Shown here in pieces: positions 1 to 64,000 of a stretch of DNA of 64,000 nucleotides. The notes beneath the pieces were generated by a model, which was given only the letters and a program-made list of their open reading frames with translations, searched no databases and was not told the origin of the DNA. The stretch lies in NCBI GenBank assembly GCA_002299555.1, contig DBOL01000025.1, forward strand, positions 817-64,816, in the 5' to 3' direction. Each line of letters starts with the position of its first letter. Positions within the stretch are counted from its first letter, which is position 1. The position numbers and the translations under genes were made by a program. This DNA is from Candidatus Aminicenantes bacterium UBA647. Its GTDB lineage: Bacteria > Acidobacteriota > Aminicenantia > UBA2199.

Positions 1-905
1 GACTTTCCTGCCAGGTACCGGTCAAACAGAACATGAAAATAGAGATAGACCCGGAAGTTTTCAATGTGCAGAAATGGGAATGTACAGTCCGGTCAAATCA
101 TAATGTTGCGACTTTTATCAAGGAACTTGTTCTCGAACTTCCGAAAGAAGAGGAGATCGATTTCAGAGCCGGAGGATACATTCAGATCGAAGCACCTCCG
201 CACAAGTTAAATTATAAAGATTTCATTATTGAGGAAGAATATAGAGATGACTGGGACAAATATGACCAGTGGAAATTTGAGTCAAAGGTATCGGAAGATA
301 TAATAAGAGCCTACTCCATGGCCAGTTTCCCCCTCGAAAAAGATGTTATCCTTTTAAATGTAAGGATTGCTTCTCCACCACCATCACTCCCTAACGTACC
401 TCCCGGACAGATGTCCTCATTTATTTTTGACCTGAAACCCGAGGACAAAGTTATTGTTTCCGGACCTTATGGTGAGTTTTTCGCAAAAGAGACTGAAGCA
501 GAAATGGTATTCATCGGCGGTGGCGCAGGAATGGCTCCGATGAGATCACACATCTTTGATCAACTGATAAGACTGAAAAGCAAAAGAAAGATATCCTTCT
601 GGTATGGAGCAAGGAGTTTTCGTGAAATGTTCTATGTGGATGAATTCGACAAGTTAGCAAAAGATCACAAAAATTTCGAATGGCATATCGGATTGTCCGA
701 ACCTCTGCCTGAAGATAAATGGACAGGTTATACAGGTTTTATTCACCAGGTCATTTATGAAAACTACCTCAAGAACCACCCCGCTCCGGAGGATTGTGAA
801 TTCTATATGTGCGGACCTCCAATGATGAATACTGCTGTCATAGGTATGCTGGAAAACCTCGGAGTAGAACCTGAAAATATAATGCTTGACGATTTCGGAG
901 GTTAA
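1..905 (+). CDS. nqrF: Na+-translocating NADH:quinone oxidoreductase subunit F, C-terminal FAD/NADH-binding part (5' end lies upstream of the window)
   Basis: The frame stays open to the window edge (..[10 protein letters not shown] then [10 protein letters not shown]). It shows [28 protein letters not shown] and CGPPMM motifs of the NqrF ferredoxin-reductase-type domain. It is followed by apbE, as in nqr operons. Confidence 0.9.
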
Positions 906-922
906 TTCCGGATCTGTAACTA

Positions 923-1996
923 ATGAGGCCTGAAATGAATTTCAGAGGGGTCTTGGCATCGATCGTATTTCTCTATGCTGTTTTTTTTTCGTCGTGCTCC
1001 ACTCCGGGAAAACAGGGTGATAATCACCTTGTCATTTCCGGTAACACAATGGGAACTACTTATACGGTCAAGATAGTTAAGAATAACTTTCTCCTCCTTG
1101 GTGATACTGCAAAAAAAATAAAAGAACTTGAAGATGGTATCACATCACTTTTACGTGGCATCAACATGAAAATGTCCACCTATATTCCCGATTCAGAGAT
1201 ATCATTATTCAACAATTCAAAAAATAACTCATGGATGGATATATCACCCGAAACAGCATTTGTGTTATCAAGTGCAGTCAGGATAAGTGAGATGACCGGA
1301 GGGGCTTTTGATATTACAATAGGGCCTCTGACAAACCTTTGGGGATTCGGTCCTGACAGGAAACCGGTAAAGATCCCCTCAGATATTGAGATCGATCGGG
1401 CGAGGGAAATGATAGGTTATAGAAAAATATCAATAAAAAACAATCCTTCCTCGGTAAAAAAAGATGCTGATGAAGTTTTTTGTGACCTGTCAGCCATTGC
1501 CAAGGGCTATGGGGTTGATATGGTAGCATCACTTCTTGATTCTTTCGGTTTTTATAATTATCTTGTCGAGATCGGAGGGGAAATCAGTGTCAGAGGAAAA
1601 AATGCCGGTGGAAAAGAGTGGCGATTGGGTGTTCTTGCTCCCGACGGTTCTAACGATATAAAAGAGATCATATCGATCGGTGACCTGGCTATGGCTACTT
1701 CCGGTGATTATCATAACTATTTTGAGGAGAATGGGATCAGGTATTCTCACACAATCGATCCGGAGACAGGCAGGCCGATCACTCATAAGCTTGTGTCTGT
1801 AACAGTCATAATGAGATCCTGTATGGAGGCTGATGCTCTTGCAACTGCCATAGATGTAATGGGACCTTTAAAAGGATATGAATTTGCTGTAAAAAATTCT
1901 ATCCCGGTATATATGATTGTAAAAGAGGGCGATAAGTATAAAGATAAAATATCCCCGGATTTTTTAGTTTTTCAGGTTGATAATCGAAAAAACTGA
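923..1996 (+). CDS. apbE: FAD:protein FMN transferase (ApbE family) lipoprotein
   Basis: Signal peptide with lipobox (FFSSC). ApbE-like motifs are GTTYTVKI, FDITIGPL.NLWGFG, AIAKGYGVD, ATSGDY and SHTIDP.TG. The position directly after nqrF fits. Confidence 0.85.
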   Translation: MRPEMNFRGVLASIVFLYAVFFSSCSTPGKQGDNHLVISGNTMGTTYTVKIVKNNFLLLGDTAKKIKELEDGITSLLRGINMKMSTYIPDSEISLFNNSKNNSWMDISPETAFVLSSAVRISEMTGGAFDITIGPLTNLWGFGPDRKPVKIPSDIEIDRAREMIGYRKISIKNNPSSVKKDADEVFCDLSAIAKGYGVDMVASLLDSFGFYNYLVEIGGEISVRGKNAGGKEWRLGVLAPDGSNDIKEIISIGDLAMATSGDYHNYFEENGIRYSHTIDPETGRPITHKLVSVTVIMRSCMEADALATAIDVMGPLKGYEFAVKNSIPVYMIVKEGDKYKDKISPDFLVFQVDNRKN

Positions 1997-2029
1997 TATA
2001 ATATTAATGAATATAATGAGGAGTTTAAA

Positions 2030-2218
2030 ATAAAACTATTAATAGTAATTCTTTTTGTGCTCGGAGCATTCGCAATTATGCTCTTTGGAATGTTCTTCGG
2101 TGACTACAAAAAGGTAAGAACAAGACACAAAAAAGAGAAGAGCAAGATCGATATTGCAAAGGAAGAAAGCGGTTTTTCATCCTGTGCCGGGTGTACCGGC
2201 ACAGATTGTAATAATTAA
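2030..2218 (+). CDS. Possible NqrM-like small membrane protein (one TM helix plus C-terminal CxxCxxxxC); start codon uncertain
   Basis: An open frame runs 1997-2218 and is absent from the ORF track because it has no upstream ATG. GAGGAG at 2018-2023 lies 6 nt before ATA 2030. The product is a hydrophobic helix LLIVILFVLGAFAIMLFGMFFG, then a K/R-rich linker, then SCAGCTGTDCNN. The position after apbE mirrors Vibrio nqrM. Confidence 0.3.
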   Translation: MKLLIVILFVLGAFAIMLFGMFFGDYKKVRTRHKKEKSKIDIAKEESGFSSCAGCTGTDCNN

Positions 2219-2240
2219 TATCTCACTTATTAAAAAAATA

Positions 2241-3041
2241 TTACTTTTTCCCTGTCCAGGTCCCGGTGTCTGTCCCTTTCAGAAGTGTCCCTGATATATC
2301 ATCAGCGCTACTGAACTCACCCCAATATGTAGTTCCATCTACACCATAAAGTATGAGATCTTTTGAATTGGAAACAACAAAACTTCCGGAGCCCTCGGCC
2401 TTACCGGAACCGACATTGTAGATAACAAAGCTACCTGATGTTTTTGTTCCGACAAAAGTGATCTTCTGTGTAGCCTTTACATCTCCGTTCACTATCCGGT
2501 TAAATACCCAATCTCCGAGGACATTATACTTATCACTGTCAAATAACCCCTTCTCATAAGTATAGGAACCTCTCTTCGTCACGGTGTATGCATTGCCGGC
2601 AGCATCTGTTACCTGCAGATCAAGAATGATCTCGGTCGGTGTATAAGGATCAAAGGACAACATATCATTGGGAACGGCATTTGCACTGAATGGCAGTGGC
2701 GTATTGATATAAATCTCTGAAACCTCATCCACAGGAATAGATAAATTTCCTGAGAGTTCGAGGTTATAATTTCCATAATTATTATTGTCGATCTCAACAA
2801 GAGTTACGATGTTATGCATTATCCTGAATTTCCAACTGGTTATAGTTCCTGTCTCATCACCTTTATTAGCTACAGAAAGGAATATGTTAATACTTGTAAG
2901 TCCATTTTCTCCTATGTCAGCAAATGAATACCCTGTAACAGCGAGAACCTGAAAGTTGTTAGCATCCGAATCAGATGTTTTACAGCCGGAAATGGAAAAA
3001 AGAAATGCGACCGTTATAACTGCTATTAATAATCTTCTCAT
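2241..3041 (-). CDS. Hypothetical lipoprotein
   Basis: Signal peptide with lipobox (SISGC), a 266 aa ORF, and an AGGAG upstream. I recognise no catalytic motif. Confidence 0.55.
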   Translation of the reverse strand: MRRLLIAVITVAFLFSISGCKTSDSDANNFQVLAVTGYSFADIGENGLTSINIFLSVANKGDETGTITSWKFRIMHNIVTLVEIDNNNYGNYNLELSGNLSIPVDEVSEIYINTPLPFSANAVPNDMLSFDPYTPTEIILDLQVTDAAGNAYTVTKRGSYTYEKGLFDSDKYNVLGDWVFNRIVNGDVKATQKITFVGTKTSGSFVIYNVGSGKAEGSGSFVVSNSKDLILYGVDGTTYWGEFSSADDISGTLLKGTDTGTWTGKK

Positions 3042-3185
3042 AAACTCCTCCTTGTTGAGAAATACTTAATCAATATCTAAATATACGTGAACAAGAAGAA
3101 AAGGTTTCCCTATTCATTAAATTATTGAACTTATTTATCCCCCATTTCGTATATAGTCTATCATCGAATTAATAAGGAGTTTTTT

Positions 3186-3800
3186 ATGAACAAAAAAGTG
3201 ATAATTATTCTGGTCCTGGCACTTACTGCACTTCCGGTTTTCTCTTCCAATTTCGGGTTAGTATTCAACATTAACTATAACATCGGAAGTTCCGATTTCT
3301 TCGAAAGAAATGAAATAATCTACCAGAGCGGAGGATATAATTTCCTTGAAAGCCAAAAAAACAAACTTGGAATGGGCTTCAATGTAGGAATTATCATCCC
3401 GATCACTTCAAAATTATCCGTCCTGCCTTCATTTACGATCAACTTTGGACATCAGAATTATGAATTCCTCAGGCAGGAAGGCACATCTGATTCAGATATC
3501 AAGGACAATTACTCCTTCCTGATTTACAGTGGTGCAGTAAAGATACATTATGACCTGTTTGTTTTGAAGAACGGTTGGAGGATCACCATGCTGTTAGGTG
3601 CAAATCATAATAGCTTTAAGGCTGATGGCGAGTCCGGTCTGAAAGATATGGAATTCTGGGGAGCTGAAGCAGGGATCGGCACAAAATTCTTCCAGATGGA
3701 GAACTTCGGATTCCAGACATTTCTGATATACAAATATCCTTTCAGCGAAGAAAATTATAGATATCTGACCCTACAGGCAGGGATCATTTACAGATTTTAA
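3186..3800 (+). CDS. Small outer-membrane beta-barrel (porin-family) protein
   Basis: Signal peptide, alternating hydrophobic beta-strand pattern, Gly/Asn/Tyr-rich composition, and a C-terminal ..GIIYRF ending in Phe. AAGGAG lies upstream. Confidence 0.55.
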   Translation: MNKKVIIILVLALTALPVFSSNFGLVFNINYNIGSSDFFERNEIIYQSGGYNFLESQKNKLGMGFNVGIIIPITSKLSVLPSFTINFGHQNYEFLRQEGTSDSDIKDNYSFLIYSGAVKIHYDLFVLKNGWRITMLLGANHNSFKADGESGLKDMEFWGAEAGIGTKFFQMENFGFQTFLIYKYPFSEENYRYLTLQAGIIYRF

Positions 3801-3807
3801 GTTTTAT

Positions 3808-5331
3808 TTATTCCAGGCTTCCTATTTCTTTTTCTACTTCTTCAAGGATCTCACACGATTTCACCAGTTTCTGCATTGCAGTATGATCCGGATAGAGCGG
3901 CCTGTCGATCTCGAGAAAATCAACATACCTTCTGATTACTTCCTTTGCCTTTGTAACACCTTTACCGAATTTAAATTCTCTGAAATCAAGCGCCTGAGCA
4001 GCAGCCATTAATTCTATACCAAGAATACCATAAGCATTATCCAGGATCTGGAAATTTTTGATGGCTGTATTCATACCCATCGAGACAAAATCCTCCTGAT
4101 CCGCAGCAGCCGGGATCGATTGAATTGATGCCGGGGTACAAAGTATTCTCTGTTCCACTATCTGCATGTCAGCAGTATATTGAGAAAGCATAAGACCGGA
4201 GAACATACCCCCTCCCTTTGTCAAAAAAGCAGGAAGGCCAACACTTAATGCAGGATGGTTAAGTCTGTTCATTCTTCTCTCAGACATTACACTCACCATT
4301 GTAATTGCAGCTCCAACCATATCCATGGGAAGTGATACAGGTGAACCCTGAAAATTTGCTCCTGAGATCTGAATATTTTTATCCGGGAAAAAGATCGGGT
4401 TGTCACCAACGCCATTAAGTTCTATCTCAACCTGAGACTTTGCATATTCAAGAGCATCATGAGCCGCACCGATAACCTGAGGTGTTGATCTCATGGAATA
4501 TGCATCCTGAACTTTACATTTTATCTTTCCTTCTACAAGGTCTCCACCTTCTACAAGTTTTCTTATTGACTTAGCACCCCGCACAGCCCCTTTGAATCCA
4601 CGTACTTCATGCAGAAGTGGCGTATATGGTTTCATATTAGCCTTCAGGGCCTCCAATGACATTGCAGCAGCTATCTCAGCCTGTTTCAACCAGTTGTTCG
4701 TATCATTTATTAAAATTGCTGACATTGCAGTCATAACATTAGATCCGTTTATTGTAGCCAAGCCGTCACGGGCCTCAAGACCGGGAATCTCTATACCGGC
4801 TTTGTCCATAGCTTCCTTTCCATCGAGAAGCTCACCTTTATAATATGCCTGCCCTTCTCCCATCAACAGAAGTGCGATCTGGGACATAGGAGCCAGGTCA
4901 CCTGAAGCACCAACTGAACCTTTCTGGCAGACAAATGGTGTAACGCCTTTGTTCAGCATTTCCATAAGTGTCTGGGTTATTATTGGCCTACAGCCTGAAT
5001 TTCCATGGGCATGGACATTTATTCTTCCGACCATTGCACCCCTTACGTATTCGATAGGTGCCGGATCACCTATACCTGCTGCATGATTATAAACTAAATA
5101 TTTCTGGAAATCTTTTACCTGATCATCATCCAATACAACTTCGGAGAACTCTCCAATTCCGGTATTAACTCCATACATTATTTCGCCGGCATCGATCTTT
5201 TTCTCAAGCATTGCTCTGCATACTTTGATCCTTTCCAGAGCATCCTCACTCAATTCTACTTTTTCATTGTGTCTGGCAATTCTTACCACTTTTTCTACGG
5301 TAAGTCCTGATCCTGTTAATACTATAGACAT
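3808..5331 (-). CDS. MIO-dependent aromatic amino acid / histidine ammonia-lyase family protein (paralog 1, NH variant)
   Basis: GSVGASGDLAPMS carries the Ala-Ser-Gly MIO precursor triad. Also present are YGVNTGIGEF, NHAAGIG and QDAYS.R. The length (507 aa) is typical of HutH/PAL/TAL. Confidence 0.85.
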   Translation of the reverse strand: MSIVLTGSGLTVEKVVRIARHNEKVELSEDALERIKVCRAMLEKKIDAGEIMYGVNTGIGEFSEVVLDDDQVKDFQKYLVYNHAAGIGDPAPIEYVRGAMVGRINVHAHGNSGCRPIITQTLMEMLNKGVTPFVCQKGSVGASGDLAPMSQIALLLMGEGQAYYKGELLDGKEAMDKAGIEIPGLEARDGLATINGSNVMTAMSAILINDTNNWLKQAEIAAAMSLEALKANMKPYTPLLHEVRGFKGAVRGAKSIRKLVEGGDLVEGKIKCKVQDAYSMRSTPQVIGAAHDALEYAKSQVEIELNGVGDNPIFFPDKNIQISGANFQGSPVSLPMDMVGAAITMVSVMSERRMNRLNHPALSVGLPAFLTKGGGMFSGLMLSQYTADMQIVEQRILCTPASIQSIPAAADQEDFVSMGMNTAIKNFQILDNAYGILGIELMAAAQALDFREFKFGKGVTKAKEVIRRYVDFLEIDRPLYPDHTAMQKLVKSCEILEEVEKEIGSLE

Positions 5332-5578
5332 TTAGTCCTCCTGTGTTGTTAAGGTTAATAACAAAAAATTATTATACAGAAAAACTTTCCAAATTAAAAC
5401 AAATTCCAACCAGTTTATATATTTAAACCGGATCATATGATCTACAGGATGTCCGGATAGTTTTTTGAAGCGATCCCTGCCCAGAAAAGAGAGAGTTGAG
5501 TCAGGCATAAGGATTATATATGGGACTCAAAGATTTGTTTTGTTGAATTTTCCTGAATTTTATTAATACTAATAAGTA

Positions 5579-6127
5579 ATGAGACTCTTTATCGGGATAA
5601 AGTTATCTGAAAAAATAAGAGGAAATCTATGTGATGTGTGCAGAGAACTCAAGGAGAGAGCATCACAAATGAAATGGGTAAAGGAGGACAATGTTCACAT
5701 TACCCTGAAATTTCTGGGAGAAACAGAAAAAAGAGATCAAATAATTGAAGTACTTGACAACAATATATCATCCTCAGAATTCAATCTTAGATTTACCGGA
5801 CTGGGGAGGTTCGGGAGAGGGGATGAATTGAGAATATTATGGGCAGGTATTGAAAATTCAGAAGAGTTAAATTCACTATTCAATAAGATCGAATCCCGAT
5901 TGGAGCCCCTCGGATTCCCGAAGGAGAAGAGGAATTTTTCACCGCATATAACACTCGGAAGAAATAGATACGGGAAAGTACACCAGGATCTCATAAGTGA
6001 GATTGAGAGATTATCTGATCATTCTTTCGGAGAACAGGAGATATCCTCAATCCAACTAATGAGCAGCACTCTCACCCTCTCCGGCCCCGTCTATAAAACC
6101 CTCTCCCATTTTTCAACAGGAAAATAA
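5579..6127 (+). CDS. thpR: RNA 2',3'-cyclic phosphodiesterase (2H phosphoesterase, ThpR/LigT)
   Basis: Two H-x-T-x motifs (HITLKF and HITLGR) at the spacing typical of the 2H family. Size is 182 aa. Confidence 0.8.
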   Translation: MRLFIGIKLSEKIRGNLCDVCRELKERASQMKWVKEDNVHITLKFLGETEKRDQIIEVLDNNISSSEFNLRFTGLGRFGRGDELRILWAGIENSEELNSLFNKIESRLEPLGFPKEKRNFSPHITLGRNRYGKVHQDLISEIERLSDHSFGEQEISSIQLMSSTLTLSGPVYKTLSHFSTGK

Positions 6128-6132
6128 TATAT

Positions 6133-6411
6133 TTATTTTTTGAGGCGGGAGATGTATTCTTCTCTGCACTTATCTGAGCAGAAGTGATACATAGTACCTT
6201 CTGATTTCAACTTGAGAGAAGTTTTTTCAAGAATGTAGGTGCCGCAGACAGGATCTTTTTCCATCTTCTCTACATTACTATTGCTTTCACTTTCCTGTTT
6301 TTTCCCCCGGGAAAAGAAGATATTTTCACCCTTGATAACTTTTTTGTAAAAGACTAAGCCGATCAATACAAAGATAACAAATGAAATTATCCTTTTTATA
6401 AGAATTATCAT
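6133..6411 (-). CDS. Membrane-anchored YHS/TRASH-type metal-binding domain protein
   Basis: N-terminal TM helix followed by DPVCG....YHFCSDKCREEY, the YHS-domain pattern. It lies 8 nt downstream of the HAL paralog on the same strand. Confidence 0.6.
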   Translation of the reverse strand: MIILIKRIISFVIFVLIGLVFYKKVIKGENIFFSRGKKQESESNSNVEKMEKDPVCGTYILEKTSLKLKSEGTMYHFCSDKCREEYISRLKK

Positions 6412-6418
6412 AATATTT

Positions 6419-7924
6419 TTATTTGGCAGCTTCTACTATCTCACCACTAATGATCATATCCACTATATTATCAAAAAGAACATCCATTCTCGAATCCTGT
6501 TCCAGAAAAGGGACCTTGCTTCTGACAACACTTTTTACTTTCTCAAGTTTCGGAGATGTTTTTTCTTCATAAAAATCGAGGGCCTGGAGTGAAGCCATCA
6601 GTTCAATAGCCAGAATATATTTCACATTCCCGACTATCTCTCCTGCTTTTCTTGCTGCAAAATTACCCATGCTGACATGATCCTCCTGATTTGCCGAGGT
6701 CGGGATGTTATCGACAGAAGCAGGATGTGCCAGGGTTCTGTTTTCTGATGTCAAAGCTGTAGCAGTAACATGAGCGATCATAAATCCTGAATTTAGCCCG
6801 TTATCCTCGATAAGAAAAGGCGGCAGATCCATATTTGTAGCCGGATTTATAACCCTGTCTATCCTCCTCTCAGAAATATTCCCAAGCTCGGTCATGGCAA
6901 TTGCCATAAAATCCATCGCAAAGGCAACCGGAGCGCCGTGGAAATTCCCACCGGACAGAATTTCTCCTTTTTCGGGGAATATAAGAGGATTTTCGGTAGC
7001 AGAATTTATTTCAATCTCAAGAATTCCTCTCACATGATCAAGTGTGTCACGGACAGCTCCATGAACCTGAGGAATGCAACGGACAGAATATGCATCCTGG
7101 ACCTTATTCTTCCCGCTATGCGAAGCCCATAAAGGAGAATCCTTGATTAGCCTCATAATATTCTTTGCAGTATTGATCTGGCCGGAATATGGTCTTACCA
7201 TCTGAATCTCTTCAAAAAATGGTGACGGGTTACCGAGTTGAGCTTCGAATGTCAATGCACCTGCAATGTCTGCAGTTTTAACCAGATTTTCACTATCAAC
7301 AAGATTAAATATCCCTATTGCAGTAAGAACCTGTGTACCATTGATCAATGCAAGGCCCTCTTTTTCAACCAGTACAAGAGGAGTTATCCCTTCTTCCCGG
7401 AATACATCAGAGGTTTCCCTAACCTCTCCCTTAAACTTCACATTTCCTTCTCCCAGAAGTGCTAAAGCGAGGTGAGATAGAGGTGCGAGATCTCCTGAGG
7501 CTCCTACTGATCCTTTCGCAGGAAGGATAGGGAGGATATCCCTGTTCAATAATTCAAGCAGCAACTCAACCACTTTCAGTCTTACTCCGCTATAACCTTT
7601 GGCAAGTACATTTGCCCTCAACAGGATCGTACCTCTGACAACATGATCCGGCAAAGGATCGCCAACACCCGCTGTGTGACTCTTTATAAGATTACGCTGA
7701 AGTTGTTTTAGATCAGAACTGTTTATCTTTTTAGATGCAAGAGCACCGAAGCCGGTATTTATTCCATAATAGGCTTTGCCTGTCTTTATAAAATCCTCAA
7801 GAGTCTTCCGAGCCAGCTGAACTCTCGATTTTGAGTCATCAGTTAATCCAACTATTGCATGATCTTTTGATATCTTAATAAATTCGTCAATTGTAAGTTT
7901 GTTTCCATCAATATTTATAAGCAT
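6419..7924 (-). CDS. hutH: Histidine ammonia-lyase (paralog 2, canonical SH variant)
   Basis: GSVGASGDLAPLSH MIO triad, YGINTGFG, KSHTAGVG and QDAYSVRC. Size is 501 aa. Confidence 0.85.
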   Translation of the reverse strand: MLINIDGNKLTIDEFIKISKDHAIVGLTDDSKSRVQLARKTLEDFIKTGKAYYGINTGFGALASKKINSSDLKQLQRNLIKSHTAGVGDPLPDHVVRGTILLRANVLAKGYSGVRLKVVELLLELLNRDILPILPAKGSVGASGDLAPLSHLALALLGEGNVKFKGEVRETSDVFREEGITPLVLVEKEGLALINGTQVLTAIGIFNLVDSENLVKTADIAGALTFEAQLGNPSPFFEEIQMVRPYSGQINTAKNIMRLIKDSPLWASHSGKNKVQDAYSVRCIPQVHGAVRDTLDHVRGILEIEINSATENPLIFPEKGEILSGGNFHGAPVAFAMDFMAIAMTELGNISERRIDRVINPATNMDLPPFLIEDNGLNSGFMIAHVTATALTSENRTLAHPASVDNIPTSANQEDHVSMGNFAARKAGEIVGNVKYILAIELMASLQALDFYEEKTSPKLEKVKSVVRSKVPFLEQDSRMDVLFDNIVDMIISGEIVEAAK

Positions 7925-8118
7925 ATTTTCTTCCTTATAAGAAAAACTATCACCAGGCCGGTAATCATCATAACAAAAGCTAGAATTTGTAGAGTTCTGG
8001 GATCTGAATCTGCGATCTTCCTGTAGTATTCCTTCATCTTTAAAGGAGCAATAAACAATGGAAGTGCTTCTATTATCATGATAGAACCAAAGATTATCAG
8101 TATCAGCCAGATAGTCAT
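7915..8118 (-). CDS. DUF2065-like small membrane protein
   Basis: 67 aa with two TM helices flanking a ..EALPLFIAP..M......D.R.LQI.. pattern. It is wedged between the FAD oxidoreductase and hutH with a 10 nt overlap. Confidence 0.5.
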   Translation of the reverse strand: MTIWLILIIFGSIMIIEALPLFIAPLKMKEYYRKIADSDPRTLQILAFVMMITGLVIVFLIRKKICL

Positions 8119-8120
8119 AG

Positions 8121-9251
8121 TTACTTCATAATTTCTTTTCTGGAAAAATCCCTTTCAAGCTTGAATTCATCCCAGTCAAAAGGATATGTTCCTTCTGTGA
8201 TTATCTGAGCAAGATATTTACCGATGGCAGGCCCGAACATAAATCCGTGACCCGACATTCCTGCAGCCACATAGAATCCTTTAGTTCCGGTCCTGTCAAT
8301 TATGGGACTCCCATCAGGGGTCATTGAATAGCTCCCCCCCCAATGTCTGAGCACATTAAGATCTTTAAGTTTTGGAATTAGCCTGGATGTCCTTTTCGAC
8401 ATCTCAAGGAGAAATTCAGAACTTGAAGAAGTGTGTTTCCCTGGTTTGTTGGGAACAGGTGTATAGCATCCAATGATCTGCCCTGTTACCATCTGTTGAA
8501 AGTAACAACCATCAGGCCTGTAATCAACCACCATCGGATCAAACAAATGTTCATATCGGTCAGAAATAAGAGCTTCATGCTCCTCAGGGAAGATAGGAAG
8601 TTCCACTCCGGCCATTTTACCCACTTCCACCGCCCAGGGGCCTGCAGCATTAACAACAACCGGAGACGCAAGAAATTCTCCATTTTCAAGTTCAACACCT
8701 GTAACAATTCCATCAACACTTTTTATCCCGGTAACTTCAGTGTAAGTCCTCACAACAGAACCATTGTCTCTGATTCCATTTATATACCCTTTGAGAACCT
8801 TGAAGGGATAAGCCTGCCCATCATCCGGGGAATAAACTCCACCTTTCAATCCTTTAGTGTTAATTCCAGGGACAAGTTTTTCACATTCTTCAGGATCGAG
8901 TTCTCTTACATTAAGACCGAGTTTTTTCTGGAGGGCAATAACACTTCTGAAAGCATCAAGTTTATCCTCCGTATGTGCAAGAAAAAGATATCCTCCGGCA
9001 AGGAACTCAACAGAAAATCCAAACGCCTTTTCCATCCCTGTGAAGTGGGCCATACTCTCCTGCATCAACTTTATCGAAGCCTCAGTGGAGAATTGCATCC
9101 TTATCCCGCCAATACATCTTCCGGTTGAACCTGAGCCTGTATATTTCTTCTCGACCACAATGGTTTTCAAACCTTTTTTAGTCAGGTGATAACCTACAGA
9201 AAGGCCTACTATCCCGCCCCCTATGATCACTGCATCAAAACTTTTACTCAA
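8121..9251 (-). CDS. FAD-dependent oxidoreductase (DAO family; sarcosine/glycine/D-amino-acid oxidase-like)
   Basis: N-terminal DAVIIGGGIVGLSVGYHL dinucleotide-binding motif, 376 aa, and a C-terminal GHGFM motif typical of the DAO family. Confidence 0.8.
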   Translation of the reverse strand: MSKSFDAVIIGGGIVGLSVGYHLTKKGLKTIVVEKKYTGSGSTGRCIGGIRMQFSTEASIKLMQESMAHFTGMEKAFGFSVEFLAGGYLFLAHTEDKLDAFRSVIALQKKLGLNVRELDPEECEKLVPGINTKGLKGGVYSPDDGQAYPFKVLKGYINGIRDNGSVVRTYTEVTGIKSVDGIVTGVELENGEFLASPVVVNAAGPWAVEVGKMAGVELPIFPEEHEALISDRYEHLFDPMVVDYRPDGCYFQQMVTGQIIGCYTPVPNKPGKHTSSSSEFLLEMSKRTSRLIPKLKDLNVLRHWGGSYSMTPDGSPIIDRTGTKGFYVAAGMSGHGFMFGPAIGKYLAQIITEGTYPFDWDEFKLERDFSRKEIMK

Positions 9252-9252
9252 T

Positions 9253-10407
9253 TTATCCTACATTCTTTATTGAACCCAGGATCTCCAATGAGATAACATG
9301 CCTTTGGATCTCATTTGTCCCTTCATAGATCTGAAGAAGCTTAGCATCTCTCATCATCTTCTCAACAGGATATTCTTTCATATATCCATATCCACCCAGA
9401 ATTTGAACTGCTTCAGAAGTTGTTTTCATCGCTACATCCGTTGCAACTACTTTAGCCATTGCAGATTCTTTTGATGCTTTCATGTTGTTGTCAAGCATCC
9501 AGGCGGACCTGTGAACAAGAAGCCTTGAGGCATCTATATCTGTTGCCATATCAGCAAGTTTAAAAGCATTATGCTGGAATGAAGCAATGGGTCTCCCGAA
9601 TTGTATCCTGGTCTGAGCATAGGCCAAGGCTTCTTCATAAGCGGCTCTTGCAAGACCAACTCCGCCGGCTCCTACTGAAGGCCTTGCAAAGTCGAGTGTT
9701 CGAAGAGCAATAATAAAACCAAATCCCTCTCTTCTAAGCAGATTTTTTGCAGGTACCTTTACATCATCAAAGTATAATTCAGTAGTATTTGAAGCCCTGT
9801 GTCCCATTTTATTTTCATGTTTCCCGGCGGATACTCCGGGAAGATCCATCGGAACTATAAACGCAGAGAGTCCCCTTGCACCTCGGTCACGGTCAGTCGA
9901 GGCAAATATTACACCAATTTTAGAGATACCACCATTTGTAATAAAGGTTTTTGAACCATTTAAAATATAGTAGTCACCTTCTTTCTTTGCTGTTGTCTTT
10001 ATTGCTGAATTATCGGATCCTGCCTCTCTTTCAGTAAGGCCGAAACATGCATATGTGAGCTCTTTCGTCATCGGCTCGAGAAATTCTTTCTTCTGCTCGT
10101 CATTCCCAAACAGGACAATAGGCATTGTTGCAAGAGTATTTGCCATTATAGATGTATACATCCCTGCACAGCCCCAAGCCAGCTCTTCACACACAACTGC
10201 ATTTTGAACATTGTTAAACTCAAGCCCGCCTAAATCTGCTGGAATATTTGAGGTTAAAAATCCTATTTCAAAGGCTTTCTTCATTACATCATGTGGAAAT
10301 TCATTTTTTTCATCGTACTCACCGGCAACAGGCCTTATTTCATTTTTTGCAAATTGATGTGTAAGGTCCTTCAATTCTACAAGGTCTTCGCTTAATCCAA
10401 AATCCAT
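9253..10407 (-). CDS. Acyl-CoA dehydrogenase (short-chain/butyryl-CoA type)
   Basis: CFGLTEREAGSD, TFITNGG, ARGLSAF and the C-terminal YEGTNEIQ catalytic-Glu motif. Size is 384 aa. Confidence 0.9.
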   Translation of the reverse strand: MDFGLSEDLVELKDLTHQFAKNEIRPVAGEYDEKNEFPHDVMKKAFEIGFLTSNIPADLGGLEFNNVQNAVVCEELAWGCAGMYTSIMANTLATMPIVLFGNDEQKKEFLEPMTKELTYACFGLTEREAGSDNSAIKTTAKKEGDYYILNGSKTFITNGGISKIGVIFASTDRDRGARGLSAFIVPMDLPGVSAGKHENKMGHRASNTTELYFDDVKVPAKNLLRREGFGFIIALRTLDFARPSVGAGGVGLARAAYEEALAYAQTRIQFGRPIASFQHNAFKLADMATDIDASRLLVHRSAWMLDNNMKASKESAMAKVVATDVAMKTTSEAVQILGGYGYMKEYPVEKMMRDAKLLQIYEGTNEIQRHVISLEILGSIKNVG

Positions 10408-10417
10408 GATAACTCTC

Positions 10418-12775
10418 CTATATCTTAATTAATTTTATATCATTCAGTATTTCTTGAGCACTTTGATACCGTTCTTCCCTTTTTTTGTTCATGGTCTTTT
10501 CTATTATATATACCAGTTTGTCCGGTATATCAGGAACAATACTTTTTAAAGATGGGAGCGGTTCGAAGAGATGCTGATAAAACACATTCTCTCCTTTAAA
10601 TGGTACACGACCTGAGATCAGATGAAATAGTGTTGCTCCGGTGGAATAAATATCCGTCCTGTGATCTGCATTGATTCCCTGAATCTGTTCCGGAGACATA
10701 TAGTACGGAGTTCCTGTAACAACCCCTGTCTCACCTTTCTTCTGTTCACCCCTGATTATGGCCAGACCGAAGTCCATGATCTTTATCTCCTTCTGCTTGG
10801 TAATCATGATATTATGAGGTTTGATATCTCTATGAATTATCCCTTTTCTATGTGAATAGTCCAGAGCTTTTAATAATTTTATCGCAACAAAAAGGATCTG
10901 GGGGATCGTGAATTTATTCTTCCTTCTGAGGATTGTCATGAAATTCTCACCCTCAATAAATTCCATCGATATAAAATAATCATCGTTAATCTGCCCTACA
11001 TCATAGACAGTTACGATATTTGAGTGGGATAGTGATGCTGTGGATCTTGCTTCAGTGAAAAATCTTTCAAGATTAATCTTGTCTTTAACCAGACTTTTAT
11101 TCAGTATCTTGAGGGCAACTATCCTCTGCAGAACTGTATCCTCCGCTTTGAAAACGACCCCCATTCCGCCCTCACCCACTTTTCTTACGATCTTATACCT
11201 TCCCTGTGAGTTATCGGCAACAAGGTCAATTTCTTTATACTTCTTGATCAGCTTTTCAACTTCCTTTATCTTCTGATGAATATCCTTGAAGGAATAATTT
11301 TCTGTCAATATACCCTGATAAATTTCGTAGGCTTTTTTAAAATTCCCGAGATTCTCTTCTGCCTGGCCAAGTAGGAAATACCACTCAAGGTTATTTTTAT
11401 TGATAGACTGATTCATCAACAATTTCCCGATCTTTTCAACAACCAGCTGAGGTTTGTTGTTGTTCAGAAAAATGCCGGCCATCTGAATAACAGCCTTCTC
11501 AAATCCCTCAGCTTCCATCTGGACTTTCTGGAAATTTGCCAGCGCCCTCTTCTCATCATCTACTTTCTGGAAAGATATCCCGGCATTATAAAAATCTCCG
11601 GACTTTTCAAACAACTCACCTGCTTTCTGATATTTTTTATATTTGAATGAGAGGTCCGCTGCGGTCTTCCAGTCTCTCCCGAGCTCGAACATTTTTGCTG
11701 CTTCTTCTTCATTTGCTGTTTTAAGATAATTATCAGCAGCAGCCAGATAATTCTGATTCATAAAATAACAATGAGCAGCTTTATCAAATAATTTGTTCCA
11801 TTCAAATAATTCAGCGGCTCTGATAAAATCATCTCCTTTGAGAAACCATTCTGCTGCATCTGTCGTATTTCCTCTTGCAAATGCATCCTCACCCCTTAAT
11901 TGAAAAGCAGTTTTCGGATTACCGATCTTTTCATACAATGGAGCTGCCATCAGAGGTAACTGAGCTTTTTCATACAAATTAGCGGCCTCTTCAAACTTCT
12001 CAAGCTTAACCGCAAGTTCTGCAGCTTTTTCAAACTTATTATTCTTGAGCAACAAGCTGTATGCCCTCTCAGTTTCACCAACTTCAGCCCACATGTTCGA
12101 AGCTTTTATAAGATCATCATCAAGTTCCGCCGCCCCTTTAACTCCGATCGAAGAGCCCGAGGTCGATTCAAACCATTTTTCAAAACAGAGAGCTGCCTTC
12201 CTTTTATTGCCTGATTTTTCATATATTATTCCGGCCTTTTTGTAGAACCCTCTTTTCTCATAGATCTGAGCGGCTTTTTCATATTTGCCGTGATTGTAAT
12301 ACAACTCTGCAGCTTCCTGATGCCTGCTGTTATTCTCAAGGAGCATCCCCGCTGTATCTATGTTCTTCCTTTTTGTGTAGAGTTTGACAAGACTGTCAAA
12401 GTTTCCGGTCTTTTTATATATCTCAATAGCAAGACTCTCTTTGTTAAGCTTCTCATAAAGTTCACCGATTTCGTTAAACTGGTTCCCTTCTTCATAAGCT
12501 TTTACAGCCTTTTTGAAGTCACCGATATCTTCATATATCTTTCCTGCCTTAAGGAAATTACCCTGCTTGATCGCTTTTTTTGCCTGTGAAGTGATATATG
12601 CTTTTTTGAAAAATATGGAATAAAATGTATCAAACAAGGACTTATCCTGAATATTTAATACCTGAGAAACTTTTAACCCCTCATACACTATTTTGAATAT
12701 CAGAAAAATTCCGATTAATATAAGTCCGAATTTCAGTAGTGGATATTCTTTAATGAGATCTAATATCTTATCCAT
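10418..12775 (-). CDS. Membrane-anchored Ser/Thr protein kinase with a long array of 13-residue helical repeats
   Basis: C-terminal Hanks kinase motifs: GEGGMGVVFKA, VALK, HRDIKPHN, DFGLA and TPYYMSPE. One N-terminal TM helix. Residues ~71-417 form the tandem 13-aa repeat. Confidence 0.85.
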   Translation of the reverse strand: MDKILDLIKEYPLLKFGLILIGIFLIFKIVYEGLKVSQVLNIQDKSLFDTFYSIFFKKAYITSQAKKAIKQGNFLKAGKIYEDIGDFKKAVKAYEEGNQFNEIGELYEKLNKESLAIEIYKKTGNFDSLVKLYTKRKNIDTAGMLLENNSRHQEAAELYYNHGKYEKAAQIYEKRGFYKKAGIIYEKSGNKRKAALCFEKWFESTSGSSIGVKGAAELDDDLIKASNMWAEVGETERAYSLLLKNNKFEKAAELAVKLEKFEEAANLYEKAQLPLMAAPLYEKIGNPKTAFQLRGEDAFARGNTTDAAEWFLKGDDFIRAAELFEWNKLFDKAAHCYFMNQNYLAAADNYLKTANEEEAAKMFELGRDWKTAADLSFKYKKYQKAGELFEKSGDFYNAGISFQKVDDEKRALANFQKVQMEAEGFEKAVIQMAGIFLNNNKPQLVVEKIGKLLMNQSINKNNLEWYFLLGQAEENLGNFKKAYEIYQGILTENYSFKDIHQKIKEVEKLIKKYKEIDLVADNSQGRYKIVRKVGEGGMGVVFKAEDTVLQRIVALKILNKSLVKDKINLERFFTEARSTASLSHSNIVTVYDVGQINDDYFISMEFIEGENFMTILRRKNKFTIPQILFVAIKLLKALDYSHRKGIIHRDIKPHNIMITKQKEIKIMDFGLAIIRGEQKKGETGVVTGTPYYMSPEQIQGINADHRTDIYSTGATLFHLISGRVPFKGENVFYQHLFEPLPSLKSIVPDIPDKLVYIIEKTMNKKREERYQSAQEILNDIKLIKI

Positions 12776-12941
12776 AGGTTAAAAAATTATATCAGACCTC
12801 CCTTAAAAAATCAATAAAAAGCAAGCGCCTGAAATTGACATTCTCTCCTTATATAATTATAATTTTTTCAGTTGCAAACACGACAATAGGGGAATGGGAA
12901 CAGAATGAATATCAGTGATGACAAAAAGGAGAGAACTGGAA

Positions 12942-14264
12942 ATGGATAAGATCTTAATAATAGATGATGAAAAAAACATTCAGGTTTCACTTGCATCTAT
13001 CCTGGAAGATGAGGGATTCAAAGTATATTTTGCATCTACCGGGGAGGAAGGATATGAGAAATTCCTTAACCTGAGACCGGATATCATTTTTCTGGACATA
13101 TGGCTCCCGGGGATCGACGGTCTGGAAACAATGAAGAAGATCCTGAATGACGACAAATTCCAGGTCATTGTTATGATCTCCGGTCATGGTAACATCACAA
13201 CCGCAGTTCAGGCTGTAAAGGATGGAGCATATGATTTTCTGGAAAAACCTTTAAGTCTTGAGAAAGTACTATTGTCTGTGAAAAAAGGGTTGTCCTATAA
13301 AAAAGTTTTGGATGAGAACAAAAGGCTGAAAACAATAATCAGCCAGAATACAGATGATCTCGAAGATACAAAAAGCCTTAAAAAAGAAAATACAGGACAG
13401 ATACAATTTGAAATTGATAATGCCGAATATCTTAAAAAGCAGAAAACAGTGGAACGTAGCAACATATTTTACGGAATAGGACTCCATTCAGGAGAAAAAA
13501 CAGGAATGTCGATCAGCCCGCTTCCAGTTGGAAAAGGGATCAGATTTGAAAACATATCTTCTCCCGGATATATACCCGCGAGGATCGAGTTTATTGACAG
13601 AACAAATTATGCTACATCTATCATGAAAGATGGCCTCGAGGCCAAAACTATCGAACATTTGATGGCAGTTCTTCACGCATTCGGGATCACTAACCTTGCA
13701 ATAAAGATCACCAAGGAAGTTCCGATCGATGATGGGTCCGCTACAAAATTCTGCAAGTTCATTAGAGATTCCGGTATCGTCGAACAAGACGATTATATTC
13801 CTGAGATCGTTATAAAAGAACCTATTGTCATTGGGGATGAAAGTGAGGACGGGAAATTCATAAAAGTGGAGCCGGCTGATGTTTTCACTGTAAAATACAC
13901 AACTGTTTATCCGGAACCTCTGGGGATACGGAGCCATGAGATAGTATTGAACTCTGAGGAAGATTTCGAGAATGATATTGCGCCGGCCCGAACATATGGA
14001 TTTGTGAGTGAATTCAACAAGTTGTCTGAACTGGGTCTGGTGGAAGGTGGTCGTCTCAACAATTTCATTCTTATAGATAACGGCAAAGTTCTCAACACAG
14101 AACTACGATTTGAAAATGAGATGGCGAGACACAAGATCCTTGACATATTTGGAGATTTCTATCTGCTTGGCAGGCCGCTAAGAGCAAAAATAACAGCCCA
14201 GAAGACAGGACATTCAGATAATGCGGAAATGGTGAATGCAATAAAGGAAAAATACCTGACCTGA
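12942..14264 (+). CDS. lpxC: Response-regulator receiver domain fused to UDP-3-O-acyl-N-acetylglucosamine deacetylase
   Basis: N-terminal REC motifs: IIDDE, FLDIWLPG.DGLE, MISGHG and FLEKP. C-terminal LpxC motifs: GIGLHSG, TIEHLMAVL, VPIDDGSA, ARTYGF, RHKILDIFGDFYLLG and TGHSDN. AGGAG lies 8 nt before ATG 12942, whereas the ORF track starts at GTG 12915. Confidence 0.85.
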   Translation: MDKILIIDDEKNIQVSLASILEDEGFKVYFASTGEEGYEKFLNLRPDIIFLDIWLPGIDGLETMKKILNDDKFQVIVMISGHGNITTAVQAVKDGAYDFLEKPLSLEKVLLSVKKGLSYKKVLDENKRLKTIISQNTDDLEDTKSLKKENTGQIQFEIDNAEYLKKQKTVERSNIFYGIGLHSGEKTGMSISPLPVGKGIRFENISSPGYIPARIEFIDRTNYATSIMKDGLEAKTIEHLMAVLHAFGITNLAIKITKEVPIDDGSATKFCKFIRDSGIVEQDDYIPEIVIKEPIVIGDESEDGKFIKVEPADVFTVKYTTVYPEPLGIRSHEIVLNSEEDFENDIAPARTYGFVSEFNKLSELGLVEGGRLNNFILIDNGKVLNTELRFENEMARHKILDIFGDFYLLGRPLRAKITAQKTGHSDNAEMVNAIKEKYLT

Positions 14265-14268
14265 CCTG

Positions 14269-15273
14269 TCAGTTTACGGTTATTTCTCCTGCAAGTGACT
14301 TCCTGAAATTCTTTTTAATTAAAGAGAGATTTTTGTAATGGCCCAGGAGGAACATCACCTTTGTTATTGCTGCCTCAAATGTCATATCTCCGGAATCGAC
14401 CGCACCGAGTTCAAGAAGTTTTTTTCCGGATTCGTATATTCCCGGATCAAGTTTCCCGGCCTTGGTTTCAGACATGAGGACAACCAGCTTCCCCTCAGAT
14501 ACCCATTTCTCTATTTTTTCTGGAATACCGGAATTATCTATCGGAATTGTGCCTGCACCATAACCTATAACGATTACTGCTCTTATGTTCTCTCCCGGTT
14601 CAAAACATGAATGGGAAAACCCGGGGAATATTTTCATAACTGAAACGGCATTATCGAACCCTTCAAATATATGAAACAGTCCGTCATGTTTTAGGATGTT
14701 TTTTTTGTAGACCTCAATATCTATACCTGTTTTAGCAAGCAGCGGGTAGTTCGGGGATGAGAATGCATCAAAGTGATTTATATGGCTTTTGATTGTACGG
14801 TTCCCTCTCATCAACTTGTCATCAAAAAGGATGGCCACTTCTTCAATATTCATTGTCGATAATTCTATTGCATTGATCAGATTCGCTCTTGCATCACTTC
14901 TGATCTCACTCAGTGGTTTTTGTGCCCCGGTCAGTATCACGGGAAAAGTAGGATTCATTAGCATATATGATAGTGCAGATGCGGTGTATGCAAGTGTATC
15001 AGTGCCATGAGAGATAACGAAACCTGAATATTTGTCCACATTTTTTTTTATCGTTCTAACTAGTTTTCTGAGATGGTCTGTCGTTAATTCTGAACTATCG
15101 ATCATATAAGGTATCTCTATGTCAATATCAGCTATTTCCGATAATTCAGGAATAAATCCGGTCAGGCTGTCGTAAAGTTTATCAGTTCTCAGGGTGCCTG
15201 AGTCGTCATCCCTCGACATACCTAACGTACCACCGGTGTGAATTAGAAGGACCTTTTTACTCATTCGGAGCAC
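14269..15273 (-). CDS. ansA: L-asparaginase, type I (cytoplasmic)
   Basis: Asparaginase/glutaminase active-site signatures LIHTGGTLGM and SHGTDTL. Size is 334 aa. Confidence 0.85.
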   Translation of the reverse strand: MLRMSKKVLLIHTGGTLGMSRDDDSGTLRTDKLYDSLTGFIPELSEIADIDIEIPYMIDSSELTTDHLRKLVRTIKKNVDKYSGFVISHGTDTLAYTASALSYMLMNPTFPVILTGAQKPLSEIRSDARANLINAIELSTMNIEEVAILFDDKLMRGNRTIKSHINHFDAFSSPNYPLLAKTGIDIEVYKKNILKHDGLFHIFEGFDNAVSVMKIFPGFSHSCFEPGENIRAVIVIGYGAGTIPIDNSGIPEKIEKWVSEGKLVVLMSETKAGKLDPGIYESGKKLLELGAVDSGDMTFEAAITKVMFLLGHYKNLSLIKKNFRKSLAGEITVN

Positions 15274-15516
15274 CTATTCATCAAAGCTCTTATTAAACAG
15301 ATCTTCAGCTTTTTTTTTCTTTTCTTCTTCCAGTTTTTTTGCTGAACTAAAAGTTTCCTCGGTAGATTCCTTTTTTTTCTTCTCCTTTGCCAGAAGATCT
15401 TCAAAAGAACTCAATTGTTTCTTACCCTTCTTATGCTGAACAACCTCTCTTTTATCCACATCTATCCAGAGACTGAAATTGCACTTTGGACAAGTTACTT
15501 CGATAATATTTCCCAT
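15274..15516 (-). CDS. Small zinc-ribbon protein with Lys/Glu-rich tail
   Basis: The only recognisable element is CPKC. The C-terminus is a highly charged, coiled-coil-like stretch. It abuts ansA with no gap on the same strand. Confidence 0.45.
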   Translation of the reverse strand: MGNIIEVTCPKCNFSLWIDVDKREVVQHKKGKKQLSSFEDLLAKEKKKKESTEETFSSAKKLEEEKKKKAEDLFNKSFDE

Positions 15517-15628
15517 GCAAGTATTTTAGAATATGTACGGTCCGAATTCAATACTGTTAAAAATCTTACGAATACAAGGTAAAACATAGTAATGATACGG
15601 AACTTCCGGTTTTGTGATACAATATATT

Positions 15629-17809
15629 ATGCTTAAGACCATTCATAAAATAGTTGTTTTTTCACTCCTGATTAATCTATTTGTAAACCTGTCTGCCCTG
15701 GATCAAAAGAAGATAGATGTAGTCAGGATAGACTCAAGTCCTAAAATGGACGGACTCCTCGATGATAAAGTGTGGGAGAAAGTTCCTGTTTCCACCAATT
15801 TCAGAATGATAATTCCCGAGACCGGGAAAGAACCTTCCGAAAGAACCGAACTTAGAATTGCATATACATACAGATCTCTTTACATTGGTTTAAAATGTTA
15901 TTCATCAGAACCGAAAAAAATTTCCGTTAATACGCTTAAATATGATCAGCATGGACGGTGGTCCAATGGAGATGATATTGTCAGAATCCTGATCGATCCA
16001 TTTCTGGATATGAGAAATGCTTATGTTTTTATAGTCAACCCGAAAGGTGCAAGGACAGACGGCCTGGCGTCAGGTGAACATTTCAGTTCAAATTGGGATG
16101 GAATATGGGATGCAGCTACCTCGATGAACGGGGATAGCTGGAGTGCTGAAATAGAGATACCTTTCAAAACCCTTACTTTCAACTCCGAAATAAAAAAATG
16201 GGGTATTAATGTAGAAAGATATATTGCGCGAAAAATGGAGACCATAAGGCTGAGCGGTATAAGTAAGGACAGTTTTTTCTACAACCCTTCAATTGCTGCA
16301 AAGGCCGGGGATTTCATCGGATTAAAACAGGGGCTGGGACTCACATTCAAACCATACATGATCCTATCCACTGTGAAAAACATCTCTGAAGGGACAGAGC
16401 GGAAATGGAAACTCGATGGAGGTTTTGATCTTTATAAGAATTTCACATCCAATCTGGTTGGAGTTTTTACATACAATACAGATTTTGCAGAAACTGAAGT
16501 TGATGAGAGGAGGATAAACCTCACAAGGTTCTCTCTTTACTATCCTGAAAAAAGGTCTTTTTTTCTTGAAGGATCAGATATTTTTTCATTCGGGAGCGGA
16601 CTACATAGAACATTCGTACCATTCTTCTCAAGATCAATTGGAATATACGATTCCGAATATATTGTCCCTATCGATTATGGGATGAAAGTTTTCGGAAAAG
16701 TCGGAAAAACAAATCTGGCGCTGCTGAATGTTAAGACCAGGGACAGTGAGTGGATCCCCGGTAATAATTTTATCGCAGGAAGGGTGTACCAGAATATTTT
16801 TGCCCAGAGTAAAGCAGGGATGATTTTCACAAAAGGAGATCCGGACAGTATTGAAGATAATTCCATGCTTGGTTTTGATTTCAATTTTTCTACTTCAAAA
16901 TTTTTAAAGAATAAGAACCTAATGGCCGGTGGCTGGTGGGTATACAATTGGAACTCCATAAAAGAAGGCAAGCATTACGGATATGGTTTTAAGATAGATT
17001 ATCCTAATGATCTGTGGAATATGGCATTTACATATAATTTTTTCGGAGATTCTCTGGAACCCGGATTGTCATATCTTCCCAGAAATGGAGTTCACAAGAT
17101 CAGCCCTATGGTCCAATTCAAACCGAGGCCGGAAAGGGGATTTGTCGGAAAAATGGTCCGCCAATTTTACTTCGAATTTTTCGGTTCCATATATCTCGAC
17201 CTGGAGGGCAAAGTGATCTCATCCAGGATCTTTACTGCACCGATAAACTTCAGAACAGAATCCGGAGATCATTTTGAGTTCAATATAATCCCGGAGAAAG
17301 AGGTTTTAGATGAACCTTTTGAACTTTCGGAAGATATAATTTTTCCTGTAGCTGAATACTCCCACACCCGATTCAGAGCTCAATTCCATTCTGCTTCTCA
17401 CAGGAAGGTCGATCTGGCTGTAAATTATACATTTGGAAGTTTCTACTCCGGAGATCTTTCGGAATTAAAGATCGGATCCTCTTACAAGCATGGTGGAAAT
17501 TTTAAGGCCGATGTTAGTGCTCTTTTTCTCAGAGGGGACTTCCCGGAAGGCAAATACAGTAAAAACCTTTTCAGATTAAGCGGTGATTTTTTCCTTAACC
17601 CAGACATGGGCATTATAGGATTACTCCAATTCGATGATGATTCAAATGAGATGGGAGTAAATCTCAGATTCAAATGGAGAATATCCCCCGGAAACGTAGT
17701 CTATCTTGTATATAACAAGAATTGGGAAAGGATCTGGGACCCTGCAGCAAGATTTCAAATGATAAATGATCTGGGTATATTCAAACTCCAATTCAGTATC
17801 AGGCCCTGA
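15629..17809 (+). CDS. CBM9-like / DUF5916-type large secreted or outer-membrane protein
   Basis: Signal peptide, then DG.LDD.VW......F....P..G..PSERTE..I.Y....LYIG, as in carbohydrate-binding-family-9 plus DUF5916 proteins. The C-terminal half is beta-rich and ends ..KLQFSIRP. I prefer ATG 15629 to GTG 15614. Confidence 0.5.
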   Translation: MLKTIHKIVVFSLLINLFVNLSALDQKKIDVVRIDSSPKMDGLLDDKVWEKVPVSTNFRMIIPETGKEPSERTELRIAYTYRSLYIGLKCYSSEPKKISVNTLKYDQHGRWSNGDDIVRILIDPFLDMRNAYVFIVNPKGARTDGLASGEHFSSNWDGIWDAATSMNGDSWSAEIEIPFKTLTFNSEIKKWGINVERYIARKMETIRLSGISKDSFFYNPSIAAKAGDFIGLKQGLGLTFKPYMILSTVKNISEGTERKWKLDGGFDLYKNFTSNLVGVFTYNTDFAETEVDERRINLTRFSLYYPEKRSFFLEGSDIFSFGSGLHRTFVPFFSRSIGIYDSEYIVPIDYGMKVFGKVGKTNLALLNVKTRDSEWIPGNNFIAGRVYQNIFAQSKAGMIFTKGDPDSIEDNSMLGFDFNFSTSKFLKNKNLMAGGWWVYNWNSIKEGKHYGYGFKIDYPNDLWNMAFTYNFFGDSLEPGLSYLPRNGVHKISPMVQFKPRPERGFVGKMVRQFYFEFFGSIYLDLEGKVISSRIFTAPINFRTESGDHFEFNIIPEKEVLDEPFELSEDIIFPVAEYSHTRFRAQFHSASHRKVDLAVNYTFGSFYSGDLSELKIGSSYKHGGNFKADVSALFLRGDFPEGKYSKNLFRLSGDFFLNPDMGIIGLLQFDDDSNEMGVNLRFKWRISPGNVVYLVYNKNWERIWDPAARFQMINDLGIFKLQFSIRP

Positions 17810-17826
17810 AAAAGAATAAAAAAATC

Positions 17827-19200
17827 TTAATATTTATAATCTGTCAGGAAAATTCTCTCATTCGTTTTCCATGCTCCCCTGGTGAAATTAGGAAATGCCA
17901 CCGGTTTCCCATTTGAAGCAACAGATATTTCAGATAAGTGGGAAATACTGCTCCAAAGCGCGGCATCATAAACATCCATGTCGGGGAGACGTCCTTTCTG
18001 CAAGGCATCGATCAGTCTGTGATCCTCGAGGTAATCCATCCCGCCATGGCCTGCCCCCGTCGCACTTTCACCCATCTCCTTCCAGAGCGGATGTTTATAG
18101 TCATGTAGATATCTGTCAAAATCCTCCCACTTGTCATCTGTCCAGCTCAAACCCTCAATATATATCCTGTCGGGATATCCTTCAAAAATTCCCTTCGTAC
18201 CCTGGATCATATTTATTCTGCTATAAGGCCTGGGAAGATTGCAATCATGATACAAAGTTATAGTCTCACCATTATATGTTTTAATCAGGCTTACATTTAC
18301 ATCACCAAGTTTGTACTTCATTTTTGCCTGTGGACTATCTTTCCCGAATTTTTTATTAGCAAATTCAGTAAGGCCCCGGGACTTTGAGCTCATGGATATC
18401 ATATAGTCAAAATTATTCCCCCTGTTGATATCCATACACTCAGCAATAGGTCCAAGTCCATGGGTCGGGTAAAGGTTGCCGTCCCTTTTTTCAGAATGAT
18501 CGATCCTCCACAATCCTTCTCCTTTATCACTGAACTTAATTGCTCTCAGATCATGAAGATATCCACCGGCACCATGGATCAATTCTCCGAACAACCCCTT
18601 TCTAACCATATTCAACACAACGAGCTCACTCCTGTCATAGCAACAATTTTCCAGCATTACACAATACTTCCCCTCTTTCTCTGCTGTTTCAACCAACTCC
18701 CAACATCCATCCAATGTTAAGGCTGCAGGGACTTCAATGGCCATATGCTTGCCGGATCTCATCGCAGCAACAGCAACAGGGACATGCCATTTCCATGGAG
18801 TTGCAGTTATAACCAGATCCAGGTCATCTCTCTCACACATCCGCTTAAAATCAAATTTTCCTTTCGTATAACCTGCCGGCTTTTCAAATCCCGCTTCAAC
18901 ACACAATTCCTGTATCCGCTCTACCTTTTCAGGAACAATATCGCACACAGCCCTTATCTCCGCGCCTGGAATTCCAAGAAAATTCCTGCAATGTGCAGAG
19001 CCCATTCCCCCTACACCTACAAATCCGATCCTGACGTTTTCAATAGGCGGGTTTTTTTTTACTCCCGGTTGAGTTAAAAGATTTTTTCTCTTTTCAGCAA
19101 GCAGCGGGGACATTACAACACCGGCTCCCAAAATTGAACTTTTCTTTATGAACTCTCTCCTGTCCATTTTGCCTTGTCCATTCTTCTTCATATCATTCAT
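17827..19200 (-). CDS. Gfo/Idh/MocA-family NAD-binding oxidoreductase with twin-arginine signal (GH109-like)
   Basis: Tat-type signal DRREFIKKSSILGAGVV, then the Rossmann motif IGFVGVGGMGSAH. GGAGG lies 7 nt before ATG 19200; the ORF track is extended to 19245. Confidence 0.75.
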   Translation of the reverse strand: MNDMKKNGQGKMDRREFIKKSSILGAGVVMSPLLAEKRKNLLTQPGVKKNPPIENVRIGFVGVGGMGSAHCRNFLGIPGAEIRAVCDIVPEKVERIQELCVEAGFEKPAGYTKGKFDFKRMCERDDLDLVITATPWKWHVPVAVAAMRSGKHMAIEVPAALTLDGCWELVETAEKEGKYCVMLENCCYDRSELVVLNMVRKGLFGELIHGAGGYLHDLRAIKFSDKGEGLWRIDHSEKRDGNLYPTHGLGPIAECMDINRGNNFDYMISMSSKSRGLTEFANKKFGKDSPQAKMKYKLGDVNVSLIKTYNGETITLYHDCNLPRPYSRINMIQGTKGIFEGYPDRIYIEGLSWTDDKWEDFDRYLHDYKHPLWKEMGESATGAGHGGMDYLEDHRLIDALQKGRLPDMDVYDAALWSSISHLSEISVASNGKPVAFPNFTRGAWKTNERIFLTDYKY

Positions 19201-19311
19201 TTTTAACCTCCGGAAAACCTGATCATTTTGAATATATGCAATCACAGATTTTTTATCAATAAAAATATATTTATTTCAAATTATTCAGGAATTGCTGCAT
19301 TACCCCTGACC

Positions 19312-19340
19312 TTGAATTGAATTGTGATTCGATATATAAT
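19312..19340 (+). promoter_or_regulatory. Sigma-70-type promoter for tRNA-Arg(ACG): TTGAAT-N17-TATAAT
   Basis: TTGAAT at 19312-19317, a 17 nt spacer, then TATAAT at 19335-19340, which is 12 nt before the tRNA 5' end. Confidence 0.55.
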
Positions 19341-19352
19341 GAAAGTAATAAT

Positions 19353-19425
19353 GCGCCTGTAGCTCAATGGATAGAGTGCTCGACTACGAATCGATAGGTT
19401 GGGGGTTCAAGTCCCTCCAGGCGTA
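19353..19425 (+). tRNA. tRNA-Arg (anticodon ACG)
   Basis: Cloverleaf folded by hand: acceptor GCGCCTG/CAGGCGT, D arm GCTC-AATGGATA-GAGT, anticodon loop CTACGAA, T arm GGGGG-TTCAAGT-CCCTC. It closely resembles E. coli tRNA-Arg(ACG). Confidence 0.9.
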
Positions 19426-19444
19426 TTTTTTTTAAGGAGTCTCA

Positions 19445-20038
19445 ATGCCAGATTCAGAAAACAAGAAAGACCTTCCGTTCATTACTGCCGGTGAAGATAT
19501 TGATGTCAATGAGATCATGGAGTATATCGAAAAACGGATCGAGGAAAAAAAGAATTCCGGAGTATTGAAACAAAAAGAGATCGATGAGATCGAGGATATG
19601 GAGCTTCAGCCGCTCCCTGATTTCCTGGAGATTCCCAACGTTTATGAACAACACCTCTTCAATGAAGAAATAGTAAAAAATTATGACCCCCCATCCATAG
19701 AACTGGAGTCAGATGGAGGAAGCGGAGCGAAAGGACTGATGAAAAAGGTTTTCAGGATCATAAGGAAACCGCTCATGCCATTCATCAGAAGTATGGTCAG
19801 GCCGATCAACAATGAACTCAAGGCCCAGATCAACATAGACAGGAAATACATTCACCAGTTCGCAGCCGGGATCGAGTATATAAAACTGCTTCATAACACA
19901 TCAAACAACCTGATAGTAGAACTTTCAAAACTGAAAATTGAAGAGGAACTCCTTAAAACCAAGATCAAGGTTTTAGAGGATAAGATGGAATTTCTTGAGA
20001 ACAGGGAAAGAGCGATCGAGAAGAAATTGTATCAATAA
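19445..20038 (+). CDS. Hypothetical coiled-coil protein
   Basis: 197 aa, with AAGGAG upstream and a charged heptad-like C-terminus. Its stop overlaps the start of the following glycosyltransferase (TAATG). Confidence 0.5.
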   Translation: MPDSENKKDLPFITAGEDIDVNEIMEYIEKRIEEKKNSGVLKQKEIDEIEDMELQPLPDFLEIPNVYEQHLFNEEIVKNYDPPSIELESDGGSGAKGLMKKVFRIIRKPLMPFIRSMVRPINNELKAQINIDRKYIHQFAAGIEYIKLLHNTSNNLIVELSKLKIEEELLKTKIKVLEDKMEFLENRERAIEKKLYQ

Positions 20039-21111
20039 TGGCGATCCATCAGTTTCTCACTTCATATTCTTACGGGGATGCGATCGGTAATGAAGCACTT
20101 GAGATCAGGAATTATTTAAGAGAAAAAGGATATGAATCTGAAATATTTGTCCTCTTCTATCACCCGAAATATTCTGATCAGGTAATAAATTATCTTGAAT
20201 ATGATAAATACTCATCTGAAGAGAATATTGTTATTTATCACTTTTCGATCGGATCGAAAATAACAAAGAAATTTTTAAGAGTTCCTGACAAGAAGGTCAT
20301 AATCTACCACAATATAACTCCACATCATTTTTTCCTGGACTACCACAGGATCCTGGCGAAGGATTGCTACAAGGGGAGAGTAGAGCTAAAGAGCCTGAGT
20401 GATAAAGTAGACCTTGCGCTCGGCGACTCGGAATATAATGAGTCTGAACTAAAAGAGGTCGGGTTTAAAAAGACCGGAGTACTTCCTCTGGTAATGAACT
20501 TTGACAAATTTGATGCTCCGGCAATTCCGGTTTTTAATGATATGTTCAATGATGGCAAGACCAACATTCTGTATGTAGGGAGAATTATCCCCAACAAAAA
20601 GATCGAGAATGTGATCAGAGTTTTTCACCTATACAACAAATATTTCAATAAAAATTCAAGGCTCTTCGTCGTCGGGGAGAACAGGGGATTTGAAAGATAT
20701 TATTCAGCTTTACTTAATATGGTGGAAAAATTTAAAGTAAAGAACATCCATTTCACAGGACATATTCCGGAAGATGAGCTAATATCATATTTTAAATTGG
20801 CTGACATCTATCTCCACATGAGCGAACATGAAGGATTTTGTGCACCGGTTCCCGAAGGGTTTTTCCTCAATATACCGGTCATCGCATATAATGAGGGCGC
20901 TGTAAAAGAGACAATGAACAAAGGAGGTATTCTTCTGAATAAAAAAGAATTCCTCAAGACTGCAGCTCTCATTGATAAGATCGTTTCTGACAAGGAGCTA
21001 AAGGAAAAGATCCTTAAGACTCAGAAAGAATCATTAAAAAAATATTTTAAGGACAGAACAGGAAAAATACTGCTCGATCATCTTAAGAGTGTCGGCCTTA
21101 CCGGTTCCTGA
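20038..21111 (+). CDS. Glycosyltransferase, GT-B fold (family 1/4)
   Basis: C-terminal ..VGRIIPNKK.., ..LFVVGE.. and the SEHEGFC.P..EG (E-x7-E-like) motifs typical of GT4. Confidence 0.75.
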   Translation: MAIHQFLTSYSYGDAIGNEALEIRNYLREKGYESEIFVLFYHPKYSDQVINYLEYDKYSSEENIVIYHFSIGSKITKKFLRVPDKKVIIYHNITPHHFFLDYHRILAKDCYKGRVELKSLSDKVDLALGDSEYNESELKEVGFKKTGVLPLVMNFDKFDAPAIPVFNDMFNDGKTNILYVGRIIPNKKIENVIRVFHLYNKYFNKNSRLFVVGENRGFERYYSALLNMVEKFKVKNIHFTGHIPEDELISYFKLADIYLHMSEHEGFCAPVPEGFFLNIPVIAYNEGAVKETMNKGGILLNKKEFLKTAALIDKIVSDKELKEKILKTQKESLKKYFKDRTGKILLDHLKSVGLTGS

Positions 21112-22161
21112 TCATTTATCTTCTTCAGGTATCCCCTTTTCAGCCCCCGCTTTATTTGAGATTGTTTTTTTTATATCACGGGAAAGAATTTCGTTAAGAG
21201 GTATGGAGCCGTAATAAGAGAGATGAGAATTATTATGTCCGTATCTTCCATTCTTATAGAAACGGCGGTTATGGAGATCAAATTTATCGGGATGGTTATA
21301 ATTCAGGAACCGGAATTTTTTCCTCCCATTGATAAGACTTTGCATATCCTTTTCAAACCGGTCTTTTTCCGATGTAGATTCATAAGTTCCGATATAATCC
21401 GGAATCCCGACAAGAAAAACAATAACACCGTCAGTTTCAAGCTCATCAAAGAGTTTTTTCAGATATTTCCCCTCTCCGTTATCTGAATCCAGATATGGAA
21501 ATTTTTCCCAGGTGGCCGGTCTGTTATCCGGATTAAGTTCAAGCGTTGTTTTATTGCCGGTAAAATTACTTATTCCTGCAGCATTTGTAGAATTTTTATC
21601 CGGCCTGTCCATATCAAGGGAATACTTATACAATACATCTTCAACAGTTTTGTCCAGTTTCTTTTTCCATCTTAAGAGGAGAGATATTTCTTTTAAAAAT
21701 CCCGCATCCTTTTCCGGCCTTTTTGAAAGATCGATCTTTTTTATCTTTCTTTTTTTTCTGGATGCAGATATCAGAAGAAACTTTGAAGTTTTCAAAGTGA
21801 ACATAAAATAATCAACTCCGTAAATAAGATATTCCGGCTTTCCGAATTGTTTTTTGAACAGTTTGTACAACAGGTAGAAATAGTGCGGATATCTGTCGTT
21901 TTTGGCTGAAGTATACGCTTTTAGCCCAAGATGATTAAAAAGATAGAGGGGATGTATTGCGGCAATGGTTCTCGACGAACCGAATATGAGGGTGTCATAA
22001 AAATCTTTTTTTATAACTTCCCTCTTCCCGAATACACTCTTTTTTATTTTTACATTTGAATAAAAGGAAAAACTTGCCTCGCGGAACAGCATAACTCCTC
22101 CCCTGTCAAAGAGGAAAAAAAATACAGCTAGGAGAAAGATCAGAAAAAGTTTTCTTTTCAT
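21112..22161 (-). CDS. Membrane-anchored accessory protein of the MBOAT acyltransferase (DltD/DUF1574-like)
   Basis: N-terminal TM anchor. An FGSSRT block resembles the Ser block of DltD/SGNH-like partners. It lies 7 nt downstream of the MBOAT gene on the same strand. Confidence 0.4.
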   Translation of the reverse strand: MKRKLFLIFLLAVFFFLFDRGGVMLFREASFSFYSNVKIKKSVFGKREVIKKDFYDTLIFGSSRTIAAIHPLYLFNHLGLKAYTSAKNDRYPHYFYLLYKLFKKQFGKPEYLIYGVDYFMFTLKTSKFLLISASRKKRKIKKIDLSKRPEKDAGFLKEISLLLRWKKKLDKTVEDVLYKYSLDMDRPDKNSTNAAGISNFTGNKTTLELNPDNRPATWEKFPYLDSDNGEGKYLKKLFDELETDGVIVFLVGIPDYIGTYESTSEKDRFEKDMQSLINGRKKFRFLNYNHPDKFDLHNRRFYKNGRYGHNNSHLSYYGSIPLNEILSRDIKKTISNKAGAEKGIPEEDK

Positions 22162-22167
22162 AACAGA

Positions 22168-23607
22168 TCAGAAATTAAAATATATGAACTCATTGGTGCT
22201 GTCTACAGCAAAAATGATTATAAATACGATTGCGAAGGCATATCCCGCCATTTTTAATTCGGTTGGAATATTTACGATCCATCTGAACCGATTTATATTC
22301 TTGTTAATATAATCGAGTAACAAAAATAATATTAAAAACCCGAGTGAAAATAAAAGATTAGGAATTCCGGTCTTGGGAAGAGTGAATCCTATATTTTTTA
22401 TGTATTCCACAGCGCTTTCAAATGTCCCTGCCCTGAAAAATATCCATGCGAAAGAGACAAAGTGAAAAGTTATAAATATCTGAATAAAACTTCTCAGGCC
22501 GGATCCCTTTTTCATACCCGCCCTCTTCCATAATTTCTTCCTGGATCTTTCTGTTATATGGCCGAATACCAGATACAACCCGTGCAATGTCCCCCAGACC
22601 ACAAATGTCCAGGACGCTCCATGCCACAACCCGCCAAGGAACATCGTCACAAAAATGGCCGTCACATATCCGATACTTGTAATATTAACTCCTGCAAATT
22701 TATCCTTTTTAAAAAGTCTCATTACCGGATATGCAACAGGGAGAAATATATAATCCCTCAACCATGTTGACAATGAGATATGCCACCTGTTCCAGAAGTC
22801 TTTCAGGTTTCTGCTGAAGTATGGGAAATTAAAATTTTCTATGGACCTGAACCCGAATATTTTCGAGATCCCGATAGCGATATCCGTATAACCCGAAAAA
22901 TCGCAATATATCTGAAAGGAGAAGAAATAAACTCCAAGCAGTAAATGGATCCCTGAATAATCTGTCGGATTATTGTAAATCTGGTCCACAAATTCGCCCA
23001 TTCTGTCTGCAATAACGATCTTCTTGAAAAGTCCCCACAGGACAAGCCTTAATCCCCCCACAAATTTATCCCAATCGAATGAAAATTTTTTTTTTATCTG
23101 AGGAATAATATTCCCGGCTCTGTCGATCGGGCCGGCAAGTAATTGAGGGAAAAAAGATACATAGAGGGCAAAGTGACCGATATGTTTTTCCGGCACTATC
23201 TTTCCTCCGTAAACATCAACTATATAACTGATCAGCCTGAACGAATAGAATGATATTCCCACAGGGAATAAAAGATTCAGGGGGTCGATACCTCCTTTGG
23301 AGAAGAGATGGCTGAATGTTGTCAGGAACAGATCCAGATATTTAAAAGTAAAGAGAAGGCCCAGCGGTACAAGGATTCCTGCAAAGAGGACCATCCCCTT
23401 TTTCCCCGATCTGTTTATACCTAAACCGGCAATATAAACCACAATTGTAGGAAAAATAAGAAACAGAAGATATTCAGGTTTTATACTACCGTAAAAATAG
23501 TATCCGGCCCCCAGAAGGACCATCCATCTGAACCTGTCCGGAGTGATCAGGTAAATTGCAAAAACAGTAATTACAAAATATAAGAAATTGAAAGATATAA
23601 ACTGCAT
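22168..23607 (-). CDS. MBOAT-family membrane-bound O-acyltransferase (AlgI/DltB-like)
   Basis: Polytopic membrane protein of 479 aa. It has the signature FWNRWHISLSTWLRDYIF and a later GLWHG histidine motif. Confidence 0.85.
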   Translation of the reverse strand: MQFISFNFLYFVITVFAIYLITPDRFRWMVLLGAGYYFYGSIKPEYLLFLIFPTIVVYIAGLGINRSGKKGMVLFAGILVPLGLLFTFKYLDLFLTTFSHLFSKGGIDPLNLLFPVGISFYSFRLISYIVDVYGGKIVPEKHIGHFALYVSFFPQLLAGPIDRAGNIIPQIKKKFSFDWDKFVGGLRLVLWGLFKKIVIADRMGEFVDQIYNNPTDYSGIHLLLGVYFFSFQIYCDFSGYTDIAIGISKIFGFRSIENFNFPYFSRNLKDFWNRWHISLSTWLRDYIFLPVAYPVMRLFKKDKFAGVNITSIGYVTAIFVTMFLGGLWHGASWTFVVWGTLHGLYLVFGHITERSRKKLWKRAGMKKGSGLRSFIQIFITFHFVSFAWIFFRAGTFESAVEYIKNIGFTLPKTGIPNLLFSLGFLILFLLLDYINKNINRFRWIVNIPTELKMAGYAFAIVFIIIFAVDSTNEFIYFNF

Positions 23608-23778
23608 CCGCTTTTCCCTCCAACCGGAGAATGGTCAAAACTGACATTCAGGCCGGTTTTTATCAATTCTACATTTACATGTCCGGAGTGTCAAATTCAT
23701 TCACTTCTATTTTATATTGAAGAATAGTCTTGAAAGCATCGGATATTTTTAATAAAATTTCCTATGAACGGAGGAAAC

Positions 23779-24816
23779 ATGGAAATAAAATTATCCGAAC
23801 TAGAAAAATATCTTGAAATTGAGATCCCTGCAGGAAGTGAGAATATTAAAATCAGCGGAGTTGCTCCTGTTGACACTGCAGGAAAAACTGACATCACTTT
23901 TATAACTGGTGAAAAATTTCTGAAGAAACTGGAAAATTCGAATGCAGCCGCGGTACTGATACCAAAAGGATTTGTCCCCCCCGACAATATAATCCCTTTA
24001 TATGTTGACGATCCTTTTTATTCTTACATAAAAGTACTCGAATATTTCAGTCCCAGGAGATCAGCAGATATAGCCTCAGGTATGAGCCCACTTTCATTTA
24101 TAGATGAAAGTGCAGAATTGGGTAAAGATGTCTCCATCGCACCTTTTGTTTTTATAGGAGAGGGAGTGATAATCGGAGATAACACAACCATCGGGGCAGG
24201 AACTGCAGTTCTTAAGGGTTCCAGTATCGGGTCCGGATGCCTTATATATCCGAATGTATCAATAATAGACAGAACCTCAATAGGAAACAATGTGATAATT
24301 CATGCCGGTGTAGTGATCGGTTCGGACGGATTCGGTTTCTATCCCTATAAAAATACCATCGTTAAGGTACCGCAGATCGGCAGAGTTGAGATCGGTGATA
24401 ATGTTGAGCTCCAGGCAAACACCTGTATCGACAGAGCAGTTATGGGAGTGACAATGATCGAAGCAGGTGTAAAACTGGACAACCTGGTTCATGTGGGACA
24501 TAATGTCCGGATCGGCACGAATACCGTATTGGCAGGCCAGGTTGGGATCGCAGGCTCGGTCATGATAGGCAAAGGTGTGCAGGCGGGTGGCCAGGCAGGA
24601 TTCGCAGAACATATTAAAGTGGGAGACAGGGCAGGAATTGCGGGTCAGGCAGGTGTGACAAAAGATGTCCCCCCGGGAATTATAGTATCCGGATATCCGG
24701 CAAAAGAACATATGAAAGCAATCAAAGAAGAGATACATATTCGCAATCTTCCCGATCTGAAAATGAGAGTAAAAGAACTCGAAAAGCGGATCAATGAGTT
24801 AGAAAATAAAGAATAG
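23779..24816 (+). CDS. lpxD: UDP-3-O-(3-hydroxyacyl)glucosamine N-acyltransferase
   Basis: N-terminal LpxD domain, then a long left-handed beta-helix of hexapeptide repeats (IG.N..I), then a C-terminal coiled coil. GGAGGA lies before ATG 23779. Confidence 0.9.
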   Translation: MEIKLSELEKYLEIEIPAGSENIKISGVAPVDTAGKTDITFITGEKFLKKLENSNAAAVLIPKGFVPPDNIIPLYVDDPFYSYIKVLEYFSPRRSADIASGMSPLSFIDESAELGKDVSIAPFVFIGEGVIIGDNTTIGAGTAVLKGSSIGSGCLIYPNVSIIDRTSIGNNVIIHAGVVIGSDGFGFYPYKNTIVKVPQIGRVEIGDNVELQANTCIDRAVMGVTMIEAGVKLDNLVHVGHNVRIGTNTVLAGQVGIAGSVMIGKGVQAGGQAGFAEHIKVGDRAGIAGQAGVTKDVPPGIIVSGYPAKEHMKAIKEEIHIRNLPDLKMRVKELEKRINELENKE

Positions 24817-24825
24817 GAAACCTCA

Positions 24826-26457
24826 ATGCCTGGTTATGATATTATTTTTGTTCTTCCCTATCCTTTCTCAGATCATCCATCTTTTCCGGAGGGGATATTA
24901 AAAAGGACCCTCGAATCAGAAGGGTTTTCAGTTGGCGTGATCGAAAGACCATTCTGGCAGAAAAAAGAATCATTCTCAGTTCTGGGCAAGCCCAATCTTT
25001 TCTTCGCCATAATTTCAGGGCCGGTGGATTCGATAGTTCTTAATTATACTTCATCAAGAAAACGGAGAGTTGAAGACCAATACCAGAAGGCAGGAAAAGG
25101 ATTCTTTGATAATTATCCACCCTCCATAAAGTACAGGATCCGCCCCGACAACACCACAATAGTTTTTGCAAACAGAATAAAGGAAAGTTTCAAAGATGTC
25201 CCGATCATTATCGGAGGTGTCGAAGCCTCCCTGAGGAGATTTGCCCATTACGATTTTCAAAAAGATAAGATACGGCGGTCAATTCTTTTCGATTCAAGAG
25301 CCGACCTGCTTGTCAACGGGCCCGGTGAGAAGCAGATAATAAATATAGCGGAAGATCTCAAAAACGGAAAGAAGATAATTGATCTCGAATTAAATGGAAC
25401 ATCCAGGATCATTAAAAGTATCTCAGATATTGATAAAAAAATAGAATTACCCTCACTTGAGGATATACTCGGAGATAAAAAAAAACTGCTGGAAGCATAC
25501 CTCCTGAAAGAAAAAGGGATGAAATCCGGTAAAACGATTTGTCAGAAGAATGGGGACAGGTACGTTGTGAGCTTCCCGGCTGAAGCATATTCAGGAAATG
25601 ACCTTGACAGGTTTTACTCATATGATTACTCAAGAACACATTTTGGATCCGAAGGGTATTCTCCTGCTTTAAGAATGAACCTTTTCTCCATTACTTCCCA
25701 CAGAGGTTGCGGTGGCGGTTGTTCATTTTGTTCGATCACCCAGAGCGAAGGTAAGAAGATAATCTCAAGGTCAACTGAATCTATATTTAAGGAAGCACAT
25801 TTACTGATGCGTCACAAAGAGTGGAAAGGAGTTATCTCAGATGTTGGCGGACCCTCAGCGGAAATGTACGGATATGGCTGTGTAGTTTCAGGCTGCATGA
25901 AAAATTCCTGCCTTTTCACAACACACTGCTCATCTTTGAAAAAAGGGGACAGTTACAGAGAACTTTTGAAAACTCTCAGGAATACAAAAGGTATCAAAAA
26001 TGTTTTTATCGGGTCGGGAGTAAGATATGATAATCTGACCGTGAATCCCGGACTTCTGGAGGATATCCTTGAATACCACTCCGGCAAATTTTTAAGGATC
26101 GCTCCCGAACACACTGAAGATCATGTCCTGGATATAATGAGGAAACCCGGTTTCGGATCTCTAAAGAAATTCACGGAATTATTCTACGAGATCAACAATA
26201 AAATGAGAAGGAGGATCCAGTTATCCCCCTACATCATCATCGGCCATCCGGGAGAAACCTTCGAAGATATCAGGATAATGAAAGAGAAGCTCAGATCGAT
26301 CGGACTTGCAACTGATGATGCCCAAATATTCACGCCAACCCCGGGAACTTATTCCACAGCTCTCTATTATTCAGAGATCACCCCCGACGACAAACCTCTG
26401 TTAGTAGAAAAAAACATCAAAGAATTAATAAAACGAAAAAAATATTTAAGCGATTAA
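24826..26457 (+). CDS. YgiQ-family (UPF0313) radical SAM protein
   Basis: CGGGCSFCS is a CX3CX2C cluster motif. The N-terminal PYPFSDHPSFPEGIL block is typical of YgiQ. Size is 543 aa. Confidence 0.85.
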   Translation: MPGYDIIFVLPYPFSDHPSFPEGILKRTLESEGFSVGVIERPFWQKKESFSVLGKPNLFFAIISGPVDSIVLNYTSSRKRRVEDQYQKAGKGFFDNYPPSIKYRIRPDNTTIVFANRIKESFKDVPIIIGGVEASLRRFAHYDFQKDKIRRSILFDSRADLLVNGPGEKQIINIAEDLKNGKKIIDLELNGTSRIIKSISDIDKKIELPSLEDILGDKKKLLEAYLLKEKGMKSGKTICQKNGDRYVVSFPAEAYSGNDLDRFYSYDYSRTHFGSEGYSPALRMNLFSITSHRGCGGGCSFCSITQSEGKKIISRSTESIFKEAHLLMRHKEWKGVISDVGGPSAEMYGYGCVVSGCMKNSCLFTTHCSSLKKGDSYRELLKTLRNTKGIKNVFIGSGVRYDNLTVNPGLLEDILEYHSGKFLRIAPEHTEDHVLDIMRKPGFGSLKKFTELFYEINNKMRRRIQLSPYIIIGHPGETFEDIRIMKEKLRSIGLATDDAQIFTPTPGTYSTALYYSEITPDDKPLLVEKNIKELIKRKKYLSD

Positions 26458-26512
26458 GAGTTCTTTGGAAGAGGTCGATCGGTTTTTTCTTCTTACCTCT
26501 GACTCCTGAATT

Positions 26513-27352
26513 CTAGAATTGCATCGCTCTCAATCTTGCTACCCTCTCCTCGATCGGAGGATGGGTGGAGAATAATTTGGAAAGGCTTTTCCCGGAGAAT
26601 GGATTGACAATAAACATATGAGCGGTCTGTTTAGTTGCTTTCAATGGGATCCTCTTAGAGTACCGGCCTAATTTCTGCAGCCCCGAGGCAAGTCCTTCAG
26701 GGTTGTTCGTAAGGTGTGCACCTCCGCTATCAGCTTTATATTCCCGGGATCGGGAAATAGCCATCTGTATTATAGTTGCAGCAAGTGGTGCCAGTACAGC
26801 CATCAGGATCAGGCCCAATACACCGCCATTGTCATCATCATCCCGTCCTCCACCAAGAATGGCAAACCATCTCATCTGGTAGGCCAGGAACATTATTGCT
26901 CCGGAGATCGTTGCTGCGACAGTAGACACAAGGGTGTCCCTGTTAATTATATGGGTAAGTTCGTGTGCGATCACACCTTCAAGTTCCTCCCTTTTCATAA
27001 GATTTATTATCCCTTTTGATAATGCGATCGCTGAGTTTTCCGGATTTCTACCCGTTGCAAAAGCATTAGGTGAATCCTGGTTTAGATAATAGATCTTCGG
27101 CATGGGAATGTTTGCTTTTTCCGTAAGCTGTCTGACCATCCTGTAAATATCAGGGGAATCTGATTCAGGAAGTTCTACAGCTTTATATGCTTTTAAAACA
27201 ATTTTATCTGAGAACCAGTATGCTCCGACATTCATTACAGCAGCAAAAATAAAGGCGATAAGCATTCCACTCTCGCCTCCTGCCATACCGCCAACAAACA
27301 GGAATATACCGGTCATTGCACCTAATAATATAACGGTCTTTAAATTGTTCAT
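26513..27352 (-). CDS. htpX: Zinc metalloprotease HtpX
   Basis: HELTHI zinc motif, four TM segments, NAFATG, EY.AD and a C-terminal STHPP..ERV. Confidence 0.9.
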   Translation of the reverse strand: MNNLKTVILLGAMTGIFLFVGGMAGGESGMLIAFIFAAVMNVGAYWFSDKIVLKAYKAVELPESDSPDIYRMVRQLTEKANIPMPKIYYLNQDSPNAFATGRNPENSAIALSKGIINLMKREELEGVIAHELTHIINRDTLVSTVAATISGAIMFLAYQMRWFAILGGGRDDDDNGGVLGLILMAVLAPLAATIIQMAISRSREYKADSGGAHLTNNPEGLASGLQKLGRYSKRIPLKATKQTAHMFIVNPFSGKSLSKLFSTHPPIEERVARLRAMQF

Positions 27353-27522
27353 CTCTACTCCCTGACTAACACATATATTCTATTTAAAATACAGCCGAAT
27401 TTCAACTTCAGCTAAAATATCATTCATTTTTTTCTTGTAATTTTGATTATGGTGTATTAAAATACTACGATTTGAATATTTATGGTTAATTTTTAACAAA
27501 AATTGCTCATTTGGAGATAAAC

Positions 27523-27699
27523 ATGATCTGTGATATTTGCGGTAGAGAAAAAGATGAAAATACAGTGCTTTGTACAAATTGCGATCCCCAATGTGATTGC
27601 GGTGGATCTTGCGGTTCGCACTCAGGAGAAAAAAAGAAAGAGAAAAGTATAGTAGAAAATATAAAAAACAAATTCAGAAGAGGATACTTAAAAGAATAA
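27523..27699 (+). CDS. Small Cys-rich (zinc-ribbon-like) protein with basic tail
   Basis: GGAG lies 7 nt before ATG 27523. The sequence MICDICG..VLCTNCDPQCDCGGSCGSH has 9 Cys in 33 residues, followed by a Lys-rich tail. Confidence 0.4.
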   Translation: MICDICGREKDENTVLCTNCDPQCDCGGSCGSHSGEKKKEKSIVENIKNKFRRGYLKE

Positions 27700-27756
27700 A
27701 ACAAATTTTTCAATATTTCGTATAAACGATCTTAAATCCAACTACAGGAGATTCTT

Positions 27757-28815
27757 ATGAAAAAGTTTAATTTGTTAATACTATTTTTATTGTTTTCTTC
27801 GCTGATTTTTCCCAGACTGATCGGCACTCTTCCGGATGTGATGAGACCTTCTATGATAGTAGTAAAAAATAATAAATTATATATAGCTGAAGGTGCAATT
27901 TTTTCGGTATATTCAATTAATGATCAGAAATTATTACATAAGTTTGGGAAAAAAGGAGAGGGCCCGGGAGAACTTATTGAAATTCCACACATCCCTAACA
28001 AGATATCAGTACAGAAAGGGAATATATTCGTTACAGGAATAGGAAAAGCTATCTCATTTTCAAAAACAGGAAAATTTATCAGTGAGTTCAAAACAACTCA
28101 GTCTGTATTCCAATTGATCCCGGCAGGAAACAATTTTATCGCAAAAGAGTTTGCTCAATCAAAGGACGGAAAAACAAGATATATGACCATAACCCTTTAC
28201 AACTCCGACATGAAAAAGCTTAAAGAACTCTACCGTCAGCCATTTGTTCAGCAACAGGGATCTCCAGGGATCGTCCTGGATATGACCATGGAATTTGTTT
28301 CGATTGTGATTACAGAAGAAAAGATATTTCTGGAGGAGAGTCCGAAAGGATTCCTTATCGAAGTATTTGATTTTGATGGAAACAAACTCTATGACATAAA
28401 AAAGGAGTATAAGAAAATTCCTGTAACAGCAAAAGACAGAGAAGAGCAGGAAAATAAATTGAAAAATGACCCACAGGTAAAACAACAGGCCAACAGAATG
28501 GGCGGATGGAACGAAATGAAAAAATTTATTAAGATGACTTTCTCTGCATATTTCCCCCCCATTAAGGGAATTGAAGCTTCAGGTAACAGACTTTATGTCC
28601 GGACTTATAATGTGAAAGATGGAAAAGATGAGTACATAGTTATGGACCTGAAAGGAAATGTAAAGAAAAAGGTCTATATTTCAAACTCCTTTGAGCCCAG
28701 CATCAATTCACAGATCGCAGGAGGAAGACTCTCGAGCATAGAGAACGGGAAGTTATACTTTCTGCTGGAGAATGAGGATGATGAGGAATGGGAACTCCAT
28801 GTAGAGTCCCTGTAA
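27757..28815 (+). CDS. Secreted hypothetical protein, probably a 6-bladed beta-propeller
   Basis: Signal peptide, AGGAG upstream, and repeated ~45-50 aa beta-rich units with an [IV]..D..G pattern. No catalytic motif. Confidence 0.45.
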   Translation: MKKFNLLILFLLFSSLIFPRLIGTLPDVMRPSMIVVKNNKLYIAEGAIFSVYSINDQKLLHKFGKKGEGPGELIEIPHIPNKISVQKGNIFVTGIGKAISFSKTGKFISEFKTTQSVFQLIPAGNNFIAKEFAQSKDGKTRYMTITLYNSDMKKLKELYRQPFVQQQGSPGIVLDMTMEFVSIVITEEKIFLEESPKGFLIEVFDFDGNKLYDIKKEYKKIPVTAKDREEQENKLKNDPQVKQQANRMGGWNEMKKFIKMTFSAYFPPIKGIEASGNRLYVRTYNVKDGKDEYIVMDLKGNVKKKVYISNSFEPSINSQIAGGRLSSIENGKLYFLLENEDDEEWELHVESL

Positions 28816-28824
28816 CCTGAAAAA

Positions 28825-29166
28825 TTATTTTTCAGATTCCTTTTTTTCTTCCTTTATAACATCCTGGCCTTTATCAATAATCATCCCGGCTTCTTTAACT
28901 TTGGTAAAATCAATATCAAAGCCATTGTCTTTCATTCCGGGGTGACAGTCCAGGCAAGTTGTTTTAACAATATTCCCGGAGAATTCCATTGAAGAATCTG
29001 AAATATCGTTCTTCACTTCAGAAGTAGTCTCGATATCAGCTTTTTTGTTGTTGTCATCAGAACCGGAACAGGAAGTAAAAACAAAAACAGTAAATATCAC
29101 AACCATTAAAACCACCAAAACTGACAATTTTGAAAAACCATTTTTTACATTATTATTTTTATTCAT
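28825..29166 (-). CDS. Small lipoprotein with a single CXXCH heme-binding motif
   Basis: TM/signal segment ending in a lipobox-like FTSC. One CLDCH motif. Acidic/Lys-rich C-terminus. Confidence 0.45.
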   Translation of the reverse strand: MNKNNNVKNGFSKLSVLVVLMVVIFTVFVFTSCSGSDDNNKKADIETTSEVKNDISDSSMEFSGNIVKTTCLDCHPGMKDNGFDIDFTKVKEAGMIIDKGQDVIKEEKKESEK

Positions 29167-29658
29167 TTCACTCACTTTTTTCTTATCCTTTCTTTATTCA
29201 CAATCATATTTACGAAGACCATGAAACACTATTTTATCTCAATTGTATGAAATCTCAAAATCATAACCATGAAAAAAATATTTATTGATATCAACCCAAC
29301 AACTTATACTGTTGAGAATCTCACCGGGCACTTCAGACTCATAGATAATGTCGCATGAATCTTGCCATATTAGCGAAAATAGATTTAATTCCGTAAAATT
29401 GATTAGTTATTTTAAATATGTTAGTATATAAATTACAATTGATACAATGAGAGATGGAATGAGAAAGCTCATTTCATAAATATTCTGCATATTCTTCATT
29501 TCAATTTTCCTACGGGAAAGTCCTTTTAATTGAAAAAGAAGCTCTATACACTTAATATTCAATTATTAAAAAGGGATTTTAATTTATGCTTGGAGATGTC
29601 TGATTTTTTGGACAGGATATATTTCCATGCGCTGTGTAGACAAGAATTGAGATGGAAT

Positions 29659-29697
29659 GATACTTAACATTAAGTATCCGGCAAATATATATTTGCC
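29659..29697. promoter_or_regulatory. Two abutting perfect palindromes upstream of the DUF1611 gene
   Basis: GATACTTAA-CA-TTAAGTATC at 29659-29678 and GGCAAATATATATTTGCC at 29680-29697. Both were verified by reverse-complementing by hand. Confidence 0.3.
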
Positions 29698-29819
29698 CTA
29701 TATTCAGGTTCCCGATAATTCTTCTTTTTACATCACGTGAACTCCGATCAGCAAGTTATTAGACAGCTGTCTCAGCTATTAAATCGGGGATAGCTTCTAT
29801 ATTGTCAAGGAGAAGACAA

Positions 29820-30899
29820 ATGAGAGAAAAGGCGTTGATTTACAGTGAAGGTCAGTTGGGGAAATTGGACGGAAAAGTTGCGAATGGTCTTGTCAGACAT
29901 TCAGAAAAGTATAATATTGTTGGTGTCATTGACAGTAACAAAGCCGGAATTGATGCCGGTGAGTTCCTTGACGGGAAAAAGAATGGTATCCCGGTGTTTA
30001 GAAATATTGATGAATTAATAAGAGAATTAAACTATACACCCAAATATTTTATATATGGGATCGCACCATTGGAATCATTTCTTCCGGTTAAACAAAGAGA
30101 AGTTATTATTTCTGCAATGAAACTGGGAATGGATATTATAAACGGCCTACCTGAATTCTTTACCGAAGATGAGGAGTTTATTCAAAAAGCATTTGAATAT
30201 GGTGTTGAAATTAATGATATAAGAAAGCCGCCACCCAGGAAGGGGCTTCACAATTTCAAAGGGAGTATTTTTAATATTAAAACACCTGTAATAACTGTAT
30301 TCGGGACAGACTGTGCTGTCGGGAAAAGAACGTCTGCCGTTAATCTTGTAGAAGCGCTTACTAAAAAAGGCTTAAATGCAGTGTTTATTGCAACGGGTCA
30401 GACCGGATTAATTCAGGGTGCCAAATATGGAATCGCTGTGGATGTTCTGAGCTCAGGATTTCAAAATGGTGAGGTTGAAAATGAGATCATGAAAGCCGAT
30501 GCAGCAGAAAACCCCGACATCATTGTTGTAGAAGGCCAGGGAGCACTCAGTCATCCGGCATTTACATCATCTACAGCTATCATGAGAGGTGCGAGACCTC
30601 AGGCGATCATACTCCAGCATCCTCCGAAGAGAAAGGACCGGTGCGATTTCCCCGGAATCCCCATGCCGACACTTCAGAGCGAAATTGACCTGATTGAAAT
30701 AATTTCAGGATCCAAAGTCATTGCGATCACCTTAAATCATGAAGATATGACAGATAAAGAAATAGATGAGACTGTTAAAGATTATGAAGAAAAATATGAA
30801 TTACCGACGATGGATGTTTTGAAACATGGATGTGGGAAAATTGTCGACAGGTTGTTGCAGATGTTCCCGTCCCTATTGATCGGGAAGCAGATCGCCTGA
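29820..30899 (+). CDS. DUF1611-domain protein (DgcN-like family)
   Basis: GTDCAVGKRT P-loop-like block, and EGQGAL.HPA, as I remember them for DUF1611. AGGAG lies before ATG 29820; the ORF track starts at TTG 29802. Confidence 0.7.
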   Translation: MREKALIYSEGQLGKLDGKVANGLVRHSEKYNIVGVIDSNKAGIDAGEFLDGKKNGIPVFRNIDELIRELNYTPKYFIYGIAPLESFLPVKQREVIISAMKLGMDIINGLPEFFTEDEEFIQKAFEYGVEINDIRKPPPRKGLHNFKGSIFNIKTPVITVFGTDCAVGKRTSAVNLVEALTKKGLNAVFIATGQTGLIQGAKYGIAVDVLSSGFQNGEVENEIMKADAAENPDIIVVEGQGALSHPAFTSSTAIMRGARPQAIILQHPPKRKDRCDFPGIPMPTLQSEIDLIEIISGSKVIAITLNHEDMTDKEIDETVKDYEEKYELPTMDVLKHGCGKIVDRLLQMFPSLLIGKQIA

Positions 30900-31996
30900 T
30901 GGAAACTCCAAGGATTGAAATCGATCTGGGAAAAATATCCTATAATGCCAATAAACTTAAAGGATTATATGGGTCCAGGGGGATTTCCATTATGGGGGTT
31001 ACAAAAGTTGTTTGTGGAGATCCGAAAGTCGCTGAAACTCTGGTGAGATCAGGCCTGAATATACTTGCTGATTCCCGTTTATCAAACATAAAAAGAATGC
31101 AGGACGCAGGAATAAGAGCCCGGTTTGTTTTGTTGCGATCACCAGCACTCAGCCAGGTTGAATCCGTTGTAAAACATGTTGATATCAGTCTGAATTCAGA
31201 ATTGGTAGTCATTGAAGAACTATCTAAATATGCGCTTCAGAATAATATCCGGCATAAAATAATCCTCATGGTGGAATTGGGCGATCTGAGAGAGGGCATA
31301 ATACCGGAAGTACTTTTGGATACCGTAAAGAAAGTGAAAAAAATGAAAGGGATAGTCATTGCCGGGATAGGGACCAATCTCACCTGCTACGGAGGAGTTG
31401 CTCCCGATAGTGAGAAAATGAGGACCCTGTCTGCATTGGCCCGGGACATCGAAGATATATTTAATTTAGAATTAGAATTTATTTCCGGCGGAAATTCTGC
31501 GAATTATTTGTGGTTTGTTTCATCTGAAAATTTGGAAAGAATAAACAATTTGAGAATCGGGGAATCAATTTTTTTAGGATGTGAGACTGTGGAGGGTAAA
31601 CCGATCCCCTTATTATTTACAGATGCATTCATACTTGTGGCAGAAGTCATTGAAGTGAAGGACAAGCCTTTAAAATCCTATGGAACGATCAATCAGGATG
31701 CATTTGGGAACACTCCCGAATTCGCTGATACGAAAACTATGCGAAGAGCTATTCTTAATATTGGATTGCAGGATGTCATTCTATCTGATCTGAAACCTTC
31801 TATAAATATTGGTGCCCTGGGTGGCAGCAGTGATCATATGATCGTGGAGGATTTTGACCAGGTGTTGAAAGTGGGAGATGAAGTCATGTTTACTTTGAAT
31901 TATGAAGCACTTCTGAGGGTAATGACCTCATCTTCTGTAATAAAAAATTATAATCAAGTGAAAGAGAAGCAATATATCCAAAGTTTTTACCACTAG
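30899..31996 (+). CDS. Alanine/ornithine racemase-family PLP-dependent enzyme
   Basis: N-terminal TIM-barrel with a GVTKV PLP-lysine context. It has the size and architecture of YhfX/Orr-type racemases. Its ATG overlaps the upstream stop by 1 nt (TGATG). Confidence 0.7.
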   Translation: METPRIEIDLGKISYNANKLKGLYGSRGISIMGVTKVVCGDPKVAETLVRSGLNILADSRLSNIKRMQDAGIRARFVLLRSPALSQVESVVKHVDISLNSELVVIEELSKYALQNNIRHKIILMVELGDLREGIIPEVLLDTVKKVKKMKGIVIAGIGTNLTCYGGVAPDSEKMRTLSALARDIEDIFNLELEFISGGNSANYLWFVSSENLERINNLRIGESIFLGCETVEGKPIPLLFTDAFILVAEVIEVKDKPLKSYGTINQDAFGNTPEFADTKTMRRAILNIGLQDVILSDLKPSINIGALGGSSDHMIVEDFDQVLKVGDEVMFTLNYEALLRVMTSSSVIKNYNQVKEKQYIQSFYH

Positions 31997-32127
31997 ACTC
32001 TAAATCTGTGAATAGAGAAATTTAGATATATTAATCAAAAACAGAAAAAAAATATTTAAGAAGAATCTTATATATAATATTGAAAAAACCGCTTTGGGTA
32101 AACAATATATTCTTAAAGGAGTAAAAA

Positions 32128-33825
32128 ATGAAAATCACCAGAATTGTATTAACATTATTAATAGTACTGAGTATAATTCAATGTACGAGCGAAGAACAGA
32201 ACCCGGTTCCGCAGATACTGTCGGTATCACCAGCCTCTATAGTCGCTCACCTTCCTGAATTCACCATGACAGTAAACGGTCAGGATTTTGTGGAAGGATC
32301 AGCAATAATTTTTGACGGAAAGGAAAAGCCGTCCACATTCATAAGCACAACTCAACTTTCATGCATCATCAGTCCTGAAGACACAATGATGGAGATTACA
32401 AGCAACAACACAAATGCTGATGAAATTAAGAACATGGAAAAACAAGTTTCTATAACCGTAAGAAATCCTGCCCCGGGTGGTGGAGACTCTTCACCGGTCA
32501 ACTTTACACTAAAGGAAAACTTTGACTTCGAATCCCCCCGCAGATTGTTCGACTCGATAGCCAACGGGTGGGCCGGTCCCCTTATCATAGACAAAGATGA
32601 TGATATGTATGTAAATATTTCAGATGTCGAGATTAATAAATATAATTTAAATGTTAAAAATTATTTATCAACTTCTGATGATGGAGGGGACACCTGGAGT
32701 ACAATTGAAAATATTGTTAATAAATCAGATTCAAATATAGAACATTTATTGGTTGATGATTATGGAAATGTCCACTTCTTTTATACAGATTATAGGTCAA
32801 ATATTTCCGCTATATTTTATAAACGGAAAAATAAAGGAGATGACACCTGGAGTGAACCGGTCAATATAGTTGGAGTAGACAAAAGTATGTATCGTACTTA
32901 CCTGGAAGAGGGAGTAGCAATCAGGGGAGACAAAATGTTTATTTTCTGGGCAGTTACCACATGGACTTATGACTATTATATTGCATTTTCATTTTCAGAG
33001 GACAACGGAAAATCATGGTCGTCACCACAAAAATTAAAGGACCTTGGGTATATAGGTTGGATACAGGCTCTTTTAACTGAAAACGGGACACTTCACATCG
33101 TGTATGGGAATGCAATCAGAAAAGCGTCCTGGGAATTCTATGTCGATATCCACACAACAAGATCATCTGATAACGGGAAGACCTGGTCAGACCAGGTAAT
33201 GCTCTCCAACGGAGCGGGACGTTCATACTACCCTCAGATAGCATACGGAGGATCGGGGGGAAATTTTAATATTTTCTGGATACTTAAGAAAACCGGGCAG
33301 ATCACCCAGGATATAGTGACTAATTTTAATAGAAAAAAAGGAGAGATAATAAAAAAAATGTCAGAAGGATTCTCTCCGGACACAGATCGACCGGTCCAAT
33401 CGAATATGGCAATTCCCCCTTCCTACCATTTAAAAATAAGGGATACTGAAGATGACGGAAATAATTGGGGAATAGAGAGGAACATCGTTGATTTCGTTAC
33501 CACAGATGATTATTTCAACATGCATTTTTTCGTTAAAACCGATATCGCAGGAAATATGAACCTGGTTGTTAATGAAGAAGGAAGTTTCTATGGAGTAGCA
33601 TCCGGAAGCAATAGCAGTTCCGAAAGTATTGCAGCATACTTTACCAGATCTCTCGATGGCGGGCTCAACTGGACCACACCTGTTTATTTCTCGGATGACC
33701 CTGAGATGATTGCCGAATACCTGAATGTAGACTCAAAGGGGAATGTCTACATTTTACTTAATAAATATGATTTTTCTGAATATTTTAAGGTTGAGCCATA
33801 CTTTAGCAGAAGTATCAGGGATTGA
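32128..33825 (+). CDS. Lipoprotein with IPT/TIG-like domain and BNR (Asp-box) sialidase-like beta-propeller
   Basis: Signal peptide plus Cys (IIQC). Four Asp-boxes: STSDDGGDTWS, SEDNGKSWS, SSDNGKTWS and SLDGGLNWT. Confidence 0.7.
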   Translation: MKITRIVLTLLIVLSIIQCTSEEQNPVPQILSVSPASIVAHLPEFTMTVNGQDFVEGSAIIFDGKEKPSTFISTTQLSCIISPEDTMMEITSNNTNADEIKNMEKQVSITVRNPAPGGGDSSPVNFTLKENFDFESPRRLFDSIANGWAGPLIIDKDDDMYVNISDVEINKYNLNVKNYLSTSDDGGDTWSTIENIVNKSDSNIEHLLVDDYGNVHFFYTDYRSNISAIFYKRKNKGDDTWSEPVNIVGVDKSMYRTYLEEGVAIRGDKMFIFWAVTTWTYDYYIAFSFSEDNGKSWSSPQKLKDLGYIGWIQALLTENGTLHIVYGNAIRKASWEFYVDIHTTRSSDNGKTWSDQVMLSNGAGRSYYPQIAYGGSGGNFNIFWILKKTGQITQDIVTNFNRKKGEIIKKMSEGFSPDTDRPVQSNMAIPPSYHLKIRDTEDDGNNWGIERNIVDFVTTDDYFNMHFFVKTDIAGNMNLVVNEEGSFYGVASGSNSSSESIAAYFTRSLDGGLNWTTPVYFSDDPEMIAEYLNVDSKGNVYILLNKYDFSEYFKVEPYFSRSIRD

Positions 33826-33871
33826 TAACAGAATTGAATATGACACATTTGATAAATCATAGGGGGACTTA

Positions 33872-34180
33872 ATGAAAAAAATTATTCTGTATTCAATAGT
33901 ATTAATACTGGTATTGTCTTTAACAGCATGTGTGGCAGGGCCGAACCCAATGAAAGACAAAGCAGATGAAGATGGGAAAATTGCAGGATTCTGGAGAGGT
34001 ATGTGGCACGGTTTCATTGCCCCTGTCACCTTCATCATTTCCATCTTTAGTAGTAAGGTTACATTTTATGAAGTTCACAACAACGGTGCCTGGTACAATT
34101 TCGGGTTCGTCCTCGCAGCCGGTCTTTTCTTAAGCGGCGGAATTCTGGGACGAAAGAAAGATAAAAAAAAGAAGTGTTGA
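33872..34180 (+). CDS. Small membrane lipoprotein, hypothetical
   Basis: Lipobox LTAC, two further hydrophobic helices and a Lys-rich tail. GGGGGA lies upstream. Confidence 0.45.
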   Translation: MKKIILYSIVLILVLSLTACVAGPNPMKDKADEDGKIAGFWRGMWHGFIAPVTFIISIFSSKVTFYEVHNNGAWYNFGFVLAAGLFLSGGILGRKKDKKKKC

Positions 34181-34224
34181 AAATAAAAATATAAATTGTT
34201 TCTTATTGATTTGAGTGGAAAAAG

Positions 34225-34297
34225 TACACCCGGAGAGACTCGAACTCCCAGCCTACTGATTAGAAGTCAGTTGCTCTATCCATTGAGCTACGGGTGC
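34225..34297 (-). tRNA. tRNA-Arg (anticodon TCT)
   Basis: The reverse complement GCACCCGTAGCTCAATGGATAGAGCAACTGACTTCTAATCAGTAGGCTGGGAGTTCGAGTCTCTCCGGGTGTA folds as a cloverleaf with anticodon loop CTTCTAA. Confidence 0.9.
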
Positions 34298-34312
34298 ATT
34301 GTGAATTAAAAA

Positions 34313-34386
34313 TCGGGGCGGCAGGGTTCGAACCTGCGACCCTCGGTTCCCAAAACCGATACTCTACCAGACTGAGCCACGCCCCG
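34313..34386 (-). tRNA. tRNA-Pro (anticodon TGG)
   Basis: The reverse complement CGGGGCGTGGCTCAGTCTGGTAGAGTATCGGTTTTGGGAACCGAGGGTCGCAGGTTCGAACCCTGCCGCCCCGA has anticodon stem-loop TCGGT-TTTGGGA-ACCGA. Confidence 0.9.
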
Positions 34387-34394
34387 AAATGTTT

Positions 34395-34598
34395 TTACAG
34401 GTCAGTTATCTCTCTACGCATTCTTTTGCGCATTCTTTTCTGTGCCTGGGCTATCTTCAGTCTTTTCCGTTCACCCGGTTTTAGGTAAACTGCATGTTTT
34501 TTGATCTCTTTGATTATTGCTTCAGTCTGTACTTTTCTCTTGAATCTTCTGAAAGCGCCATCAAACGATTCACCCGGTCTTACTTCAACACTAGCCAA
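34395..34598 (-). CDS. rpsU: 30S ribosomal protein S21
   Basis: The sequence ..VEVRPGESFDGAFRRFKRKVQTEAIIKEIKKHAVYLKPGERKR.K is a classical S21 sequence. The start is TTG. Confidence 0.9.
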   Translation of the reverse strand: MASVEVRPGESFDGAFRRFKRKVQTEAIIKEIKKHAVYLKPGERKRLKIAQAQKRMRKRMRREITDL

Positions 34599-34748
34599 GA
34601 TTAATCACCACCTTTTTTTTAAGAATGGGATATTTATACTCTATTTCCTATACCCTGTCAAGAATTATGGCCCCCTCGTTTCATGGGACGCTGACTTCTT
34701 TATCCCTGTTCACCTGTATATAAAATAACTCAGGCAAAGGGTGGGGGG

Positions 34749-37490
34749 TTATTTGATCTTCCACCCTTTTTTATTAAATATATCTTCTATCTTTTTGCTC
34801 TTATATTTTTTTACAAAATCATCCCACTTCCCGGAAATATTCCTGAAGTAATTTTCTGCTTCCTCCTTTTCAAAGAAGTGTTTCAAAAAAACTTTTTCCC
34901 CCTCAAACTCCGGCACAGAATAGAAAAGGAATTTTTCCTTCTCTTTACCTTTTCCTCCTGTAAATTCTACCGGGAAAGGAACATCCTCAATCAACTCCAT
35001 CTCCCCCGGCTTCCTTTCTGTTTTCCATTTCTCCATAAATAATTTTTCTTTTTTCCACCGGTTGAATGAATAGACCGCATAATCCCAGTCCTCAAATTTC
35101 CTTTTTCCGAGGACAACACCACACGGTTCTCCTGTCGGTAGGAGCAGGGCTTCCCTTTCAATATTTTCAAACCCGGCAAAACTGAAATTGAGGAATGGTT
35201 TTCCCCTGAAATATTCCACTTTATGCATTTTCTCTTCTATTTCAACCTCTTCCGGCCAGTTCATCTTTTTTAAATTCGAAATAATCAGAGGAGGAAGGAT
35301 CTCCCCGAGGGTAACTGTTGAGAATTCAGTATGGAAATTAAAAAATATATCCAGATCGGGATTGTTAAGATCATTTTGTATTTTATTAATAAGATATTGT
35401 TCCCAATAAAATTTAAACGGCCTGAAATTATATTTTACCAGCCTCTTAACTTCATTATATTTTTTTTCCAACAATACACTTCTTTCTGATAACTTATACT
35501 TCCTCCCGTTATCTTCCCACCATATCAATACTTCCGGGGCAACACTTTTTCTGACATCCGGATCCTTCAGGTCAGGAACTGTGCTGAATTGAGATAAACA
35601 CTTTCCACCGAACCAGATCGAATTATAAAGTGAGATAATATTTTTTTCCGATCTGACCTCCGTTTCCTTCTTATAACTAAAGGGCTTAAGTTCATCCAAT
35701 ATTTTAAAAGATATTTCTGATGAAAAAGTTATTAATGCTATTGTATATTTCTCCCTCTCTCCACTGAACCGGTTCTCCCTCTCAATGGTAAGATCAAAAG
35801 GATATCCGGCAACCATTTCCGGGAGGGTTTCGAACATGACCGATTTTCTGTCAAGCTGCCTCTCTTCTTCACCCTCAAAATAGCTCTTCCCTGTTTTTGT
35901 ATATACATGATCAATAAATGAAGAAAGAATACTCCTGTAAAGATCTTTATAATTAACATCACTTTTATTCGTCTGTTTCCATGAATCAATGAACAACCGC
36001 TTCTTAAGCTCTTTGTAAATATCTTTTGCGAGAGAAAGACTTTTAAAATTTATGATCTTTTTATATTTTGATGAAGAATTCCAGAGATGAAGCTGATTGA
36101 TAAGGTCTGACAACCATAAGTCGGAATATGTTTTCTCTCCTGCAAAATCTTTACTGACTATCCCTTTGGACTCCAGTATGGCTATCAATTTCAGGCCCAT
36201 ATCCATTGTTCCGGGAGTACTTTTCTGAACCTCGATCAGGAATCTTGCTCCTCTGGTAGAGACAGGAAGTTCAGCCATCTTTTTCCCGTCCTCTGTTATT
36301 TCCCCTTCATCTGAAACGGCTCCGAAGATCTTCAGATTATCGATAGCCTTATAAATCAGGGTTTTTTTTGGAGAGTGAAAATATGGAAAGTCAAGTGGAG
36401 AGATCCCCCATTTTAGCAACCTTAAAACTACAGATTCCAGATTTAATCTTCTGATCTCAGGCTCGGGGAATTCTTCTCTCTCCTCTATCGGGATATCTGA
36501 GCAAAGAATATATGTCCCATCTTTAACCCTTCCGGCCCGTCCTGCTCTCTGCAGACAATCAGACCTTGATATTTCAACCGGGTGTAACCCCTCAATACCT
36601 TTTATGTTATGGATCTCTTTTTTTACGCCATCATCAATTACACCATCAATATCATCGATCGTAAGGCTGGTCTGTGCAATATCGGTCGCCACAACCACTT
36701 TCGGGTCCTTGTAATGTGCAAATACCTTTGACTGTTCATTTATGGTCAGTCCGGAATGAAGAGGGAGAATAACAACTCTCATCTCATCTTCATCCAGAGT
36801 TCTTTTTAAAAGATCGATGAACTCACTGATCTCCCCTTTGCCAGGAAGGAAAACGAGGACATTCTTCCCCGCTTCAACCATCTGTATTGTATCTGAAAGC
36901 AAAAAGTGGGAACTATTATTGTGAATAGTTACCGGGAATCCCCTCCCCGGAACAGAAATAACAGGGGCATTATTAAAATATTTTGAAAGCTTTGCAGCCT
37001 GAAGCGTAGCACTCATTATTACAACTCTTTTGTTACGCTTTTTATAGAAACCGTTAACAAGTCTTTTTTTTACTATTCCGATAAGAACTTCCTGATTAAG
37101 ATTCCATTCATGGATCTCATCAAGCAGCAGCACATCATAATCAAGTTTTCCCCTGATCTCATTGATCATCTGAACACCATCGGTAAGATAGAGTAAAGTA
37201 GTTTTTTTTGTCTTTTTCTTTTCGAAACCTGTCTGAAAACCAATCTCATCTCCCCACTTTGTCCCTGTATATCCTGAAAGAAAGTACGAAAGCGATCTGG
37301 CTGCTATCCTTCTCGGCTGGGTAATGTTTACCTTCCTGCCACTTTCATGGAGCCAGAGTGGAACTCTTGTGGATTTACCTGCACCGGTCTCAGCAGTCAG
37401 GATAGTTATTATATTTGTTTTGATACTATCTTCGATCTCAGATCGATAATTATCGATCGGCAGGAGAGAGGTCTCTTCACTCATCACCAT
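34749..37490 (-). CDS. DEAH-box ATP-dependent RNA helicase (HrpA/HrpB family) with a divergent ~450 aa C-terminal region
   Basis: Helicase motifs TAETGAGKST (I), DEIHE (II), SATL (III), TDIAQTSLTIDGV and QRAGRAGR (VI). I do not recognise the C-terminal half. Confidence 0.8.
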   Translation of the reverse strand: MVMSEETSLLPIDNYRSEIEDSIKTNIITILTAETGAGKSTRVPLWLHESGRKVNITQPRRIAARSLSYFLSGYTGTKWGDEIGFQTGFEKKKTKKTTLLYLTDGVQMINEIRGKLDYDVLLLDEIHEWNLNQEVLIGIVKKRLVNGFYKKRNKRVVIMSATLQAAKLSKYFNNAPVISVPGRGFPVTIHNNSSHFLLSDTIQMVEAGKNVLVFLPGKGEISEFIDLLKRTLDEDEMRVVILPLHSGLTINEQSKVFAHYKDPKVVVATDIAQTSLTIDDIDGVIDDGVKKEIHNIKGIEGLHPVEISRSDCLQRAGRAGRVKDGTYILCSDIPIEEREEFPEPEIRRLNLESVVLRLLKWGISPLDFPYFHSPKKTLIYKAIDNLKIFGAVSDEGEITEDGKKMAELPVSTRGARFLIEVQKSTPGTMDMGLKLIAILESKGIVSKDFAGEKTYSDLWLSDLINQLHLWNSSSKYKKIINFKSLSLAKDIYKELKKRLFIDSWKQTNKSDVNYKDLYRSILSSFIDHVYTKTGKSYFEGEEERQLDRKSVMFETLPEMVAGYPFDLTIERENRFSGEREKYTIALITFSSEISFKILDELKPFSYKKETEVRSEKNIISLYNSIWFGGKCLSQFSTVPDLKDPDVRKSVAPEVLIWWEDNGRKYKLSERSVLLEKKYNEVKRLVKYNFRPFKFYWEQYLINKIQNDLNNPDLDIFFNFHTEFSTVTLGEILPPLIISNLKKMNWPEEVEIEEKMHKVEYFRGKPFLNFSFAGFENIEREALLLPTGEPCGVVLGKRKFEDWDYAVYSFNRWKKEKLFMEKWKTERKPGEMELIEDVPFPVEFTGGKGKEKEKFLFYSVPEFEGEKVFLKHFFEKEEAENYFRNISGKWDDFVKKYKSKKIEDIFNKKGWKIK

Positions 37491-38805
37491 CTTTCCCCTT
37501 CAACTCTTCTTTAATTTTTTTCCAGTATTCGAGTCTCTCCCTGATCTTCTTTTCAAATCCCATCATGTTAGGTTCGAAAAATCCTGATTCATCCACACCT
37601 TCGGGCATTGTATTCATGGCAGTTGTTCTCTTGGGGTGATCATGCGCATATTCGTACCCCTTCCCCGCCCCTTTCCTTTTATTGAGAAAATTTGACGGAT
37701 TTATTATATGGAAAGGCACTTTCGCATCTCCATACTTATCAATGAGCTTTTTCATCTTCTTTTCTGTCTTATATATAGAATTACTCTTTGGAGCTGATGA
37801 AAGATATATAATTCCCTGAGCAAGAAAAAGATCTCCCTCCGGTGATCCCAAAGATTCGTATGCCTCTTTTATGTTCAGGCACAAAGGTAATGCTTCAAGA
37901 TCAGCAAAGCCTATATCCTCAACTGATATTCTTATCATTCTCCTTATTATGAACAGAGGGTCCTCTCCACCCTCCATCATCCTGTAAAGCCAGAAAAGGG
38001 AAGCATCCGTGTCTGAATTCCGGACAGCTTTATGAAGAGCTGAAATATAAGCATATCTGTCATCGCCTGTCCTGTCATAAGATCCTATCTTCTTCTGAAC
38101 AATATCCTGAACAAGCTGCCTGTCAGGTTCCTTCCCGTCTGATGCTGAATTAACGACCAATTCCAGAATGTTCAGCAGCCTCCTGCCGTCACCATTGCTA
38201 TGATCAATGATCAGATCTCTTACATCGCTACCGACCTTGATTTTTATATCAGTTTTGTCACCGATGAACTTAATCCCTCTTTCAAAAATACTAACCAGGT
38301 TCTCCCGGGATAAGGGTGAAAATTCCAAGATCCTCAATCTTGACAGGAGAGCCCGATTCATCTTGTAAGCAGGATTTTCAGTTGTGGTCCCCATGAGGAT
38401 CACATCTCCACTCTCTGCATAAGGGAGGAATGCGTCCTGGATATGCCTGTTAAAATGGTGAATCTCATCAACAAAAAGGACAAGTGGTTTCCCACCTACC
38501 TTCTTCATATCCGCCGCCTTTTTCATCAGTTCCCTGATCTCACCGATCTTTGACACTGTGGCGGAAAATTCAGATGAAGGGAGATCCAGTTGTTTAACCA
38601 ATATTCTGGATAATGTTGTTTTCCCGGTCCCGGGAGGCCCCCAGAATATCACAGAGCTGAGATATCCCCTGTCAATAAACGATCTTACGATCTTACCTTG
38701 TCCTGTCAGGTGTTCCTGACCGATAAATTCAGATATATTTTCAGGTCTGAGTTTGTCAGCCAGGGGAAATATATCTGCTCTTTCTTTTTTCTTACTCATG
38801 TTCAA
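37477..38805 (-). CDS. rarA: Replication-associated recombination protein A (AAA+ ATPase)
   Basis: GPPGTGKTT Walker A, VDEIHHFN Walker B, and the MgsA C-terminal block YDR.GD..Y..ISA.HK..R.SD.DA.L.W. Size is 442 aa. Confidence 0.9.
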   Translation of the reverse strand: MNMSKKKERADIFPLADKLRPENISEFIGQEHLTGQGKIVRSFIDRGYLSSVIFWGPPGTGKTTLSRILVKQLDLPSSEFSATVSKIGEIRELMKKAADMKKVGGKPLVLFVDEIHHFNRHIQDAFLPYAESGDVILMGTTTENPAYKMNRALLSRLRILEFSPLSRENLVSIFERGIKFIGDKTDIKIKVGSDVRDLIIDHSNGDGRRLLNILELVVNSASDGKEPDRQLVQDIVQKKIGSYDRTGDDRYAYISALHKAVRNSDTDASLFWLYRMMEGGEDPLFIIRRMIRISVEDIGFADLEALPLCLNIKEAYESLGSPEGDLFLAQGIIYLSSAPKSNSIYKTEKKMKKLIDKYGDAKVPFHIINPSNFLNKRKGAGKGYEYAHDHPKRTTAMNTMPEGVDESGFFEPNMMGFEKKIRERLEYWKKIKEELKGKDGDE

Positions 38806-38806
38806 A

Positions 38807-41800
38807 TTATTTAAAATATTCTATTCCAGACTCAAATATCTTCTGAAATTTGTTTCCGGGAATGTTTTTAAAAGTACCGTAAGTCACCCTCTCCGAGTGT
38901 CCCATTTTCCCTAATATCCGGCCATCCGGGCTAGTCATTCCTTCTACCGCATAGTCTGAACCATTAGGGTTGAATTTGATATCATAAGTTAGATTACCAT
39001 CAGGATCGGTATATTGTGTCGCGATCTGTCCGCTTGTCTCCAATTGCATTATCAAATTATCATCTGCAGAAAAACGCCCTTCACCATGTGAAACAGGAAT
39101 AGTATGTATGTCCCCGACTTCAGACCGGAGGAACCAGGGAGACAGAACAGATGTTACTCTTGTGTTGACCATTGTTGAAACATGGCGCCCGAGTGAATTA
39201 AACGTAAGAGTAGGTGAATCCTCGTTCAGATCTCTTATTTCTCCATACGGGAGTAGTCCCAATTTGATCAATGCCTGAAAACCATTACAAATCCCCAACA
39301 TCAATCCACCCCTTTTATCAATTAGTCCGGAAACAGCTTCATTTACATGTGGATTCCGGAATACTGCGGCTATAAATTTCCCGGAACCATCCGGTTCATC
39401 TCCTGCGGAAAAACCGCCGGGAATCGATATAATCTGGGAGTTGTCAATAGCATCAGTAAGCCTGGCAATAGAGATTTTAATATTTTCAGCATTCAGGTTA
39501 TTAAAAACGAGTATCTCTGCAATACCACCTGCCCTCTCAAATGCTCTGGCAGTATCATATTCACAATTCGTTCCGGGAAAAACAGGTATAACGATCCTGG
39601 GCTTCCCGAATTTCGAAATAGTTTTTACAGTTCCTCTTTTTGTGTACAATCTTGTTTCCGGACTCTCTTTCTTTGACGAGATCATTGTAGGAAATACTTT
39701 TTCAAGTGTTACTCCGGAAACATTTATCAGATCTTCAACATTTAAACTTTCCTCTCCGGATTCAATAACCCCTGTGTTTGTCACTTTCCCCAATAGTTTA
39801 CAATTTCCCGGATCATGATCGAGATCCCCTTCAACTTCAAAGATTATCGATCCATAGTCAGGAGAAAATAATTTTTCATGTTCAATATCCTTTTCAAATC
39901 TGAACCCCTTTTTATTTCCTTTACACATTCTGAACAATGAGTATGCGACCCCGCCTTCACCTACACTTGCAGCGGAGACGATCTTCCCCTTCTTTATCTG
40001 CTTATTTATATATTTGTACCCTTCTTTTAAGCATTTATAGTCTGGCATTTCAAATATATCTCTTTCACACTTGAACAGGTAGACCTGGTTCTTTCCATTT
40101 TTAAATTCAGGAGAAATTATATCTTTTACATCTGCTGTTTCTACTGCAAAAGTGATCAAAGTAGGAGGCACATTCAAATCCATGAATGATCCTGACATAC
40201 TGTCCTTCCCCCCTATTGCAGCAATACCGAAATGGCGATGAGCCGTGAACGCACCTGTAAGAGCTGAAAATGGTTTTCCCCATTTCGCCGGGTCCTTTCC
40301 TAATTTTTCAAAATATTCCTGCAACGATGTCCTTATTCCTGAGAAATCCCCTCCGGTTGCAACGATTTTTGAGATTGCCTCCACTACAGAATAATAAGCT
40401 CCATGAAACGGACTCCACGATGATAGCCTGGGGTTGAATCCAAAACTCATAAGTGTCGCTGTCGTTGTCTCACCATTCAATACGGGAATCTTTGCCGCCA
40501 TTGCATCAATATCTGTGTTCTCATATCTCCCGCCCAACGGCATCAATACAGTACCCGCACCTATGGTACTGTCAAACCTCTCGATCAGCCCTTTCTGACT
40601 TCCACGATTGAGATCCGACAGCATATTGATCCATGTACTCCTGGAAAACCCGTTTTTCTGACTCAGGTCATATTTCCTGAAATAATTATCCTTTTCTTCA
40701 GGTGGATCAACAAAAACAGATGTAGACTGTCTGACTCCGTTAGAATCAAGAAACTGTCTCCCGATATCTACGATAAGATCTCCTCTCCAATACATCTTCA
40801 ATCTGTTTTCATCAGTAACTTCCGCTATCTGAACAGCAATAAGATTCTCATCTTCAGCAAATTCAAGTGCCTTCTTTACGTCTTCACTTTTTATGACTAC
40901 AGCCATCCGCTCCTGAGATTCTGAAAGTGCAAGTTCTGTACCGTCAAGACCTTCATATTTTTTTGGAACTTTGTCCAGATCTATCCTCAAGCCCGAAGCC
41001 AGTTCACCGATCGCAACTGAAACTCCTCCTGCACCAAAATCATTTGATTTTTTTATAAGTCTTGTAAAACCTGGTTCACGAAACAGCCTCTGCAACTTCC
41101 TCTCTTCAGGTGGATTTCCCTTTTGTACTTCTGCTCCTGCTGTAATGATCGAACTTTCATCATGTCCCTTCGATGATCCTGTAGCACCACCAATTCCATC
41201 CCGCCCGGTTTTCCCGCCAATCAGAAGGATCACATCTCCTTTTTCCGGTTCCTCTCTTACAACATTCTCTTTAGGAACCGCACCGACCACTGCACCGACC
41301 TCCATCCTTTTCGCTACATAACCATCATCATATATTTCAAATACTTTACCTGTTGCCAATCCGATCTGATTCCCATATGAGCTATAGCCTCTGGCCGCTT
41401 CAGTAGTGATCTTTCGCTGAGGCAATTTCCCCGGGATCGTTTCAGAAACACTCTTTCTGGGATCACCTGACCCGGTTACCCTCATCGCCTGATAAACATA
41501 TGACCTGCCGGAGAGTGGATCACGAATTGCGCCTCCTAGGCAGGTCGCAGCTCCCCCGAAGGGTTCTATTTCCGTGGGATGATTATGGGTCTCATTCTTG
41601 AACATTATAAGCCATCTTTCTCTATTACCATCTACAATAACATCTCTCTCAATACTACAGGCGTTTATTTCACCGGAGATCTCCATGTCATCCAGCAACC
41701 CATCCGCCCTGAGCTCTTTCATACTCAGAGTTGCAATAGACATCAGTGTTAACTTTCTCTCTTTACCACTATAGACCTTGCTGAAAGATCTAAGCAGATC

Positions 41801-42565
41801 GTCATAACTATTCTTTACAGGTTCGTTAAAATGGCCCGACCCGATCTTCACTTTCTCAATCTCTGTCTCGAAAGTTGTATGCCTGCAATGGTCAGACCAA
41901 TATGTATCAAGGATCTTTATTTCTGTTATTGTAGGATCTCTCTTCTCTTCCTCTGAAAAATATTCTCTGGTGAAAATAATATCATCAAGCGACATTGCCA
42001 GTCCATTGGTCTTTCTGAACTCGTCAAGTTCAACATCCCCCATTATTCTGAATGAATCAATGATCTTTATATTTTCCGGTTTTCTGAATGACCTTGCCAG
42101 ACTTTCAGGCTTTTCAAATGCTGCCTCCCTGGAATCAACAGGGTTTATCAGATATTTTTTTATTTTTTTTAATTCTTTACCGTCCGGAATGCCGGTGAAA
42201 ACATAGATCCTTGCTGTCAGAACAACAGGCCTCTCCTGAAGAGTTATTATCTGGATAGCTTGTGATGCAGAGTCTCCCCGCTGGTCATACTGGCCGGGAA
42301 GATATTCAACACCAAGCATAGATTCGGCCTCTTTAAGTTCAAGTTGTTCAAAATGGACAATATCAACCGGAGGCTCTGAAAAAACCTGTGTAACTGCATT
42401 GGAAAATTCTTCATCTATAAGTCCTGACACATCATATCTGGAAATTATCCTGAGTGAATTCAGGTTCTCGATCTCAAGATTTTCTCTAATATCATTTAAA
42501 AGATTTTGAGACTCTGTATCATATCCTGATTTTTTTTCTACAAATATCCTTCTCACTTCCGGCAT
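38807..42565 (-). CDS. purL: Phosphoribosylformylglycinamidine synthase, single-chain large form
   Basis: 1252 aa. It contains the ETHNHPT block, AIR-synthase-like duplicated domains, and a C-terminal glutaminase with GICNGFQ and the catalytic HGEGR. Confidence 0.95.
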   Translation of the reverse strand: MPEVRRIFVEKKSGYDTESQNLLNDIRENLEIENLNSLRIISRYDVSGLIDEEFSNAVTQVFSEPPVDIVHFEQLELKEAESMLGVEYLPGQYDQRGDSASQAIQIITLQERPVVLTARIYVFTGIPDGKELKKIKKYLINPVDSREAAFEKPESLARSFRKPENIKIIDSFRIMGDVELDEFRKTNGLAMSLDDIIFTREYFSEEEKRDPTITEIKILDTYWSDHCRHTTFETEIEKVKIGSGHFNEPVKNSYDDLLRSFSKVYSGKERKLTLMSIATLSMKELRADGLLDDMEISGEINACSIERDVIVDGNRERWLIMFKNETHNHPTEIEPFGGAATCLGGAIRDPLSGRSYVYQAMRVTGSGDPRKSVSETIPGKLPQRKITTEAARGYSSYGNQIGLATGKVFEIYDDGYVAKRMEVGAVVGAVPKENVVREEPEKGDVILLIGGKTGRDGIGGATGSSKGHDESSIITAGAEVQKGNPPEERKLQRLFREPGFTRLIKKSNDFGAGGVSVAIGELASGLRIDLDKVPKKYEGLDGTELALSESQERMAVVIKSEDVKKALEFAEDENLIAVQIAEVTDENRLKMYWRGDLIVDIGRQFLDSNGVRQSTSVFVDPPEEKDNYFRKYDLSQKNGFSRSTWINMLSDLNRGSQKGLIERFDSTIGAGTVLMPLGGRYENTDIDAMAAKIPVLNGETTTATLMSFGFNPRLSSWSPFHGAYYSVVEAISKIVATGGDFSGIRTSLQEYFEKLGKDPAKWGKPFSALTGAFTAHRHFGIAAIGGKDSMSGSFMDLNVPPTLITFAVETADVKDIISPEFKNGKNQVYLFKCERDIFEMPDYKCLKEGYKYINKQIKKGKIVSAASVGEGGVAYSLFRMCKGNKKGFRFEKDIEHEKLFSPDYGSIIFEVEGDLDHDPGNCKLLGKVTNTGVIESGEESLNVEDLINVSGVTLEKVFPTMISSKKESPETRLYTKRGTVKTISKFGKPRIVIPVFPGTNCEYDTARAFERAGGIAEILVFNNLNAENIKISIARLTDAIDNSQIISIPGGFSAGDEPDGSGKFIAAVFRNPHVNEAVSGLIDKRGGLMLGICNGFQALIKLGLLPYGEIRDLNEDSPTLTFNSLGRHVSTMVNTRVTSVLSPWFLRSEVGDIHTIPVSHGEGRFSADDNLIMQLETSGQIATQYTDPDGNLTYDIKFNPNGSDYAVEGMTSPDGRILGKMGHSERVTYGTFKNIPGNKFQKIFESGIEYFK

Positions 42566-42614
42566 GGGTTCCCTCTGATAAAATTATACCACAGGGCTTC
42601 AATTTTAACATTCT

Positions 42615-43478
42615 CTAACTACCGTCCCATCCGGAGATTCTGGCCATCAGCCACCAGAAAGCTTTCCCTTTGTTTTCACAGCTTTTATAAGTAGTATGAC
42701 CTGCTTCATCTCCATTATATTCAGGATGCTCAAGTGGGATTCCATTCTCCATGTGCTGTTCTCCGTTGTACCAGCAGTCAAGATCAGCAAAATCAAAAAG
42801 TACTTTGTTATTATCCCTGCAATATTGCCGGATCTGTTCATTCCGGTCATACCTGTTCCTGTCATTGGATTGAGCATTTCCCGTCATATAGACAAAAATA
42901 ACATCAGGATATTCTTCCTCAAGTTCAGATATATTCTGAAGATAATTCTCAACTTCAGAGGAGGAATAATAGTCCATTTGAGAGCACCAGGCAAAGATGC
43001 TCACATTAGCATTGTGAGTATTCAGCATATTCCTGGTCAAACCCAAACCCTCGGAAGATTCCCAGTACAGGCCGGGTGAAACATAAGTTTCGCAATAACC
43101 CGAATAGGATTGTCCATCCATTAGAGACAGATATTCTGTTGTATCAGGCATTGTGCAATTATCAGGATAATAATTATATTTCTGACTTTTTTGTATTGAT
43201 CCGGAAAAACTTCCACTCATCAGCCTTTCAAGGCCTGTTTTTATTTGACTGCCGTGAGAGGTATGACAATAATGGACATTTATTATTTCTTTCACTTTAT
43301 CGATCCATTCATCAGGTATTGAGGCCAGATCATTGGACGTATGATCAGCAATTATTGCTACAGTATCACCGGGAAGTTCACCACTGTTATTATCTGCGGC
43401 CGGAGCTTCATCGACACTGCAATTTGTAACAGGAATAATCAATATAAAAATTAGAATGAAAAAATATATGAATTTCAT
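42615..43478 (-). CDS. Hypothetical lipoprotein rich in Cys/Tyr/Trp
   Basis: Signal peptide with lipobox-like VTNC and GGAG upstream. 287 aa. I recognise no motif. It lies between purL and purB. Confidence 0.5.
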   Translation of the reverse strand: MKFIYFFILIFILIIPVTNCSVDEAPAADNNSGELPGDTVAIIADHTSNDLASIPDEWIDKVKEIINVHYCHTSHGSQIKTGLERLMSGSFSGSIQKSQKYNYYPDNCTMPDTTEYLSLMDGQSYSGYCETYVSPGLYWESSEGLGLTRNMLNTHNANVSIFAWCSQMDYYSSSEVENYLQNISELEEEYPDVIFVYMTGNAQSNDRNRYDRNEQIRQYCRDNNKVLFDFADLDCWYNGEQHMENGIPLEHPEYNGDEAGHTTYKSCENKGKAFWWLMARISGWDGS

Positions 43479-43531
43479 GAGATCTCCTCCGAGAATTAAA
43501 TAAATATCCCGGAAAAATCTCTCAAATAAAA

Positions 43532-44830
43532 TTAAAGATCTTTCCTGAACCTGTCAAAGATCTTATCTATACCCGACATCATGGCTTTTTCTGAGAAAGC
43601 CTCCTCGAGTTCTTCTTTAGAACAAAGTTCGTTTATATTGTCATCATTCATTATCAACTCTCTGAAACCTGATTTTTCTGTCCATGATCTCATGGCATTA
43701 TCCTGAACAAGTTCATATACTTTTTGCCGTGGTATCCCTTTTTCCAGCAATAGTGTCAATACTCTTTGTGAATAATACACTTCATTTGTAATATCGAGAT
43801 TCCTCTTAACATTTTCAGGATAAACAACAAGACCTTCAAGGACAAATTTTATATCATCGGTCATAAGGTCAACAAGGTGGAATGAATCAGGGAAGATCAC
43901 CCTCTCCGCTGAGGAGTGGGAAATATCTCTTTCATGCCAGAGGACGTTATTTTCCATTGCCACCGAGAGATTTCCCCGGAGAATTCTGGCAAAGCCCGAA
44001 ATCCTCTCGCATTTTACCGGATTTCTTTTATGTGGCATTGAGGAAGAACCTTTCTGCCCCTTAGTGAATGGTTCTTCCGCTTCAAGAACATCTGTCCTCT
44101 GAAGGTGTCTTATCTCAACTGCGATCTTTTCAAATGCACTTCCAAGAGATGCAATAGCAAACATCACTTCCATGTGCCTGTCCCTCTGAATTATTTGAGT
44201 AGAAACTTTGCAGGGCTTCAGGTCAAGTTTTTTCAATGCTTTATCTTCACCTTCAGGAGGGAAATGTATATATGTCCCGACAGAGCCTGATATCTTCCCT
44301 ACTGAAATTGTATCCAGAGCCTTTTTCAGCCTTTCAATATTTCTGATCAATTCTTCGTACCAGATAAGATATTTTATCCCGAAAACAACCGGCTCTGCAT
44401 GGATCCCATGAGTCCTTCCAATTGACACAAGATCCTTATATTTAAAAGCTCCGCTCAGCATTGTTTTTTTCAGGGATTCACATTTACTGATTATATTTTC
44501 GAGAGATTCTCTCATAAGAAGTGAGAGAGCAGTATCGACTACATCATATGAAGTTATTCCTTTGTGAACATAAGCAGAATCCTGTCCGATCGACTCCTCA
44601 ACAGAAGTTAGAAAAGCGATCACATCATGTTTTACCCGCTTTTCTATCTCATCTATCCTCGCAATATCAAACGAAGCATTCTCCCTGATATTCTTCATGC
44701 TTGCATCAGGTACTTCCCCCCATCCGTGCCAGACCTCGGTGATAGCTATCTCAACATCAAGCCACTTTCTGAATTTGTTTTCGGGACTCCATATCTTCTT
44801 TATCACATCCGATTCATATCTTTCTATCAT
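43532..44830 (-). CDS. purB: Adenylosuccinate lyase
   Basis: Fumarate-lyase signature SSSMPHKRNP. Size is 432 aa, with PurB-type N- and C-termini. Confidence 0.95.
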   Translation of the reverse strand: MIERYESDVIKKIWSPENKFRKWLDVEIAITEVWHGWGEVPDASMKNIRENASFDIARIDEIEKRVKHDVIAFLTSVEESIGQDSAYVHKGITSYDVVDTALSLLMRESLENIISKCESLKKTMLSGAFKYKDLVSIGRTHGIHAEPVVFGIKYLIWYEELIRNIERLKKALDTISVGKISGSVGTYIHFPPEGEDKALKKLDLKPCKVSTQIIQRDRHMEVMFAIASLGSAFEKIAVEIRHLQRTDVLEAEEPFTKGQKGSSSMPHKRNPVKCERISGFARILRGNLSVAMENNVLWHERDISHSSAERVIFPDSFHLVDLMTDDIKFVLEGLVVYPENVKRNLDITNEVYYSQRVLTLLLEKGIPRQKVYELVQDNAMRSWTEKSGFRELIMNDDNINELCSKEELEEAFSEKAMMSGIDKIFDRFRKDL

Positions 44831-44856
44831 AATGCCCCCGGTAATTCAGAAAAAAA

Positions 44857-46017
44857 TTATTTAGCTTCTACCTTTGAGAGTGCTTCTCCGACAAGCTCAT
44901 CATATTTTTTAAGCGAATAGTTTTTATTACAAAATTTAACGGCATTCTCTGAAATAGTTTTACCTTTCGCAGATGCCGCCACCCTGATCCCATCTGCAAA
45001 ATCTTCTGCTTCCGGGTTTCTCAGGATCGCTATATCATGCGTAATACTCTGGGTATGAGTATATAGGTTTGTTGCAACAAGAGGGACACCGCTTTTAAGA
45101 TATGAATAAACTTTTAATGGAATATTCGTTCCGAGGATCCTGGGAGAAACAAGAATGTCAGAAATGTTCAGAAAATATGGGATATCCTCAGGAGCTTTGG
45201 TGCCCAGAAGGATCACTTTGTCCTCAAGGCCTCTCTCTTTTACTTCCGCTACTATATTCTGCACCTGAGCCGGCTTCCCACCGATCAGTACTAATTTGAA
45301 TTTATCATCAAGTATATCCATGCAGTCAAGAAGGAGAGGAATCCCCTGATATGTTTCAAGAGTACCTGCATATGTAATAATCTTCTTCCCTTCCGCATTC
45401 ACCTCTTTTTTAATTTTTTTCAACTTTGATCTATCAAGCTTTTCAGGAGTTTCATCAATAAAATTCTCAATTATCGTTAATTTTTTATTCCCGGTAATAG
45501 TTGATGCATAATCATAAAGTGCTTTACAGATAACAATAACTGATCTTGCATTGTTCAGGGATATCTTCTCTGTCTTCCTGAAGATAGAAGTGATAAATTT
45601 TGACTTTGTGAACTTGAAATTTTCCATCTGCTGCACCAGTGAGGAATGCATATCGTACAGATGGGGAGTACCTGTCATTCTGCTGAAGAGGGCACCCATT
45701 ATGTTGGCCTCTTCATGTGTATGTATCAAGTCATACTTTTTCCTGAATAACCTTCCTGCTGCTTTAAAAAATAGAAACAGATCAAGGAATATTTTTGCTG
45801 CTGAAGGCCCGGTCTTAACAGATTTCACAAAGGGTGGCTTCAAACATCTATAGATCTTCAGGCCTTTAATATCCTTGTCTTCACCAATCGGGTAGGTCAC
45901 AAGGTCGATCTCATGCCCCAATCTGGAGAGTGATCTTATTCTAAAATATTCTGAAAATGGAGTACCCCTGGGCTCGAAGAACGGCTCAGGTGCGATCATC
46001 AATATTTTCATCTTCAA
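44857..46017 (-). CDS. Glycosyltransferase family 4 (GT-B)
   Basis: N-terminal ILMIAPEPFFEPRGTP and HTHE blocks. The C-terminal GT1 domain has LVLIGG and VSPR....N.PLK motifs. Confidence 0.8.
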   Translation of the reverse strand: MKMKILMIAPEPFFEPRGTPFSEYFRIRSLSRLGHEIDLVTYPIGEDKDIKGLKIYRCLKPPFVKSVKTGPSAAKIFLDLFLFFKAAGRLFRKKYDLIHTHEEANIMGALFSRMTGTPHLYDMHSSLVQQMENFKFTKSKFITSIFRKTEKISLNNARSVIVICKALYDYASTITGNKKLTIIENFIDETPEKLDRSKLKKIKKEVNAEGKKIITYAGTLETYQGIPLLLDCMDILDDKFKLVLIGGKPAQVQNIVAEVKERGLEDKVILLGTKAPEDIPYFLNISDILVSPRILGTNIPLKVYSYLKSGVPLVATNLYTHTQSITHDIAILRNPEAEDFADGIRVAASAKGKTISENAVKFCNKNYSLKKYDELVGEALSKVEAK

Positions 46018-46960
46018 ATCCGTAAGTTTCTCTTATAGTATAAACGTTTTTGTTAAGTCCCTCATGATAAACCCTTGTCAACATTTCAGCCAGTAATCCC
46101 AGAGTTATTATCTGGAAACCCAGGAACAGAACTAATACTGTAAATGTCAGGAGCGGCCTGTCTGCAGATTTCCCAAGAAAATACTTCTCATAAGTAATAT
46201 ACAACCCTGTTAAAACCCCGGAACCCATCATGAACATCCCCAGGCTACCGAAGATCTGGAGAGGACGGTGAGAGAAAGAGAGGAGATATTTTATTGAGAT
46301 AAGATCTAGAATAACTCTGAAAGTCCTTCCAAGTCCGTACTTTGATTTTCCGAATCTCCTTTCACGGTGATTAACCTGGATCTCGATCGATTCAATACCG
46401 ATCCTCGATGCGATAGCAGGAATATACCGGTGCATTTCTCCATATAATTTAAGTGTTTTTACAACATCTTTTTTAAATCCTCTTAACGTGCATCCATAAT
46501 CATGAAGCTTCACTTTCGTTATAAATGAGACCAGTTTGTTTCCAAAAAAAGAGGGGATCTTTTTTGTCAGACTGTCCTTTCTCTTCTTTCTCCAGCCGTT
46601 AACAATATCAAATCCTTCATCCAATTTTGCAATTACATCAGGAATGTCCGCCGGGTCATTCTGAAGATCCGCATCCAGGGTTATTACATAGTCACCACTA
46701 CAAAGTTCAAAACCTGCTGATATTGCAGAACTCTGACCGAAATTTTTTCTAAAACTAATTATCCGGACAGATTTATCCTTTTCCCTTAACTTTTTTAATT
46801 TATTCAGGGAATTATCTGTACTTCCGTCATTTATAAATATGATCTCATATTTTTGTACAAACCCTTTCAATACTTTCTTTATTTCATCGAAAAGAATTGC
46901 AACATTTTCTTCCTCGTTATATACAGGTATAACAATTGATAGTGATCTATTTTTTTTCAT
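45986..46960 (-). CDS. Glycosyltransferase family 2, polyprenol-phosphate sugar transferase type (ArnC/DPM1-like) with two C-terminal TM helices
   Basis: LSIVIPVYNEEENV, INDGSTD, LDADLQNDP (the DxD motif) and two C-terminal TM segments. I prefer the start at MKKNRS (46960). Confidence 0.85.
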   Translation of the reverse strand: MKKNRSLSIVIPVYNEEENVAILFDEIKKVLKGFVQKYEIIFINDGSTDNSLNKLKKLREKDKSVRIISFRKNFGQSSAISAGFELCSGDYVITLDADLQNDPADIPDVIAKLDEGFDIVNGWRKKRKDSLTKKIPSFFGNKLVSFITKVKLHDYGCTLRGFKKDVVKTLKLYGEMHRYIPAIASRIGIESIEIQVNHRERRFGKSKYGLGRTFRVILDLISIKYLLSFSHRPLQIFGSLGMFMMGSGVLTGLYITYEKYFLGKSADRPLLTFTVLVLFLGFQIITLGLLAEMLTRVYHEGLNKNVYTIRETYGFEDENIDDRT

Positions 46961-47246
46961 CAATAAACTCCAATTCATTCAATTTTTTCATTACATCACC
47001 TGCATCAATCCCAGGCTTAAGCACAATATGAGAAAGGGGATTGAGTATCTTACCAATATTTATTCTGACCCAAATCCTTTCATGAAAAAAGTAGGCTATC
47101 AATTTTATGACCATATCAAGTGCACCAATTTCAAGTGCAACAGTAATTTCTCCTGTAAACATGTATGCAATGCTGAAAGTAATAGAAGTGGCAATTACCC
47201 TCCAGCTGATTGCTTTTGCAAGGCTTCTTGTGTTAGTTTCTCTCAT
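46947..47246 (-). CDS. DUF2061-domain membrane protein
   Basis: RSLAKAISWRVIATSITF....TGE......IG..D...K...YF.HERIW matches my memory of DUF2061. I prefer ATG 47246 to TTG 47300. Confidence 0.55.
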   Translation of the reverse strand: MRETNTRSLAKAISWRVIATSITFSIAYMFTGEITVALEIGALDMVIKLIAYFFHERIWVRINIGKILNPLSHIVLKPGIDAGDVMKKLNELEFIDEKK

Positions 47247-47391
47247 TAGATTTTCTCTGATTTTAAAAATGATTATACATTTTTTGTAAGTACTTTTCAA
47301 TAAAGATTCACTCTGTTCATTCAGAGAAATGTAAATCTCGTTATTGTATCTTTTTTTTTAAAAAAATAATATAATAGCCCGAGGAGATAGC

Positions 47392-47946
47392 ATGAGAGAT
47401 ATTGACGAATTAATCTTAAAATTAAAGATCGAGCTGGGCAAAGCAGTTCCAAAAGACAAATTCAGGATCGCAATAGATGCTATCGCTGATTTTTACATGT
47501 CAAATTATAAAATATCAAAAAATGAGATTGCACTTTTATTTGCAAATAAGCATAGGACAGTTCTCTTTTTTGCCCATCCATCTTACCTTATAAATGCAGG
47601 AATGATCCCTGTAAATCTCAGCGAAGCTATCGCATCAAGGATCTTCAGAAGCGGGAAGGGTTTTATAGATAACAATCTTCAGCAACAGAGACACCTTTTC
47701 ATTTTTGAGAGTATAAAAACACCTGACAACAAGATCATGCCGATCTGGAAAATGATCGCCTCGCGGATATCCCATTCTGACAATCATTTAGGTATTATAG
47801 AGATCTCAAAAAGATCTGTAGACTTTGCAGAAGCCGGAGAGGATTTTTCCCCCTCGGATCTGCATTTCCTTGAAGAATCAATAAAAAAAGTTGCCCCTTT
47901 GATCAGTGAAGTAATGCCTGATGATTTCAGGGGACAATTCAAATGA
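47392..47946 (+). CDS. Hypothetical protein, possibly GAF-like domain
   Basis: 184 aa with GAGGAG upstream. Its end overlaps the pyrE start by 4 nt (ATGA). The GAF assignment rests only on a loose pattern (..PIWKM....I......LGIIEISK..). Confidence 0.4.
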   Translation: MRDIDELILKLKIELGKAVPKDKFRIAIDAIADFYMSNYKISKNEIALLFANKHRTVLFFAHPSYLINAGMIPVNLSEAIASRIFRSGKGFIDNNLQQQRHLFIFESIKTPDNKIMPIWKMIASRISHSDNHLGIIEISKRSVDFAEAGEDFSPSDLHFLEESIKKVAPLISEVMPDDFRGQFK

Positions 47947-48476
47947 AAGCACGTCTAAAAGAAATCCTTTTAGAACTCTCCGTTATCACCGACAGAGAAT
48001 TTACTCTTGCTTCCGGGAAAAAAAGCAATTTTTATGTTGATGCAAGGATCACTACACTACATCCTGAGGGAGCATTTATAATCGGAAAAATTTTCCTTGA
48101 TATGCTCGAAAATATCGAAGTGGACTCCATTGGCGGCTATTCTATCGGTGCAGACCCTATAGTTTCATCTATTTCAGTTCGCAGCTTCATTGAAAAGAGG
48201 CCGATCCCTGCATTTATAATAAGAAAACAGGAAAAAACTTACGGCACCGGAAAGATAATTGAAGGGAATTTTAAAAAAGGGGACAGGGTAGTTATCTTTG
48301 ATGATGTTGTGACCTCTGGAGGATCGATCCTTAAAGGTGCTGCCGAAGTTGAAAAGGCAGGGGGGACAGTGTTAGGAGTTATGGCAGTTATAGATAGAGA
48401 AGATGGTGGCAGAGAGACAATTGAAACTGCCGGCTATCCTTTCAGTTCAATATTTACGAAGAGCGATCTGCTCTAA
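47943..48476 (+). CDS. pyrE: Orotate phosphoribosyltransferase
   Basis: PRPP-binding motif VVIFDDVVTSGGS. The N-terminal F.L.SG..S..Y.D pattern is present. Size is 177 aa. Confidence 0.9.
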   Translation: MKARLKEILLELSVITDREFTLASGKKSNFYVDARITTLHPEGAFIIGKIFLDMLENIEVDSIGGYSIGADPIVSSISVRSFIEKRPIPAFIIRKQEKTYGTGKIIEGNFKKGDRVVIFDDVVTSGGSILKGAAEVEKAGGTVLGVMAVIDREDGGRETIETAGYPFSSIFTKSDLL

Positions 48477-48492
48477 GATTAATTAAAAAAAA

Positions 48493-48526
48493 AAGGCGGC
48501 ATCAGAAACAATACCGCCTTTTTCTT
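48493..48526. terminator. Bidirectional rho-independent terminator between convergent pyrE and the cytochrome operon
   Basis: Stem AAGGCGG (48493-48499) pairs with CCGCCTT (48514-48520). It is flanked by an A-run upstream and a T-run downstream. Confidence 0.6.
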
Positions 48527-48555
48527 TATTGTAATAAACTTTTAACGTCTTTTTA

Positions 48556-50706
48556 CTACCTCCATGTATAAGGAGATAAGTTACCGCCAAGATCTCCTAT
48601 AGAATCAACCAGTAACTGAGCAACATATCTGGCATTATGAATATATCCGTGAGGTTCTTTCTTTGACAGCTGAAAGTTATAGGCAGCTTTCAAAAGGTTC
48701 GCAGAAAATCTGTATCCATTTGAATATGATGCCTCTCCACTATCCACAATACCGTTATTGTTAAGATCTTTGAAGAAATACGGATAGGTATGAGAGTCAT
48801 AAACTAGTGGTGCTTTCGACTGACTTCCAACTCTTTGCATTTGCGCATACAGGCTGTCTTCAAGTCCTATGATCTCGTATTTCATTGCTTCAGTTGTATT
48901 CCCGTCTCCATCATAATCGGGAATATTTGCAGGCCTTATTCCACTGAACTTGAACTTGGACGGATCTGCACCCGGATTCGGCTGGGCAATATCCTGTCCG
49001 TGACAATCGACACAATCAGCCTGGTTGGGTTTCTGAACATTATGACCTGTATTAGGTGATTTACCTTTTGTACCCATATGACACTCGATACAAGTTACAA
49101 ATTTGTTGTCATGGTTCGGGTACATCTGGCGTCCTGCATATACTTTCCCCGGATATTCATACCCACCCTGAACCTCGGTACCGAATAGTACAGCAGCTGT
49201 CGGGAAATAGTGGATATTTGTAAATGAATAATTTCCGGTTCCACCGGCTATCTTGCTGTCAACCGAAGCTTTTGAAGCGCGTCCCTGGTGACAGGCCATA
49301 CATAAGTTACTTGCGTCTCCCAAACTGACAACATCCCCTGATGGGAATTTCACGTCTGCCAGCTGCAGCAATGCGGGAGGGCCGGTATGACATGTAGTGC
49401 AAAGCATACCATTGGCGATCGGTTCAGGATCTTCATTGGTTCCGTCAGCAACATATTTAGCAAGTCCTGTCGCGCTATGACATCTTGCACAACTTGATTG
49501 AACTTCACCGTCTCCATCCCAATGTCTCCAGGCTTCCTGTGAACCGGCAAAATGACCTTCATCATTTCTGGTCATTTTTGACATATCAACTCCTCCAGTC
49601 ACAGAATTCATGTCAGCAATAGAATCATACATAAGTTGGATAAGGTATTTGCCTCCGTGAGCAAAAGCCCCCGGATCTTTTTGAGAAGTCTGGTAGTTAT
49701 ACGCAGCTTTTGCCAATCTTGGTGTAAATTTCTTATAACTATTTGCATACACAGCTTCACCCTCATCAATAACACCATCATTATTTGTATCAGTGAAAAA
49801 ATATGGATATGTATGTGATTCATAACCGATAGTTGTTCCAACTACATTTCTGGAGTATACCAGCATCCCGTTAAAGAGGGCATCCTGAAGGCCCTTCAGT
49901 TCATAATAGATCCCTTCAGTTGTATTCCCGTCACCGTCATAATCGGTAAAAGAACCGAAATACCTGATGTTGTGGAGATCCTCTTTACTCTCAATCCCGC
50001 TATGGCATGTATCACATTGTTCAATTTTGATCTCCAATGAATGGGGATCGTGACAATCAGTACAAGAGTTGTATCCGGTTACATGACCGAATTTCCCGTC
50101 ATATGTCTGCCCTGCATATTCATAACCGCCTTTGGCAAGAGTACCGTAAAGGATAGCTCCAGCCGGGAAATAATGGATATTTGAGAACCTGATAGATGAA
50201 GAGGGTGTATCCAATGCTTTGCCGGCAAGTCCTGCCATGACTGAAGGACCTGAAGATCTTCCCTGGTGACAATTCATGCAAATACCTTCATTTCCAAGAG
50301 GTTCATATGTTCCATCTTCATTCATCTCCCCTTTCACTTCGATACCTGAAGGAAATGTCACACCGGCAAAAACCTTCGGAGTCCCATTCTCAACATTAGT
50401 GTGACAGGTTTCGCAGGTAAAGGCTCCCGGTTCATGTCCATTCGCAACAGCACCGGTATTAGTAAATTCTTCGAATCCACCTGCACTGTGACATTTTGCA
50501 CAGCTGGATGGTACAACTGCCGGTTCATCCTCATCCCAATGGACAAATGCTTCCGACGTTGAATCATTATGGCCTGAATCGGCAAATAATGAATCCTGAA
50601 CAGTTTCGAACATAGCTTTATCCATATTACAGGACTGCAGAACAAACAATCCTGTTATAAAGACAAAACAGATTCCGATTATTGATAAATTTTTTCTTTT
50701 ATTCAT
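48556..50706 (-). CDS. Decaheme c-type cytochrome lipoprotein with internal 5+5 duplication (functional analogue of MtrC/OmcA-type surface cytochromes)
   Basis: Ten CXXCH motifs: CAKCH, CETCH, CMNCH, CTDCH, CDTCH, then CARCH, CTTCH, CMACH, CIECH, CVDCH. Lipobox-like LQSC after the signal peptide. GGAGG lies before ATG 50706; the ORF-track extension to 50805 would overlap the upstream gene. Confidence 0.85.
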   Translation of the reverse strand: MNKRKNLSIIGICFVFITGLFVLQSCNMDKAMFETVQDSLFADSGHNDSTSEAFVHWDEDEPAVVPSSCAKCHSAGGFEEFTNTGAVANGHEPGAFTCETCHTNVENGTPKVFAGVTFPSGIEVKGEMNEDGTYEPLGNEGICMNCHQGRSSGPSVMAGLAGKALDTPSSSIRFSNIHYFPAGAILYGTLAKGGYEYAGQTYDGKFGHVTGYNSCTDCHDPHSLEIKIEQCDTCHSGIESKEDLHNIRYFGSFTDYDGDGNTTEGIYYELKGLQDALFNGMLVYSRNVVGTTIGYESHTYPYFFTDTNNDGVIDEGEAVYANSYKKFTPRLAKAAYNYQTSQKDPGAFAHGGKYLIQLMYDSIADMNSVTGGVDMSKMTRNDEGHFAGSQEAWRHWDGDGEVQSSCARCHSATGLAKYVADGTNEDPEPIANGMLCTTCHTGPPALLQLADVKFPSGDVVSLGDASNLCMACHQGRASKASVDSKIAGGTGNYSFTNIHYFPTAAVLFGTEVQGGYEYPGKVYAGRQMYPNHDNKFVTCIECHMGTKGKSPNTGHNVQKPNQADCVDCHGQDIAQPNPGADPSKFKFSGIRPANIPDYDGDGNTTEAMKYEIIGLEDSLYAQMQRVGSQSKAPLVYDSHTYPYFFKDLNNNGIVDSGEASYSNGYRFSANLLKAAYNFQLSKKEPHGYIHNARYVAQLLVDSIGDLGGNLSPYTWR

Positions 50707-50719
50707 CGTTTTTCCTCCG

Positions 50720-52582
50720 TTATTTCCAACTGTAACCAAAGGAAATTTCAAATATATTGGCCTTGTAATCATTATAGCCAAAATCATTTTCCTTAAAATC
50801 AACATATCTGTAATTCAACTGACCGATAAAACCTTTTTCACAAAAATACTTGAAGAAGAGTTTAAAGTTAGTTCTTGTTAATTCCCATGATCCGTTGTTC
50901 TTGTAGTAGTTTAGATAAGCTCCGAGACCAGTCTTATCACTTAGTTTTGAGTAGACATAAAGGTCGAAAAGGTTTGAAGTCCCTTCGAAGAGTATATCCC
51001 AGACATAGGTCCCCTCGCCTCCGCTCCATGATGGCGGATAATAGATTGACCTGTCCCCTTTTCTGGTAACATCGATCAGAGAATATCCGGCTGAGAAATG
51101 AAGTTTTTTCTTGTAAATTCCAAGTCTGAGGTTCAGTTGATTCTTATCCGATGTCCACATCTCACCATTTTGATCACTTTCCGACTTATTGAACAAATAT
51201 GAACCACTGAAGTAAAGATTCTTGTTCTTGTATTTGGCAGTAAGCCTGAATCTGTGAAAATCAGTAGGTGAGATAAGAGTTAACGGATTATCATAAGTCC
51301 CATATTGATAATCTGCTGTTACTCTGAATTTTTTATTAAGCCTCAAGTTCAAATTTCCGAATATTCCGGTTTTGGATGTGGGTTCATTTACATCTTCGAT
51401 AACAATTGCATCTTCCACATCTCTCTGCTCCATTCTGTATCCGATAGTGAATCCGAATTTAGTGTTTGGTTGATACTGAAGCCCTGCTTCAACTCCTCCA
51501 GTTTCATATTTAAGATCCATTGAAGTTTTCTCCCCATCAATGGTCATAGATCCGGTCTGGTCAAAATTATTATAAAAAGTAGTTCCCACCAGAGCCATCT
51601 TATCATTCAGGAAGTAGGTAAAATCGAGATCATAGACCTGAGATTTTCTTGAGAAATCGCCATCTCCAGTATAGTCATATGAAAAACCTGCACCAACATA
51701 ATCGATACCCATTGCACTTTCATCATATGTGAACTCTGTATCCTGGTTCATGATCATAAAGCTGCCTTTCAGGAGAAGCCTTTTAATTGGATTAAATGTG
51801 AATTTTGCAGTGTGCGTAATGCCTTTCATATCATACGGCATATCAAGATGGAAATAATTAAGAGCTGTCGGATATCTGGCGAAATCACCACCGTCAGCAT
51901 ATCCGGGCAGGAACATGCTTGTTGCATTCTCAAAATCAGTAAATTTTTCTTCGATCACAAATGCAAAGCTCTTTCCGCTATAATCAAACCCGAGAGTTAC
52001 TTCAGTTGACATCTCATCTATTGGTTTTTCAAACTCAAACTCAACTCTTCCGATATCAAGTGTATTAACGCTCGATCCTTTCTTTGTGTAGCTGTTAAAA
52101 TCTATATATGCATGAGCACTTTTTCCCAGCCATACTTTGAAAAGGCCTGAATCGTTTATCCGGTCAAATGCATAAGTGTGAAAATCATGTCCTTCAAGAT
52201 GGTCATTATAAAAATATTCTGATTTTCTTCTGTTAAACTTAAACTTGTACTTCCCGTTTTTCACAATATCGAGACCCATACTTTCAAATGGGTCGCCGCC
52301 AAAATTGTGAATATAGACATTCATGTAATCAAAATATTTGTTCATTTTCCCGGCGGGGGCGAAATGAATATTGAAATCGAACAATCTGACCCCATCACCA
52401 AGGTTAATATCCTCTTTGTATTTTGATTCAACTCCGCTTACATCAACATACCTGTACCCTACCAGGAATTTTCCGTAAAACTCATCCTCACCTTGTTCTC
52501 CGGCAGAAAGGGATATTGATGACACAAATCCACAGAACAGGATAACCATTAAAATTGTTAAAAATGATTTATTTATTTTCAT
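50720..52582 (-). CDS. Large outer-membrane beta-barrel, MtrB/PioB-like position in a porin-cytochrome module
   Basis: Signal peptide and 620 aa of alternating aromatic/Gly/Asn/Asp-rich strand-like sequence with no Cys-rich or catalytic motif. It sits between two decaheme genes with 10 and 13 nt gaps. Confidence 0.6.
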   Translation of the reverse strand: MKINKSFLTILMVILFCGFVSSISLSAGEQGEDEFYGKFLVGYRYVDVSGVESKYKEDINLGDGVRLFDFNIHFAPAGKMNKYFDYMNVYIHNFGGDPFESMGLDIVKNGKYKFKFNRRKSEYFYNDHLEGHDFHTYAFDRINDSGLFKVWLGKSAHAYIDFNSYTKKGSSVNTLDIGRVEFEFEKPIDEMSTEVTLGFDYSGKSFAFVIEEKFTDFENATSMFLPGYADGGDFARYPTALNYFHLDMPYDMKGITHTAKFTFNPIKRLLLKGSFMIMNQDTEFTYDESAMGIDYVGAGFSYDYTGDGDFSRKSQVYDLDFTYFLNDKMALVGTTFYNNFDQTGSMTIDGEKTSMDLKYETGGVEAGLQYQPNTKFGFTIGYRMEQRDVEDAIVIEDVNEPTSKTGIFGNLNLRLNKKFRVTADYQYGTYDNPLTLISPTDFHRFRLTAKYKNKNLYFSGSYLFNKSESDQNGEMWTSDKNQLNLRLGIYKKKLHFSAGYSLIDVTRKGDRSIYYPPSWSGGEGTYVWDILFEGTSNLFDLYVYSKLSDKTGLGAYLNYYKNNGSWELTRTNFKLFFKYFCEKGFIGQLNYRYVDFKENDFGYNDYKANIFEISFGYSWK

Positions 52583-52592
52583 GATTCTGCTC

Positions 52593-53402
52593 CTATTTCA
52601 AAAATAATTTATCCAGGTTGGAACCATGGATGGATGAATGGCAATTAGCACAATTTGTATCATTAGCAAGGAATCTCAAATGCCAGTCCGGTGCAACTGA
52701 ATGACAGCTGAAGCATAATTCCCTTACACTCTGATGTTTAAGCATATGCCTGTTCGGTGACCCGTGGACATCATGACAAGCTGTACAGCCTTCAACGCTG
52801 GATGCTTCATGTTCATGCATGAAAGGGCCGCCTTTATCACGGTGACATTTCAAACATGATTCCTGCTTAAAACCACCGAGTCTCTGACGTGCCGCACTCT
52901 CATGAGGATTATGGCATGAAGTACACTCAAGGATCCCTTCTGCAAGGCGGTGTTTTTCATTCAGCATGAATTCCGTGGCAACATCCTGATGACAGGATGT
53001 ACAAAGTTTTGTGTTAAGTTTTGCCATTGAATTCACTTTTTTATGAACTCCATGACACTTGGTACAATCTATACCTGCTTTTGAATGTTCACCATTCATA
53101 AAACCTCCAACAACCGTTTTATGACAGGACAAACATTGTTTGGATTTCTGAAGTGCAGTCTCATTTTTGAATGAGAATATATTCCCGGACTCAGCATTAT
53201 CCAGATGCTTTGCAGCATTTCCATGACAGTCGATACATTTTGCGCTGGAAATACCATGAGCTGTTCCGATAAACTTCACGGAAACTTCATCATGGCACTC
53301 AGCACAAACATTTCCGGCACCCTCTTCTCCGAAAATATCAACCGAAAGGAACACTGTCAGACAGAACGTCATTAACAATACTCCGAAGATTCGTTTATTC
53401 AA
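52593..53402 (-). CDS. Periplasmic decaheme c-type cytochrome (MtrA/DmsE-like size and heme density)
   Basis: Ten CXXCH motifs in 269 aa: CAECH, CIDCH, CLSCH, CTKCH, CTSCH, CTSCH, CLKCH, CTACH, CFSCH and CANCH. It has a signal peptide but no lipobox. The start is TTG, with AGGAGG 8 nt upstream. Confidence 0.85.
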   Translation of the reverse strand: MNKRIFGVLLMTFCLTVFLSVDIFGEEGAGNVCAECHDEVSVKFIGTAHGISSAKCIDCHGNAAKHLDNAESGNIFSFKNETALQKSKQCLSCHKTVVGGFMNGEHSKAGIDCTKCHGVHKKVNSMAKLNTKLCTSCHQDVATEFMLNEKHRLAEGILECTSCHNPHESAARQRLGGFKQESCLKCHRDKGGPFMHEHEASSVEGCTACHDVHGSPNRHMLKHQSVRELCFSCHSVAPDWHLRFLANDTNCANCHSSIHGSNLDKLFLK

Positions 53403-53471
53403 TTTTCCTACCTCCTAATATTTATTTTGTTAATCTTTAACTTTATAGTTAAAGTCTTAACAATTAAAAGA

Positions 53472-53487
53472 AGCATTAAACTTGCCA
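53472..53487 (-). promoter_or_regulatory. Candidate sigma-54 (-24/-12) promoter: TGGCAAG-N4-ATGCT
   Basis: The minus strand reads TGGCAAGTTTAATGCTT. The invariant GG and GC lie at the consensus spacing of TGGCACG-N4-TTGCW, with 2 mismatches. It is about 70-85 nt upstream of the decaheme start codon. Confidence 0.4.
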
Positions 53488-53560
53488 CGCCTTGTTAATG
53501 TAACTGGTTTTGTTTTATTTGAATTATAGGGATTCTTCAATACTGCAACAATTCATCAGT

Positions 53561-53595
53561 GTGTTCAAAACCGAACACATGTTCAATTTTGAACA
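53561..53595. promoter_or_regulatory. Two tandem inverted repeats TGTTC-N6-GAACA (TGT-N10-ACA type), a candidate enhancer-binding-protein UAS
   Basis: GTGTTC-AAAACC-GAACAC at 53561-53578 and TGTTCAA-TT-TTGAACA at 53580-53595. Their centres are 18 bp apart and lie about 80-105 bp upstream of the candidate -24 element. Confidence 0.4.
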
Positions 53596-53616
53596 ACCAC
53601 TATGCCAATAAAGTAT

Positions 53617-54561
53617 TTACTTATTTCTCCGATAGGTCCTTAATAACACTCTGTAACTTCGTTTAAATATTTTATTGCTCAGCTCTATTTTCCCATTACT
53701 TTCAAGGATCTCCGCAGCTTTGTAAATTGCAGGGAAGAAAGATGGTTCTATAAGAGAAAATCTTGAAAGGTTTTTAATGTTTTCCGGTGAAGGATCAGTT
53801 ATTGATCTTCCTAAATAGAGACCTAATTTCAATCTTTTTGAATCCTTTGCTTTTAAAGCCTCTGTAAAAAAAAATTCTGACTCCATTATTTTATCCTGCA
53901 TAATGAGAGCATATCCATAACCGAGTCCGGCTTCCTCATTTTCACTATCCTTTTCTACAGCTTTTTTGTATATATTCTCTGCAAGTTGATAATTTCCGTC
54001 TATTATCAGAGTAAAAGCCTGCTTTGTTATCCGGTTGAGTTTCCTTTGCTCAAGTTTTTTATCAAACTCTTTGTATACATCACCCGGAGCCTCTCCTTTT
54101 CCAAGAGCCAGTAAATGATTTTTAAAGAATAGACTCAAATTTGATCTGTAACTGACGATCAATGAGTTCAGAATTCCTGCCTCGTTAATAAAGAGCACCG
54201 TGGGCATAACTATGATCCCGAGATTACCATAAATTTTTCTTTCAGGATCATTGAGATTTTTCTTCTCTCCTTTAATTTTGTTAAAAAGGATCATCACCCT
54301 TTTGTCAGTTTCATTATTAACATCAACAAGGAGAAAATAAAGATTTTTTCTTGAATTATATACTTTGCTGAATTGTCTGAAGAATGCAATGGATCTGGGC
54401 TCATCCGATTTCAAATACAGCAAAACCGACTTCTCTTTTCCCTCGAGAAACTTCAACTCATTGACCAGAGGGATATTATCGCCGGTCTTTATCTCCCGCA
54501 AGCCTTCAACATCTGCAGGAAACATATAAAAAGTTAAAAGCAGTAAAACTATTGCTTTCAT
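53617..54561 (-). CDS. Secreted protein with a Cys-less thioredoxin-like N-domain and TPR-like C-domain (function unknown)
   Basis: Signal peptide. A TlpA/redoxin-like strand-helix pattern (SVLLYLKSDEPRS..FF......LYFLLVDVN....MPTVLFI) lacks the CXXC. The C-terminus is a helical repeat region. An ATGA overlap links it to the upstream cytochrome gene. Confidence 0.4.
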   Translation of the reverse strand: MKAIVLLLLTFYMFPADVEGLREIKTGDNIPLVNELKFLEGKEKSVLLYLKSDEPRSIAFFRQFSKVYNSRKNLYFLLVDVNNETDKRVMILFNKIKGEKKNLNDPERKIYGNLGIIVMPTVLFINEAGILNSLIVSYRSNLSLFFKNHLLALGKGEAPGDVYKEFDKKLEQRKLNRITKQAFTLIIDGNYQLAENIYKKAVEKDSENEEAGLGYGYALIMQDKIMESEFFFTEALKAKDSKRLKLGLYLGRSITDPSPENIKNLSRFSLIEPSFFPAIYKAAEILESNGKIELSNKIFKRSYRVLLRTYRRNK

Positions 54562-55844
54562 AACCCCTTAACCTTTTTATTTCTGTCATATGAATATTCT
54601 TTGTGACATCCTGGTGCACAACTTCCACCGGTTTTTGTCTTTTCAAATCCAACCGGCAGGCTCCATTTCCCAAATGGTGTCTCTTTTCTAATGTGTTTGG
54701 GCAGATTACTGGCATGGATCTCATGACATGCCCGGCAAGTCCTCCCCTTTGTCATGTTCACATGAACATAATGGAGATTCCAGTCACCATCTCTAAAATT
54801 TGTAAGAGCTACGGTTCTTTCAACCTTTGCCAGTTTGCTCTCATGACATTCGAAGCAGGAAGCATATTTTTTCTCTTCATAAGCAGTATAGAATTCTTTC
54901 GGGAATTCATCCTTAAGGATCATATAAAAATCAGAACCATGAGGATCATGACACCCGGTACAATTACCATCCTTAATAGGACCGTGTTTGAATTTGTTTC
55001 TGTTCACGATCTTAAAAATATTGTAATCCTTACCATCCGTTCCAATTAATTTTTTGTCATGGCAATTAAGGCAAAGTTTAAGTGGAGAAATTTTGAGGTT
55101 ATTATCATAAAGAGAGCCGTGTGCATCATGGCAGTTGTAGCATTTCTTATTCTCATTTACTACAGCATGTTTGAACTTTACTGAATCAACTTTATCTGTT
55201 ATTTTTTTGTGACATTCACTACAGAGTTTTTCACGATCTGCAATTAATTGAAATTCATGGCCGGAGGAGTGAGGGCTGTGACATTTTGAACAACCCTCTT
55301 TCATAGGAGAGTGCATTTTCTGATCCGCACCTGAAAAATCCTTATCAGAATGACACCTTGTACATATTACTTTCATAGGCTCGACAAGGAGAAATTTATT
55401 ATTTGAACTGTGGGACTCATGACATAACGAGCAATTTCCCGAAGCGTTGGGTCCATGAACAAATTTTTTGTTCATCGGGTCTTCATCATGGCAGTCAAAG
55501 CATACCTTGTCGATCCTCTTATGCTTTAAAAAGGCTTTGTAATCTCCGCCATGCGAAAAATGACAATCTGTACAATCGCCTGAGGAGACAGCATCATGCA
55601 CATTTTTTTTGTCGGTCTGATCGTCATGACACTCATTACAATGTTCATTAATATTTGCGATCTTTGTAAATTTGTGATCGCCTGTCTTTTCATGACAGGT
55701 AAGGCAATCATCATCAACAGGTGCATGGATCACTTTGTAATCTTTCATATCCTTATGACACTCTGAAGTCACACAACTTTTTTCTGCACCGCCTGCAAAA
55801 GAAAAAAGAAATAAAACAGCTAATAATGCATAAAATAATTTCAT
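54558..55844 (-). CDS. Periplasmic multiheme c-type cytochrome, 13 CXXCH plus CX4CH and CX3CH variants (c7/c3-type repeat architecture)
   Basis: Canonical motifs: CLTCH, CNECH, CTDCH, CFDCH, CSLCH, CTRCH, CSKCH, CSECH, CYNCH, CLNCH, CTGCH, CFECH and CRACH. Variants: CVTSECH and CAPGCH. Signal peptide present, with GGAGG upstream. Confidence 0.85.
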   Translation of the reverse strand: MKLFYALLAVLFLFSFAGGAEKSCVTSECHKDMKDYKVIHAPVDDDCLTCHEKTGDHKFTKIANINEHCNECHDDQTDKKNVHDAVSSGDCTDCHFSHGGDYKAFLKHKRIDKVCFDCHDEDPMNKKFVHGPNASGNCSLCHESHSSNNKFLLVEPMKVICTRCHSDKDFSGADQKMHSPMKEGCSKCHSPHSSGHEFQLIADREKLCSECHKKITDKVDSVKFKHAVVNENKKCYNCHDAHGSLYDNNLKISPLKLCLNCHDKKLIGTDGKDYNIFKIVNRNKFKHGPIKDGNCTGCHDPHGSDFYMILKDEFPKEFYTAYEEKKYASCFECHESKLAKVERTVALTNFRDGDWNLHYVHVNMTKGRTCRACHEIHASNLPKHIRKETPFGKWSLPVGFEKTKTGGSCAPGCHKEYSYDRNKKVKGL

Positions 55845-55855
55845 CCTAATACCTC

Positions 55856-57538
55856 CTATTTTTCATAATCTTCCGGAGAATGATCTTCTCCATGACATTG
55901 CAGATAGCAATATCCTTTATTTCCTACGACTTCAAATTTTAACTCACCATCTAAATTCGGAAAAACAACACTCGTATCAAAATTAATTAATCCGATATTT
56001 TGCCTTGACCCATGAGGATCATGACATACTGAACATGGGGTGCTCTCTTCATTAATATGTTTCTTGTGATATTTAAAGGTTGTCAGATTTTCACTCATTA
56101 TGATCTCCGGCCTGTGACACTTCCAGCAAAGATCATAATTTGATTGTTGATAAGGCATCCCGGATGCAATCAAATACCTTCTTTCCAATAAGTTCTCATG
56201 AATTGAACCATGAGGCCCTTCAGGGCCACTACCACCTGCTTTCATTGAATTATTATTGTTATGACAATCGGTACAATTCATTATCGACGCAACATTCCAT
56301 GCAGGTCGCAAAGAGGGGACACCTGAAATTCCTCCTTTTTGTACAACACTATGAAAACTCTTATTGGAGGGGAGAAAGGCTTCCCTCATATTAGAATTCT
56401 GATATTGTCTGCTGACATCAAAACTATTGTATTTATCCTGCCCGTGACATTTCAAGCAAACCTCAAATTCAAATTGTGATTCTTCAATAATTGATCCGGT
56501 AATATTCATCCCTGATACGCCCGCCAACCGCCCATTAACCTGAGGGGCAACTGATTTTAATGAATTTACTCTGTGAGGATTATGGCAGTCAACACACTGA
56601 ACGTGAATATTGTTTAATAATATATTCTCTTTTGCATCGTGAATATTGCTGTATAAAGCAGAATCAACTGAATGAGATACATTTTTTCTCAACTCAGATC
56701 TAATATCAATACCGGTATTACCATTGTGACAAGCTAAACACGATTCCGAATCAGGGCCCTTTAGTAATAAATGGTGACTCCCCTCTGCATTATGACTTTG
56801 ATGACAATTCATACAGGAATTCTCAGTTACAGACTTATTGTTCGTATGAAACCACGGGTTCTTTCCAACTCCACTCCACGTCTTAGCCGAAATATCGTGA
56901 GTGGAAAGTCCATTATATCCTATAGGATCATGACATGATTTACACAAGGCTCCACCTGAAATATCTTTAACCAGAAATTTCGGGAAATTATCATGGTGAG
57001 GATCGTGACAGGTTGTACATTGGATCTTCCCATTCTTATCATATCCCACTTTATCATCAAGAGAAGGGTGCTTATACTCCGGAGAGGATGAAACAACGTT
57101 ATTACTACTAAAAGATATGGGATGATCATCTGAGATATTTTCTCCCAGGTTAGCAGAATGACCCCTTGGGAATCTTCCTGCATCTGTATTAGTTACAGAC
57201 ATATTTTCTGATCGGTTCAGCACTCTCCCCAATGCTATTGTCCCATCGTGACATGAAAGGCAAAGTTTCGAAGCTCCGTCAGGTTGTCCCAGAACAGAGT
57301 ACAATGTGGAGCTGCTGTAAAGTGTGTATTGAACCGAAGAACTTTCACGATTCCACAGAGGGAAATTCTTACCTTTTGTGTGAGAAGTGTGGCAAAAAAT
57401 ACAAATTTGACTGTCACTTGTGGCTTTGATATTGCCAGCACTGGAACTTGACAAATTGTGCTTTGAATTCTTTATACTTCTCGATGAAGCAAAAAATCCT
57501 AAAATAAAAATTAATGAAAAAATCGCAAGTCTCTTCAT
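55856..57538 (-). CDS. Multiheme c-type cytochrome, 11 CXXCH plus one CX3CH (doubled-CXXCH / Geobacter-type family)
   Basis: Canonical motifs: CIFCH, CLSCH, CTTCH, CKSCH, CMNCH, CLACH, CVDCH, CLKCH, CTDCH, CWKCH and CSVCH. Variant: CYLQCH. The N-terminal SKHNLS....CIFCHTSH...PLWN pattern is present, with a signal peptide. Confidence 0.85.
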   Translation of the reverse strand: MKRLAIFSLIFILGFFASSRSIKNSKHNLSSSSAGNIKATSDSQICIFCHTSHTKGKNFPLWNRESSSVQYTLYSSSTLYSVLGQPDGASKLCLSCHDGTIALGRVLNRSENMSVTNTDAGRFPRGHSANLGENISDDHPISFSSNNVVSSSPEYKHPSLDDKVGYDKNGKIQCTTCHDPHHDNFPKFLVKDISGGALCKSCHDPIGYNGLSTHDISAKTWSGVGKNPWFHTNNKSVTENSCMNCHQSHNAEGSHHLLLKGPDSESCLACHNGNTGIDIRSELRKNVSHSVDSALYSNIHDAKENILLNNIHVQCVDCHNPHRVNSLKSVAPQVNGRLAGVSGMNITGSIIEESQFEFEVCLKCHGQDKYNSFDVSRQYQNSNMREAFLPSNKSFHSVVQKGGISGVPSLRPAWNVASIMNCTDCHNNNNSMKAGGSGPEGPHGSIHENLLERRYLIASGMPYQQSNYDLCWKCHRPEIIMSENLTTFKYHKKHINEESTPCSVCHDPHGSRQNIGLINFDTSVVFPNLDGELKFEVVGNKGYCYLQCHGEDHSPEDYEK

Positions 57539-58470
57539 TCCGTCTCCTGAATTACCTTGAAAATTTGTATCCTGCTGTTGTAAGTATCTAAAACAAAGAT
57601 TCTTCCCGCTTTATCTAATAGTATCCCGCTTGGCATCCAAAAATTTAAGTCTCCACTTCCGGGGCCACCAAAATAATGCAAAAACTGTCCGGAACTATCA
57701 AAAATCTGGATATTGTCAAACATTACATCAGTTACATATATCCTCTTTTCGGAATCAACAGCTATACCTTTAGGCTTCGAAAATTCGCCCCCACTTCGCC
57801 CGTTTCTACCAAATGTGGCGACAAACTCTCCACTATGATCAAATATCTGAACTCTGAAATTTAATGCATCAGTGATATATATGCTATCTGTATCAACAAC
57901 AATATGTGTAGGATAATTGAACTTCCCGATTTCACTTCCACGATCTCCAAAATGGAGAATCTCTTTACCTTCCAGATCATAAATTACAACCTGATGATTT
58001 TGTGTGTCAGTACAAAATAATTTTCCAAGATAAAAATATATCCCGGTTATCCTTCTGTTCTGGTCACTTATTAAAATTCTTTTATATTTCAGATCCTTTC
58101 CAAATTCAATGACAGACCTGTAATATGAGTCCGAAACATAAAATCCCCCTGAATTCCCCCTGGCACAACTTACAGGTGAAATAAAATTCTTCCCATTGAA
58201 AGTTGAAATGTTTTTTTTCCTGTCTCCTTTCTCATTGATGATAACGATACGACCATTTGACTGATCTGTGACACAATACAGCCCTTTATCTATTTCCACA
58301 ATTGAGACCGGTTTGATCAGGAGGTCAGGTTTTTTCCCGAATAAAACCTCTACAATATTTTTTTTCTTCTTACCTTTTAGATCAATTATTTTTTCAAGCT
58401 TAACGGTCTCACCGGAAGCAAAAGTGCTGATCAGTAAAATTGAAAGTATTAATGAAATTAGATTTTTCAA
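57535..58470 (-). CDS. NHL-repeat six-bladed beta-propeller protein (periplasmic)
   Basis: Signal peptide. Repeated ~45 aa units have F..P.GI..D..G.IYV.D..N.RIQ.F (for example YPTHIVVDTDSIYITDALNFRVQIFD and PKGIAVDSEKRIYVTDVMFDNIQIFD). The start is TTG, overlapping the upstream stop (TTGA). Confidence 0.8.
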   Translation of the reverse strand: MKNLISLILSILLISTFASGETVKLEKIIDLKGKKKKNIVEVLFGKKPDLLIKPVSIVEIDKGLYCVTDQSNGRIVIINEKGDRKKNISTFNGKNFISPVSCARGNSGGFYVSDSYYRSVIEFGKDLKYKRILISDQNRRITGIYFYLGKLFCTDTQNHQVVIYDLEGKEILHFGDRGSEIGKFNYPTHIVVDTDSIYITDALNFRVQIFDHSGEFVATFGRNGRSGGEFSKPKGIAVDSEKRIYVTDVMFDNIQIFDSSGQFLHYFGGPGSGDLNFWMPSGILLDKAGRIFVLDTYNSRIQIFKVIQETE

Positions 58471-60425
58471 AAAAGCCTCCTTATAATTATACTGAAATAT
58501 GTGTGCTTCTTATTCGCTAAATAGTAATCATTCAGGAAATGTTCAAAGAACAGATCGATCACCACTTTTCTGATCGTCCAATTGAATTTGATTATAAGGC
58601 TTTCTCTTTCTGCCAGATATACCGAGGTTTTATTACTTAAATATCTGTATATGGCATTGAACCTGACTCCGTGCCTTGGATTAAAAGTCAGATCTCCCAT
58701 ATACAATTTATAATCTCCTCTCAGATCACCATTATCATAATGTGTTATTTTTGAGATAAAGTTACCTGAAAATTTAAAATATTTCAAAAATCCAAATCCT
58801 GAATTGAGCCTGAAGTATCTTGAACGATATCCTGAAAAAGATGAACTATACCTGTCAATCATGTATTCACAATTGACCAGCCTTGCATCTACGCGAAATC
58901 CATAGTTTTCACTTTCAAAATCTTCGTACGGTTGAACAAGATATTCAGAACTAAGAAACATATCATTATCATACTTCCTGTAAAACAGATGGAAATATTT
59001 CAAAAAATATAAAGAAGCACTGATCTGAGTGTAATCATTCCTCAGCTTATGATCCGGGAAGGTCTGATAATGATAATAGATAGCCACCCTCTCTCCGGAC
59101 GACATTGCGCCTCCGGGGATCCTGAGGATATTAATAACATTGTCAACAATAGTAATTTCATAATCGATGTATTCAATGTATATTCTGGTCAGATCCACAT
59201 TGGTTATTCGGATACTGTCAACTTGAATTCCCGGAATTGATAATAAGATCGTATCTGAAAAAGTAAACTTCCTGAATTCACTTACTTCAGAGATATCACT
59301 TTTTGAAATAAAATCACGATTTTCAATGCTTTTCCCCAAATTAAAATTTATTGCTCCATTTTTGATCTTTTTTGTGTAATTAATCGTCAATTGACCTTTA
59401 TAAGACTTGATATCCTGGAAAGAAGAATTCTCAAGTCTTCCTGACAATGAAGCTGTTGTTGTGAGACTGTCAAAAAGTTTATGTCTTAACGAAGATACAA
59501 GTTCCCCTTTCTGATAGGAATTATTATTTGACAGATCATTTGAATATGAAAATAAATTAAGTGAGAACAGGCCCTTCCGGATGAAGTTACTGGTATTAAA
59601 TGTGAAACCTAAGGTTTCCAGTGAAAGATCTTCTGTCATTTTCCGGTATGACACATTTGATATAACAAAGTTCCTCTTACTATTCCCGTAAAAATAGGAA
59701 AAATCATTCCGGATATCAAATGATTGAAAATTCAGACCATAAACCTTTTCTGAAAAATCTTTCCAATTTGATCTGAGCGTTAACTTACCGTTCTTAATAC
59801 GTGCAAGATCGGAATAAAATTCTATATTTTTGCTTTCTTCATTTCTCTCTTCATAAGATATCGATTCCGATAAACTTTTACTTTTGTATGCTTTCAACCT
59901 GAAAGGTAATAATTTTGTCCCGTTGCTGATCGCGAATCCAATACTTTCATTCAACAGATATTTCCTCTCAAAATAGTTTCGGTCCGATGTACTGAAACCT
60001 TTCATTGCAAAAATATCAAAATGTATTTTCTTCTTCTTAAATAAATTCAGGACAATATTGTAAGTGTTGTTGACAGAATTGTTAATGTCAGAATCTGAAA
60101 ACAATGTCCTTTTTGCTCTATAACCTACCAGACTAAAATTTATATTAAATGTCAACAGATTGGGATGGTAAATGCTTCCACTGGAATTTATCTGAATTCC
60201 ACCTTCAAAATACTTTCGAAAAATATCACTGCTAACAAGACCGTCAAATGAATCAATATCGCTGGTTGACTCATATTTAAGGATAAATGCTCCCGAAAAA
60301 TCGGATAGTTTAAATAAAGAAATTTCCTGTGCTGACAAATAATTAAAAGGAATAAACAACAAATTCAATACAACAATAACTTTCAAAAGGGATTTATTCC
60401 GGATAGCCTTAAAAAATTTTCTCAT
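58467..60425 (-). CDS. Large outer-membrane beta-barrel candidate of the second cytochrome module
   Basis: Signal peptide (..NYLSAQE). 652 aa of Tyr/Phe/Asn/Ser-rich alternating sequence ending ..IIIRRLF, with a C-terminal Phe typical of OMPs. ATGA overlaps occur on both sides. Confidence 0.55.
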   Translation of the reverse strand: MRKFFKAIRNKSLLKVIVVLNLLFIPFNYLSAQEISLFKLSDFSGAFILKYESTSDIDSFDGLVSSDIFRKYFEGGIQINSSGSIYHPNLLTFNINFSLVGYRAKRTLFSDSDINNSVNNTYNIVLNLFKKKKIHFDIFAMKGFSTSDRNYFERKYLLNESIGFAISNGTKLLPFRLKAYKSKSLSESISYEERNEESKNIEFYSDLARIKNGKLTLRSNWKDFSEKVYGLNFQSFDIRNDFSYFYGNSKRNFVISNVSYRKMTEDLSLETLGFTFNTSNFIRKGLFSLNLFSYSNDLSNNNSYQKGELVSSLRHKLFDSLTTTASLSGRLENSSFQDIKSYKGQLTINYTKKIKNGAINFNLGKSIENRDFISKSDISEVSEFRKFTFSDTILLSIPGIQVDSIRITNVDLTRIYIEYIDYEITIVDNVINILRIPGGAMSSGERVAIYYHYQTFPDHKLRNDYTQISASLYFLKYFHLFYRKYDNDMFLSSEYLVQPYEDFESENYGFRVDARLVNCEYMIDRYSSSFSGYRSRYFRLNSGFGFLKYFKFSGNFISKITHYDNGDLRGDYKLYMGDLTFNPRHGVRFNAIYRYLSNKTSVYLAERESLIIKFNWTIRKVVIDLFFEHFLNDYYLANKKHTYFSIIIRRLF

Positions 60426-60973
60426 ATCTTTTTCAGGAAAAATTTGTTGTCAGAGATATGGGGATCATGACATTCAAGGCAATTATCTCCTTTACAGGGG
60501 AGTGACGCTCCTGTTATTGGAGTTCTGTGGCATAAAACACATAGTTTCTTCCCATCTGCCAGCAGGAGTTTTCTGTTCTCGGATTGATGAGGGTTATGAC
60601 ATGTATTACATGCCCTTACTGCAACCGGCCCATGAACATATGGCCCTTCGAATTTTTCCTCCTTATGACAGATAAAACAGAGCTCTTTTTTCCCTGCTCT
60701 CAGAAAATTTGAAACATCTCTGGTATGACATTTGGTACACTCTTTTGTTTTATAATCGGGATGAGTTGATATGAATCGAACCTTAACGACTTTACGCCGA
60801 TCCTGCCCGGCAATATTTTTATCCTCAGTTTTAATTACTTGCCCGACCTCTGGCCCGGGGACACCATCAAAAAAAACCGAAAGAACTTTTCTATGCTTTT
60901 GAACAACGCAGGAACTCAATAAAATGAGGTTGATTAAAAAAAATACTACTAAAACAGAATTATTTTTCTTCAT
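60422..60973 (-). CDS. Pentaheme c-type cytochrome lipoprotein
   Basis: Motifs CTKCH, CFICH, CNTCH, CVLCH and CLECH. The signal peptide has lipobox-like LLSSC when started at MKKNNS (60973); the ORF-track extension to 61012 is unlikely. Confidence 0.8.
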   Translation of the reverse strand: MKKNNSVLVVFFLINLILLSSCVVQKHRKVLSVFFDGVPGPEVGQVIKTEDKNIAGQDRRKVVKVRFISTHPDYKTKECTKCHTRDVSNFLRAGKKELCFICHKEEKFEGPYVHGPVAVRACNTCHNPHQSENRKLLLADGKKLCVLCHRTPITGASLPCKGDNCLECHDPHISDNKFFLKKI

Positions 60974-62066
60974 ATTCTCCAAATGCATATACATTAACTT
61001 TATTTTTCCCAAAATTAGAAGTTATATACAATAAATATTCGGCTTTAAAATCCGGAGAAATATATTTGGAAAACAAAGATAAATTTTCATAATCAATTGT
61101 AATCGCCGCCGGCATATAAAGGTTATACCTCTCCCTTCCGGGCCCAAGCATGTGAAGGAGTAATTTCTTTTCTTTATTAAATATCTGTACATTCTGAAAT
61201 GCAGAATCGATTACATATATCCGCCCCTGTTTGTCAATATCGATCCCCTTCGCTCTGACAAAATTTCCCGGGCGATCACCGATACGCCCCAGACTGTCAA
61301 TATATTTTCCATTGATATCAAAGATAGATACTCTGTTATTTGTTGAGTCAACAATAAAGATTTTGTTCTCAAAAATTTTTATACTTGTCGGATGATACAA
61401 TTGCCCTTCCATCCTCCCCTTTTCACCGATCCGCCTTAAAATTTCCCCTGTCCTGATATCCAACACAAGAATCTGATGGGCTTTTACATCACTGACAAAC
61501 AGTTCATCTCCTCTAATATCAATATCAGATGGAGAAAACTCCCTCTTTTCACCATATACTTTCAGCAGATCACCATCAATATTATAAGCAAGAACCTGCT
61601 TTCTTAACATGTCTGCAACATATATAATGTTATTTTCTTTATCAATTGTTATATTCACGGGCTTTAAAAGTCTGCCCTGACCTTTATATCCCAAAAATCC
61701 AAGTTTCCTTTTTACCAGATCCAGAGTAACAACAACGTTGCTTCTGGAATCACATACATATATAACTCCTCTGTATGAATCAACACCATGTGCCTTTTTT
61801 ATTACAAAATCTTTCTTTGTCTCAGAACCGGCAACAAATCTAAAGAATTTACTTTTCTTTTTCTCAATATCACTTGAAGTAGTGAAAGTTGTCAGATATT
61901 GATATCTGGGTTTTGCCGGCAAAGGCGGAAAAAAAACATATTTTTTTTTGTTATCAGGGGAAGTTTTCAGTGTATTATACTTTGAGCAGAAAGGGAATAG
62001 CGTCACCAATAACATAATCATTACAAGTGATAGTGTTTTCCCGATTCTCATGTCCAAGGGATGCAT
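60960..62066 (-). CDS. NHL-repeat beta-propeller lipoprotein
   Basis: Lipobox LFPFC. NHL units include AHGVDSYRGVIYVCDSRSN.VV, PVNITIDKENNIIYVADMLRKQVLAY, HPTSIKIFENKIFIVDSTNNRVSIFD and AKGIDIDKQGRIYVIDSAFQNVQIFN. AGGAG lies 6 nt before ATG 62066. Confidence 0.8.
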   Translation of the reverse strand: MHPLDMRIGKTLSLVMIMLLVTLFPFCSKYNTLKTSPDNKKKYVFFPPLPAKPRYQYLTTFTTSSDIEKKKSKFFRFVAGSETKKDFVIKKAHGVDSYRGVIYVCDSRSNVVVTLDLVKRKLGFLGYKGQGRLLKPVNITIDKENNIIYVADMLRKQVLAYNIDGDLLKVYGEKREFSPSDIDIRGDELFVSDVKAHQILVLDIRTGEILRRIGEKGRMEGQLYHPTSIKIFENKIFIVDSTNNRVSIFDINGKYIDSLGRIGDRPGNFVRAKGIDIDKQGRIYVIDSAFQNVQIFNKEKKLLLHMLGPGRERYNLYMPAAITIDYENLSLFSKYISPDFKAEYLLYITSNFGKNKVNVYAFGEYEEK

Positions 62067-62131
62067 TTCTCTCTCCTTCAATGAAACTATAAAACAATAT
62101 TACCAAAAGGAATTATAAAATTAAAGAATCC

Positions 62132-62167
62132 TAAAAAAAAAGCCCCGATCGTAACCGAGGCTTTTTT
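62132..62167 (-). terminator. Rho-independent terminator after the tetraheme gene
   Basis: The imperfect GC-rich hairpin AGCCCCGATCGTAACCGAGGCT at 62141-62162 is flanked by A9 on one side and T6 on the other. Read on the minus strand, the hairpin is followed by a T9 run. Confidence 0.55.
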
Positions 62168-62197
62168 GTTACTTTTTAACTTAATACAACAATAAAA

Positions 62198-62839
62198 TTA
62201 TTTGTTATGACAGGTCAGACAAAGAGCACTCTGAACATTGCTCTTTCTGAGAAGATTTGCTACATTTGCAGTATTGTGAACATCATGACAAGACGAGCAC
62301 TCAAGAAGGTTATTACCGGCACCCTCTAGCATATCATCATCGATATTCGCTCCCAATCCGGACGCAGTCAAAGTCGGATCATGAAGTTCGGTATCCAGAG
62401 CAACTAAAGCTACATCGTAAGCAATGGAGATCGGATGATCATTTGACAAATCCAGACCTACATTAGCAGCACCTGTTAAAGGTACCGTTCCAACTGTACC
62501 GCCAAAGCTGTCCAGTGCAGTAACGCCATCATGACATGATAAACACAGCAATGAAACCCCGGCAGGATCCCCTACTGTTGCATTCATATCATATCCTGCT
62601 CCATAATTTACGAATGTTTGAGTTGATTCTGTATGATTCCATAGTGGAGCATCTGTAATTGTTGCGTCACCATTATGAGGAGTATGACATGGCTGACATA
62701 ACTCGCCTCCAGTCCCACTATTCCATGCATCTGCATTAAATCCGGTTCCGTCGCTAAAATCATGAGCTGAACCACCAATCAGAGCATAAAGACCTGCTGC
62801 AACCGTGATCGAAAGTAAAATAAATAATACTTTTTTCAT
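62198..62839 (-). CDS. Tetraheme c-type cytochrome (doubled-CXXCH family), secreted
   Basis: Motifs CQPCH, CLSCH, CSSCH and CLTCH. The pattern SAHDF....CQPCHTPHN....APLWN is present. There is a signal peptide from MKKVLF (62839), with AGGAG upstream. Confidence 0.85.
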   Translation of the reverse strand: MKKVLFILLSITVAAGLYALIGGSAHDFSDGTGFNADAWNSGTGGELCQPCHTPHNGDATITDAPLWNHTESTQTFVNYGAGYDMNATVGDPAGVSLLCLSCHDGVTALDSFGGTVGTVPLTGAANVGLDLSNDHPISIAYDVALVALDTELHDPTLTASGLGANIDDDMLEGAGNNLLECSSCHDVHNTANVANLLRKSNVQSALCLTCHNK

Positions 62840-62892
62840 TATAAACTCCTTTAAAATTAATTTAATATGACATTTCCATGACATACAAAGAT

Positions 62893-62921
62893 AATATAGA
62901 TTCAAATCGTTTATATGTCAA
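62893..62921 (-). promoter_or_regulatory. Sigma-70-type promoter for the tetraheme gene: TTGACA-N17-TATATT
   Basis: On the minus strand, TTGACA lies at 62921-62916, followed by a 17 nt spacer and TATATT at 62898-62893. This is about 55 nt upstream of the start codon. Confidence 0.5.
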
Positions 62922-62963
62922 TTATATCGAGTCCTATTTACGGTTTGATTTATGAAAAATCTA

Positions 62964-62983
62964 TTTGCAACTTTAGTTGCAAA
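62964..62983. promoter_or_regulatory. Perfect 9-2-9 palindrome TTTGCAACT-TT-AGTTGCAAA in the divergent intergenic region
   Basis: Verified by hand. It lies between the divergent tetraheme gene and the 63047 gene, with no T-run that would make it a terminator. Confidence 0.35.
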
Positions 62984-63046
62984 AAAAAAGCAAACATGGT
63001 ATTAAATATTTAATGAAGTTGACAATCTATAAAGGGAGAAATTATT

Positions 63047-63793
63047 GTGAATATTTTTAAAAATAAAGGAAGTATTGTGACAGCAATGCTGATGATAGGA
63101 TTCCTGGCCTTCTCCGGGTCGGGAACCGAACTCTCCGCAGAAAATAAAATTGAACCCAAGATCCATAACGGGAAACTTCTGCAGATGTTCAAGTCGGGAG
63201 GATACACCTATCTGGAATATGAATCAGATGGTAAGAAGTTCTGGGCTGCATCAAAAATGGTCGTTGCAAACATCGGAAATATCATTGAATTCAACAATCC
63301 TCTGGAAATGAAGGACTTTTATTCAAAATCATTGAAAAGAAAGTTCGAGCTCATTTATTTTGCAGGAATGGTGAGAGCTGTCGGCAAACCGGGAGAACTT
63401 TCCATGAAATCAATGCAGAGCATGACGGGACACAAAAAAATGGGCACCGAAAAAAAAGTTATTGTTGTCAATGCCGGCTCTGTAAAAAAAGCAGACAGCG
63501 GGTACACAATAGCAGAGTGCTTCTCGCAAAAGGATGCATTAAAAGGAAAAACGATACTGATACGGGCAATAGTAGTGAAATTCTCCCCGAAAATAAAAGG
63601 GAGAAATTGGGTCCATATAAGGGACGGAAGCGGGATTGCAGGCACGAACGATATAACGTTTACAACAAAGGAAACTTTAACTCCGGGAGATCTTATTCTG
63701 GTTAAGGGGATTCTCTTACTTAACAAGGATATTGGCTCAGGATATTTATTCCCGGTATTTTTGGAAGATCCGGAGGTTGTAAAGGAGAAATAA
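63047..63793 (+). CDS. Secreted hypothetical protein with two OB-fold-like modules
   Basis: Signal peptide. The patterns SGGYTYLEYESDGKKFWAA and KGK.I.IRA.VVKF.P.I.GRNWVHI.DGSG recall a family I remember from metal-reducing and anaerobic bacteria. The start is GTG, with AAGGGAG upstream. Confidence 0.5.
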   Translation: MNIFKNKGSIVTAMLMIGFLAFSGSGTELSAENKIEPKIHNGKLLQMFKSGGYTYLEYESDGKKFWAASKMVVANIGNIIEFNNPLEMKDFYSKSLKRKFELIYFAGMVRAVGKPGELSMKSMQSMTGHKKMGTEKKVIVVNAGSVKKADSGYTIAECFSQKDALKGKTILIRAIVVKFSPKIKGRNWVHIRDGSGIAGTNDITFTTKETLTPGDLILVKGILLLNKDIGSGYLFPVFLEDPEVVKEK

Positions 63794-63797
63794 TAAA

Positions 63798-64000
63798 TTG
63801 CCCGAAAAAAAGACCCCCACAATCCTGGTCATCGATGACGAAAAAAGTGTACTCGATTCCTTCAGGCTGATCATGGAAAAGGAGGGGCTGATTGTATTTA
63901 CATCTGAAGATTCTGAAAATGCATTGTCCATTTTAAAAACCTTCACTATTAATGTAGTACTCCTTGACCTGAAGCTGGGGAAAGAGGATGGCCTTGCAGT
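63798..64000 (+). CDS. Response regulator, receiver domain (3' end beyond the window)
   Basis: The frame is open to the window end. Receiver motifs include TILVIDDEKSVLDSF and VVLLDLKLGKEDGL (phospho-acceptor Asp context). The start is TTG, 11 nt after AAAGGAG. It is not in the ORF track because it has no stop. Confidence 0.65.
   Translation, partial: MPEKKTPTILVIDDEKSVLDSFRLIMEKEGLIVFTSEDSENALSILKTFTINVVLLDLKLGKEDGLA

Follow-up and report, generated by a model that had tools for sequence, protein, structure and literature searches.

Introduction

The types of outer-surface electron-transfer cytochromes that have been studied are few: MtrC/OmcA, the OmcS/E/Z filaments, and OcwA/OmhA. In MtrC, beta-barrel domains alternate with pentahaem domains. 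NrfA is a periplasmic enzyme. OcwA of Thermincola potens (6I5B) and OmhA of Carboxydothermus ferrireducens (6QVM) are multihaem cytochromes on the cell surface of metal-reducing Gram-positive bacteria, for which a terminal role in extracellular electron transfer has been proposed (PMC6703420, PMC7829351). In OcwA a globular haem domain is followed, at the C terminus, by a bundle of three helices that recalls NrfA (PMC6703420); OcwA is a nonahaem protein with a c554-like tetrahaem part and a pentahaem part, contains high-spin haems, and forms a homodimer.

How does a decahaem protein of the Aminicenantes compare with these systems? The protein described here is encoded in a window of 64,000 nucleotides, the whole stretch analyzed, from Candidatus Aminicenantes bacterium UBA647 (positions 817 to 64,816 of contig DBOL01000025.1, assembly GCA_002299555.1). 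Like MtrC, OmcA, MtrF, and UndA of the Shewanella MtrCAB systems, it has ten haems as five plus five and a lipoprotein signal, but the gene order is A-B-C here and C-A-B there, and in its AF2 model an NrfA-type core with a helical bundle occurs twice. It shares with OcwA and OmhA a haem core and an NrfA-type C-terminal bundle, whereas identity to them is 16-18%, with no match at the sequence level. In contrast to OcwA, a single chain combines two pentahaem modules whose haems are apparently all bis-His. The protein has four DxDxDG loops, which the papers on OcwA and OmhA do not mention, and unlike both it is encoded, in Aminicenantes, with a barrel and an MtrA-like cytochrome. We consider it probable that this is a lipid-anchored decahaem cytochrome of two NrfA/OcwA-type modules, which would serve as the outer end of an electron conduit and have its bundles clamped by Ca2+.

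The gene and its neighbourhood

The gene, its signals, and the two genes before it lie on the minus strand as follows.

52593..53402, minus strand: gene for a 269-aa periplasmic decahaem cytochrome, MtrA/DmsE-like, with ten CxxCH motifs (conserved synteny)
50720..52582, minus strand: gene for a 620-aa outer-membrane beta-barrel protein, immediately upstream of the decahaem gene (genomic context)
50713..50718, minus strand: Shine-Dalgarno sequence GGAGGA, spaced 6 nt from the ATG at 50706 and right behind the TAA of the barrel gene (50720-50722)
48556..50706, minus strand: gene for the decahaem lipoprotein, 716 aa (open reading frame and translation; ten CxxCH motifs; more than 3000 homologues)
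50629..50706, minus strand: signal peptide with a lipobox-like LQSC end, Cys26 (direct reading of the sequence)

The open reading frame could also start at 50805 to give 749 aa, but the 716-aa start is favoured because GGAGGA fits the ATG at 50706, and homologues align from the same Met. The best explanation of its sequence would be a Sec-exported c-type cytochrome, probably lipid-anchored at Cys26. The lipobox is atypical in having Gln at -2; among 107 close homologues, 77 have a Cys within residues 15-45, and 40 have a stricter lipobox-like pattern. Lipoprotein signal and gene order, taken together, suggest a location on the cell surface.

The order of MtrA-like decahaem, barrel, and tandem decahaem is kept in 33 of 39 Aminicenantes-type loci, where only loci that also keep the cytochrome were counted. 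OMP_b-brl is the single Pfam family listed for the barrel protein at E <= 0.01, with MtrB/PioB absent, and its score lies just under the threshold (27.8 bits, cut-off 28.7). The 269-aa cytochrome scores 169.3 bits against TIGR03508, whose cut-off is 192.2 (E 1e-49). Since both proteins stay below the family cut-offs, to call the conduit "Mtr-like" is an analogy. In Chloroflexota-type loci, the decahaem gene occurs without the barrel and the MtrA-like decahaem, and its neighbours there encode NapC/NirT-type and other multihaem cytochromes, cytochrome b561, and an NrfC-like FeS protein. Thus, docking on a barrel cannot be the sole mode of action of the family.

Two ancient copies of one module

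The first-pass annotation took the protein for an internal tandem duplication, and this is borne out by the protein itself. A BLASTP comparison of residues 41-385 with residues 386-716 gave 39% identity over 348 columns (E 4e-69), and the CxxCH motifs are divided five and five, at residues 69, 98, 143, 215, and 231 in the first half and 406, 436, 469, 539, and 565 in the second. All 24 strings that had been quoted for the two halves are found in the protein, in paired order. Self-alignment, segmentation with a repeat HMM, and conservation of His residues delimit the repeats as follows.

49567..50586, minus strand: repeat 1, aa 41-380, with five CxxCH and invariant His46, 178, 208, 222, and 350
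48559..49566, minus strand: repeat 2, aa 381-716, with five CxxCH and invariant His385, 499, 532, 555, and 690

The two repeats are ancient tandem copies of one module. At the DNA level, similarity between them is left in short patches only. In a tree of repeats, the first repeats form one clade (SH-aLRT 99) apart from the second repeats, and this clade spans Aminicenantes, Chloroflexota, Planctomycetota, and Actinomycetota. Because all first repeats form one clade, the duplication must be older than the family.

The family comprises 1159 clusters at 50% identity, with relatives in at least 531 species-level genomes from Aminicenantes, Chloroflexota, Planctomycetota, Actinomycetota, Desulfobacterota-like lineages, and Alphaproteobacteria. 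In a sample of 201 genomes of the phylum the gene is present in three, each time as a two-repeat copy, and the genome described here has no paralogue of it. Three-repeat (15-haem) forms also occur, and fusions join the repeat to Ser/Thr kinases, a cytochrome b, and other haem modules. Do single-copy, pentahaem versions exist, for which a search had been proposed? Matches of one repeat to a half-protein query were almost all pieces of multi-repeat proteins, N-truncated on short contigs, and they were set aside. True single-repeat proteins do exist, some of them in cultured Rhodobacterales such as Limimaricola hongkongensis (362 aa), and they surfaced only in the search of 50%-identity representatives and its follow-up. 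In Rhodobacterales they stand alone next to an Nqr operon, with no barrel.

Members of the family are called hypothetical in every source, and neither Pfam nor NCBIfam has a model dedicated to them. No description of the family was found in the literature on extracellular electron transfer in Aminicenantes, on OcwA/MtrAB, or on DxDxDG multihaem proteins; in FeGenie, Aminicenantes come up solely for homologues of cyc2 or sulfocyanin. A possible characterized relative, the surface cytochrome ARMA_0580 from Ardenticatena maritima (PMC5808234), could not be linked to the family, as its haem number, seven, differs.

Fold of the module and likely ligands of its haems

The AF2 model of the full-length protein has pLDDT 89.8 and pTM 0.86, and that of repeat 2 alone pLDDT 94.4 and pTM 0.93; the models contain no haems. 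In Foldseek searches, the top match is OcwA (6i5b; probability 1.0, E 1.2e-4 to 4.4e-4, TM 0.46-0.47 normalised to the repeat), followed by OmhA (6qvm; probability 0.95), and these two are the sole significant structural matches, for the whole protein and for a single repeat alike. NrfA comes next: one repeat superimposes on E. coli NrfA with a repeat-normalised TM of 0.47-0.48, at a low probability of 0.05-0.3. Overall, TM-scores to OcwA and NrfA stay low, at about 0.35-0.48. Searches of PDB sequences, with the protein or with a profile of 107 sequences, gave noise at the level of CxxCH only, for example the zinc-ribbon uS14, and the kinship to OcwA/NrfA is therefore structural only. Among Pfam and NCBIfam models, only generic haem-motif families are matched, and no EF-hand family at E <= 0.01.

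Each half is predicted to have the NrfA/OcwA/OmhA fold, in which a pentahaem core is followed by a C-terminal three-helix bundle.

49597..49911, minus strand: three-helix bundle of repeat 1, helices 266-289, 329-343, and 352-370 (DSSP of the AF2 model, local pLDDT 85-98; fold match to OcwA)
48592..48885, minus strand: three-helix bundle of repeat 2, helices 608-629, 669-683, and 692-705 (AF2 models)

After helix 1 of each bundle a beta-hairpin is inserted (293-295 / 303-305 in repeat 1, 634-636 / 644-646 in repeat 2). The earlier suggestion of an MtrC/OmcA domain logic with new non-haem domains does not survive this comparison, since the supposed non-haem domain is the three-helix bundle and each half is one NrfA/OcwA-type unit, to whose fold the bundle integrally belongs, with no architecture of the MtrC type. 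Structures of MtrC, MtrF, OmcA, and UndA are absent from the Foldseek matches at E <= 10, the score against TIGR03507 (OmcA/MtrC family) is 24.6 bits with a cut-off of 209.3, and PF22113 (OmcA/MtrC domains II/IV) is reached marginally, at 31.2 bits against 30, with no stretch that passes alone.

Each repeat resembles NrfA (PDB 1GU6, 2RF7, 1FS7, 1OAH) in its five haems and long C-terminal helices, and slow reduction of nitrite and hydroxylamine is known for OcwA (PMC6703420). Could the protein then be a diverged relative of NrfA and octahaem reductases, a periplasm-facing redox enzyme or electron carrier for a soluble oxyanion of N or S? All its structural relatives are members of the NrfA/ONR/OcwA superfamily, a lipoprotein signal alone does not specify the outer surface, and the single-module homologues beside the Nqr operon of Rhodobacterales have no barrel. 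The haem motifs tell against it. Unlike NrfA, the protein has no CxxCK motif for a catalytic haem, all ten of its motifs being CxxCH, and Cytochrom_C552 (PF02335) is not among its Pfam matches at E <= 0.01. No distal His is missing: in each repeat there are five invariant non-motif His for five CxxCH, of which His178 and His350 are 99% conserved in 195 divergent repeats. His350 and His690, nearly invariant and just ahead of helix 3 in their bundles, are likely to be axial haem ligands. Judging from these residues, probably all ten haems are bis-His electron-transfer haems, and so the protein would not be an enzyme. In Aminicenantes-type loci, moreover, the gene lies strictly next to those of a barrel and an MtrA-like decahaem, which is the signature of a conduit across the outer membrane. 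We thus regard a periplasmic enzyme or carrier as quite unlikely and keep to the surface cytochrome.

DxDxDG loops in the bundles

Two Asp-rich loops are found in each repeat.

49909..49944, minus strand: loop A1, DYDGDGNTTEGI, aa 255-266, directly ahead of bundle helix 1 (DxDxDG, invariant Glu at position 10)
49756..49791, minus strand: loop B1, DTNNDGVIDEGE, aa 306-317, an EF-hand-like 12-mer after strand 303-305
48883..48918, minus strand: loop A2, DYDGDGNTTEAM, aa 597-608
48733..48768, minus strand: loop B2, DLNNNGIVDSGE, aa 647-658

The pattern Dx[DN]x[DNG]G is thus matched four times, at residues 255, 306, 597, and 647, and four matches were reached in only 2 of 20,000 composition-preserving shuffles. 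All four had been put down as canonical EF-hand loops of the consensus D-x-[DN]-x-[DNG]-G-x-[ILVT]-x-x-x-E. This holds for the B loops at 306 and 647, which fit EF-hand positions 1-12 with the full 1-3-5-(7)-9-12 spacing, but not for the A loops, which have Thr at 8, Glu at 10, and Ile/Met at 12. None of the four matches the PROSITE EF-hand pattern PS00018, in the B loops because position 13 is Ala. Nor is there a helix-loop-helix: by DSSP of the AF2 model, loop A is a coil that leads into helix 1 with no entering helix, and loop B comes after a beta-strand and before a mere 3-residue helical turn. "Canonical EF-hand" is therefore an overstatement, and "EF-hand-like DxDxDG loops" is accurate. 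The calcium sites of NrfA are not known to be DxDxDG loops. Dx[DN]xDG sites occur, beside EF-hands and dockerins, in a dozen other contexts, many of them without an EF-hand, as outlined by Rigden and colleagues (PMC3123361); the present protein shares with these the linear motif, four times, conserved at the liganding positions, and differs in the Glu at position 10 of loop A.

A lack of conservation of the loops had been named in advance as a refutation of the claim; they are conserved, in the pattern expected of metal ligands, in 411 close and 195 divergent repeats. In the close repeats, loop A keeps D1 in 99.5%, D3 in 95%, D5 in 94%, G6 in 96%, and E10 in 99%, and loop B keeps D1 in 99.5%, N3 in 95%, N/D5 in 99%, G6 in 98%, D9 in 90%, and E12 in 97%, while the residues between the ligand positions vary freely. 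The ligand positions are 61-91% conserved among the divergent repeats, and both cluster representatives at 50% identity and single-repeat proteins still largely keep the loops. Loop B has been lost or has degenerated in about 12-30% of distant repeats, so that the fold can do without it. The conservation pattern makes it most likely that the loops are structural clamps that bind Ca2+.

Might they instead be metal-free, tight turns conserved as Asp/Asn/Gly-rich for the sake of conformation only? The failure of all four to match PS00018, the lack of a position-12 Glu in loop A and of a helix-loop-helix, the loss of loop B from some distant members, and a search of PDB peptides in which loop A resembled no known calcium loop would agree with this. 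However, the conserved positions are just 1, 3, 5, 6, 9, and 12 in loop B and 1, 3, 5, 6, and 10 in loop A, and a conformational turn needs no three acidic or amide side chains with a distal Glu. The Dx[DN]xDG liganding pattern is, besides, the one that Rigden and colleagues outline for sites other than EF-hands. We find metal-free turns very unlikely, and calcium clamps remain the preferred reading.

The presence of calcium in an extracellular cytochrome had been called unexpected. It is less so when relatives are considered: NrfA enzymes bind calcium, as the title of PDB entry 1OAH states, and in the crystal structure of MtrCAB calcium is bound to MtrB, where it is proposed to tune the haem distance between MtrA and MtrC (PMC12076491). 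DxDxDG loops are not mentioned in the papers on OcwA (PMC6703420) or OmhA (PMC7829351). The MtrB example also lends something to another view, that the loops are functional binding sites, for a cationic electron acceptor or donor, for a mineral surface (Fe, Mn), for a Ca2+ bridge to LPS, S-layer, or exopolymer, or for calcium-dependent electron transfer. The four acidic loops are of an exposed type and are kept even where the partner barrel is absent, and the PDB peptides nearest loop B are calcium loops of dockerins and EF-hands, mediators of calcium-dependent protein-protein binding, with E-values that are not significant. Against this, the loops flank secondary structure of the bundle and are confidently predicted to be ordered (local pLDDT 85-96), as is typical of structural sites, and a dockerin was rejected because about 50 residues separate loop A from loop B, which do not form paired 22-residue segments. 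Thus, functional binding sites appear unlikely compared with structural Ca2+ clamps.

A probable conduit to the cell surface

How could a surface cytochrome of this kind work? Its gene is the third of a translationally coupled trio, after those of the MtrA-like periplasmic decahaem and the 620-aa barrel, and its presumed job is the same as that of MtrC, whose gene likewise accompanies genes for a periplasmic decahaem and an outer-membrane barrel. By this analogy, the family probably serves as the outward-facing terminus of an electron conduit across the outer membrane of uncultured Aminicenantes. The lipoprotein would most likely dock to the barrel from outside and relay electrons between the cytochrome threaded through it and acceptors or donors beyond the cell; direction and partners of the flow are suggested by the same analogy. 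It would thus take the role that MtrC has in Shewanella, with an unrelated fold. Each bundle would have one Ca2+ loop directly before helix 1 and another after the hairpin between helices 1 and 2, and outside the cell these would hold the bundle, and hence His350/His690, in place on the haem core.

A further idea is that the repeat pair is a single-chain mimic of the NrfA/OcwA homodimer, its two pentahaem modules packed by way of their bundles into one continuous path of ten haems, and that the Ca2+ loops do more than stabilise passively and serve to position the haem-ligating His350/His690. If so, haem ligation, redox potential, and electron flow would depend on extracellular calcium, and the module would be a portable redox unit, because the repeat is fused to such various partners. 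We hold this idea to be doubtful, and prefer the conduit end with calcium as a structural clamp.

What would such a protein mean? The family joins a module of the Gram-positive, OcwA-like type with a barrel conduit of the Gram-negative type, and is a clean case of multihaem cytochrome evolution by duplication of a module. Its conserved calcium-type loops are a biochemical feature that can be tested directly, and experiments are practical because single-module homologues occur in cultured Rhodobacterales. If the proposed role is true, extracellular electron transfer would extend to phyla that are usually described as fermenters.

The gene and its product

In the mechanical ORF call, the gene of the decahaem lipoprotein starts at 50805 and gives a product of 749 aa. 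As read from the sequence, the true start is the ATG at 50706, since GGAGGA lies 6 nt before it, right after the stop codon (TAA) of the barrel gene upstream, and homologues align from that Met.

48556-50706, minus strand: decahaem lipoprotein gene (ORF and translation, 716 aa)

The product (P0001) has a signal peptide ending in LQSC (Cys26) and ten CxxCH motifs, at residues 69, 98, 143, 215, 231, 406, 436, 469, 539 and 565; a motif scan of the 716 aa found neither CxxCK nor Cx3-4CH.

An old tandem duplication

When residues 41-385 are compared with residues 386-716 by BLASTP, 39% identity is obtained over 348 columns (E 4e-69), so that the internal tandem duplication proposed in the first-pass annotation stands, and the motif pairs quoted there are all found, in the same order in both halves. 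The halves resemble each other at the DNA level only in short patches, and the duplication is therefore old. The best of these patches, 92% over 36 nt at loop A (49914-49949 against 48888-48923, minus strand; elsewhere at most about 72%, over short patches), might be due to constraint on the codons or to gene conversion over a small tract. When 93 repeats, drawn from proteins with two or three repeats in several phyla, were placed in a maximum-likelihood tree, the first repeats all fell into one clade (SH-aLRT 99) separate from second repeats, and thus the two-repeat architecture is older than the spread of the family. Proteins with three repeats and fifteen haems also exist (about 1030-1200 aa). 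Most have both repeat 2 and repeat 3 placed among second-repeat lineages, in P0016 as a recent pair, whereas the middle repeat of P0017 is placed beside the first-repeat clade; by these placements, the extra copies have more than one origin.

The fold of each repeat

What kind of protein was duplicated? Pfam and NCBIfam gave only generic haem-motif matches and no curated family, the score on the OmcA/MtrC model was 24.6 bits where its cut-off is 209.3, and sequence searches of the PDB were empty. Structures were considered from AlphaFold2 models.

AlphaFold2 models and predicted bundle helices
Full length: 107-sequence alignment, pLDDT 89.8, pTM 0.86
Repeat 2 alone: 105-sequence alignment, pLDDT 94.4, pTM 0.93
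Helices of repeat 1: residues 266-289, 329-343, 352-370
Helices of repeat 2: residues 608-629, 669-683, 692-705

In the models, each repeat consists of a haem-binding core with little secondary structure and, after it, a set of three long helices, with a small beta-hairpin inserted after bundle helix 1; loop A lies directly before this helix and loop B after the second hairpin strand, both at a local pLDDT of 85-96. With the whole protein as query, OcwA of Thermincola potens was the sole significant Foldseek match in the PDB (E 1.2e-4, probability 1.0), NrfA and octahaem nitrite reductases ranking below it. A single repeat also found OcwA first (TM 0.46-0.47, normalised to the query), OmhA second (probability 0.95) and E. 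coli NrfA third (TM 0.47-0.48, low probability). Its authors describe OcwA as having a globular haem domain and a C-terminal bundle of three helices that recalls NrfA, HAO and MccA (PMC6703420). From the predicted helices and the OcwA match, the "non-haem domain", which had been taken as a separate unit in an MtrC/OmcA-like layout, is instead the helical bundle integral to the NrfA/OcwA fold.

Haem ligation

Outside CxxCH, the invariant His residues number exactly five per repeat (46, 178, 208, 222 and 350 in repeat 1; 385, 499, 532, 555 and 690 in repeat 2), and H178 and H350 are 99% conserved in 195 divergent repeats taken from 50%-identity cluster representatives. Inferred by such counting, the protein is consistent with ten bis-His haems and gives no sign of a catalytic haem with open coordination. 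It shares its fold with OcwA, OmhA and NrfA with no detectable sequence similarity, but differs from them in having no catalytic features and in being duplicated in tandem; that it works as a periplasmic enzyme or carrier, as the likeness to NrfA might bring to mind, is quite unlikely. In the models, His350 and His690 belong to the bundle and immediately precede its helix 3, so that the bundle probably supplies an axial haem ligand, which would give a rationale for metal sites clamping it.

The Asp-rich loops

The protein contains four Dx[DN]x[DNG]G loops, a number reached by only 2 of 20,000 shuffled versions of it.

Asp-rich loops and conservation of their positions in 411 repeats from 201 proteins
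Loop A, starting at residues 255 (DYDGDGNTTEGI) and 597 (DYDGDGNTTEAM), Glu at position 10: D1 99.5%, D3 95%, D5 94%, G6 96%, E10 99%
Loop B, starting at residues 306 (DTNNDGVIDEGE) and 647 (DLNNNGIVDSGE): D1 99.5%, N3 95%, N/D5 99%, G6 98%, D9 90%, E12 97%

The description as canonical EF-hand loops, two per half, held for the presence of four DxDxDG loops, but only those at 306 and 647 fit the proposed consensus with Glu at position 12, and PROSITE PS00018 (EF-hand) matches none of the four; they are Dx[DN]xDG-type sites and not EF-hands. The expected conservation in homologues is observed, and it is strong and specific to position, at 90-99.5% for ligand positions, with free variation at positions 2, 4, 7, 8, 10 and 11 (E10 of loop A itself excepted). 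Among the 195 divergent repeats, D1 and E10 of loop A are kept in 91% and 83%, D1 and E12 of loop B in 82% and 69%, and loop B is missing in about 12%. In 41 of these 195 (P0187, P0195 and P0358, for example), loop B has Cys at position 8 (DxxGDGAC...), a change within the putative metal loop that is specific to a subfamily. For a 35-residue loop B peptide, the nearest PDB sequences are calcium loops of dockerin, SCaMC-1, hippocalcin and nucleobindin, at non-significant E-values; the loop A peptide had no comparable calcium-loop match among PDB sequences. The four loops most likely hold structural Ca2+, by which each helical bundle, together with its His ligand, would be fixed to the haem core. 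It is unlikely that they are binding or regulatory sites, and still less likely that such conserved loops bind no metal.

Single-repeat and fused forms

Pentahaem versions, whose existence had been raised as a question, do occur; they have a signal peptide, five CxxCH motifs and no more, and the ...xRP C-terminus typical of the family. A half-protein query returned mostly truncated fragments, and the single-repeat forms came from the search of 50%-identity representatives and its follow-up. Examples are P0351 (362 aa) and the lipoprotein P0349 (424 aa); 59 of 104 relatives of P0351 have 340-390 aa and exactly five haems. Seven out of seven single-repeat proteins examined have loop B and four have loop A. 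Hosts include cultured Rhodobacterales (Limimaricola hongkongensis, L. pyoseonensis, Tranquillimonas alkanivorans and Salipiger), where the annotation reads "polyheme membrane-associated cytochrome C". In L. hongkongensis (GCA_000365005.1), a 362-aa single-module gene (L083:6001-7089) with both DxDxDG loops stands alone, divergent from the Nqr (Na+-NQR) operon, which makes this cultured host a tractable organism for the module.

The module is also fused to Ser/Thr kinase domains, cytochrome b and other haem modules, in accordance with the idea that multihaem cytochromes evolve by "grafting and pruning" (PMC9250108).

Fusion proteins, each with a single C-terminal copy of the module; N-terminal domains judged by eye
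P0347 (789 aa) and P0372 (693 aa): N-terminus like a Ser/Thr protein kinase
P0386 (632 aa): N-terminus like cytochrome b
P0375 (1203 aa): long sensor-like N-terminal region

Such fusions could be extracytoplasmic redox-sensing kinases.

Distribution and genome context

Among 8000 candidates scored, more than 3000 clusters at 90% identity matched the family; at 50% identity there are 1159 clusters at E <= 1e-3, 578 at E <= 1e-10 and 234 at E <= 1e-30, and relatives are encoded in at least 531 species-level genomes. The closest are Candidatus Aminicenantes MAGs (90-91% identity). Of 201 genomes sampled from the phylum, only 3 carry the gene; it is absent from a 96% complete genome of the same genus, and its own genome has no paralogue. 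Such a very patchy distribution points to an accessory module that may have moved horizontally.

In loci L001-L039, from Aminicenantes, Deferrimicrobium, Desulfaltia and MAGs labelled Clostridia or Eubacteriales, an MtrA-like ten-haem gene (about 269 aa), a barrel gene (about 620 aa) and the decahaem gene follow in this order, which is kept in 33 of 39, the other six being short contigs with the upstream region cut off. In the window, the 269-aa neighbour gets 169 bits from the DmsE-family model, whose cut-off is 192, and the barrel has no Pfam match above threshold, so "Mtr-like" is meant as an analogy of organisation and claims no membership. Directly upstream there are further multihaem genes.

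53617-62066, minus strand: multihaem genes of 428 aa (13+2 haem motifs) and 560 aa (11+1), and a TPR protein

Loci L040-L080, from Chloroflexota, Pirellulales and Acidimicrobiia, have the decahaem gene without the barrel and MtrA-like genes, often with a LAAC-type lipobox, beside NapC/NirT-type and other multihaem cytochromes, cytochrome b561 and an NrfC-like FeS protein. A common neighbour in Chloroflexota loci is an eight-haem lipoprotein, which in an Anaerolineaceae MAG (L071:2617-3948) has at its N-terminus a Gly-X-Y stretch resembling collagen (29 bits to Pfam Collagen) that may be a spacer stalk.

What the family adds

Calcium loops in a cytochrome had been thought surprising, less so now, since calcium sites are known in NrfA (PDB 1OAH title) and calcium is bound to MtrB (PMC12076491). 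For OcwA and OmhA, no DxDxDG loops are reported in their papers, and literature searches found no description of this decahaem family.

On the best-supported reading, the decahaem lipoprotein would work similarly to MtrC while standing outside that family. It would be exported, probably lipid-anchored, and docked on the barrel, in which the MtrA-like cytochrome would be held, and electrons would pass through its two pentahaem packs of NrfA type, either towards partners outside the cell or from them. Where the outer-membrane conduit is missing, it would serve as a membrane-anchored cytochrome on the outer face, in a quinol-linked chain.

Follow-up and report, generated by a model that had tools for sequence, protein, structure and literature searches.

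A predicted sigma-54 promoter with tandem activator sites upstream of an Mtr-like conduit operon in Candidatus Aminicenantes

An operon for an Mtr-like outer-membrane cytochrome conduit in the metagenome-assembled genome (MAG) of Candidatus Aminicenantes bacterium UBA647 (here G000; 2.66 Mb, 37.6% G+C, 115 contigs, 88% complete) is most likely gated by a sigma-54 promoter together with two tandem upstream activating sites (UAS) for an enhancer-binding protein (bEBP) of the NtrC family, which is probably a protein encoded on another contig, C88. The operon lies in the 64,000-nt window that we analysed (contig C99, positions 817-64816), and positions below refer to this window unless a contig is named. 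The evidence consists of the elements themselves, which are conserved and do not occur at random, of a complete rpoN gene, and of a bEBP gene that is syntenic with the sites in other genera and has been lost together with them in one relative. The original prediction, that a sigma-54 promoter with two tandem bEBP sites puts the Mtr-like module under signal control, found support in all of the computational tests that we ran, all of them made on sequence. To our knowledge, little has been learned about how bacteria other than Shewanella and Geobacter control conduit expression, and no such control has been described for the Aminicenantes, which are uncultured and widespread.

The promoter and both sites lie on the minus strand within a 214-nt gap that runs from the stop codon of a TPR gene (53617) to the TTG start codon of an MtrA-like gene (53402), and each was found exactly where the original prediction had placed it. 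The distal site, UAS-1 (53580-53595), reads TGTTCAAAATTGAACA, that is TGTTCAA-AA-TTGAACA. The proximal site, UAS-2 (53562-53577), reads TGTTCGGTTTTGAACA with the core TGTTC-N6-GAACA, and extends into a slightly longer palindrome, GTGTTCGGTTTTGAACAC (53578-53561; GTGTTC-GGTTTT-GAACAC), which begins one base after TGTTCAAAATTGAACA. UAS-1 and UAS-2 form a tandem pair of 16-bp palindromes spaced 18 bp. The predicted sigma-54 promoter, TGGCAAGTTTAATGCT (53487-53472; TGGCAAG-TTTA-ATGCT), sits 74 nt further on from GTGTTCGGTTTTGAACAC when the minus strand is read. Its GG (-25/-24) and GC (-13/-12) dinucleotides are exactly 10 bp apart, and it has two mismatches to the consensus TGGCAC-N5-TTGCW. Transcription would be predicted to start at about 53461, 12 nt downstream of the GC element, and if +1 is there, UAS-1 and UAS-2 are centred at about -126.5 and -108.5. 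The sites had been described as lying about 80-105 bp further upstream, which is roughly right with these centres. Both fall in the range of about 80-200 bp upstream of -24 where inverted repeats are placed as UAS of bEBPs. Between the sites and the promoter there is a further conserved block, GAAGAATCCCTATAATTCAAATAAAACAAAACC (53538-53506, minus strand), which contains a TATAAT (53528-53523) and phased A-tracts. This block is kept within the genus, its A-tract part even in the one relative that has lost the neighbouring elements (G006, below), and is absent from other genera. A search between the UAS and the promoter for the IHF consensus WATCAA-N4-TTR, allowing at most one mismatch, found none in eight genomes.

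The three genes that this promoter would serve run on the minus strand from 53402 to 48556, where the operon ends opposite a convergent gene. The first encodes an MtrA-like periplasmic decaheme cytochrome of 269 aa (52593-53402) with an AGGAGG ribosome-binding site before its TTG start and Pfam matches to Paired_CXXCH_1, Cytochrom_c3_2 and NrfB-like; orthologues occur in 16 of the 72 genomes of the family. The second, in the position of MtrB, encodes an outer-membrane beta-barrel of 620 aa (50720-52582) with a weak OMP_b-brl match, and its order relative to its neighbours is retained in relatives. The third encodes a multiheme cytochrome of 749 aa (48556-50805), presumed to be the surface partner, which matches Pfam multiheme families and shows a weak match to MtrC/MtrF domain II/IV. 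On the other side of the gap, the TPR protein (53617-54561, minus strand; Pfam TPR_19) is encoded by the last gene of an upstream cytochrome cluster, and its stop codon lies 21 nt before UAS-1.

We searched G000 for the sigma-54 machinery and for other promoters of the same class. It carries a complete rpoN, as the original prediction required, in the form of a 467-aa ORF on contig C102 with the Sigma54_AID, CBD and DBD domains, along with about 12 bEBP (Sigma54_activat) genes. The pattern TGGCA-N7-TGC[AT] has 31 matches in the genome, 16 of them intergenic, and 13 of these 16 face a gene within 400 nt, whereas the shifted spacings N5, N6, N8 and N9 gave 0, 0, 0 and 1 intergenic gene-facing matches, respectively; these counts use crude longest-ORF gene calls (2354 genes, 93% coding). 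The contrast between 13 of 31 matches at promoter positions and 0-1 at the shifted spacings indicates that G000 uses canonical -24/-12 promoters. The looser pattern TGGC-N8-TGC[AT] gave 15 matches that were intergenic and gene-facing. Using a leave-one-out matrix built from the 12 other promoters of the TGGCA type, we found that the element at 53487-53472 ranks 11th genome-wide on both strands with 19.5 bits, and that 14 of the 15 best matches to this matrix are intergenic. The ATGC that it carries at -12 is also seen in 5 of those 12 promoters. Exact copies of TGTTC-N6-GAACA number five in the 2.66 Mb, against about three expected from base composition, and two of the five are UAS-1 and UAS-2. 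The combination of the palindromes with the -24/-12 element is more than chance.

Within the genus, orthologues of the MtrA-like protein with 83-93% identity are found in G007, G002, G003 and G006, which like G000 are Candidatus Aminicenantes MAGs. The first three of these genomes keep the TGTTC and GAACA half-sites of both palindromes except for two single-base changes, and the TGGCA and TGCT words of the promoter are invariant in them. Around these conserved words the sequence drifts, in the spacers of the palindromes as well as in the stretch that separates -24 from -12, in the flanks and in the 5' leader. The UAS-2 spacer, for instance, is GGTTTT in G000 versus AATTTT in G007, G002 and G003, while the -24/-12 element of G003, TGGCAAGGTTATTGCT, is nearer to the consensus than that of G000.

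The remaining members of the genus show that the sites and the bEBP gene disappear together. An orthologue of the C88 bEBP (75-100% identity) is present in each of the four motif-bearing genomes (G000, G007, G002 and G003), while G001, G004 and G005 have neither an mtrA orthologue nor the bEBP. In G006 the mtrA operon is present and the bEBP is missing. Its spacer upstream of mtrA can still be aligned with that of G000, including the A-tract block, but both palindromes are broken (GTTC to GTCA and GAAC to GAAA, with indels in site 1) and the -24/-12 element has decayed, with TGGCA changed to TGGAC and the TGCT word gone. We find that the flanks of the C88 operon are contiguous in G006 and G001, at 75-88% identity, with the kinase-bEBP pair cleanly missing between them. 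Given these contiguous flanking genes, the absence of the pair is real. Across the eight genomes of the genus, the bEBP is without exception present where the motif is present and absent where it is absent, a pattern that comes from related genomes and reflects few independent events.

To see how far the arrangement extends, we screened each of the 72 genomes of the family. The mtrA-like operon has GTTC-N6-GAAC palindromes and then a canonical -24/-12 element in front of it in G016, G048, G047, G050, G051, G042 and G055, so that both elements recur, as the original prediction had anticipated for relatives, in five genera including that of the window. G016 has a site CGTTCAAAACGGAACG and the -24/-12 element TGGCACTATTTTTGCT; G048 has the sites CGTTCAATTTTGAACG and CGTTCGATTCCGAACG and the element TGGCAGGATACTTGCT; and G047 has the sites CGCTCCATTCCGAACG and CGTTCAAAACTGAACG and the element TGGCAAGATACTTGCT. 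The site of G050 is TGTTCAAAAGGGAACG and its element is TGGCACAATAGTTGCT. G051 carries a 16-mer identical to UAS-1 of G000 upstream of the element TGGCACAGGTTTTGCT. G042 has two sites and the element TGGCAAGTTTCTTGAT, with TTGA at -12, and G055 has three sites and the element TGGCAAGGAAAATGCT. The proximal site, with distances worked out by hand, is centred between -106.5 and -109.5 in G000, G003, G048, G047, G050 and G042, which represent four genera, and at -98.5 in G016, and lies farther away in G051 and G055.

This comparison also revises the nature of the motif. The sites of G000 literally contain TGT-N10-ACA at a NifA-like distance from a sigma-54 promoter, and TGT-N10-ACA had accordingly been taken as their core in the original prediction. 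Outside the genus of G000, however, positions 1 and 16 of the palindrome are C and G (CGTTC-N6-GAACG), so the outer T and A are not conserved and the conserved core is GTTC-N6-GAAC with AA/TT flanks, extended as YGTTCAAwwTTGAACR, rather than the NifA sequence. The likely regulator has a REC domain and not the GAF domain of NifA, and the likeness to NifA sites is a resemblance only.

A candidate for this regulator was suggested by gene order in other genera. A gene with the architecture REC-Sigma54_activat-HTH_8 lies beside the sites in five genomes from four other genera (G016, G048, G047, G042 and G055). In G042, G047 and G048 the palindromes start no more than about 45 nt past the stop codon of this orthologous bEBP gene, and in G016 and G055 one REC-only gene stands between the bEBP gene and the sites. 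In G016 three genes lie directly upstream, one for a histidine kinase with a dCache_3 domain, one for a REC-Sigma54_activat-AAA_lid-HTH_8 protein and one for a lone receiver. The orthologues of the linked pair in G000 are found together on C88. The bEBP (C88:24757-26190) consists of a receiver, an AAA+ domain with a GAFTDS loop and a Fis-type HTH, and the adjoining gene (C88:26192-28048) encodes a membrane-bound histidine kinase whose periplasmic sensor is a dCache_3 domain. Identities to the linked pair are 53% for the bEBP and 43% for the kinase, versus 37% for the next-best paralogue, and the C88 bEBP matches the linked bEBPs with an E-value of 6e-157, the next match being at 1e-79. Further, the HTH tail (L/I)(T/S)RSALRSK is found in all orthologues across genera and in none of 10 other bEBPs of G000. 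The C88 pair shares its operon with the ResB/CcsA genes for cytochrome maturation and with genes for a small cytochrome c and a NapC/NirT-like multiheme cytochrome. As a separate observation, a weak site, AGTTCAAATTAAAACT, occurs upstream of this C88 operon, with no -24/-12 element near it.

The sites of G000 can also be recognised from the outside. With a site matrix derived from other genomes only, UAS-1 and UAS-2 take ranks 1 and 2 in the 2.66 Mb of G000 (23.4 and 21.0 bits), and of the 27 matches that reach 11 bits no others are intergenic, all the rest falling inside coding sequence. When the matrix is restricted to other genera, UAS-1 ranks first and UAS-2 third, and the other matches again lie in coding sequence. 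Upstream of the other 14 sigma-54-type promoters of G000 the motif was found at none. This suggests that the predicted regulon is a single operon, and it means that the link between motif and regulator rests on other genomes.

Given this dependence, it is conceivable, though in our estimate improbable, that the promoter and the UAS are real and that a different bEBP acts on them in G000, either a paralogue or one encoded in the unassembled 12% of the genome. The C88 gene is unlinked to the operon, its assignment comes from synteny in other genera, and two bEBP fragments are present at contig ends (C95 and C59). Near the cytochrome cluster itself, we found no bEBP on C99, nor on the 123-kb and 143-kb contigs that carry the cluster in G002 and G003, respectively. 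However, the orthology between the C88 protein and the linked bEBPs is unambiguous, the protein has their specific HTH tail, and its phyletic pattern is that of the motif. In addition, G002 and G003 each have an extra copy of the motif, accompanied by a -24/-12-like TGGAA-N7-TGCT, directly after the bEBP gene. These data point to the C88 protein as the probable activator.

The palindromes could act in another way, as RNA. They might form a hairpin at the 3' end of the upstream transcript that terminates or stabilises it, either instead of binding a protein or in addition to doing so. UAS-1 and UAS-2 base-pair with one another to give a stem of 15 bp (-21 kcal/mol, z = -4.6) that is kept in G007, G002 and G003 with substitutions that are G-U compatible on the sense strand. 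The element begins 21 nt past the TPR stop codon, and it also stands directly after a stop codon in G042, G047 and G048. However, two near-perfect copies of one palindrome pair automatically, so a long hairpin needs no selection of its own, and a terminator needs no palindrome within each arm. The stems are AT-rich and no U-tract follows the hairpin on the sense strand, the sole terminator-like call being on the empty plus strand. This makes unlikely the possibility, raised with the original prediction, that the palindromes serve only as a terminator hairpin. A search of the 214-nt gap for known RNA families gave no Rfam match at E <= 1, for the hairpin or otherwise. In G016 the half-sites persist while the hairpin is insignificant (z = -1.2), and G055 has three sites that lie about 280 nt from the next promoter. 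A terminator would also leave unexplained both the linkage to the bEBP gene and the loss of the sites together with this gene in G006. We consider it quite unlikely that the palindromes are to be understood as RNA.

A third reading, which seems very unlikely to us, is that transcription of the operon depends on a sigma-70 promoter (TTGTTG-N17-TATAAT). A dimeric activator, of the CRP/FNR type or another, would then bind the palindromes at about -53 and -71, and the TGGCA and TGCT words would be fortuitous. In favour of this reading, the TATAAT at 53528-53523 is perfect in G000, G007 and G002 (TATATT in G003), 5-N6-5 palindromes have the geometry of CRP/FNR sites, and mtrCAB of Shewanella depends on CRP. 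On the other hand, TTGTTG is a weak -35 that G007, G002 and G003 do not conserve, a sigma-70 scan does not call the promoter, and G016, G048, G047, G050 and G051 keep the palindromes and the -24/-12 element without a TATAAT. The gene that stands next to the sites in five genomes is that of a bEBP and not of a CRP/FNR protein, and the -24/-12 element ranks among the best 11 matches genome-wide, with an estimated chance frequency below 1e-3 for such a gap. The TATAAT, being conserved within the genus, may nevertheless mark a second promoter of the sigma-70 type.

Under the sigma-54 reading that we favour, we infer the start site, the binding of the sites, the cognate bEBP in G000 and the signal as parts of one circuit. 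The -24/-12 promoter at 53487-53472 would on its own form a closed complex only. The dCache_3 kinase encoded on C88 would sense a signal and phosphorylate the receiver of the bEBP, dimers of which would then bind the two palindromes near -108 and -126 and oligomerise. The oligomerised activator would loop to the promoter and use ATP to open it, and the three-gene operon for the periplasmic decaheme, the barrel and the outer decaheme (53402-48556) would be switched on. The conduit would thus be inducible rather than constitutive.

Judged from domains and motifs, this is very probably a well-known type of switch, an NtrC-type two-component system acting with sigma-54, placed on a new target. The strong NtrC sites of glnAp2 lie at about -108 and -140. 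The circuit proposed here resembles NtrB/NtrC and glnAp2 in the order of REC, AAA+ and Fis-type HTH domains, in the kinase partner, and in the two sites about 100-130 bp upstream of a GG-N10-GC promoter. It differs in the sites, which are GTTCAA-N4-TTGAAC and 18 bp apart here versus TGCACC-N5-GGTGCA and 32 bp apart for NtrC, and in the loop of the activator, with GAFTDS in place of GAFTGA. NtrB is cytoplasmic, whereas the kinase here carries its dCache_3 sensor in the periplasm, and the target is a cytochrome conduit unlinked to its regulator, whereas that of NtrC is nitrogen assimilation. The mtrCAB genes of Shewanella are CRP-dependent and transcribed with sigma-70. The type of conduit under control is the same there as here (a periplasmic decaheme, a barrel and an outer decaheme), but the control in Shewanella is by global CRP with sigma-70, whereas we propose a dedicated two-component bEBP with sigma-54.

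By function and domains, the nearest precedent comes from Geobacter sulfurreducens, in which BccR, a bEBP of the REC-AAA+-HTH type, is required for induction of the sigma-54-dependent cytochrome operon cbcBA (10.1101/2021.04.15.440034). Both cases involve a bEBP and sigma-54 in the control of multiheme cytochromes for extracellular respiration. BccR, however, acts on an inner-membrane bc-type quinol oxidoreductase, whereas the target here is an MtrAB-like conduit of the outer membrane. The bccR gene also adjoins its target in divergent orientation, and Geobacter belongs to the Desulfobacterota whereas the Aminicenantes belong to the Acidobacteriota. Among the papers that we searched, none ties sigma-54 to a porin-cytochrome or Mtr-type conduit of the outer membrane and none deals with regulation in Aminicenantes, and a paper on the RpoN regulon of Geobacter does not mention outer-membrane cytochromes. 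The mechanism that we propose is textbook, and its worth lies in the new target and lineage and not in a new principle. The circuit can be tested in E. coli; its parts are the promoter, an operator with a 16-bp consensus, and candidates for the activator and for the sensor kinase. The bEBP together with the motif offers a marker to predict which Aminicenantes MAGs control their conduit in this way.

More tentatively, it is possible that the dCache kinase, the NtrC-type activator and the GTTCAA-N4-TTGAAC sites constitute a dedicated conduit switch that is gained and lost as a unit and is conserved across at least five genera of Aminicenantes. An extracellular electron acceptor, or a related ligand, would then be perceived directly by the periplasmic dCache sensor, and the tandem sites may have a second role as an RNA hairpin, insulating the promoter from the upstream cluster. 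If this were true, no signal receptor dedicated to turning on a conduit of the MtrAB type would have been identified before this kinase.

Finally, we examined the receiver-domain regulator gene at 63798, at the far end of the window, which the original prediction had put forward as a possible bEBP. We rejected this candidate: the contig ends 596 nt into the gene, and the 198 aa available contain only a REC domain, with no Walker A or AAA+ motifs after the receiver. The full-length orthologue in G003, which has 356 aa and is 66% identical over all 198 aa, identifies the protein instead as a regulator with a REC domain and a LuxR/GerE HTH.

The candidate activator of the three-gene mtrA-like operon (window 53402-48556, minus strand), a sigma-54 enhancer-binding protein (bEBP), and its partner dCache histidine kinase are encoded outside the window, in an operon on another contig of the source genome, C88:20575-30228. 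The kinase-bEBP pair is flanked by a NapC/NirT-like multiheme cytochrome (678-713 aa) and a small cytochrome c, and the operon runs on into ResB/CcsA cytochrome-maturation genes. Within the genus the pair is a presence/absence polymorphism: it was found in the source genome and in G007, G002 and G003, and it is cleanly absent from G006 (locus L070) and G001 (locus L071). We also found several other predicted sigma-54 promoters in the source genome within 1-4 kb of bEBP genes (C5:54845, C66:22567, C80:20380, C115:18561 and C108:5481), suggesting that a bEBP is usually encoded close to its target in this genome and that the mtr operon, unlinked to its bEBP, departs from this pattern.

The original prediction had pointed to a different regulator, a receiver-domain gene at the edge of the island (window 63798-64000, plus strand, continuing to the contig end). 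Judged from its G003 orthologue, this protein would consist of a REC domain, a linker of ~170 aa that gave no Pfam match, and a LuxR/GerE HTH.

Between the putative upstream activating sites of the mtrA-like operon and its predicted sigma-54 promoter lies a block (window 53506-53538, minus strand; GAAGAATCCCTATAATTCAAATAAAACAAAACC) that is conserved within the genus and, in part, even in G006. The block contains a perfect TATAAT along with phased A-tracts, and a search of it for an IHF consensus found none. This block may bend the DNA intrinsically, bind an architectural protein or act as a second promoter.

In other Aminicenantes genera, we found further genes associated with predicted sigma-54 elements. 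In G016 (L038:10936-11313) and G055 (L057), a single-domain receiver gene is located between the bEBP gene and the mtrA-like operon, with its own upstream -24/-12-like element, which reads TGGTATTTTTCTTGCT in the former genome and TGGCAAATAAAATGCA in the latter. Further, an extra lipoprotein cytochrome gene precedes the mtrA-like gene, behind a predicted sigma-54 promoter, in G055 (L044) and G042 (L046 and L053), so the controlled operon would be longer there than in the source genome.

Finally, the region 3' of the bEBP gene in G003 (L052, contig G003:C1) harbors a copy of the GTTC-N6-GAAC motif (TGTTCAAATATGAACA) together with TGGAAATAAATTTGCT, which resembles a -24/-12 element, and a small ORF; a similar motif and promoter occur at the same place in G002. 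The G003 ORF is essentially a stand-alone copy of the C-terminal HTH_8 segment of the bEBP (...KKALEKFNGNKSKAAEYLCITRSALRSKL), and its product may be a competitor or an autoregulatory DNA-binding fragment.

Follow-up and report, generated by a model that had tools for sequence, protein, structure and literature searches.

The omcE nanowire cluster of Desulfuromonadia, as in G. sulfurreducens and D. soudanensis WTL, groups OmcE with a large beta-barrel, a pair of multihaem cytochromes and a pair of lipoproteins that form beta-propellers (bioRxiv 10.1101/2025.10.22.684050), and in OmcE wires the interfacial haem is ligated by histidines of two subunits (PMC12954529). NHL propellers in clusters for extracellular electron transfer were already reported from D. 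ferrophilus (PMC5815863) and from the Uet cluster (bioRxiv 10.1101/2022.05.06.490989). In DFE_0448-0451 and DFE_0461-0465 of D. ferrophilus IS5, six-bladed NHL propellers, including one lipoprotein, are interspersed among multihaem cytochromes, and the propellers were proposed to stabilise an outer-membrane cytochrome complex (PMC5815863, PMC8322314, PMC9769857). The island also has a lipoprotein pentahaem-like cytochrome and a small multihaem cytochrome recovered extracellularly. Its likeness to the locus described here is one of composition, and no porin or barrel was reported for it, unlike the present cluster. Deletion of cytochrome genes in an NHL-containing island of D. ferrophilus, again likened here by composition only, produced no phenotype with Fe(III) oxide (PMC9769857). 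The Uet cluster of Ca. Tenderia electrophaga (uetABCDEFGHIJ), also similar by composition, contains the tetrahaem UetA, the large barrel UetC, the NHL proteins UetH and UetI, and the undecahaem UetJ (11 CXXCH, predicted extracellular), with a TPR protein encoded nearby (bioRxiv 10.1101/2022.05.06.490989). It has another gene order and further members (a peptidyl-prolyl isomerase, three trihaem c7 proteins and a cupredoxin), and was proposed for electron uptake.

In the OmcS companion (osc) cluster of G. sulfurreducens, a nanowire cytochrome gene occurs with the channel-like OscEFG (secretion), the folding factor OscH and the nanowire-morphology factor OscD (PMC13194489, citing Shen et al. 2025). 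The filament family of that cluster differs, being the hexahaem OmcS, and the likeness is one of composition. OscD is beta-propeller-like. MtrCAB and the Geobacter Ext/Pcc systems have in common with the present cluster a periplasmic MtrA-like cytochrome, a large barrel, lipoprotein or surface cytochromes, and a cytochrome gene directly before the barrel gene. However, the present cluster has no full MtrC, and its two propellers and OmcE subunit are absent from those systems. The resemblance to Geobacter ExtABCD and ExtEFG is architectural only. The earlier view that the genes are tightly coupled and make up a multihaem module of the outer membrane, on the porin-cytochrome principle, was supported.

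Gene organization and conservation of the locus

The window, a 64,000-nucleotide stretch from Candidatus Aminicenantes bacterium UBA647, contained seven minus-strand ORFs (g1 to g7) at 53617-62066, and all of them, with their haem counts, agreed with the first-pass annotation. The junctions claimed there, from g1 to g7 a 14-nt overlap, ATGA, TTGA, ATGA, an 11-nt gap and ATGA, were upheld base by base. Shine-Dalgarno-like motifs were found 5' of all starts except that of g3; the g1 ATG had GAAGGAG, and the longest ORF of this gene would begin at TTG (62081). The annotated span was nevertheless incomplete, as it left out a functionally linked gene, u1 (62198..62839, minus strand). The order was thus OmcE-NHL-cytochrome-barrel-NHL-cytochrome-cytochrome-Trx/TPR.

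Homologues of the barrel were found in 42 independent genome loci spanning at least seven phylum-level groups, including Aminicenantes, Verrucomicrobiota, Planctomycetota, Kiritimatiellota, Omnitrophota and Thermodesulfobacteriota. The order NHL1, lipoprotein cytochrome, barrel, NHL2 and 11-haem cytochrome was held wherever the contig allowed, and 4-nt overlaps at g2/g3, g3/g4 and g4/g5 recurred in many of these loci in several phyla (longest-ORF calls). This indicated that the arrangement is beyond chance. Both NHL paralogue lineages were present in essentially every homologous locus. Because the core order, including both propellers, was held across the 42 loci as far as the contigs reached, the propellers that the first-pass annotation had placed within the operon are integral to it and not fortuitous neighbours. 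The OmcE-like gene was found in 31 of the 42 loci; four others (L021, L022, L038, and L042) had none nearby despite enough flanking sequence, which suggested that the conduit may work without the filament. At E <= 1e-30, 433 clusters of 50% identity matched g5. A divergent gene at 63047..63793 (plus strand) encodes a 248-aa secreted protein of unassigned family, with no match in Pfam, NCBIfam or PDB. In 17 loci, some of them from Verrucomicrobiota, a homologue adjoined the cluster, and the protein is a possible accessory member.

Three Desulfuromonadia loci were compared, that of G. sulfurreducens (L043) and two others (L045 and L046). The G. sulfurreducens OmcE matched u1 at 1e-41. The NHL lipoprotein of the Geobacter omcE cluster matched g4 at 4e-60 and g1 at 3.5e-50 (1e-47 to 4e-60 over the Desulfuromonadia loci), the 9-haem 370-aa cytochrome matched g6 at 7.7e-85, and the 8-haem cytochrome matched g2 at 1.4e-27; counterparts of both cytochromes matched in the two other loci. 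Both types of cluster encode a tetrahaem subunit of the OmcE family, in which the haem ligands occupy the same positions, together with one or more NHL beta-propeller lipoproteins, a large outer-membrane barrel that Pfam does not assign, and two multihaem cytochromes with paired CXXCH, the homologues of g6 and g2. However, the order in Desulfuromonadia is cytochrome-cytochrome-NHL-OmcE-(NHL)-barrel, the barrel there has ~750-775 aa compared with 652 aa here, g5 and g7 were absent from all three loci, and here resB/ccsB is missing from the position directly upstream. No sequence homology was detected between g3 and the Desulfuromonadia omcE-cluster barrel (hmmsearch --max E = 0.3; hhalign probability 0.2-1.7%); barrels diverge fast, and remote homology is possible.

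Judged from these protein similarities, the seven genes and u1 are probably a variant of the omcE-type cluster for a cytochrome nanowire and an outer-membrane conduit. The first-pass annotation had regarded this module as the hardest to match to a characterised system. That no longer holds, since the omcE nanowire cluster matches it, given u1 and the OmcE head of g5.

The OmcE-like subunit and the large cytochromes

The gene u1 encodes a tetrahaem cytochrome of 213 aa with a Sec signal. In phmmer searches against PDB, it matched over its full length the OmcE filament of D. soudanensis (9yuq_N, E = 5e-31) and the OmcE of G. sulfurreducens (7tfs_A, E = 4e-25). Four CXXCH motifs and four further haem-ligand histidines were kept in 28-29 of the 29 u1 orthologues, and all eight columns were also conserved in the two OmcE sequences. 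From the ~30-40% sequence similarity and the conserved ligands, we infer that u1 is putatively filament-forming.

Upstream of u1, a sigma-70-like promoter (TTGACA-17-TATATT; 62893..62921, minus strand) was the best match (11/12) in the scanned 16-kb region, by consensus only, and an AAGGAG motif preceded the ATG. Between u1 and g1, a predicted hairpin followed by U9 (62131..62167, minus strand; -17.6 kcal/mol, z = -4.2 by RNA folding) may act as an intrinsic terminator or attenuator. A strict terminator was located 3' of the OmcE-like gene in six of eight Aminicenantes loci, and after each of g1 to d2 the number was 0-1 per locus set. The promoter-like site and the conserved terminator together form the pattern that would be expected of a major filament subunit with its machinery encoded after it. 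The tight coupling of the operon, as read earlier, stands on the junctions and the synteny, but the fixed stoichiometry proposed with it does not extend to u1, a gene with a promoter-like site and a terminator of its own.

The cytochrome g5 (55856..57538, minus strand) carries 12 haem motifs (11 CXXCH and one CX3CH), and 11 CXXCH were found in nearly every complete orthologue. The earlier label of an 11(+1)-haem protein was correct in its count, but it missed that the first ~200 residues are an OmcE module. Residues 9-204 matched 7tfs_A (E = 1e-27), and the eight OmcE haem-ligand positions were kept in this N-terminal module in 32-35 of 35 orthologues. Residues 161-551 aligned to g6 (E = 3e-9), and a stretch similar to domain II/IV of MtrC/MtrF was also found (1e-13). 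A haem-free AF2 model of g5, in which the OmcE module was poor (pLDDT 30-50), gave no structural matches. By sequence, g5 is a chimera of an OmcE head (residues 1-204) and an MtrA/g6-like tail, and it is a candidate filament base.

The periplasmic cytochrome g6 (54558..55844, minus strand) has 13 CXXCH, one CX3CH and one CX4CH. It matched PDB 6r2q_A (E = 1.2e-12), a chain read here as the MtrA subunit of the Mtr complex despite a different label in the table. On TIGR03508 it scored 126 bits, under the cut-off of 192 bits, and it has 13-15 haems compared with 10 in the MtrA/DmsE-family decahaem cytochromes.

These matches of g6 to MtrA and of g5 to MtrC/MtrF would also suit an MtrCAB/Ext-like porin-cytochrome conduit without a nanowire, where g6 and g2 occupy the barrel, g5 is the surface terminal reductase, and u1 is a small monomeric shuttle with four haems, either secreted or bound loosely. 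The four loci that keep the core with no OmcE-like gene nearby are consistent with it, and so is DFE_0465, a small multihaem cytochrome of the NHL-containing island of D. ferrophilus, which was enriched in the extracellular proteome and read as a mediator (PMC8322314). However, none of the haem ligands of the OmcE proteins that form filaments is missing from u1, which has the full eight histidines, its expression signals resemble those of a major subunit, and it lies in the context used to pick nanowire-competent OmcE homologues (bioRxiv 10.1101/2025.10.22.684050). A conduit of this kind is thus unlikely, and the omcE-type cluster with a putative u1 filament is the reading followed below.

The barrel, the NHL propellers and g7

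The lipoprotein cytochrome g2 (60422..60973, minus strand) is pentahaem (5 CXXCH; Paired_CXXCH_1) with the lipobox LLSSC, and a lipobox was present in 27 of 34 orthologues. Its gene was always directly upstream of the barrel gene. In the Verrucomicrobiota loci, the gene in this position had 9-17 CXXCH.

The 652-aa product of g3 (58467..60425, minus strand) was modelled by AF2 as a large barrel of about 25-26 long strands with an inserted beta domain (residues 379-453), and most full-length orthologues (37 listed) ended in ..RRxF. It had no Pfam or NCBIfam match (E < 0.01), including MtrB/PioB, and Foldseek returned generic large barrels only (TM < 0.3), with MtrB (6r2q_B) at TM 0.22. A TonB-dependent receptor, LptD or BamA was rejected, as no Plug, LptD or POTRA/Omp85 domain was found in Pfam or NCBIfam; the Foldseek matches to FimD, LptD and TonB-dependent receptors reflected a generic barrel (TM 0.14-0.28, 6-12% identity). 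The barrel assignment of the first-pass annotation was borne out by the model, and g3 represents an outer-membrane beta-barrel of an unnamed family.

Of the two propellers, g1 (NHL1; 60960..62066, minus strand) is six-bladed with Pfam NHL and DUF5128 matches, and is a probable lipoprotein; a cysteine followed the h-region in 21 of 36 orthologues. The second, g4 (NHL2; 57535..58470, minus strand; Pfam NHL, 1.4e-24), has a Sec signal without a lipobox cysteine in the window copy, and in all loci it fell into a group of paralogues separate from that of g1.

The last gene, g7 (53617..54561, minus strand), encodes a periplasmic thioredoxin-fold and TPR protein, as assigned by the orthologue profile and Pfam. 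The profile matched ResA (4nmu, E = 3.8e-12) and many TPR proteins, and AhpC/Redoxin matches in Pfam were found in 5-6 of 10 orthologues. However, the CXXC motif was absent from all ten, so the earlier term Trx-like applies at the family level only.

Possible electron path and wider occurrence

Beyond the homologies, we infer only a putative working and function for the cluster. The MtrA-like g6 would collect electrons in the periplasm and pass them to haem proteins in or on the barrel g3, that is, the lipoprotein cytochrome g2 and the MtrA-like tail of g5. The OmcE module at the N-terminus of g5 would then lie at the cell surface as the base for polymerising u1, which would be expressed separately and more strongly, and the contact would be a link from histidine to the neighbouring haem, as in OmcE filaments. 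The probably lipid-anchored NHL1, the putatively soluble NHL2 and the cysteine-less Trx/TPR protein may be assembly or scaffold factors and not redox components.

Electron flow could conceivably be outward (mineral or humic respiration) or inward. If the cluster were an oxidative module for electron uptake, like those suggested for Uet and the D. ferrophilus island, it would take in electrons from minerals, cathodes or partner cells. Compared by composition, the cluster parallels Uet in a tetrahaem cytochrome, a barrel, two NHL proteins, an undecahaem cytochrome and a TPR protein (bioRxiv 10.1101/2022.05.06.490989), and also parallels DFE_0461-0465 (PMC5815863, PMC8322314). However, multihaem chains are reversible, so direction is not readable from sequence; uptake, which seems improbable as the explanation of this cluster, concerns direction alone and is compatible with a nanowire-conduit architecture. 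It is highly improbable that the propellers act as enzymes (lactonase/SGL/arylesterase-like) or bind metals or minerals instead of serving as assembly or scaffold factors. The Pfam matches to SGL, Arylesterase and MRJP that might suggest catalysis are weak, all under the curated cut-offs, and reflect the common propeller fold, and the propellers strictly co-occur and are translationally coupled with the barrel and the cytochromes, as would better suit a structural partner.

Within the preferred reading of an omcE-type cluster, a more specific proposal is offered tentatively. It holds that g5 may serve an OmcE-type nanowire as its base or adaptor, in which the OmcE module seeds or ends the filament via a His-haem cross-link, the MtrA-like tail plugs a dedicated barrel, and the NHL propellers are obligatory assembly subunits; this fused-adaptor form, rather than that of Geobacter, would be the usual one in several phyla, in view of the 433 clusters that match g5. 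The base of OmcE-type nanowires has long been sought, and if the proposal is true, the g5 adaptor would give the filament a direct electrical connection with the periplasm. The hosts found here (Acidobacteriota/Aminicenantes, Verrucomicrobiota, Planctomycetota and others) are outside the five phyla given for the omcE cluster (bioRxiv 10.1101/2025.10.22.684050). As a probable variant of that cluster, the locus would extend the omcE-type machine for electron transfer across the outer membrane to Aminicenantes, which is absent from those five phyla.

Gene content and expression signals

All seven genes that the first-pass annotation had proposed as one module were present as consecutive minus-strand ORFs. 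Domains were called with Pfam and NCBIfam, and haems were estimated by motif counting. The genes g1 (60960-62066) and g4 (57535-58470) encode NHL propellers, here NHL1 and NHL2. The g2 product (60422-60973) contains five CXXCH motifs and the lipobox LLSSC, and g3 (58467-60425) encodes a 652-aa protein without a family match. The cytochromes g5 (55856-57538) and g6 (54558-55844) carry 11 CXXCH plus a CX3CH and 13 CXXCH plus a CX3CH and a CX4CH, respectively, and g7 (53617-54561) encodes a TPR protein. The haem motif counts agreed with those proposed, and the junctions, read directly from g1 to g7, were the claimed 14-nt overlap, ATGA, TTGA, ATGA, 11-nt gap and ATGA. A Shine-Dalgarno-like motif preceded every start except that of g3. 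The seven-gene finding is real and conserved, but the seven genes are not the complete module, which also includes the previously omitted u1, a gene for a 213-aa tetrahaem cytochrome (62198-62839) directly upstream of g1 across a 131-nt gap.

The top sigma-70-like site of the 16-kb region (11/12 match) stood before u1, and a strong hairpin followed by U9 was found downstream of this gene (-17.6 kcal/mol, z = -4.2). A loose terminator scan was unspecific, with 12 of 37 control sites positive, so a strict scan was applied to the Aminicenantes loci only. Strict terminators followed the OmcE-like gene in six of these eight loci, and followed each gene from g1 to d2 (the outer-membrane protein gene of a downstream trio) in at most one; none was found at the boundary between g7 and this trio. 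As read from these signals, the layout is that predicted where a highly expressed major subunit is encoded ahead of its machinery, and g1-g7 could be expressed by read-through or from their own promoter.

OmcE modules, barrel and accessory proteins

The OmcE subunits of two structurally solved nanowires, those of D. soudanensis (9YUQ, E=5e-31) and G. sulfurreducens (7TFS, E=4e-25), matched u1 over the full length. The first ~200 residues of g5 were also an OmcE module (7TFS, E=1e-27). When two OmcE sequences, 29 u1 orthologues and 35 g5 N-termini were aligned, the four CXXCH motifs and four further histidines (H31, H58, H149 and H208 in Geobacter OmcE numbering) were kept in essentially all sequences. 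The alignment of g5 residues 161-551 to g6 (E=3e-9) also covered the terminal CX3CH, and g6 matched PDB 6r2q_A (E=1.2e-12), a chain that we take for the MtrA subunit of the Mtr complex of Shewanella. Because its N-terminus matches OmcE and the remainder aligns to g6, g5 is, as judged from these alignments, a chimera in which an OmcE head is joined to an MtrA-like tail. Its gene was translationally coupled to the propeller gene g4, which in turn was coupled to the barrel gene g3. At E <= 1e-20, a 90%-clustered collection yielded at least 7,913 members of the g5 family, and 433 clusters formed at 50% identity matched at E <= 1e-30; the closest relative among the matches listed had 95% identity and was annotated as Candidatus Aminicenantes bacterium. 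The AF2 model of g5 had no PDB match at E <= 0.001 by Foldseek and a pLDDT of 30-50 in the OmcE module, and haem-free models of multihaem cytochromes were thus uninformative.

The g3 protein had no family match in Pfam or NCBIfam. Its AF2 model (pLDDT 70) contained about 25 long strands, with residues 80-148 unmodelled and a small beta domain inserted at 379-453. Most orthologues ended in ..RRxF, a type of C-terminus expected of an outer-membrane protein. The first-pass annotation had considered that this ORF might belong to a TonB-dependent, LptD or BamA type; no such domains were matched in Pfam or NCBIfam, and these types were ruled out. Foldseek returned generic large barrels alone (FimD, LptD, TonB-dependent receptors and MtrB) at TM < 0.3, and the family was therefore left without assignment. 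Sequence and profile comparison detected no homology between g3 and the neighbouring 620-aa d2.

Members of the g1 and g2 families were mostly lipoproteins, and those of the g4 family mostly had a plain signal peptide. In its N-terminal half the g7 family profile matched the thiol-disulfide oxidoreductase ResA (3.8e-12), and in the C-terminal half it matched TPR proteins. The CXXC motif was absent in all ten g7 orthologues examined (the window and orthologues in L002-L023), and a redox role for this domain was rejected on that ground. The thioredoxin fold has apparently been retained with no redox chemistry attached, and for g7 a chaperone or scaffold function is more likely than a redox one. 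Divergently transcribed from the cluster was a gene for a 248-aa secreted protein (63047-63793, plus strand) with no match in Pfam, NCBIfam or PDB. Its homologues adjoined the cluster in 17 loci, including those of Verrucomicrobiota, where they directly followed the 11-haem gene; the protein probably belongs to the system as another conserved component.

Distribution and relation to omcE clusters

When 185,579 species genomes were scanned for the barrel family by degenerate pattern, 42 loci were recovered. Eight belonged to Aminicenantes/Acidobacteriota, with barrel identities to the window of 33-42%, and the others to Verrucomicrobiota, Planctomycetota (Phycisphaerae), Kiritimatiellota, Omnitrophota, Thermodesulfobacteriota and Neomarinimicrobiota. 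Wherever the contig permitted, NHL1 was followed by the lipoprotein cytochrome, the barrel, NHL2 and the 11-haem cytochrome, in that order, and in many loci the core junctions overlapped by 4 nt (longest-ORF calls). It had been suggested that NHL genes missing from homologous clusters would mark their adjacency as fortuitous; both NHL paralogue lineages were always present, and synteny across the 42 loci ruled out chance adjacency. The OmcE-like gene occurred in 31 of the 42 loci, and four loci with sufficient flank had none; g6 and g7 were found in Aminicenantes and a few other loci. In Verrucomicrobiota, the cytochrome gene preceding the barrel had 9-17 CXXCH motifs. One Verrucomicrobiota MAG contained a 930-aa ORF uniting the barrel and NHL2 frames (L009:3762-6554), which is either a true fusion or the product of a frameshift in the assembly. 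In loci of Verrucomicrobiota subdivision 3 (L030-L037 and L041), an 800-1100-aa protein with 8-9 CXXCH motifs was encoded some 3 kb upstream of NHL1, with the OmcE-like gene on its other side. This protein may be the counterpart of the eight-haem cytochrome in the 'novel porin-MHC' clusters of freshwater Verrucomicrobia (PMC5615132).

A barrel and a propeller lipoprotein have been used as criteria for nanowire-competent OmcE homologues (bioRxiv 10.1101/2025.10.22.684050). The omcE loci of G. sulfurreducens and two further Desulfuromonadia were scored with HMMs built from the window families. OmcE scored in the u1 family (E 1e-41), the NHL lipoprotein in the g4 and g1 families (E 4e-60 and 3.5e-50), the 9-haem cytochrome in the g6 family (E 7.7e-85) and the 8-haem cytochrome in the g2 family (E 1e-27). 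These four genes indicated that the window module is a relative of the omcE cluster. However, the gene order differed from the Geobacter type, and neither hmmsearch (E 0.3) nor hhalign (probability 0.2-1.7%) detected homology between the Desulfuromonadia barrel (~750 aa) and g3. In all three loci, the 10 kb on either side of omcE contained no g5-like, g3-like or g7-like gene, and the Desulfuromonadia operons have been described as having no extra-haem OmcE-like candidate for a tip or base (bioRxiv 10.1101/2025.10.22.684050). On these sequence comparisons, the window cluster is best classified among the omcE-type nanowire and conduit clusters, as a variant whose host phyla had not been listed for that type. 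NHL propellers have been reported within cytochrome islands of D. ferrophilus (PMC5815863, PMC9769857), and also in the Uet cluster of Ca. Tenderia, where two NHL proteins accompany a tetrahaem, an undecahaem, a barrel and a TPR protein (bioRxiv 10.1101/2022.05.06.490989). By their described composition, both may represent the same variant; our literature search found no paper connecting Uet to OmcE.

Directly downstream of g7, a second, classical porin-cytochrome trio (48556-53402, minus strand) encoded a DmsE/MtrA-family decahaem (52593-53402; TIGR03508 E=1e-49), the 620-aa outer-membrane protein d2 (50720-52582) and a 716-aa lipoprotein decahaem (48556-50706). This trio and the 248-aa protein were 80-94% identical to the loci L001 and L004, whereas the OmcE-like gene through g5 was merely 38-67% identical, the barrel being lowest; in L004, identity returned to 94% at g6. 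Such mosaic divergence across 48556-63793 hints at replacement of a cassette or at diversifying selection acting on the surface-exposed apparatus. Also near the cluster, on the minus strand, were family 2 and family 4 glycosyltransferases (44857-46978) and the purine biosynthesis genes purB-like (43532-44830) and purL-like (38807-42565). Desulfuromonadia omcE clusters also have purine genes at their flanks and glycosylation genes after them; the shared neighbours may be coincidental.

Putative function and significance

From homology and context only, we infer that g6 would gather periplasmic electrons, while g2 and/or the g5 tail would occupy the g3 barrel. The g5 OmcE head would be surface-exposed and could seed or cap a u1 filament via an inter-subunit His-haem link, a link known in OmcE wires (PMC12954529). 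NHL1, NHL2 and g7 would serve assembly. The main alternative, a conduit combined with a monomeric secreted tetrahaem, is possible, and is consistent with the four loci lacking an OmcE-like gene and with the extracellular location of D. ferrophilus DFE_0465 (PMC8322314). If u1 does form a filament, the conserved OmcE-MtrA-like fusion cytochrome g5 is a plausible candidate for its base.

By which means a cell secretes and anchors its cytochrome nanowires and makes electrical contact with them has been explicitly named as an open question (bioRxiv 10.1101/2025.10.22.684050). The g5 protein is exactly the kind of tip or base candidate missing from the Desulfuromonadia operons, and it makes the question testable. 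This type of cluster was found in Aminicenantes, Verrucomicrobiota, Planctomycetota, Kiritimatiellota, Omnitrophota and Marinisomatota-like genomes. Since fermentation or polysaccharide degradation is the lifestyle mostly assigned to these groups, extracellular electron transfer of the nanowire type may be far more widespread in sediments, bogs and groundwater than the cultured models suggest.
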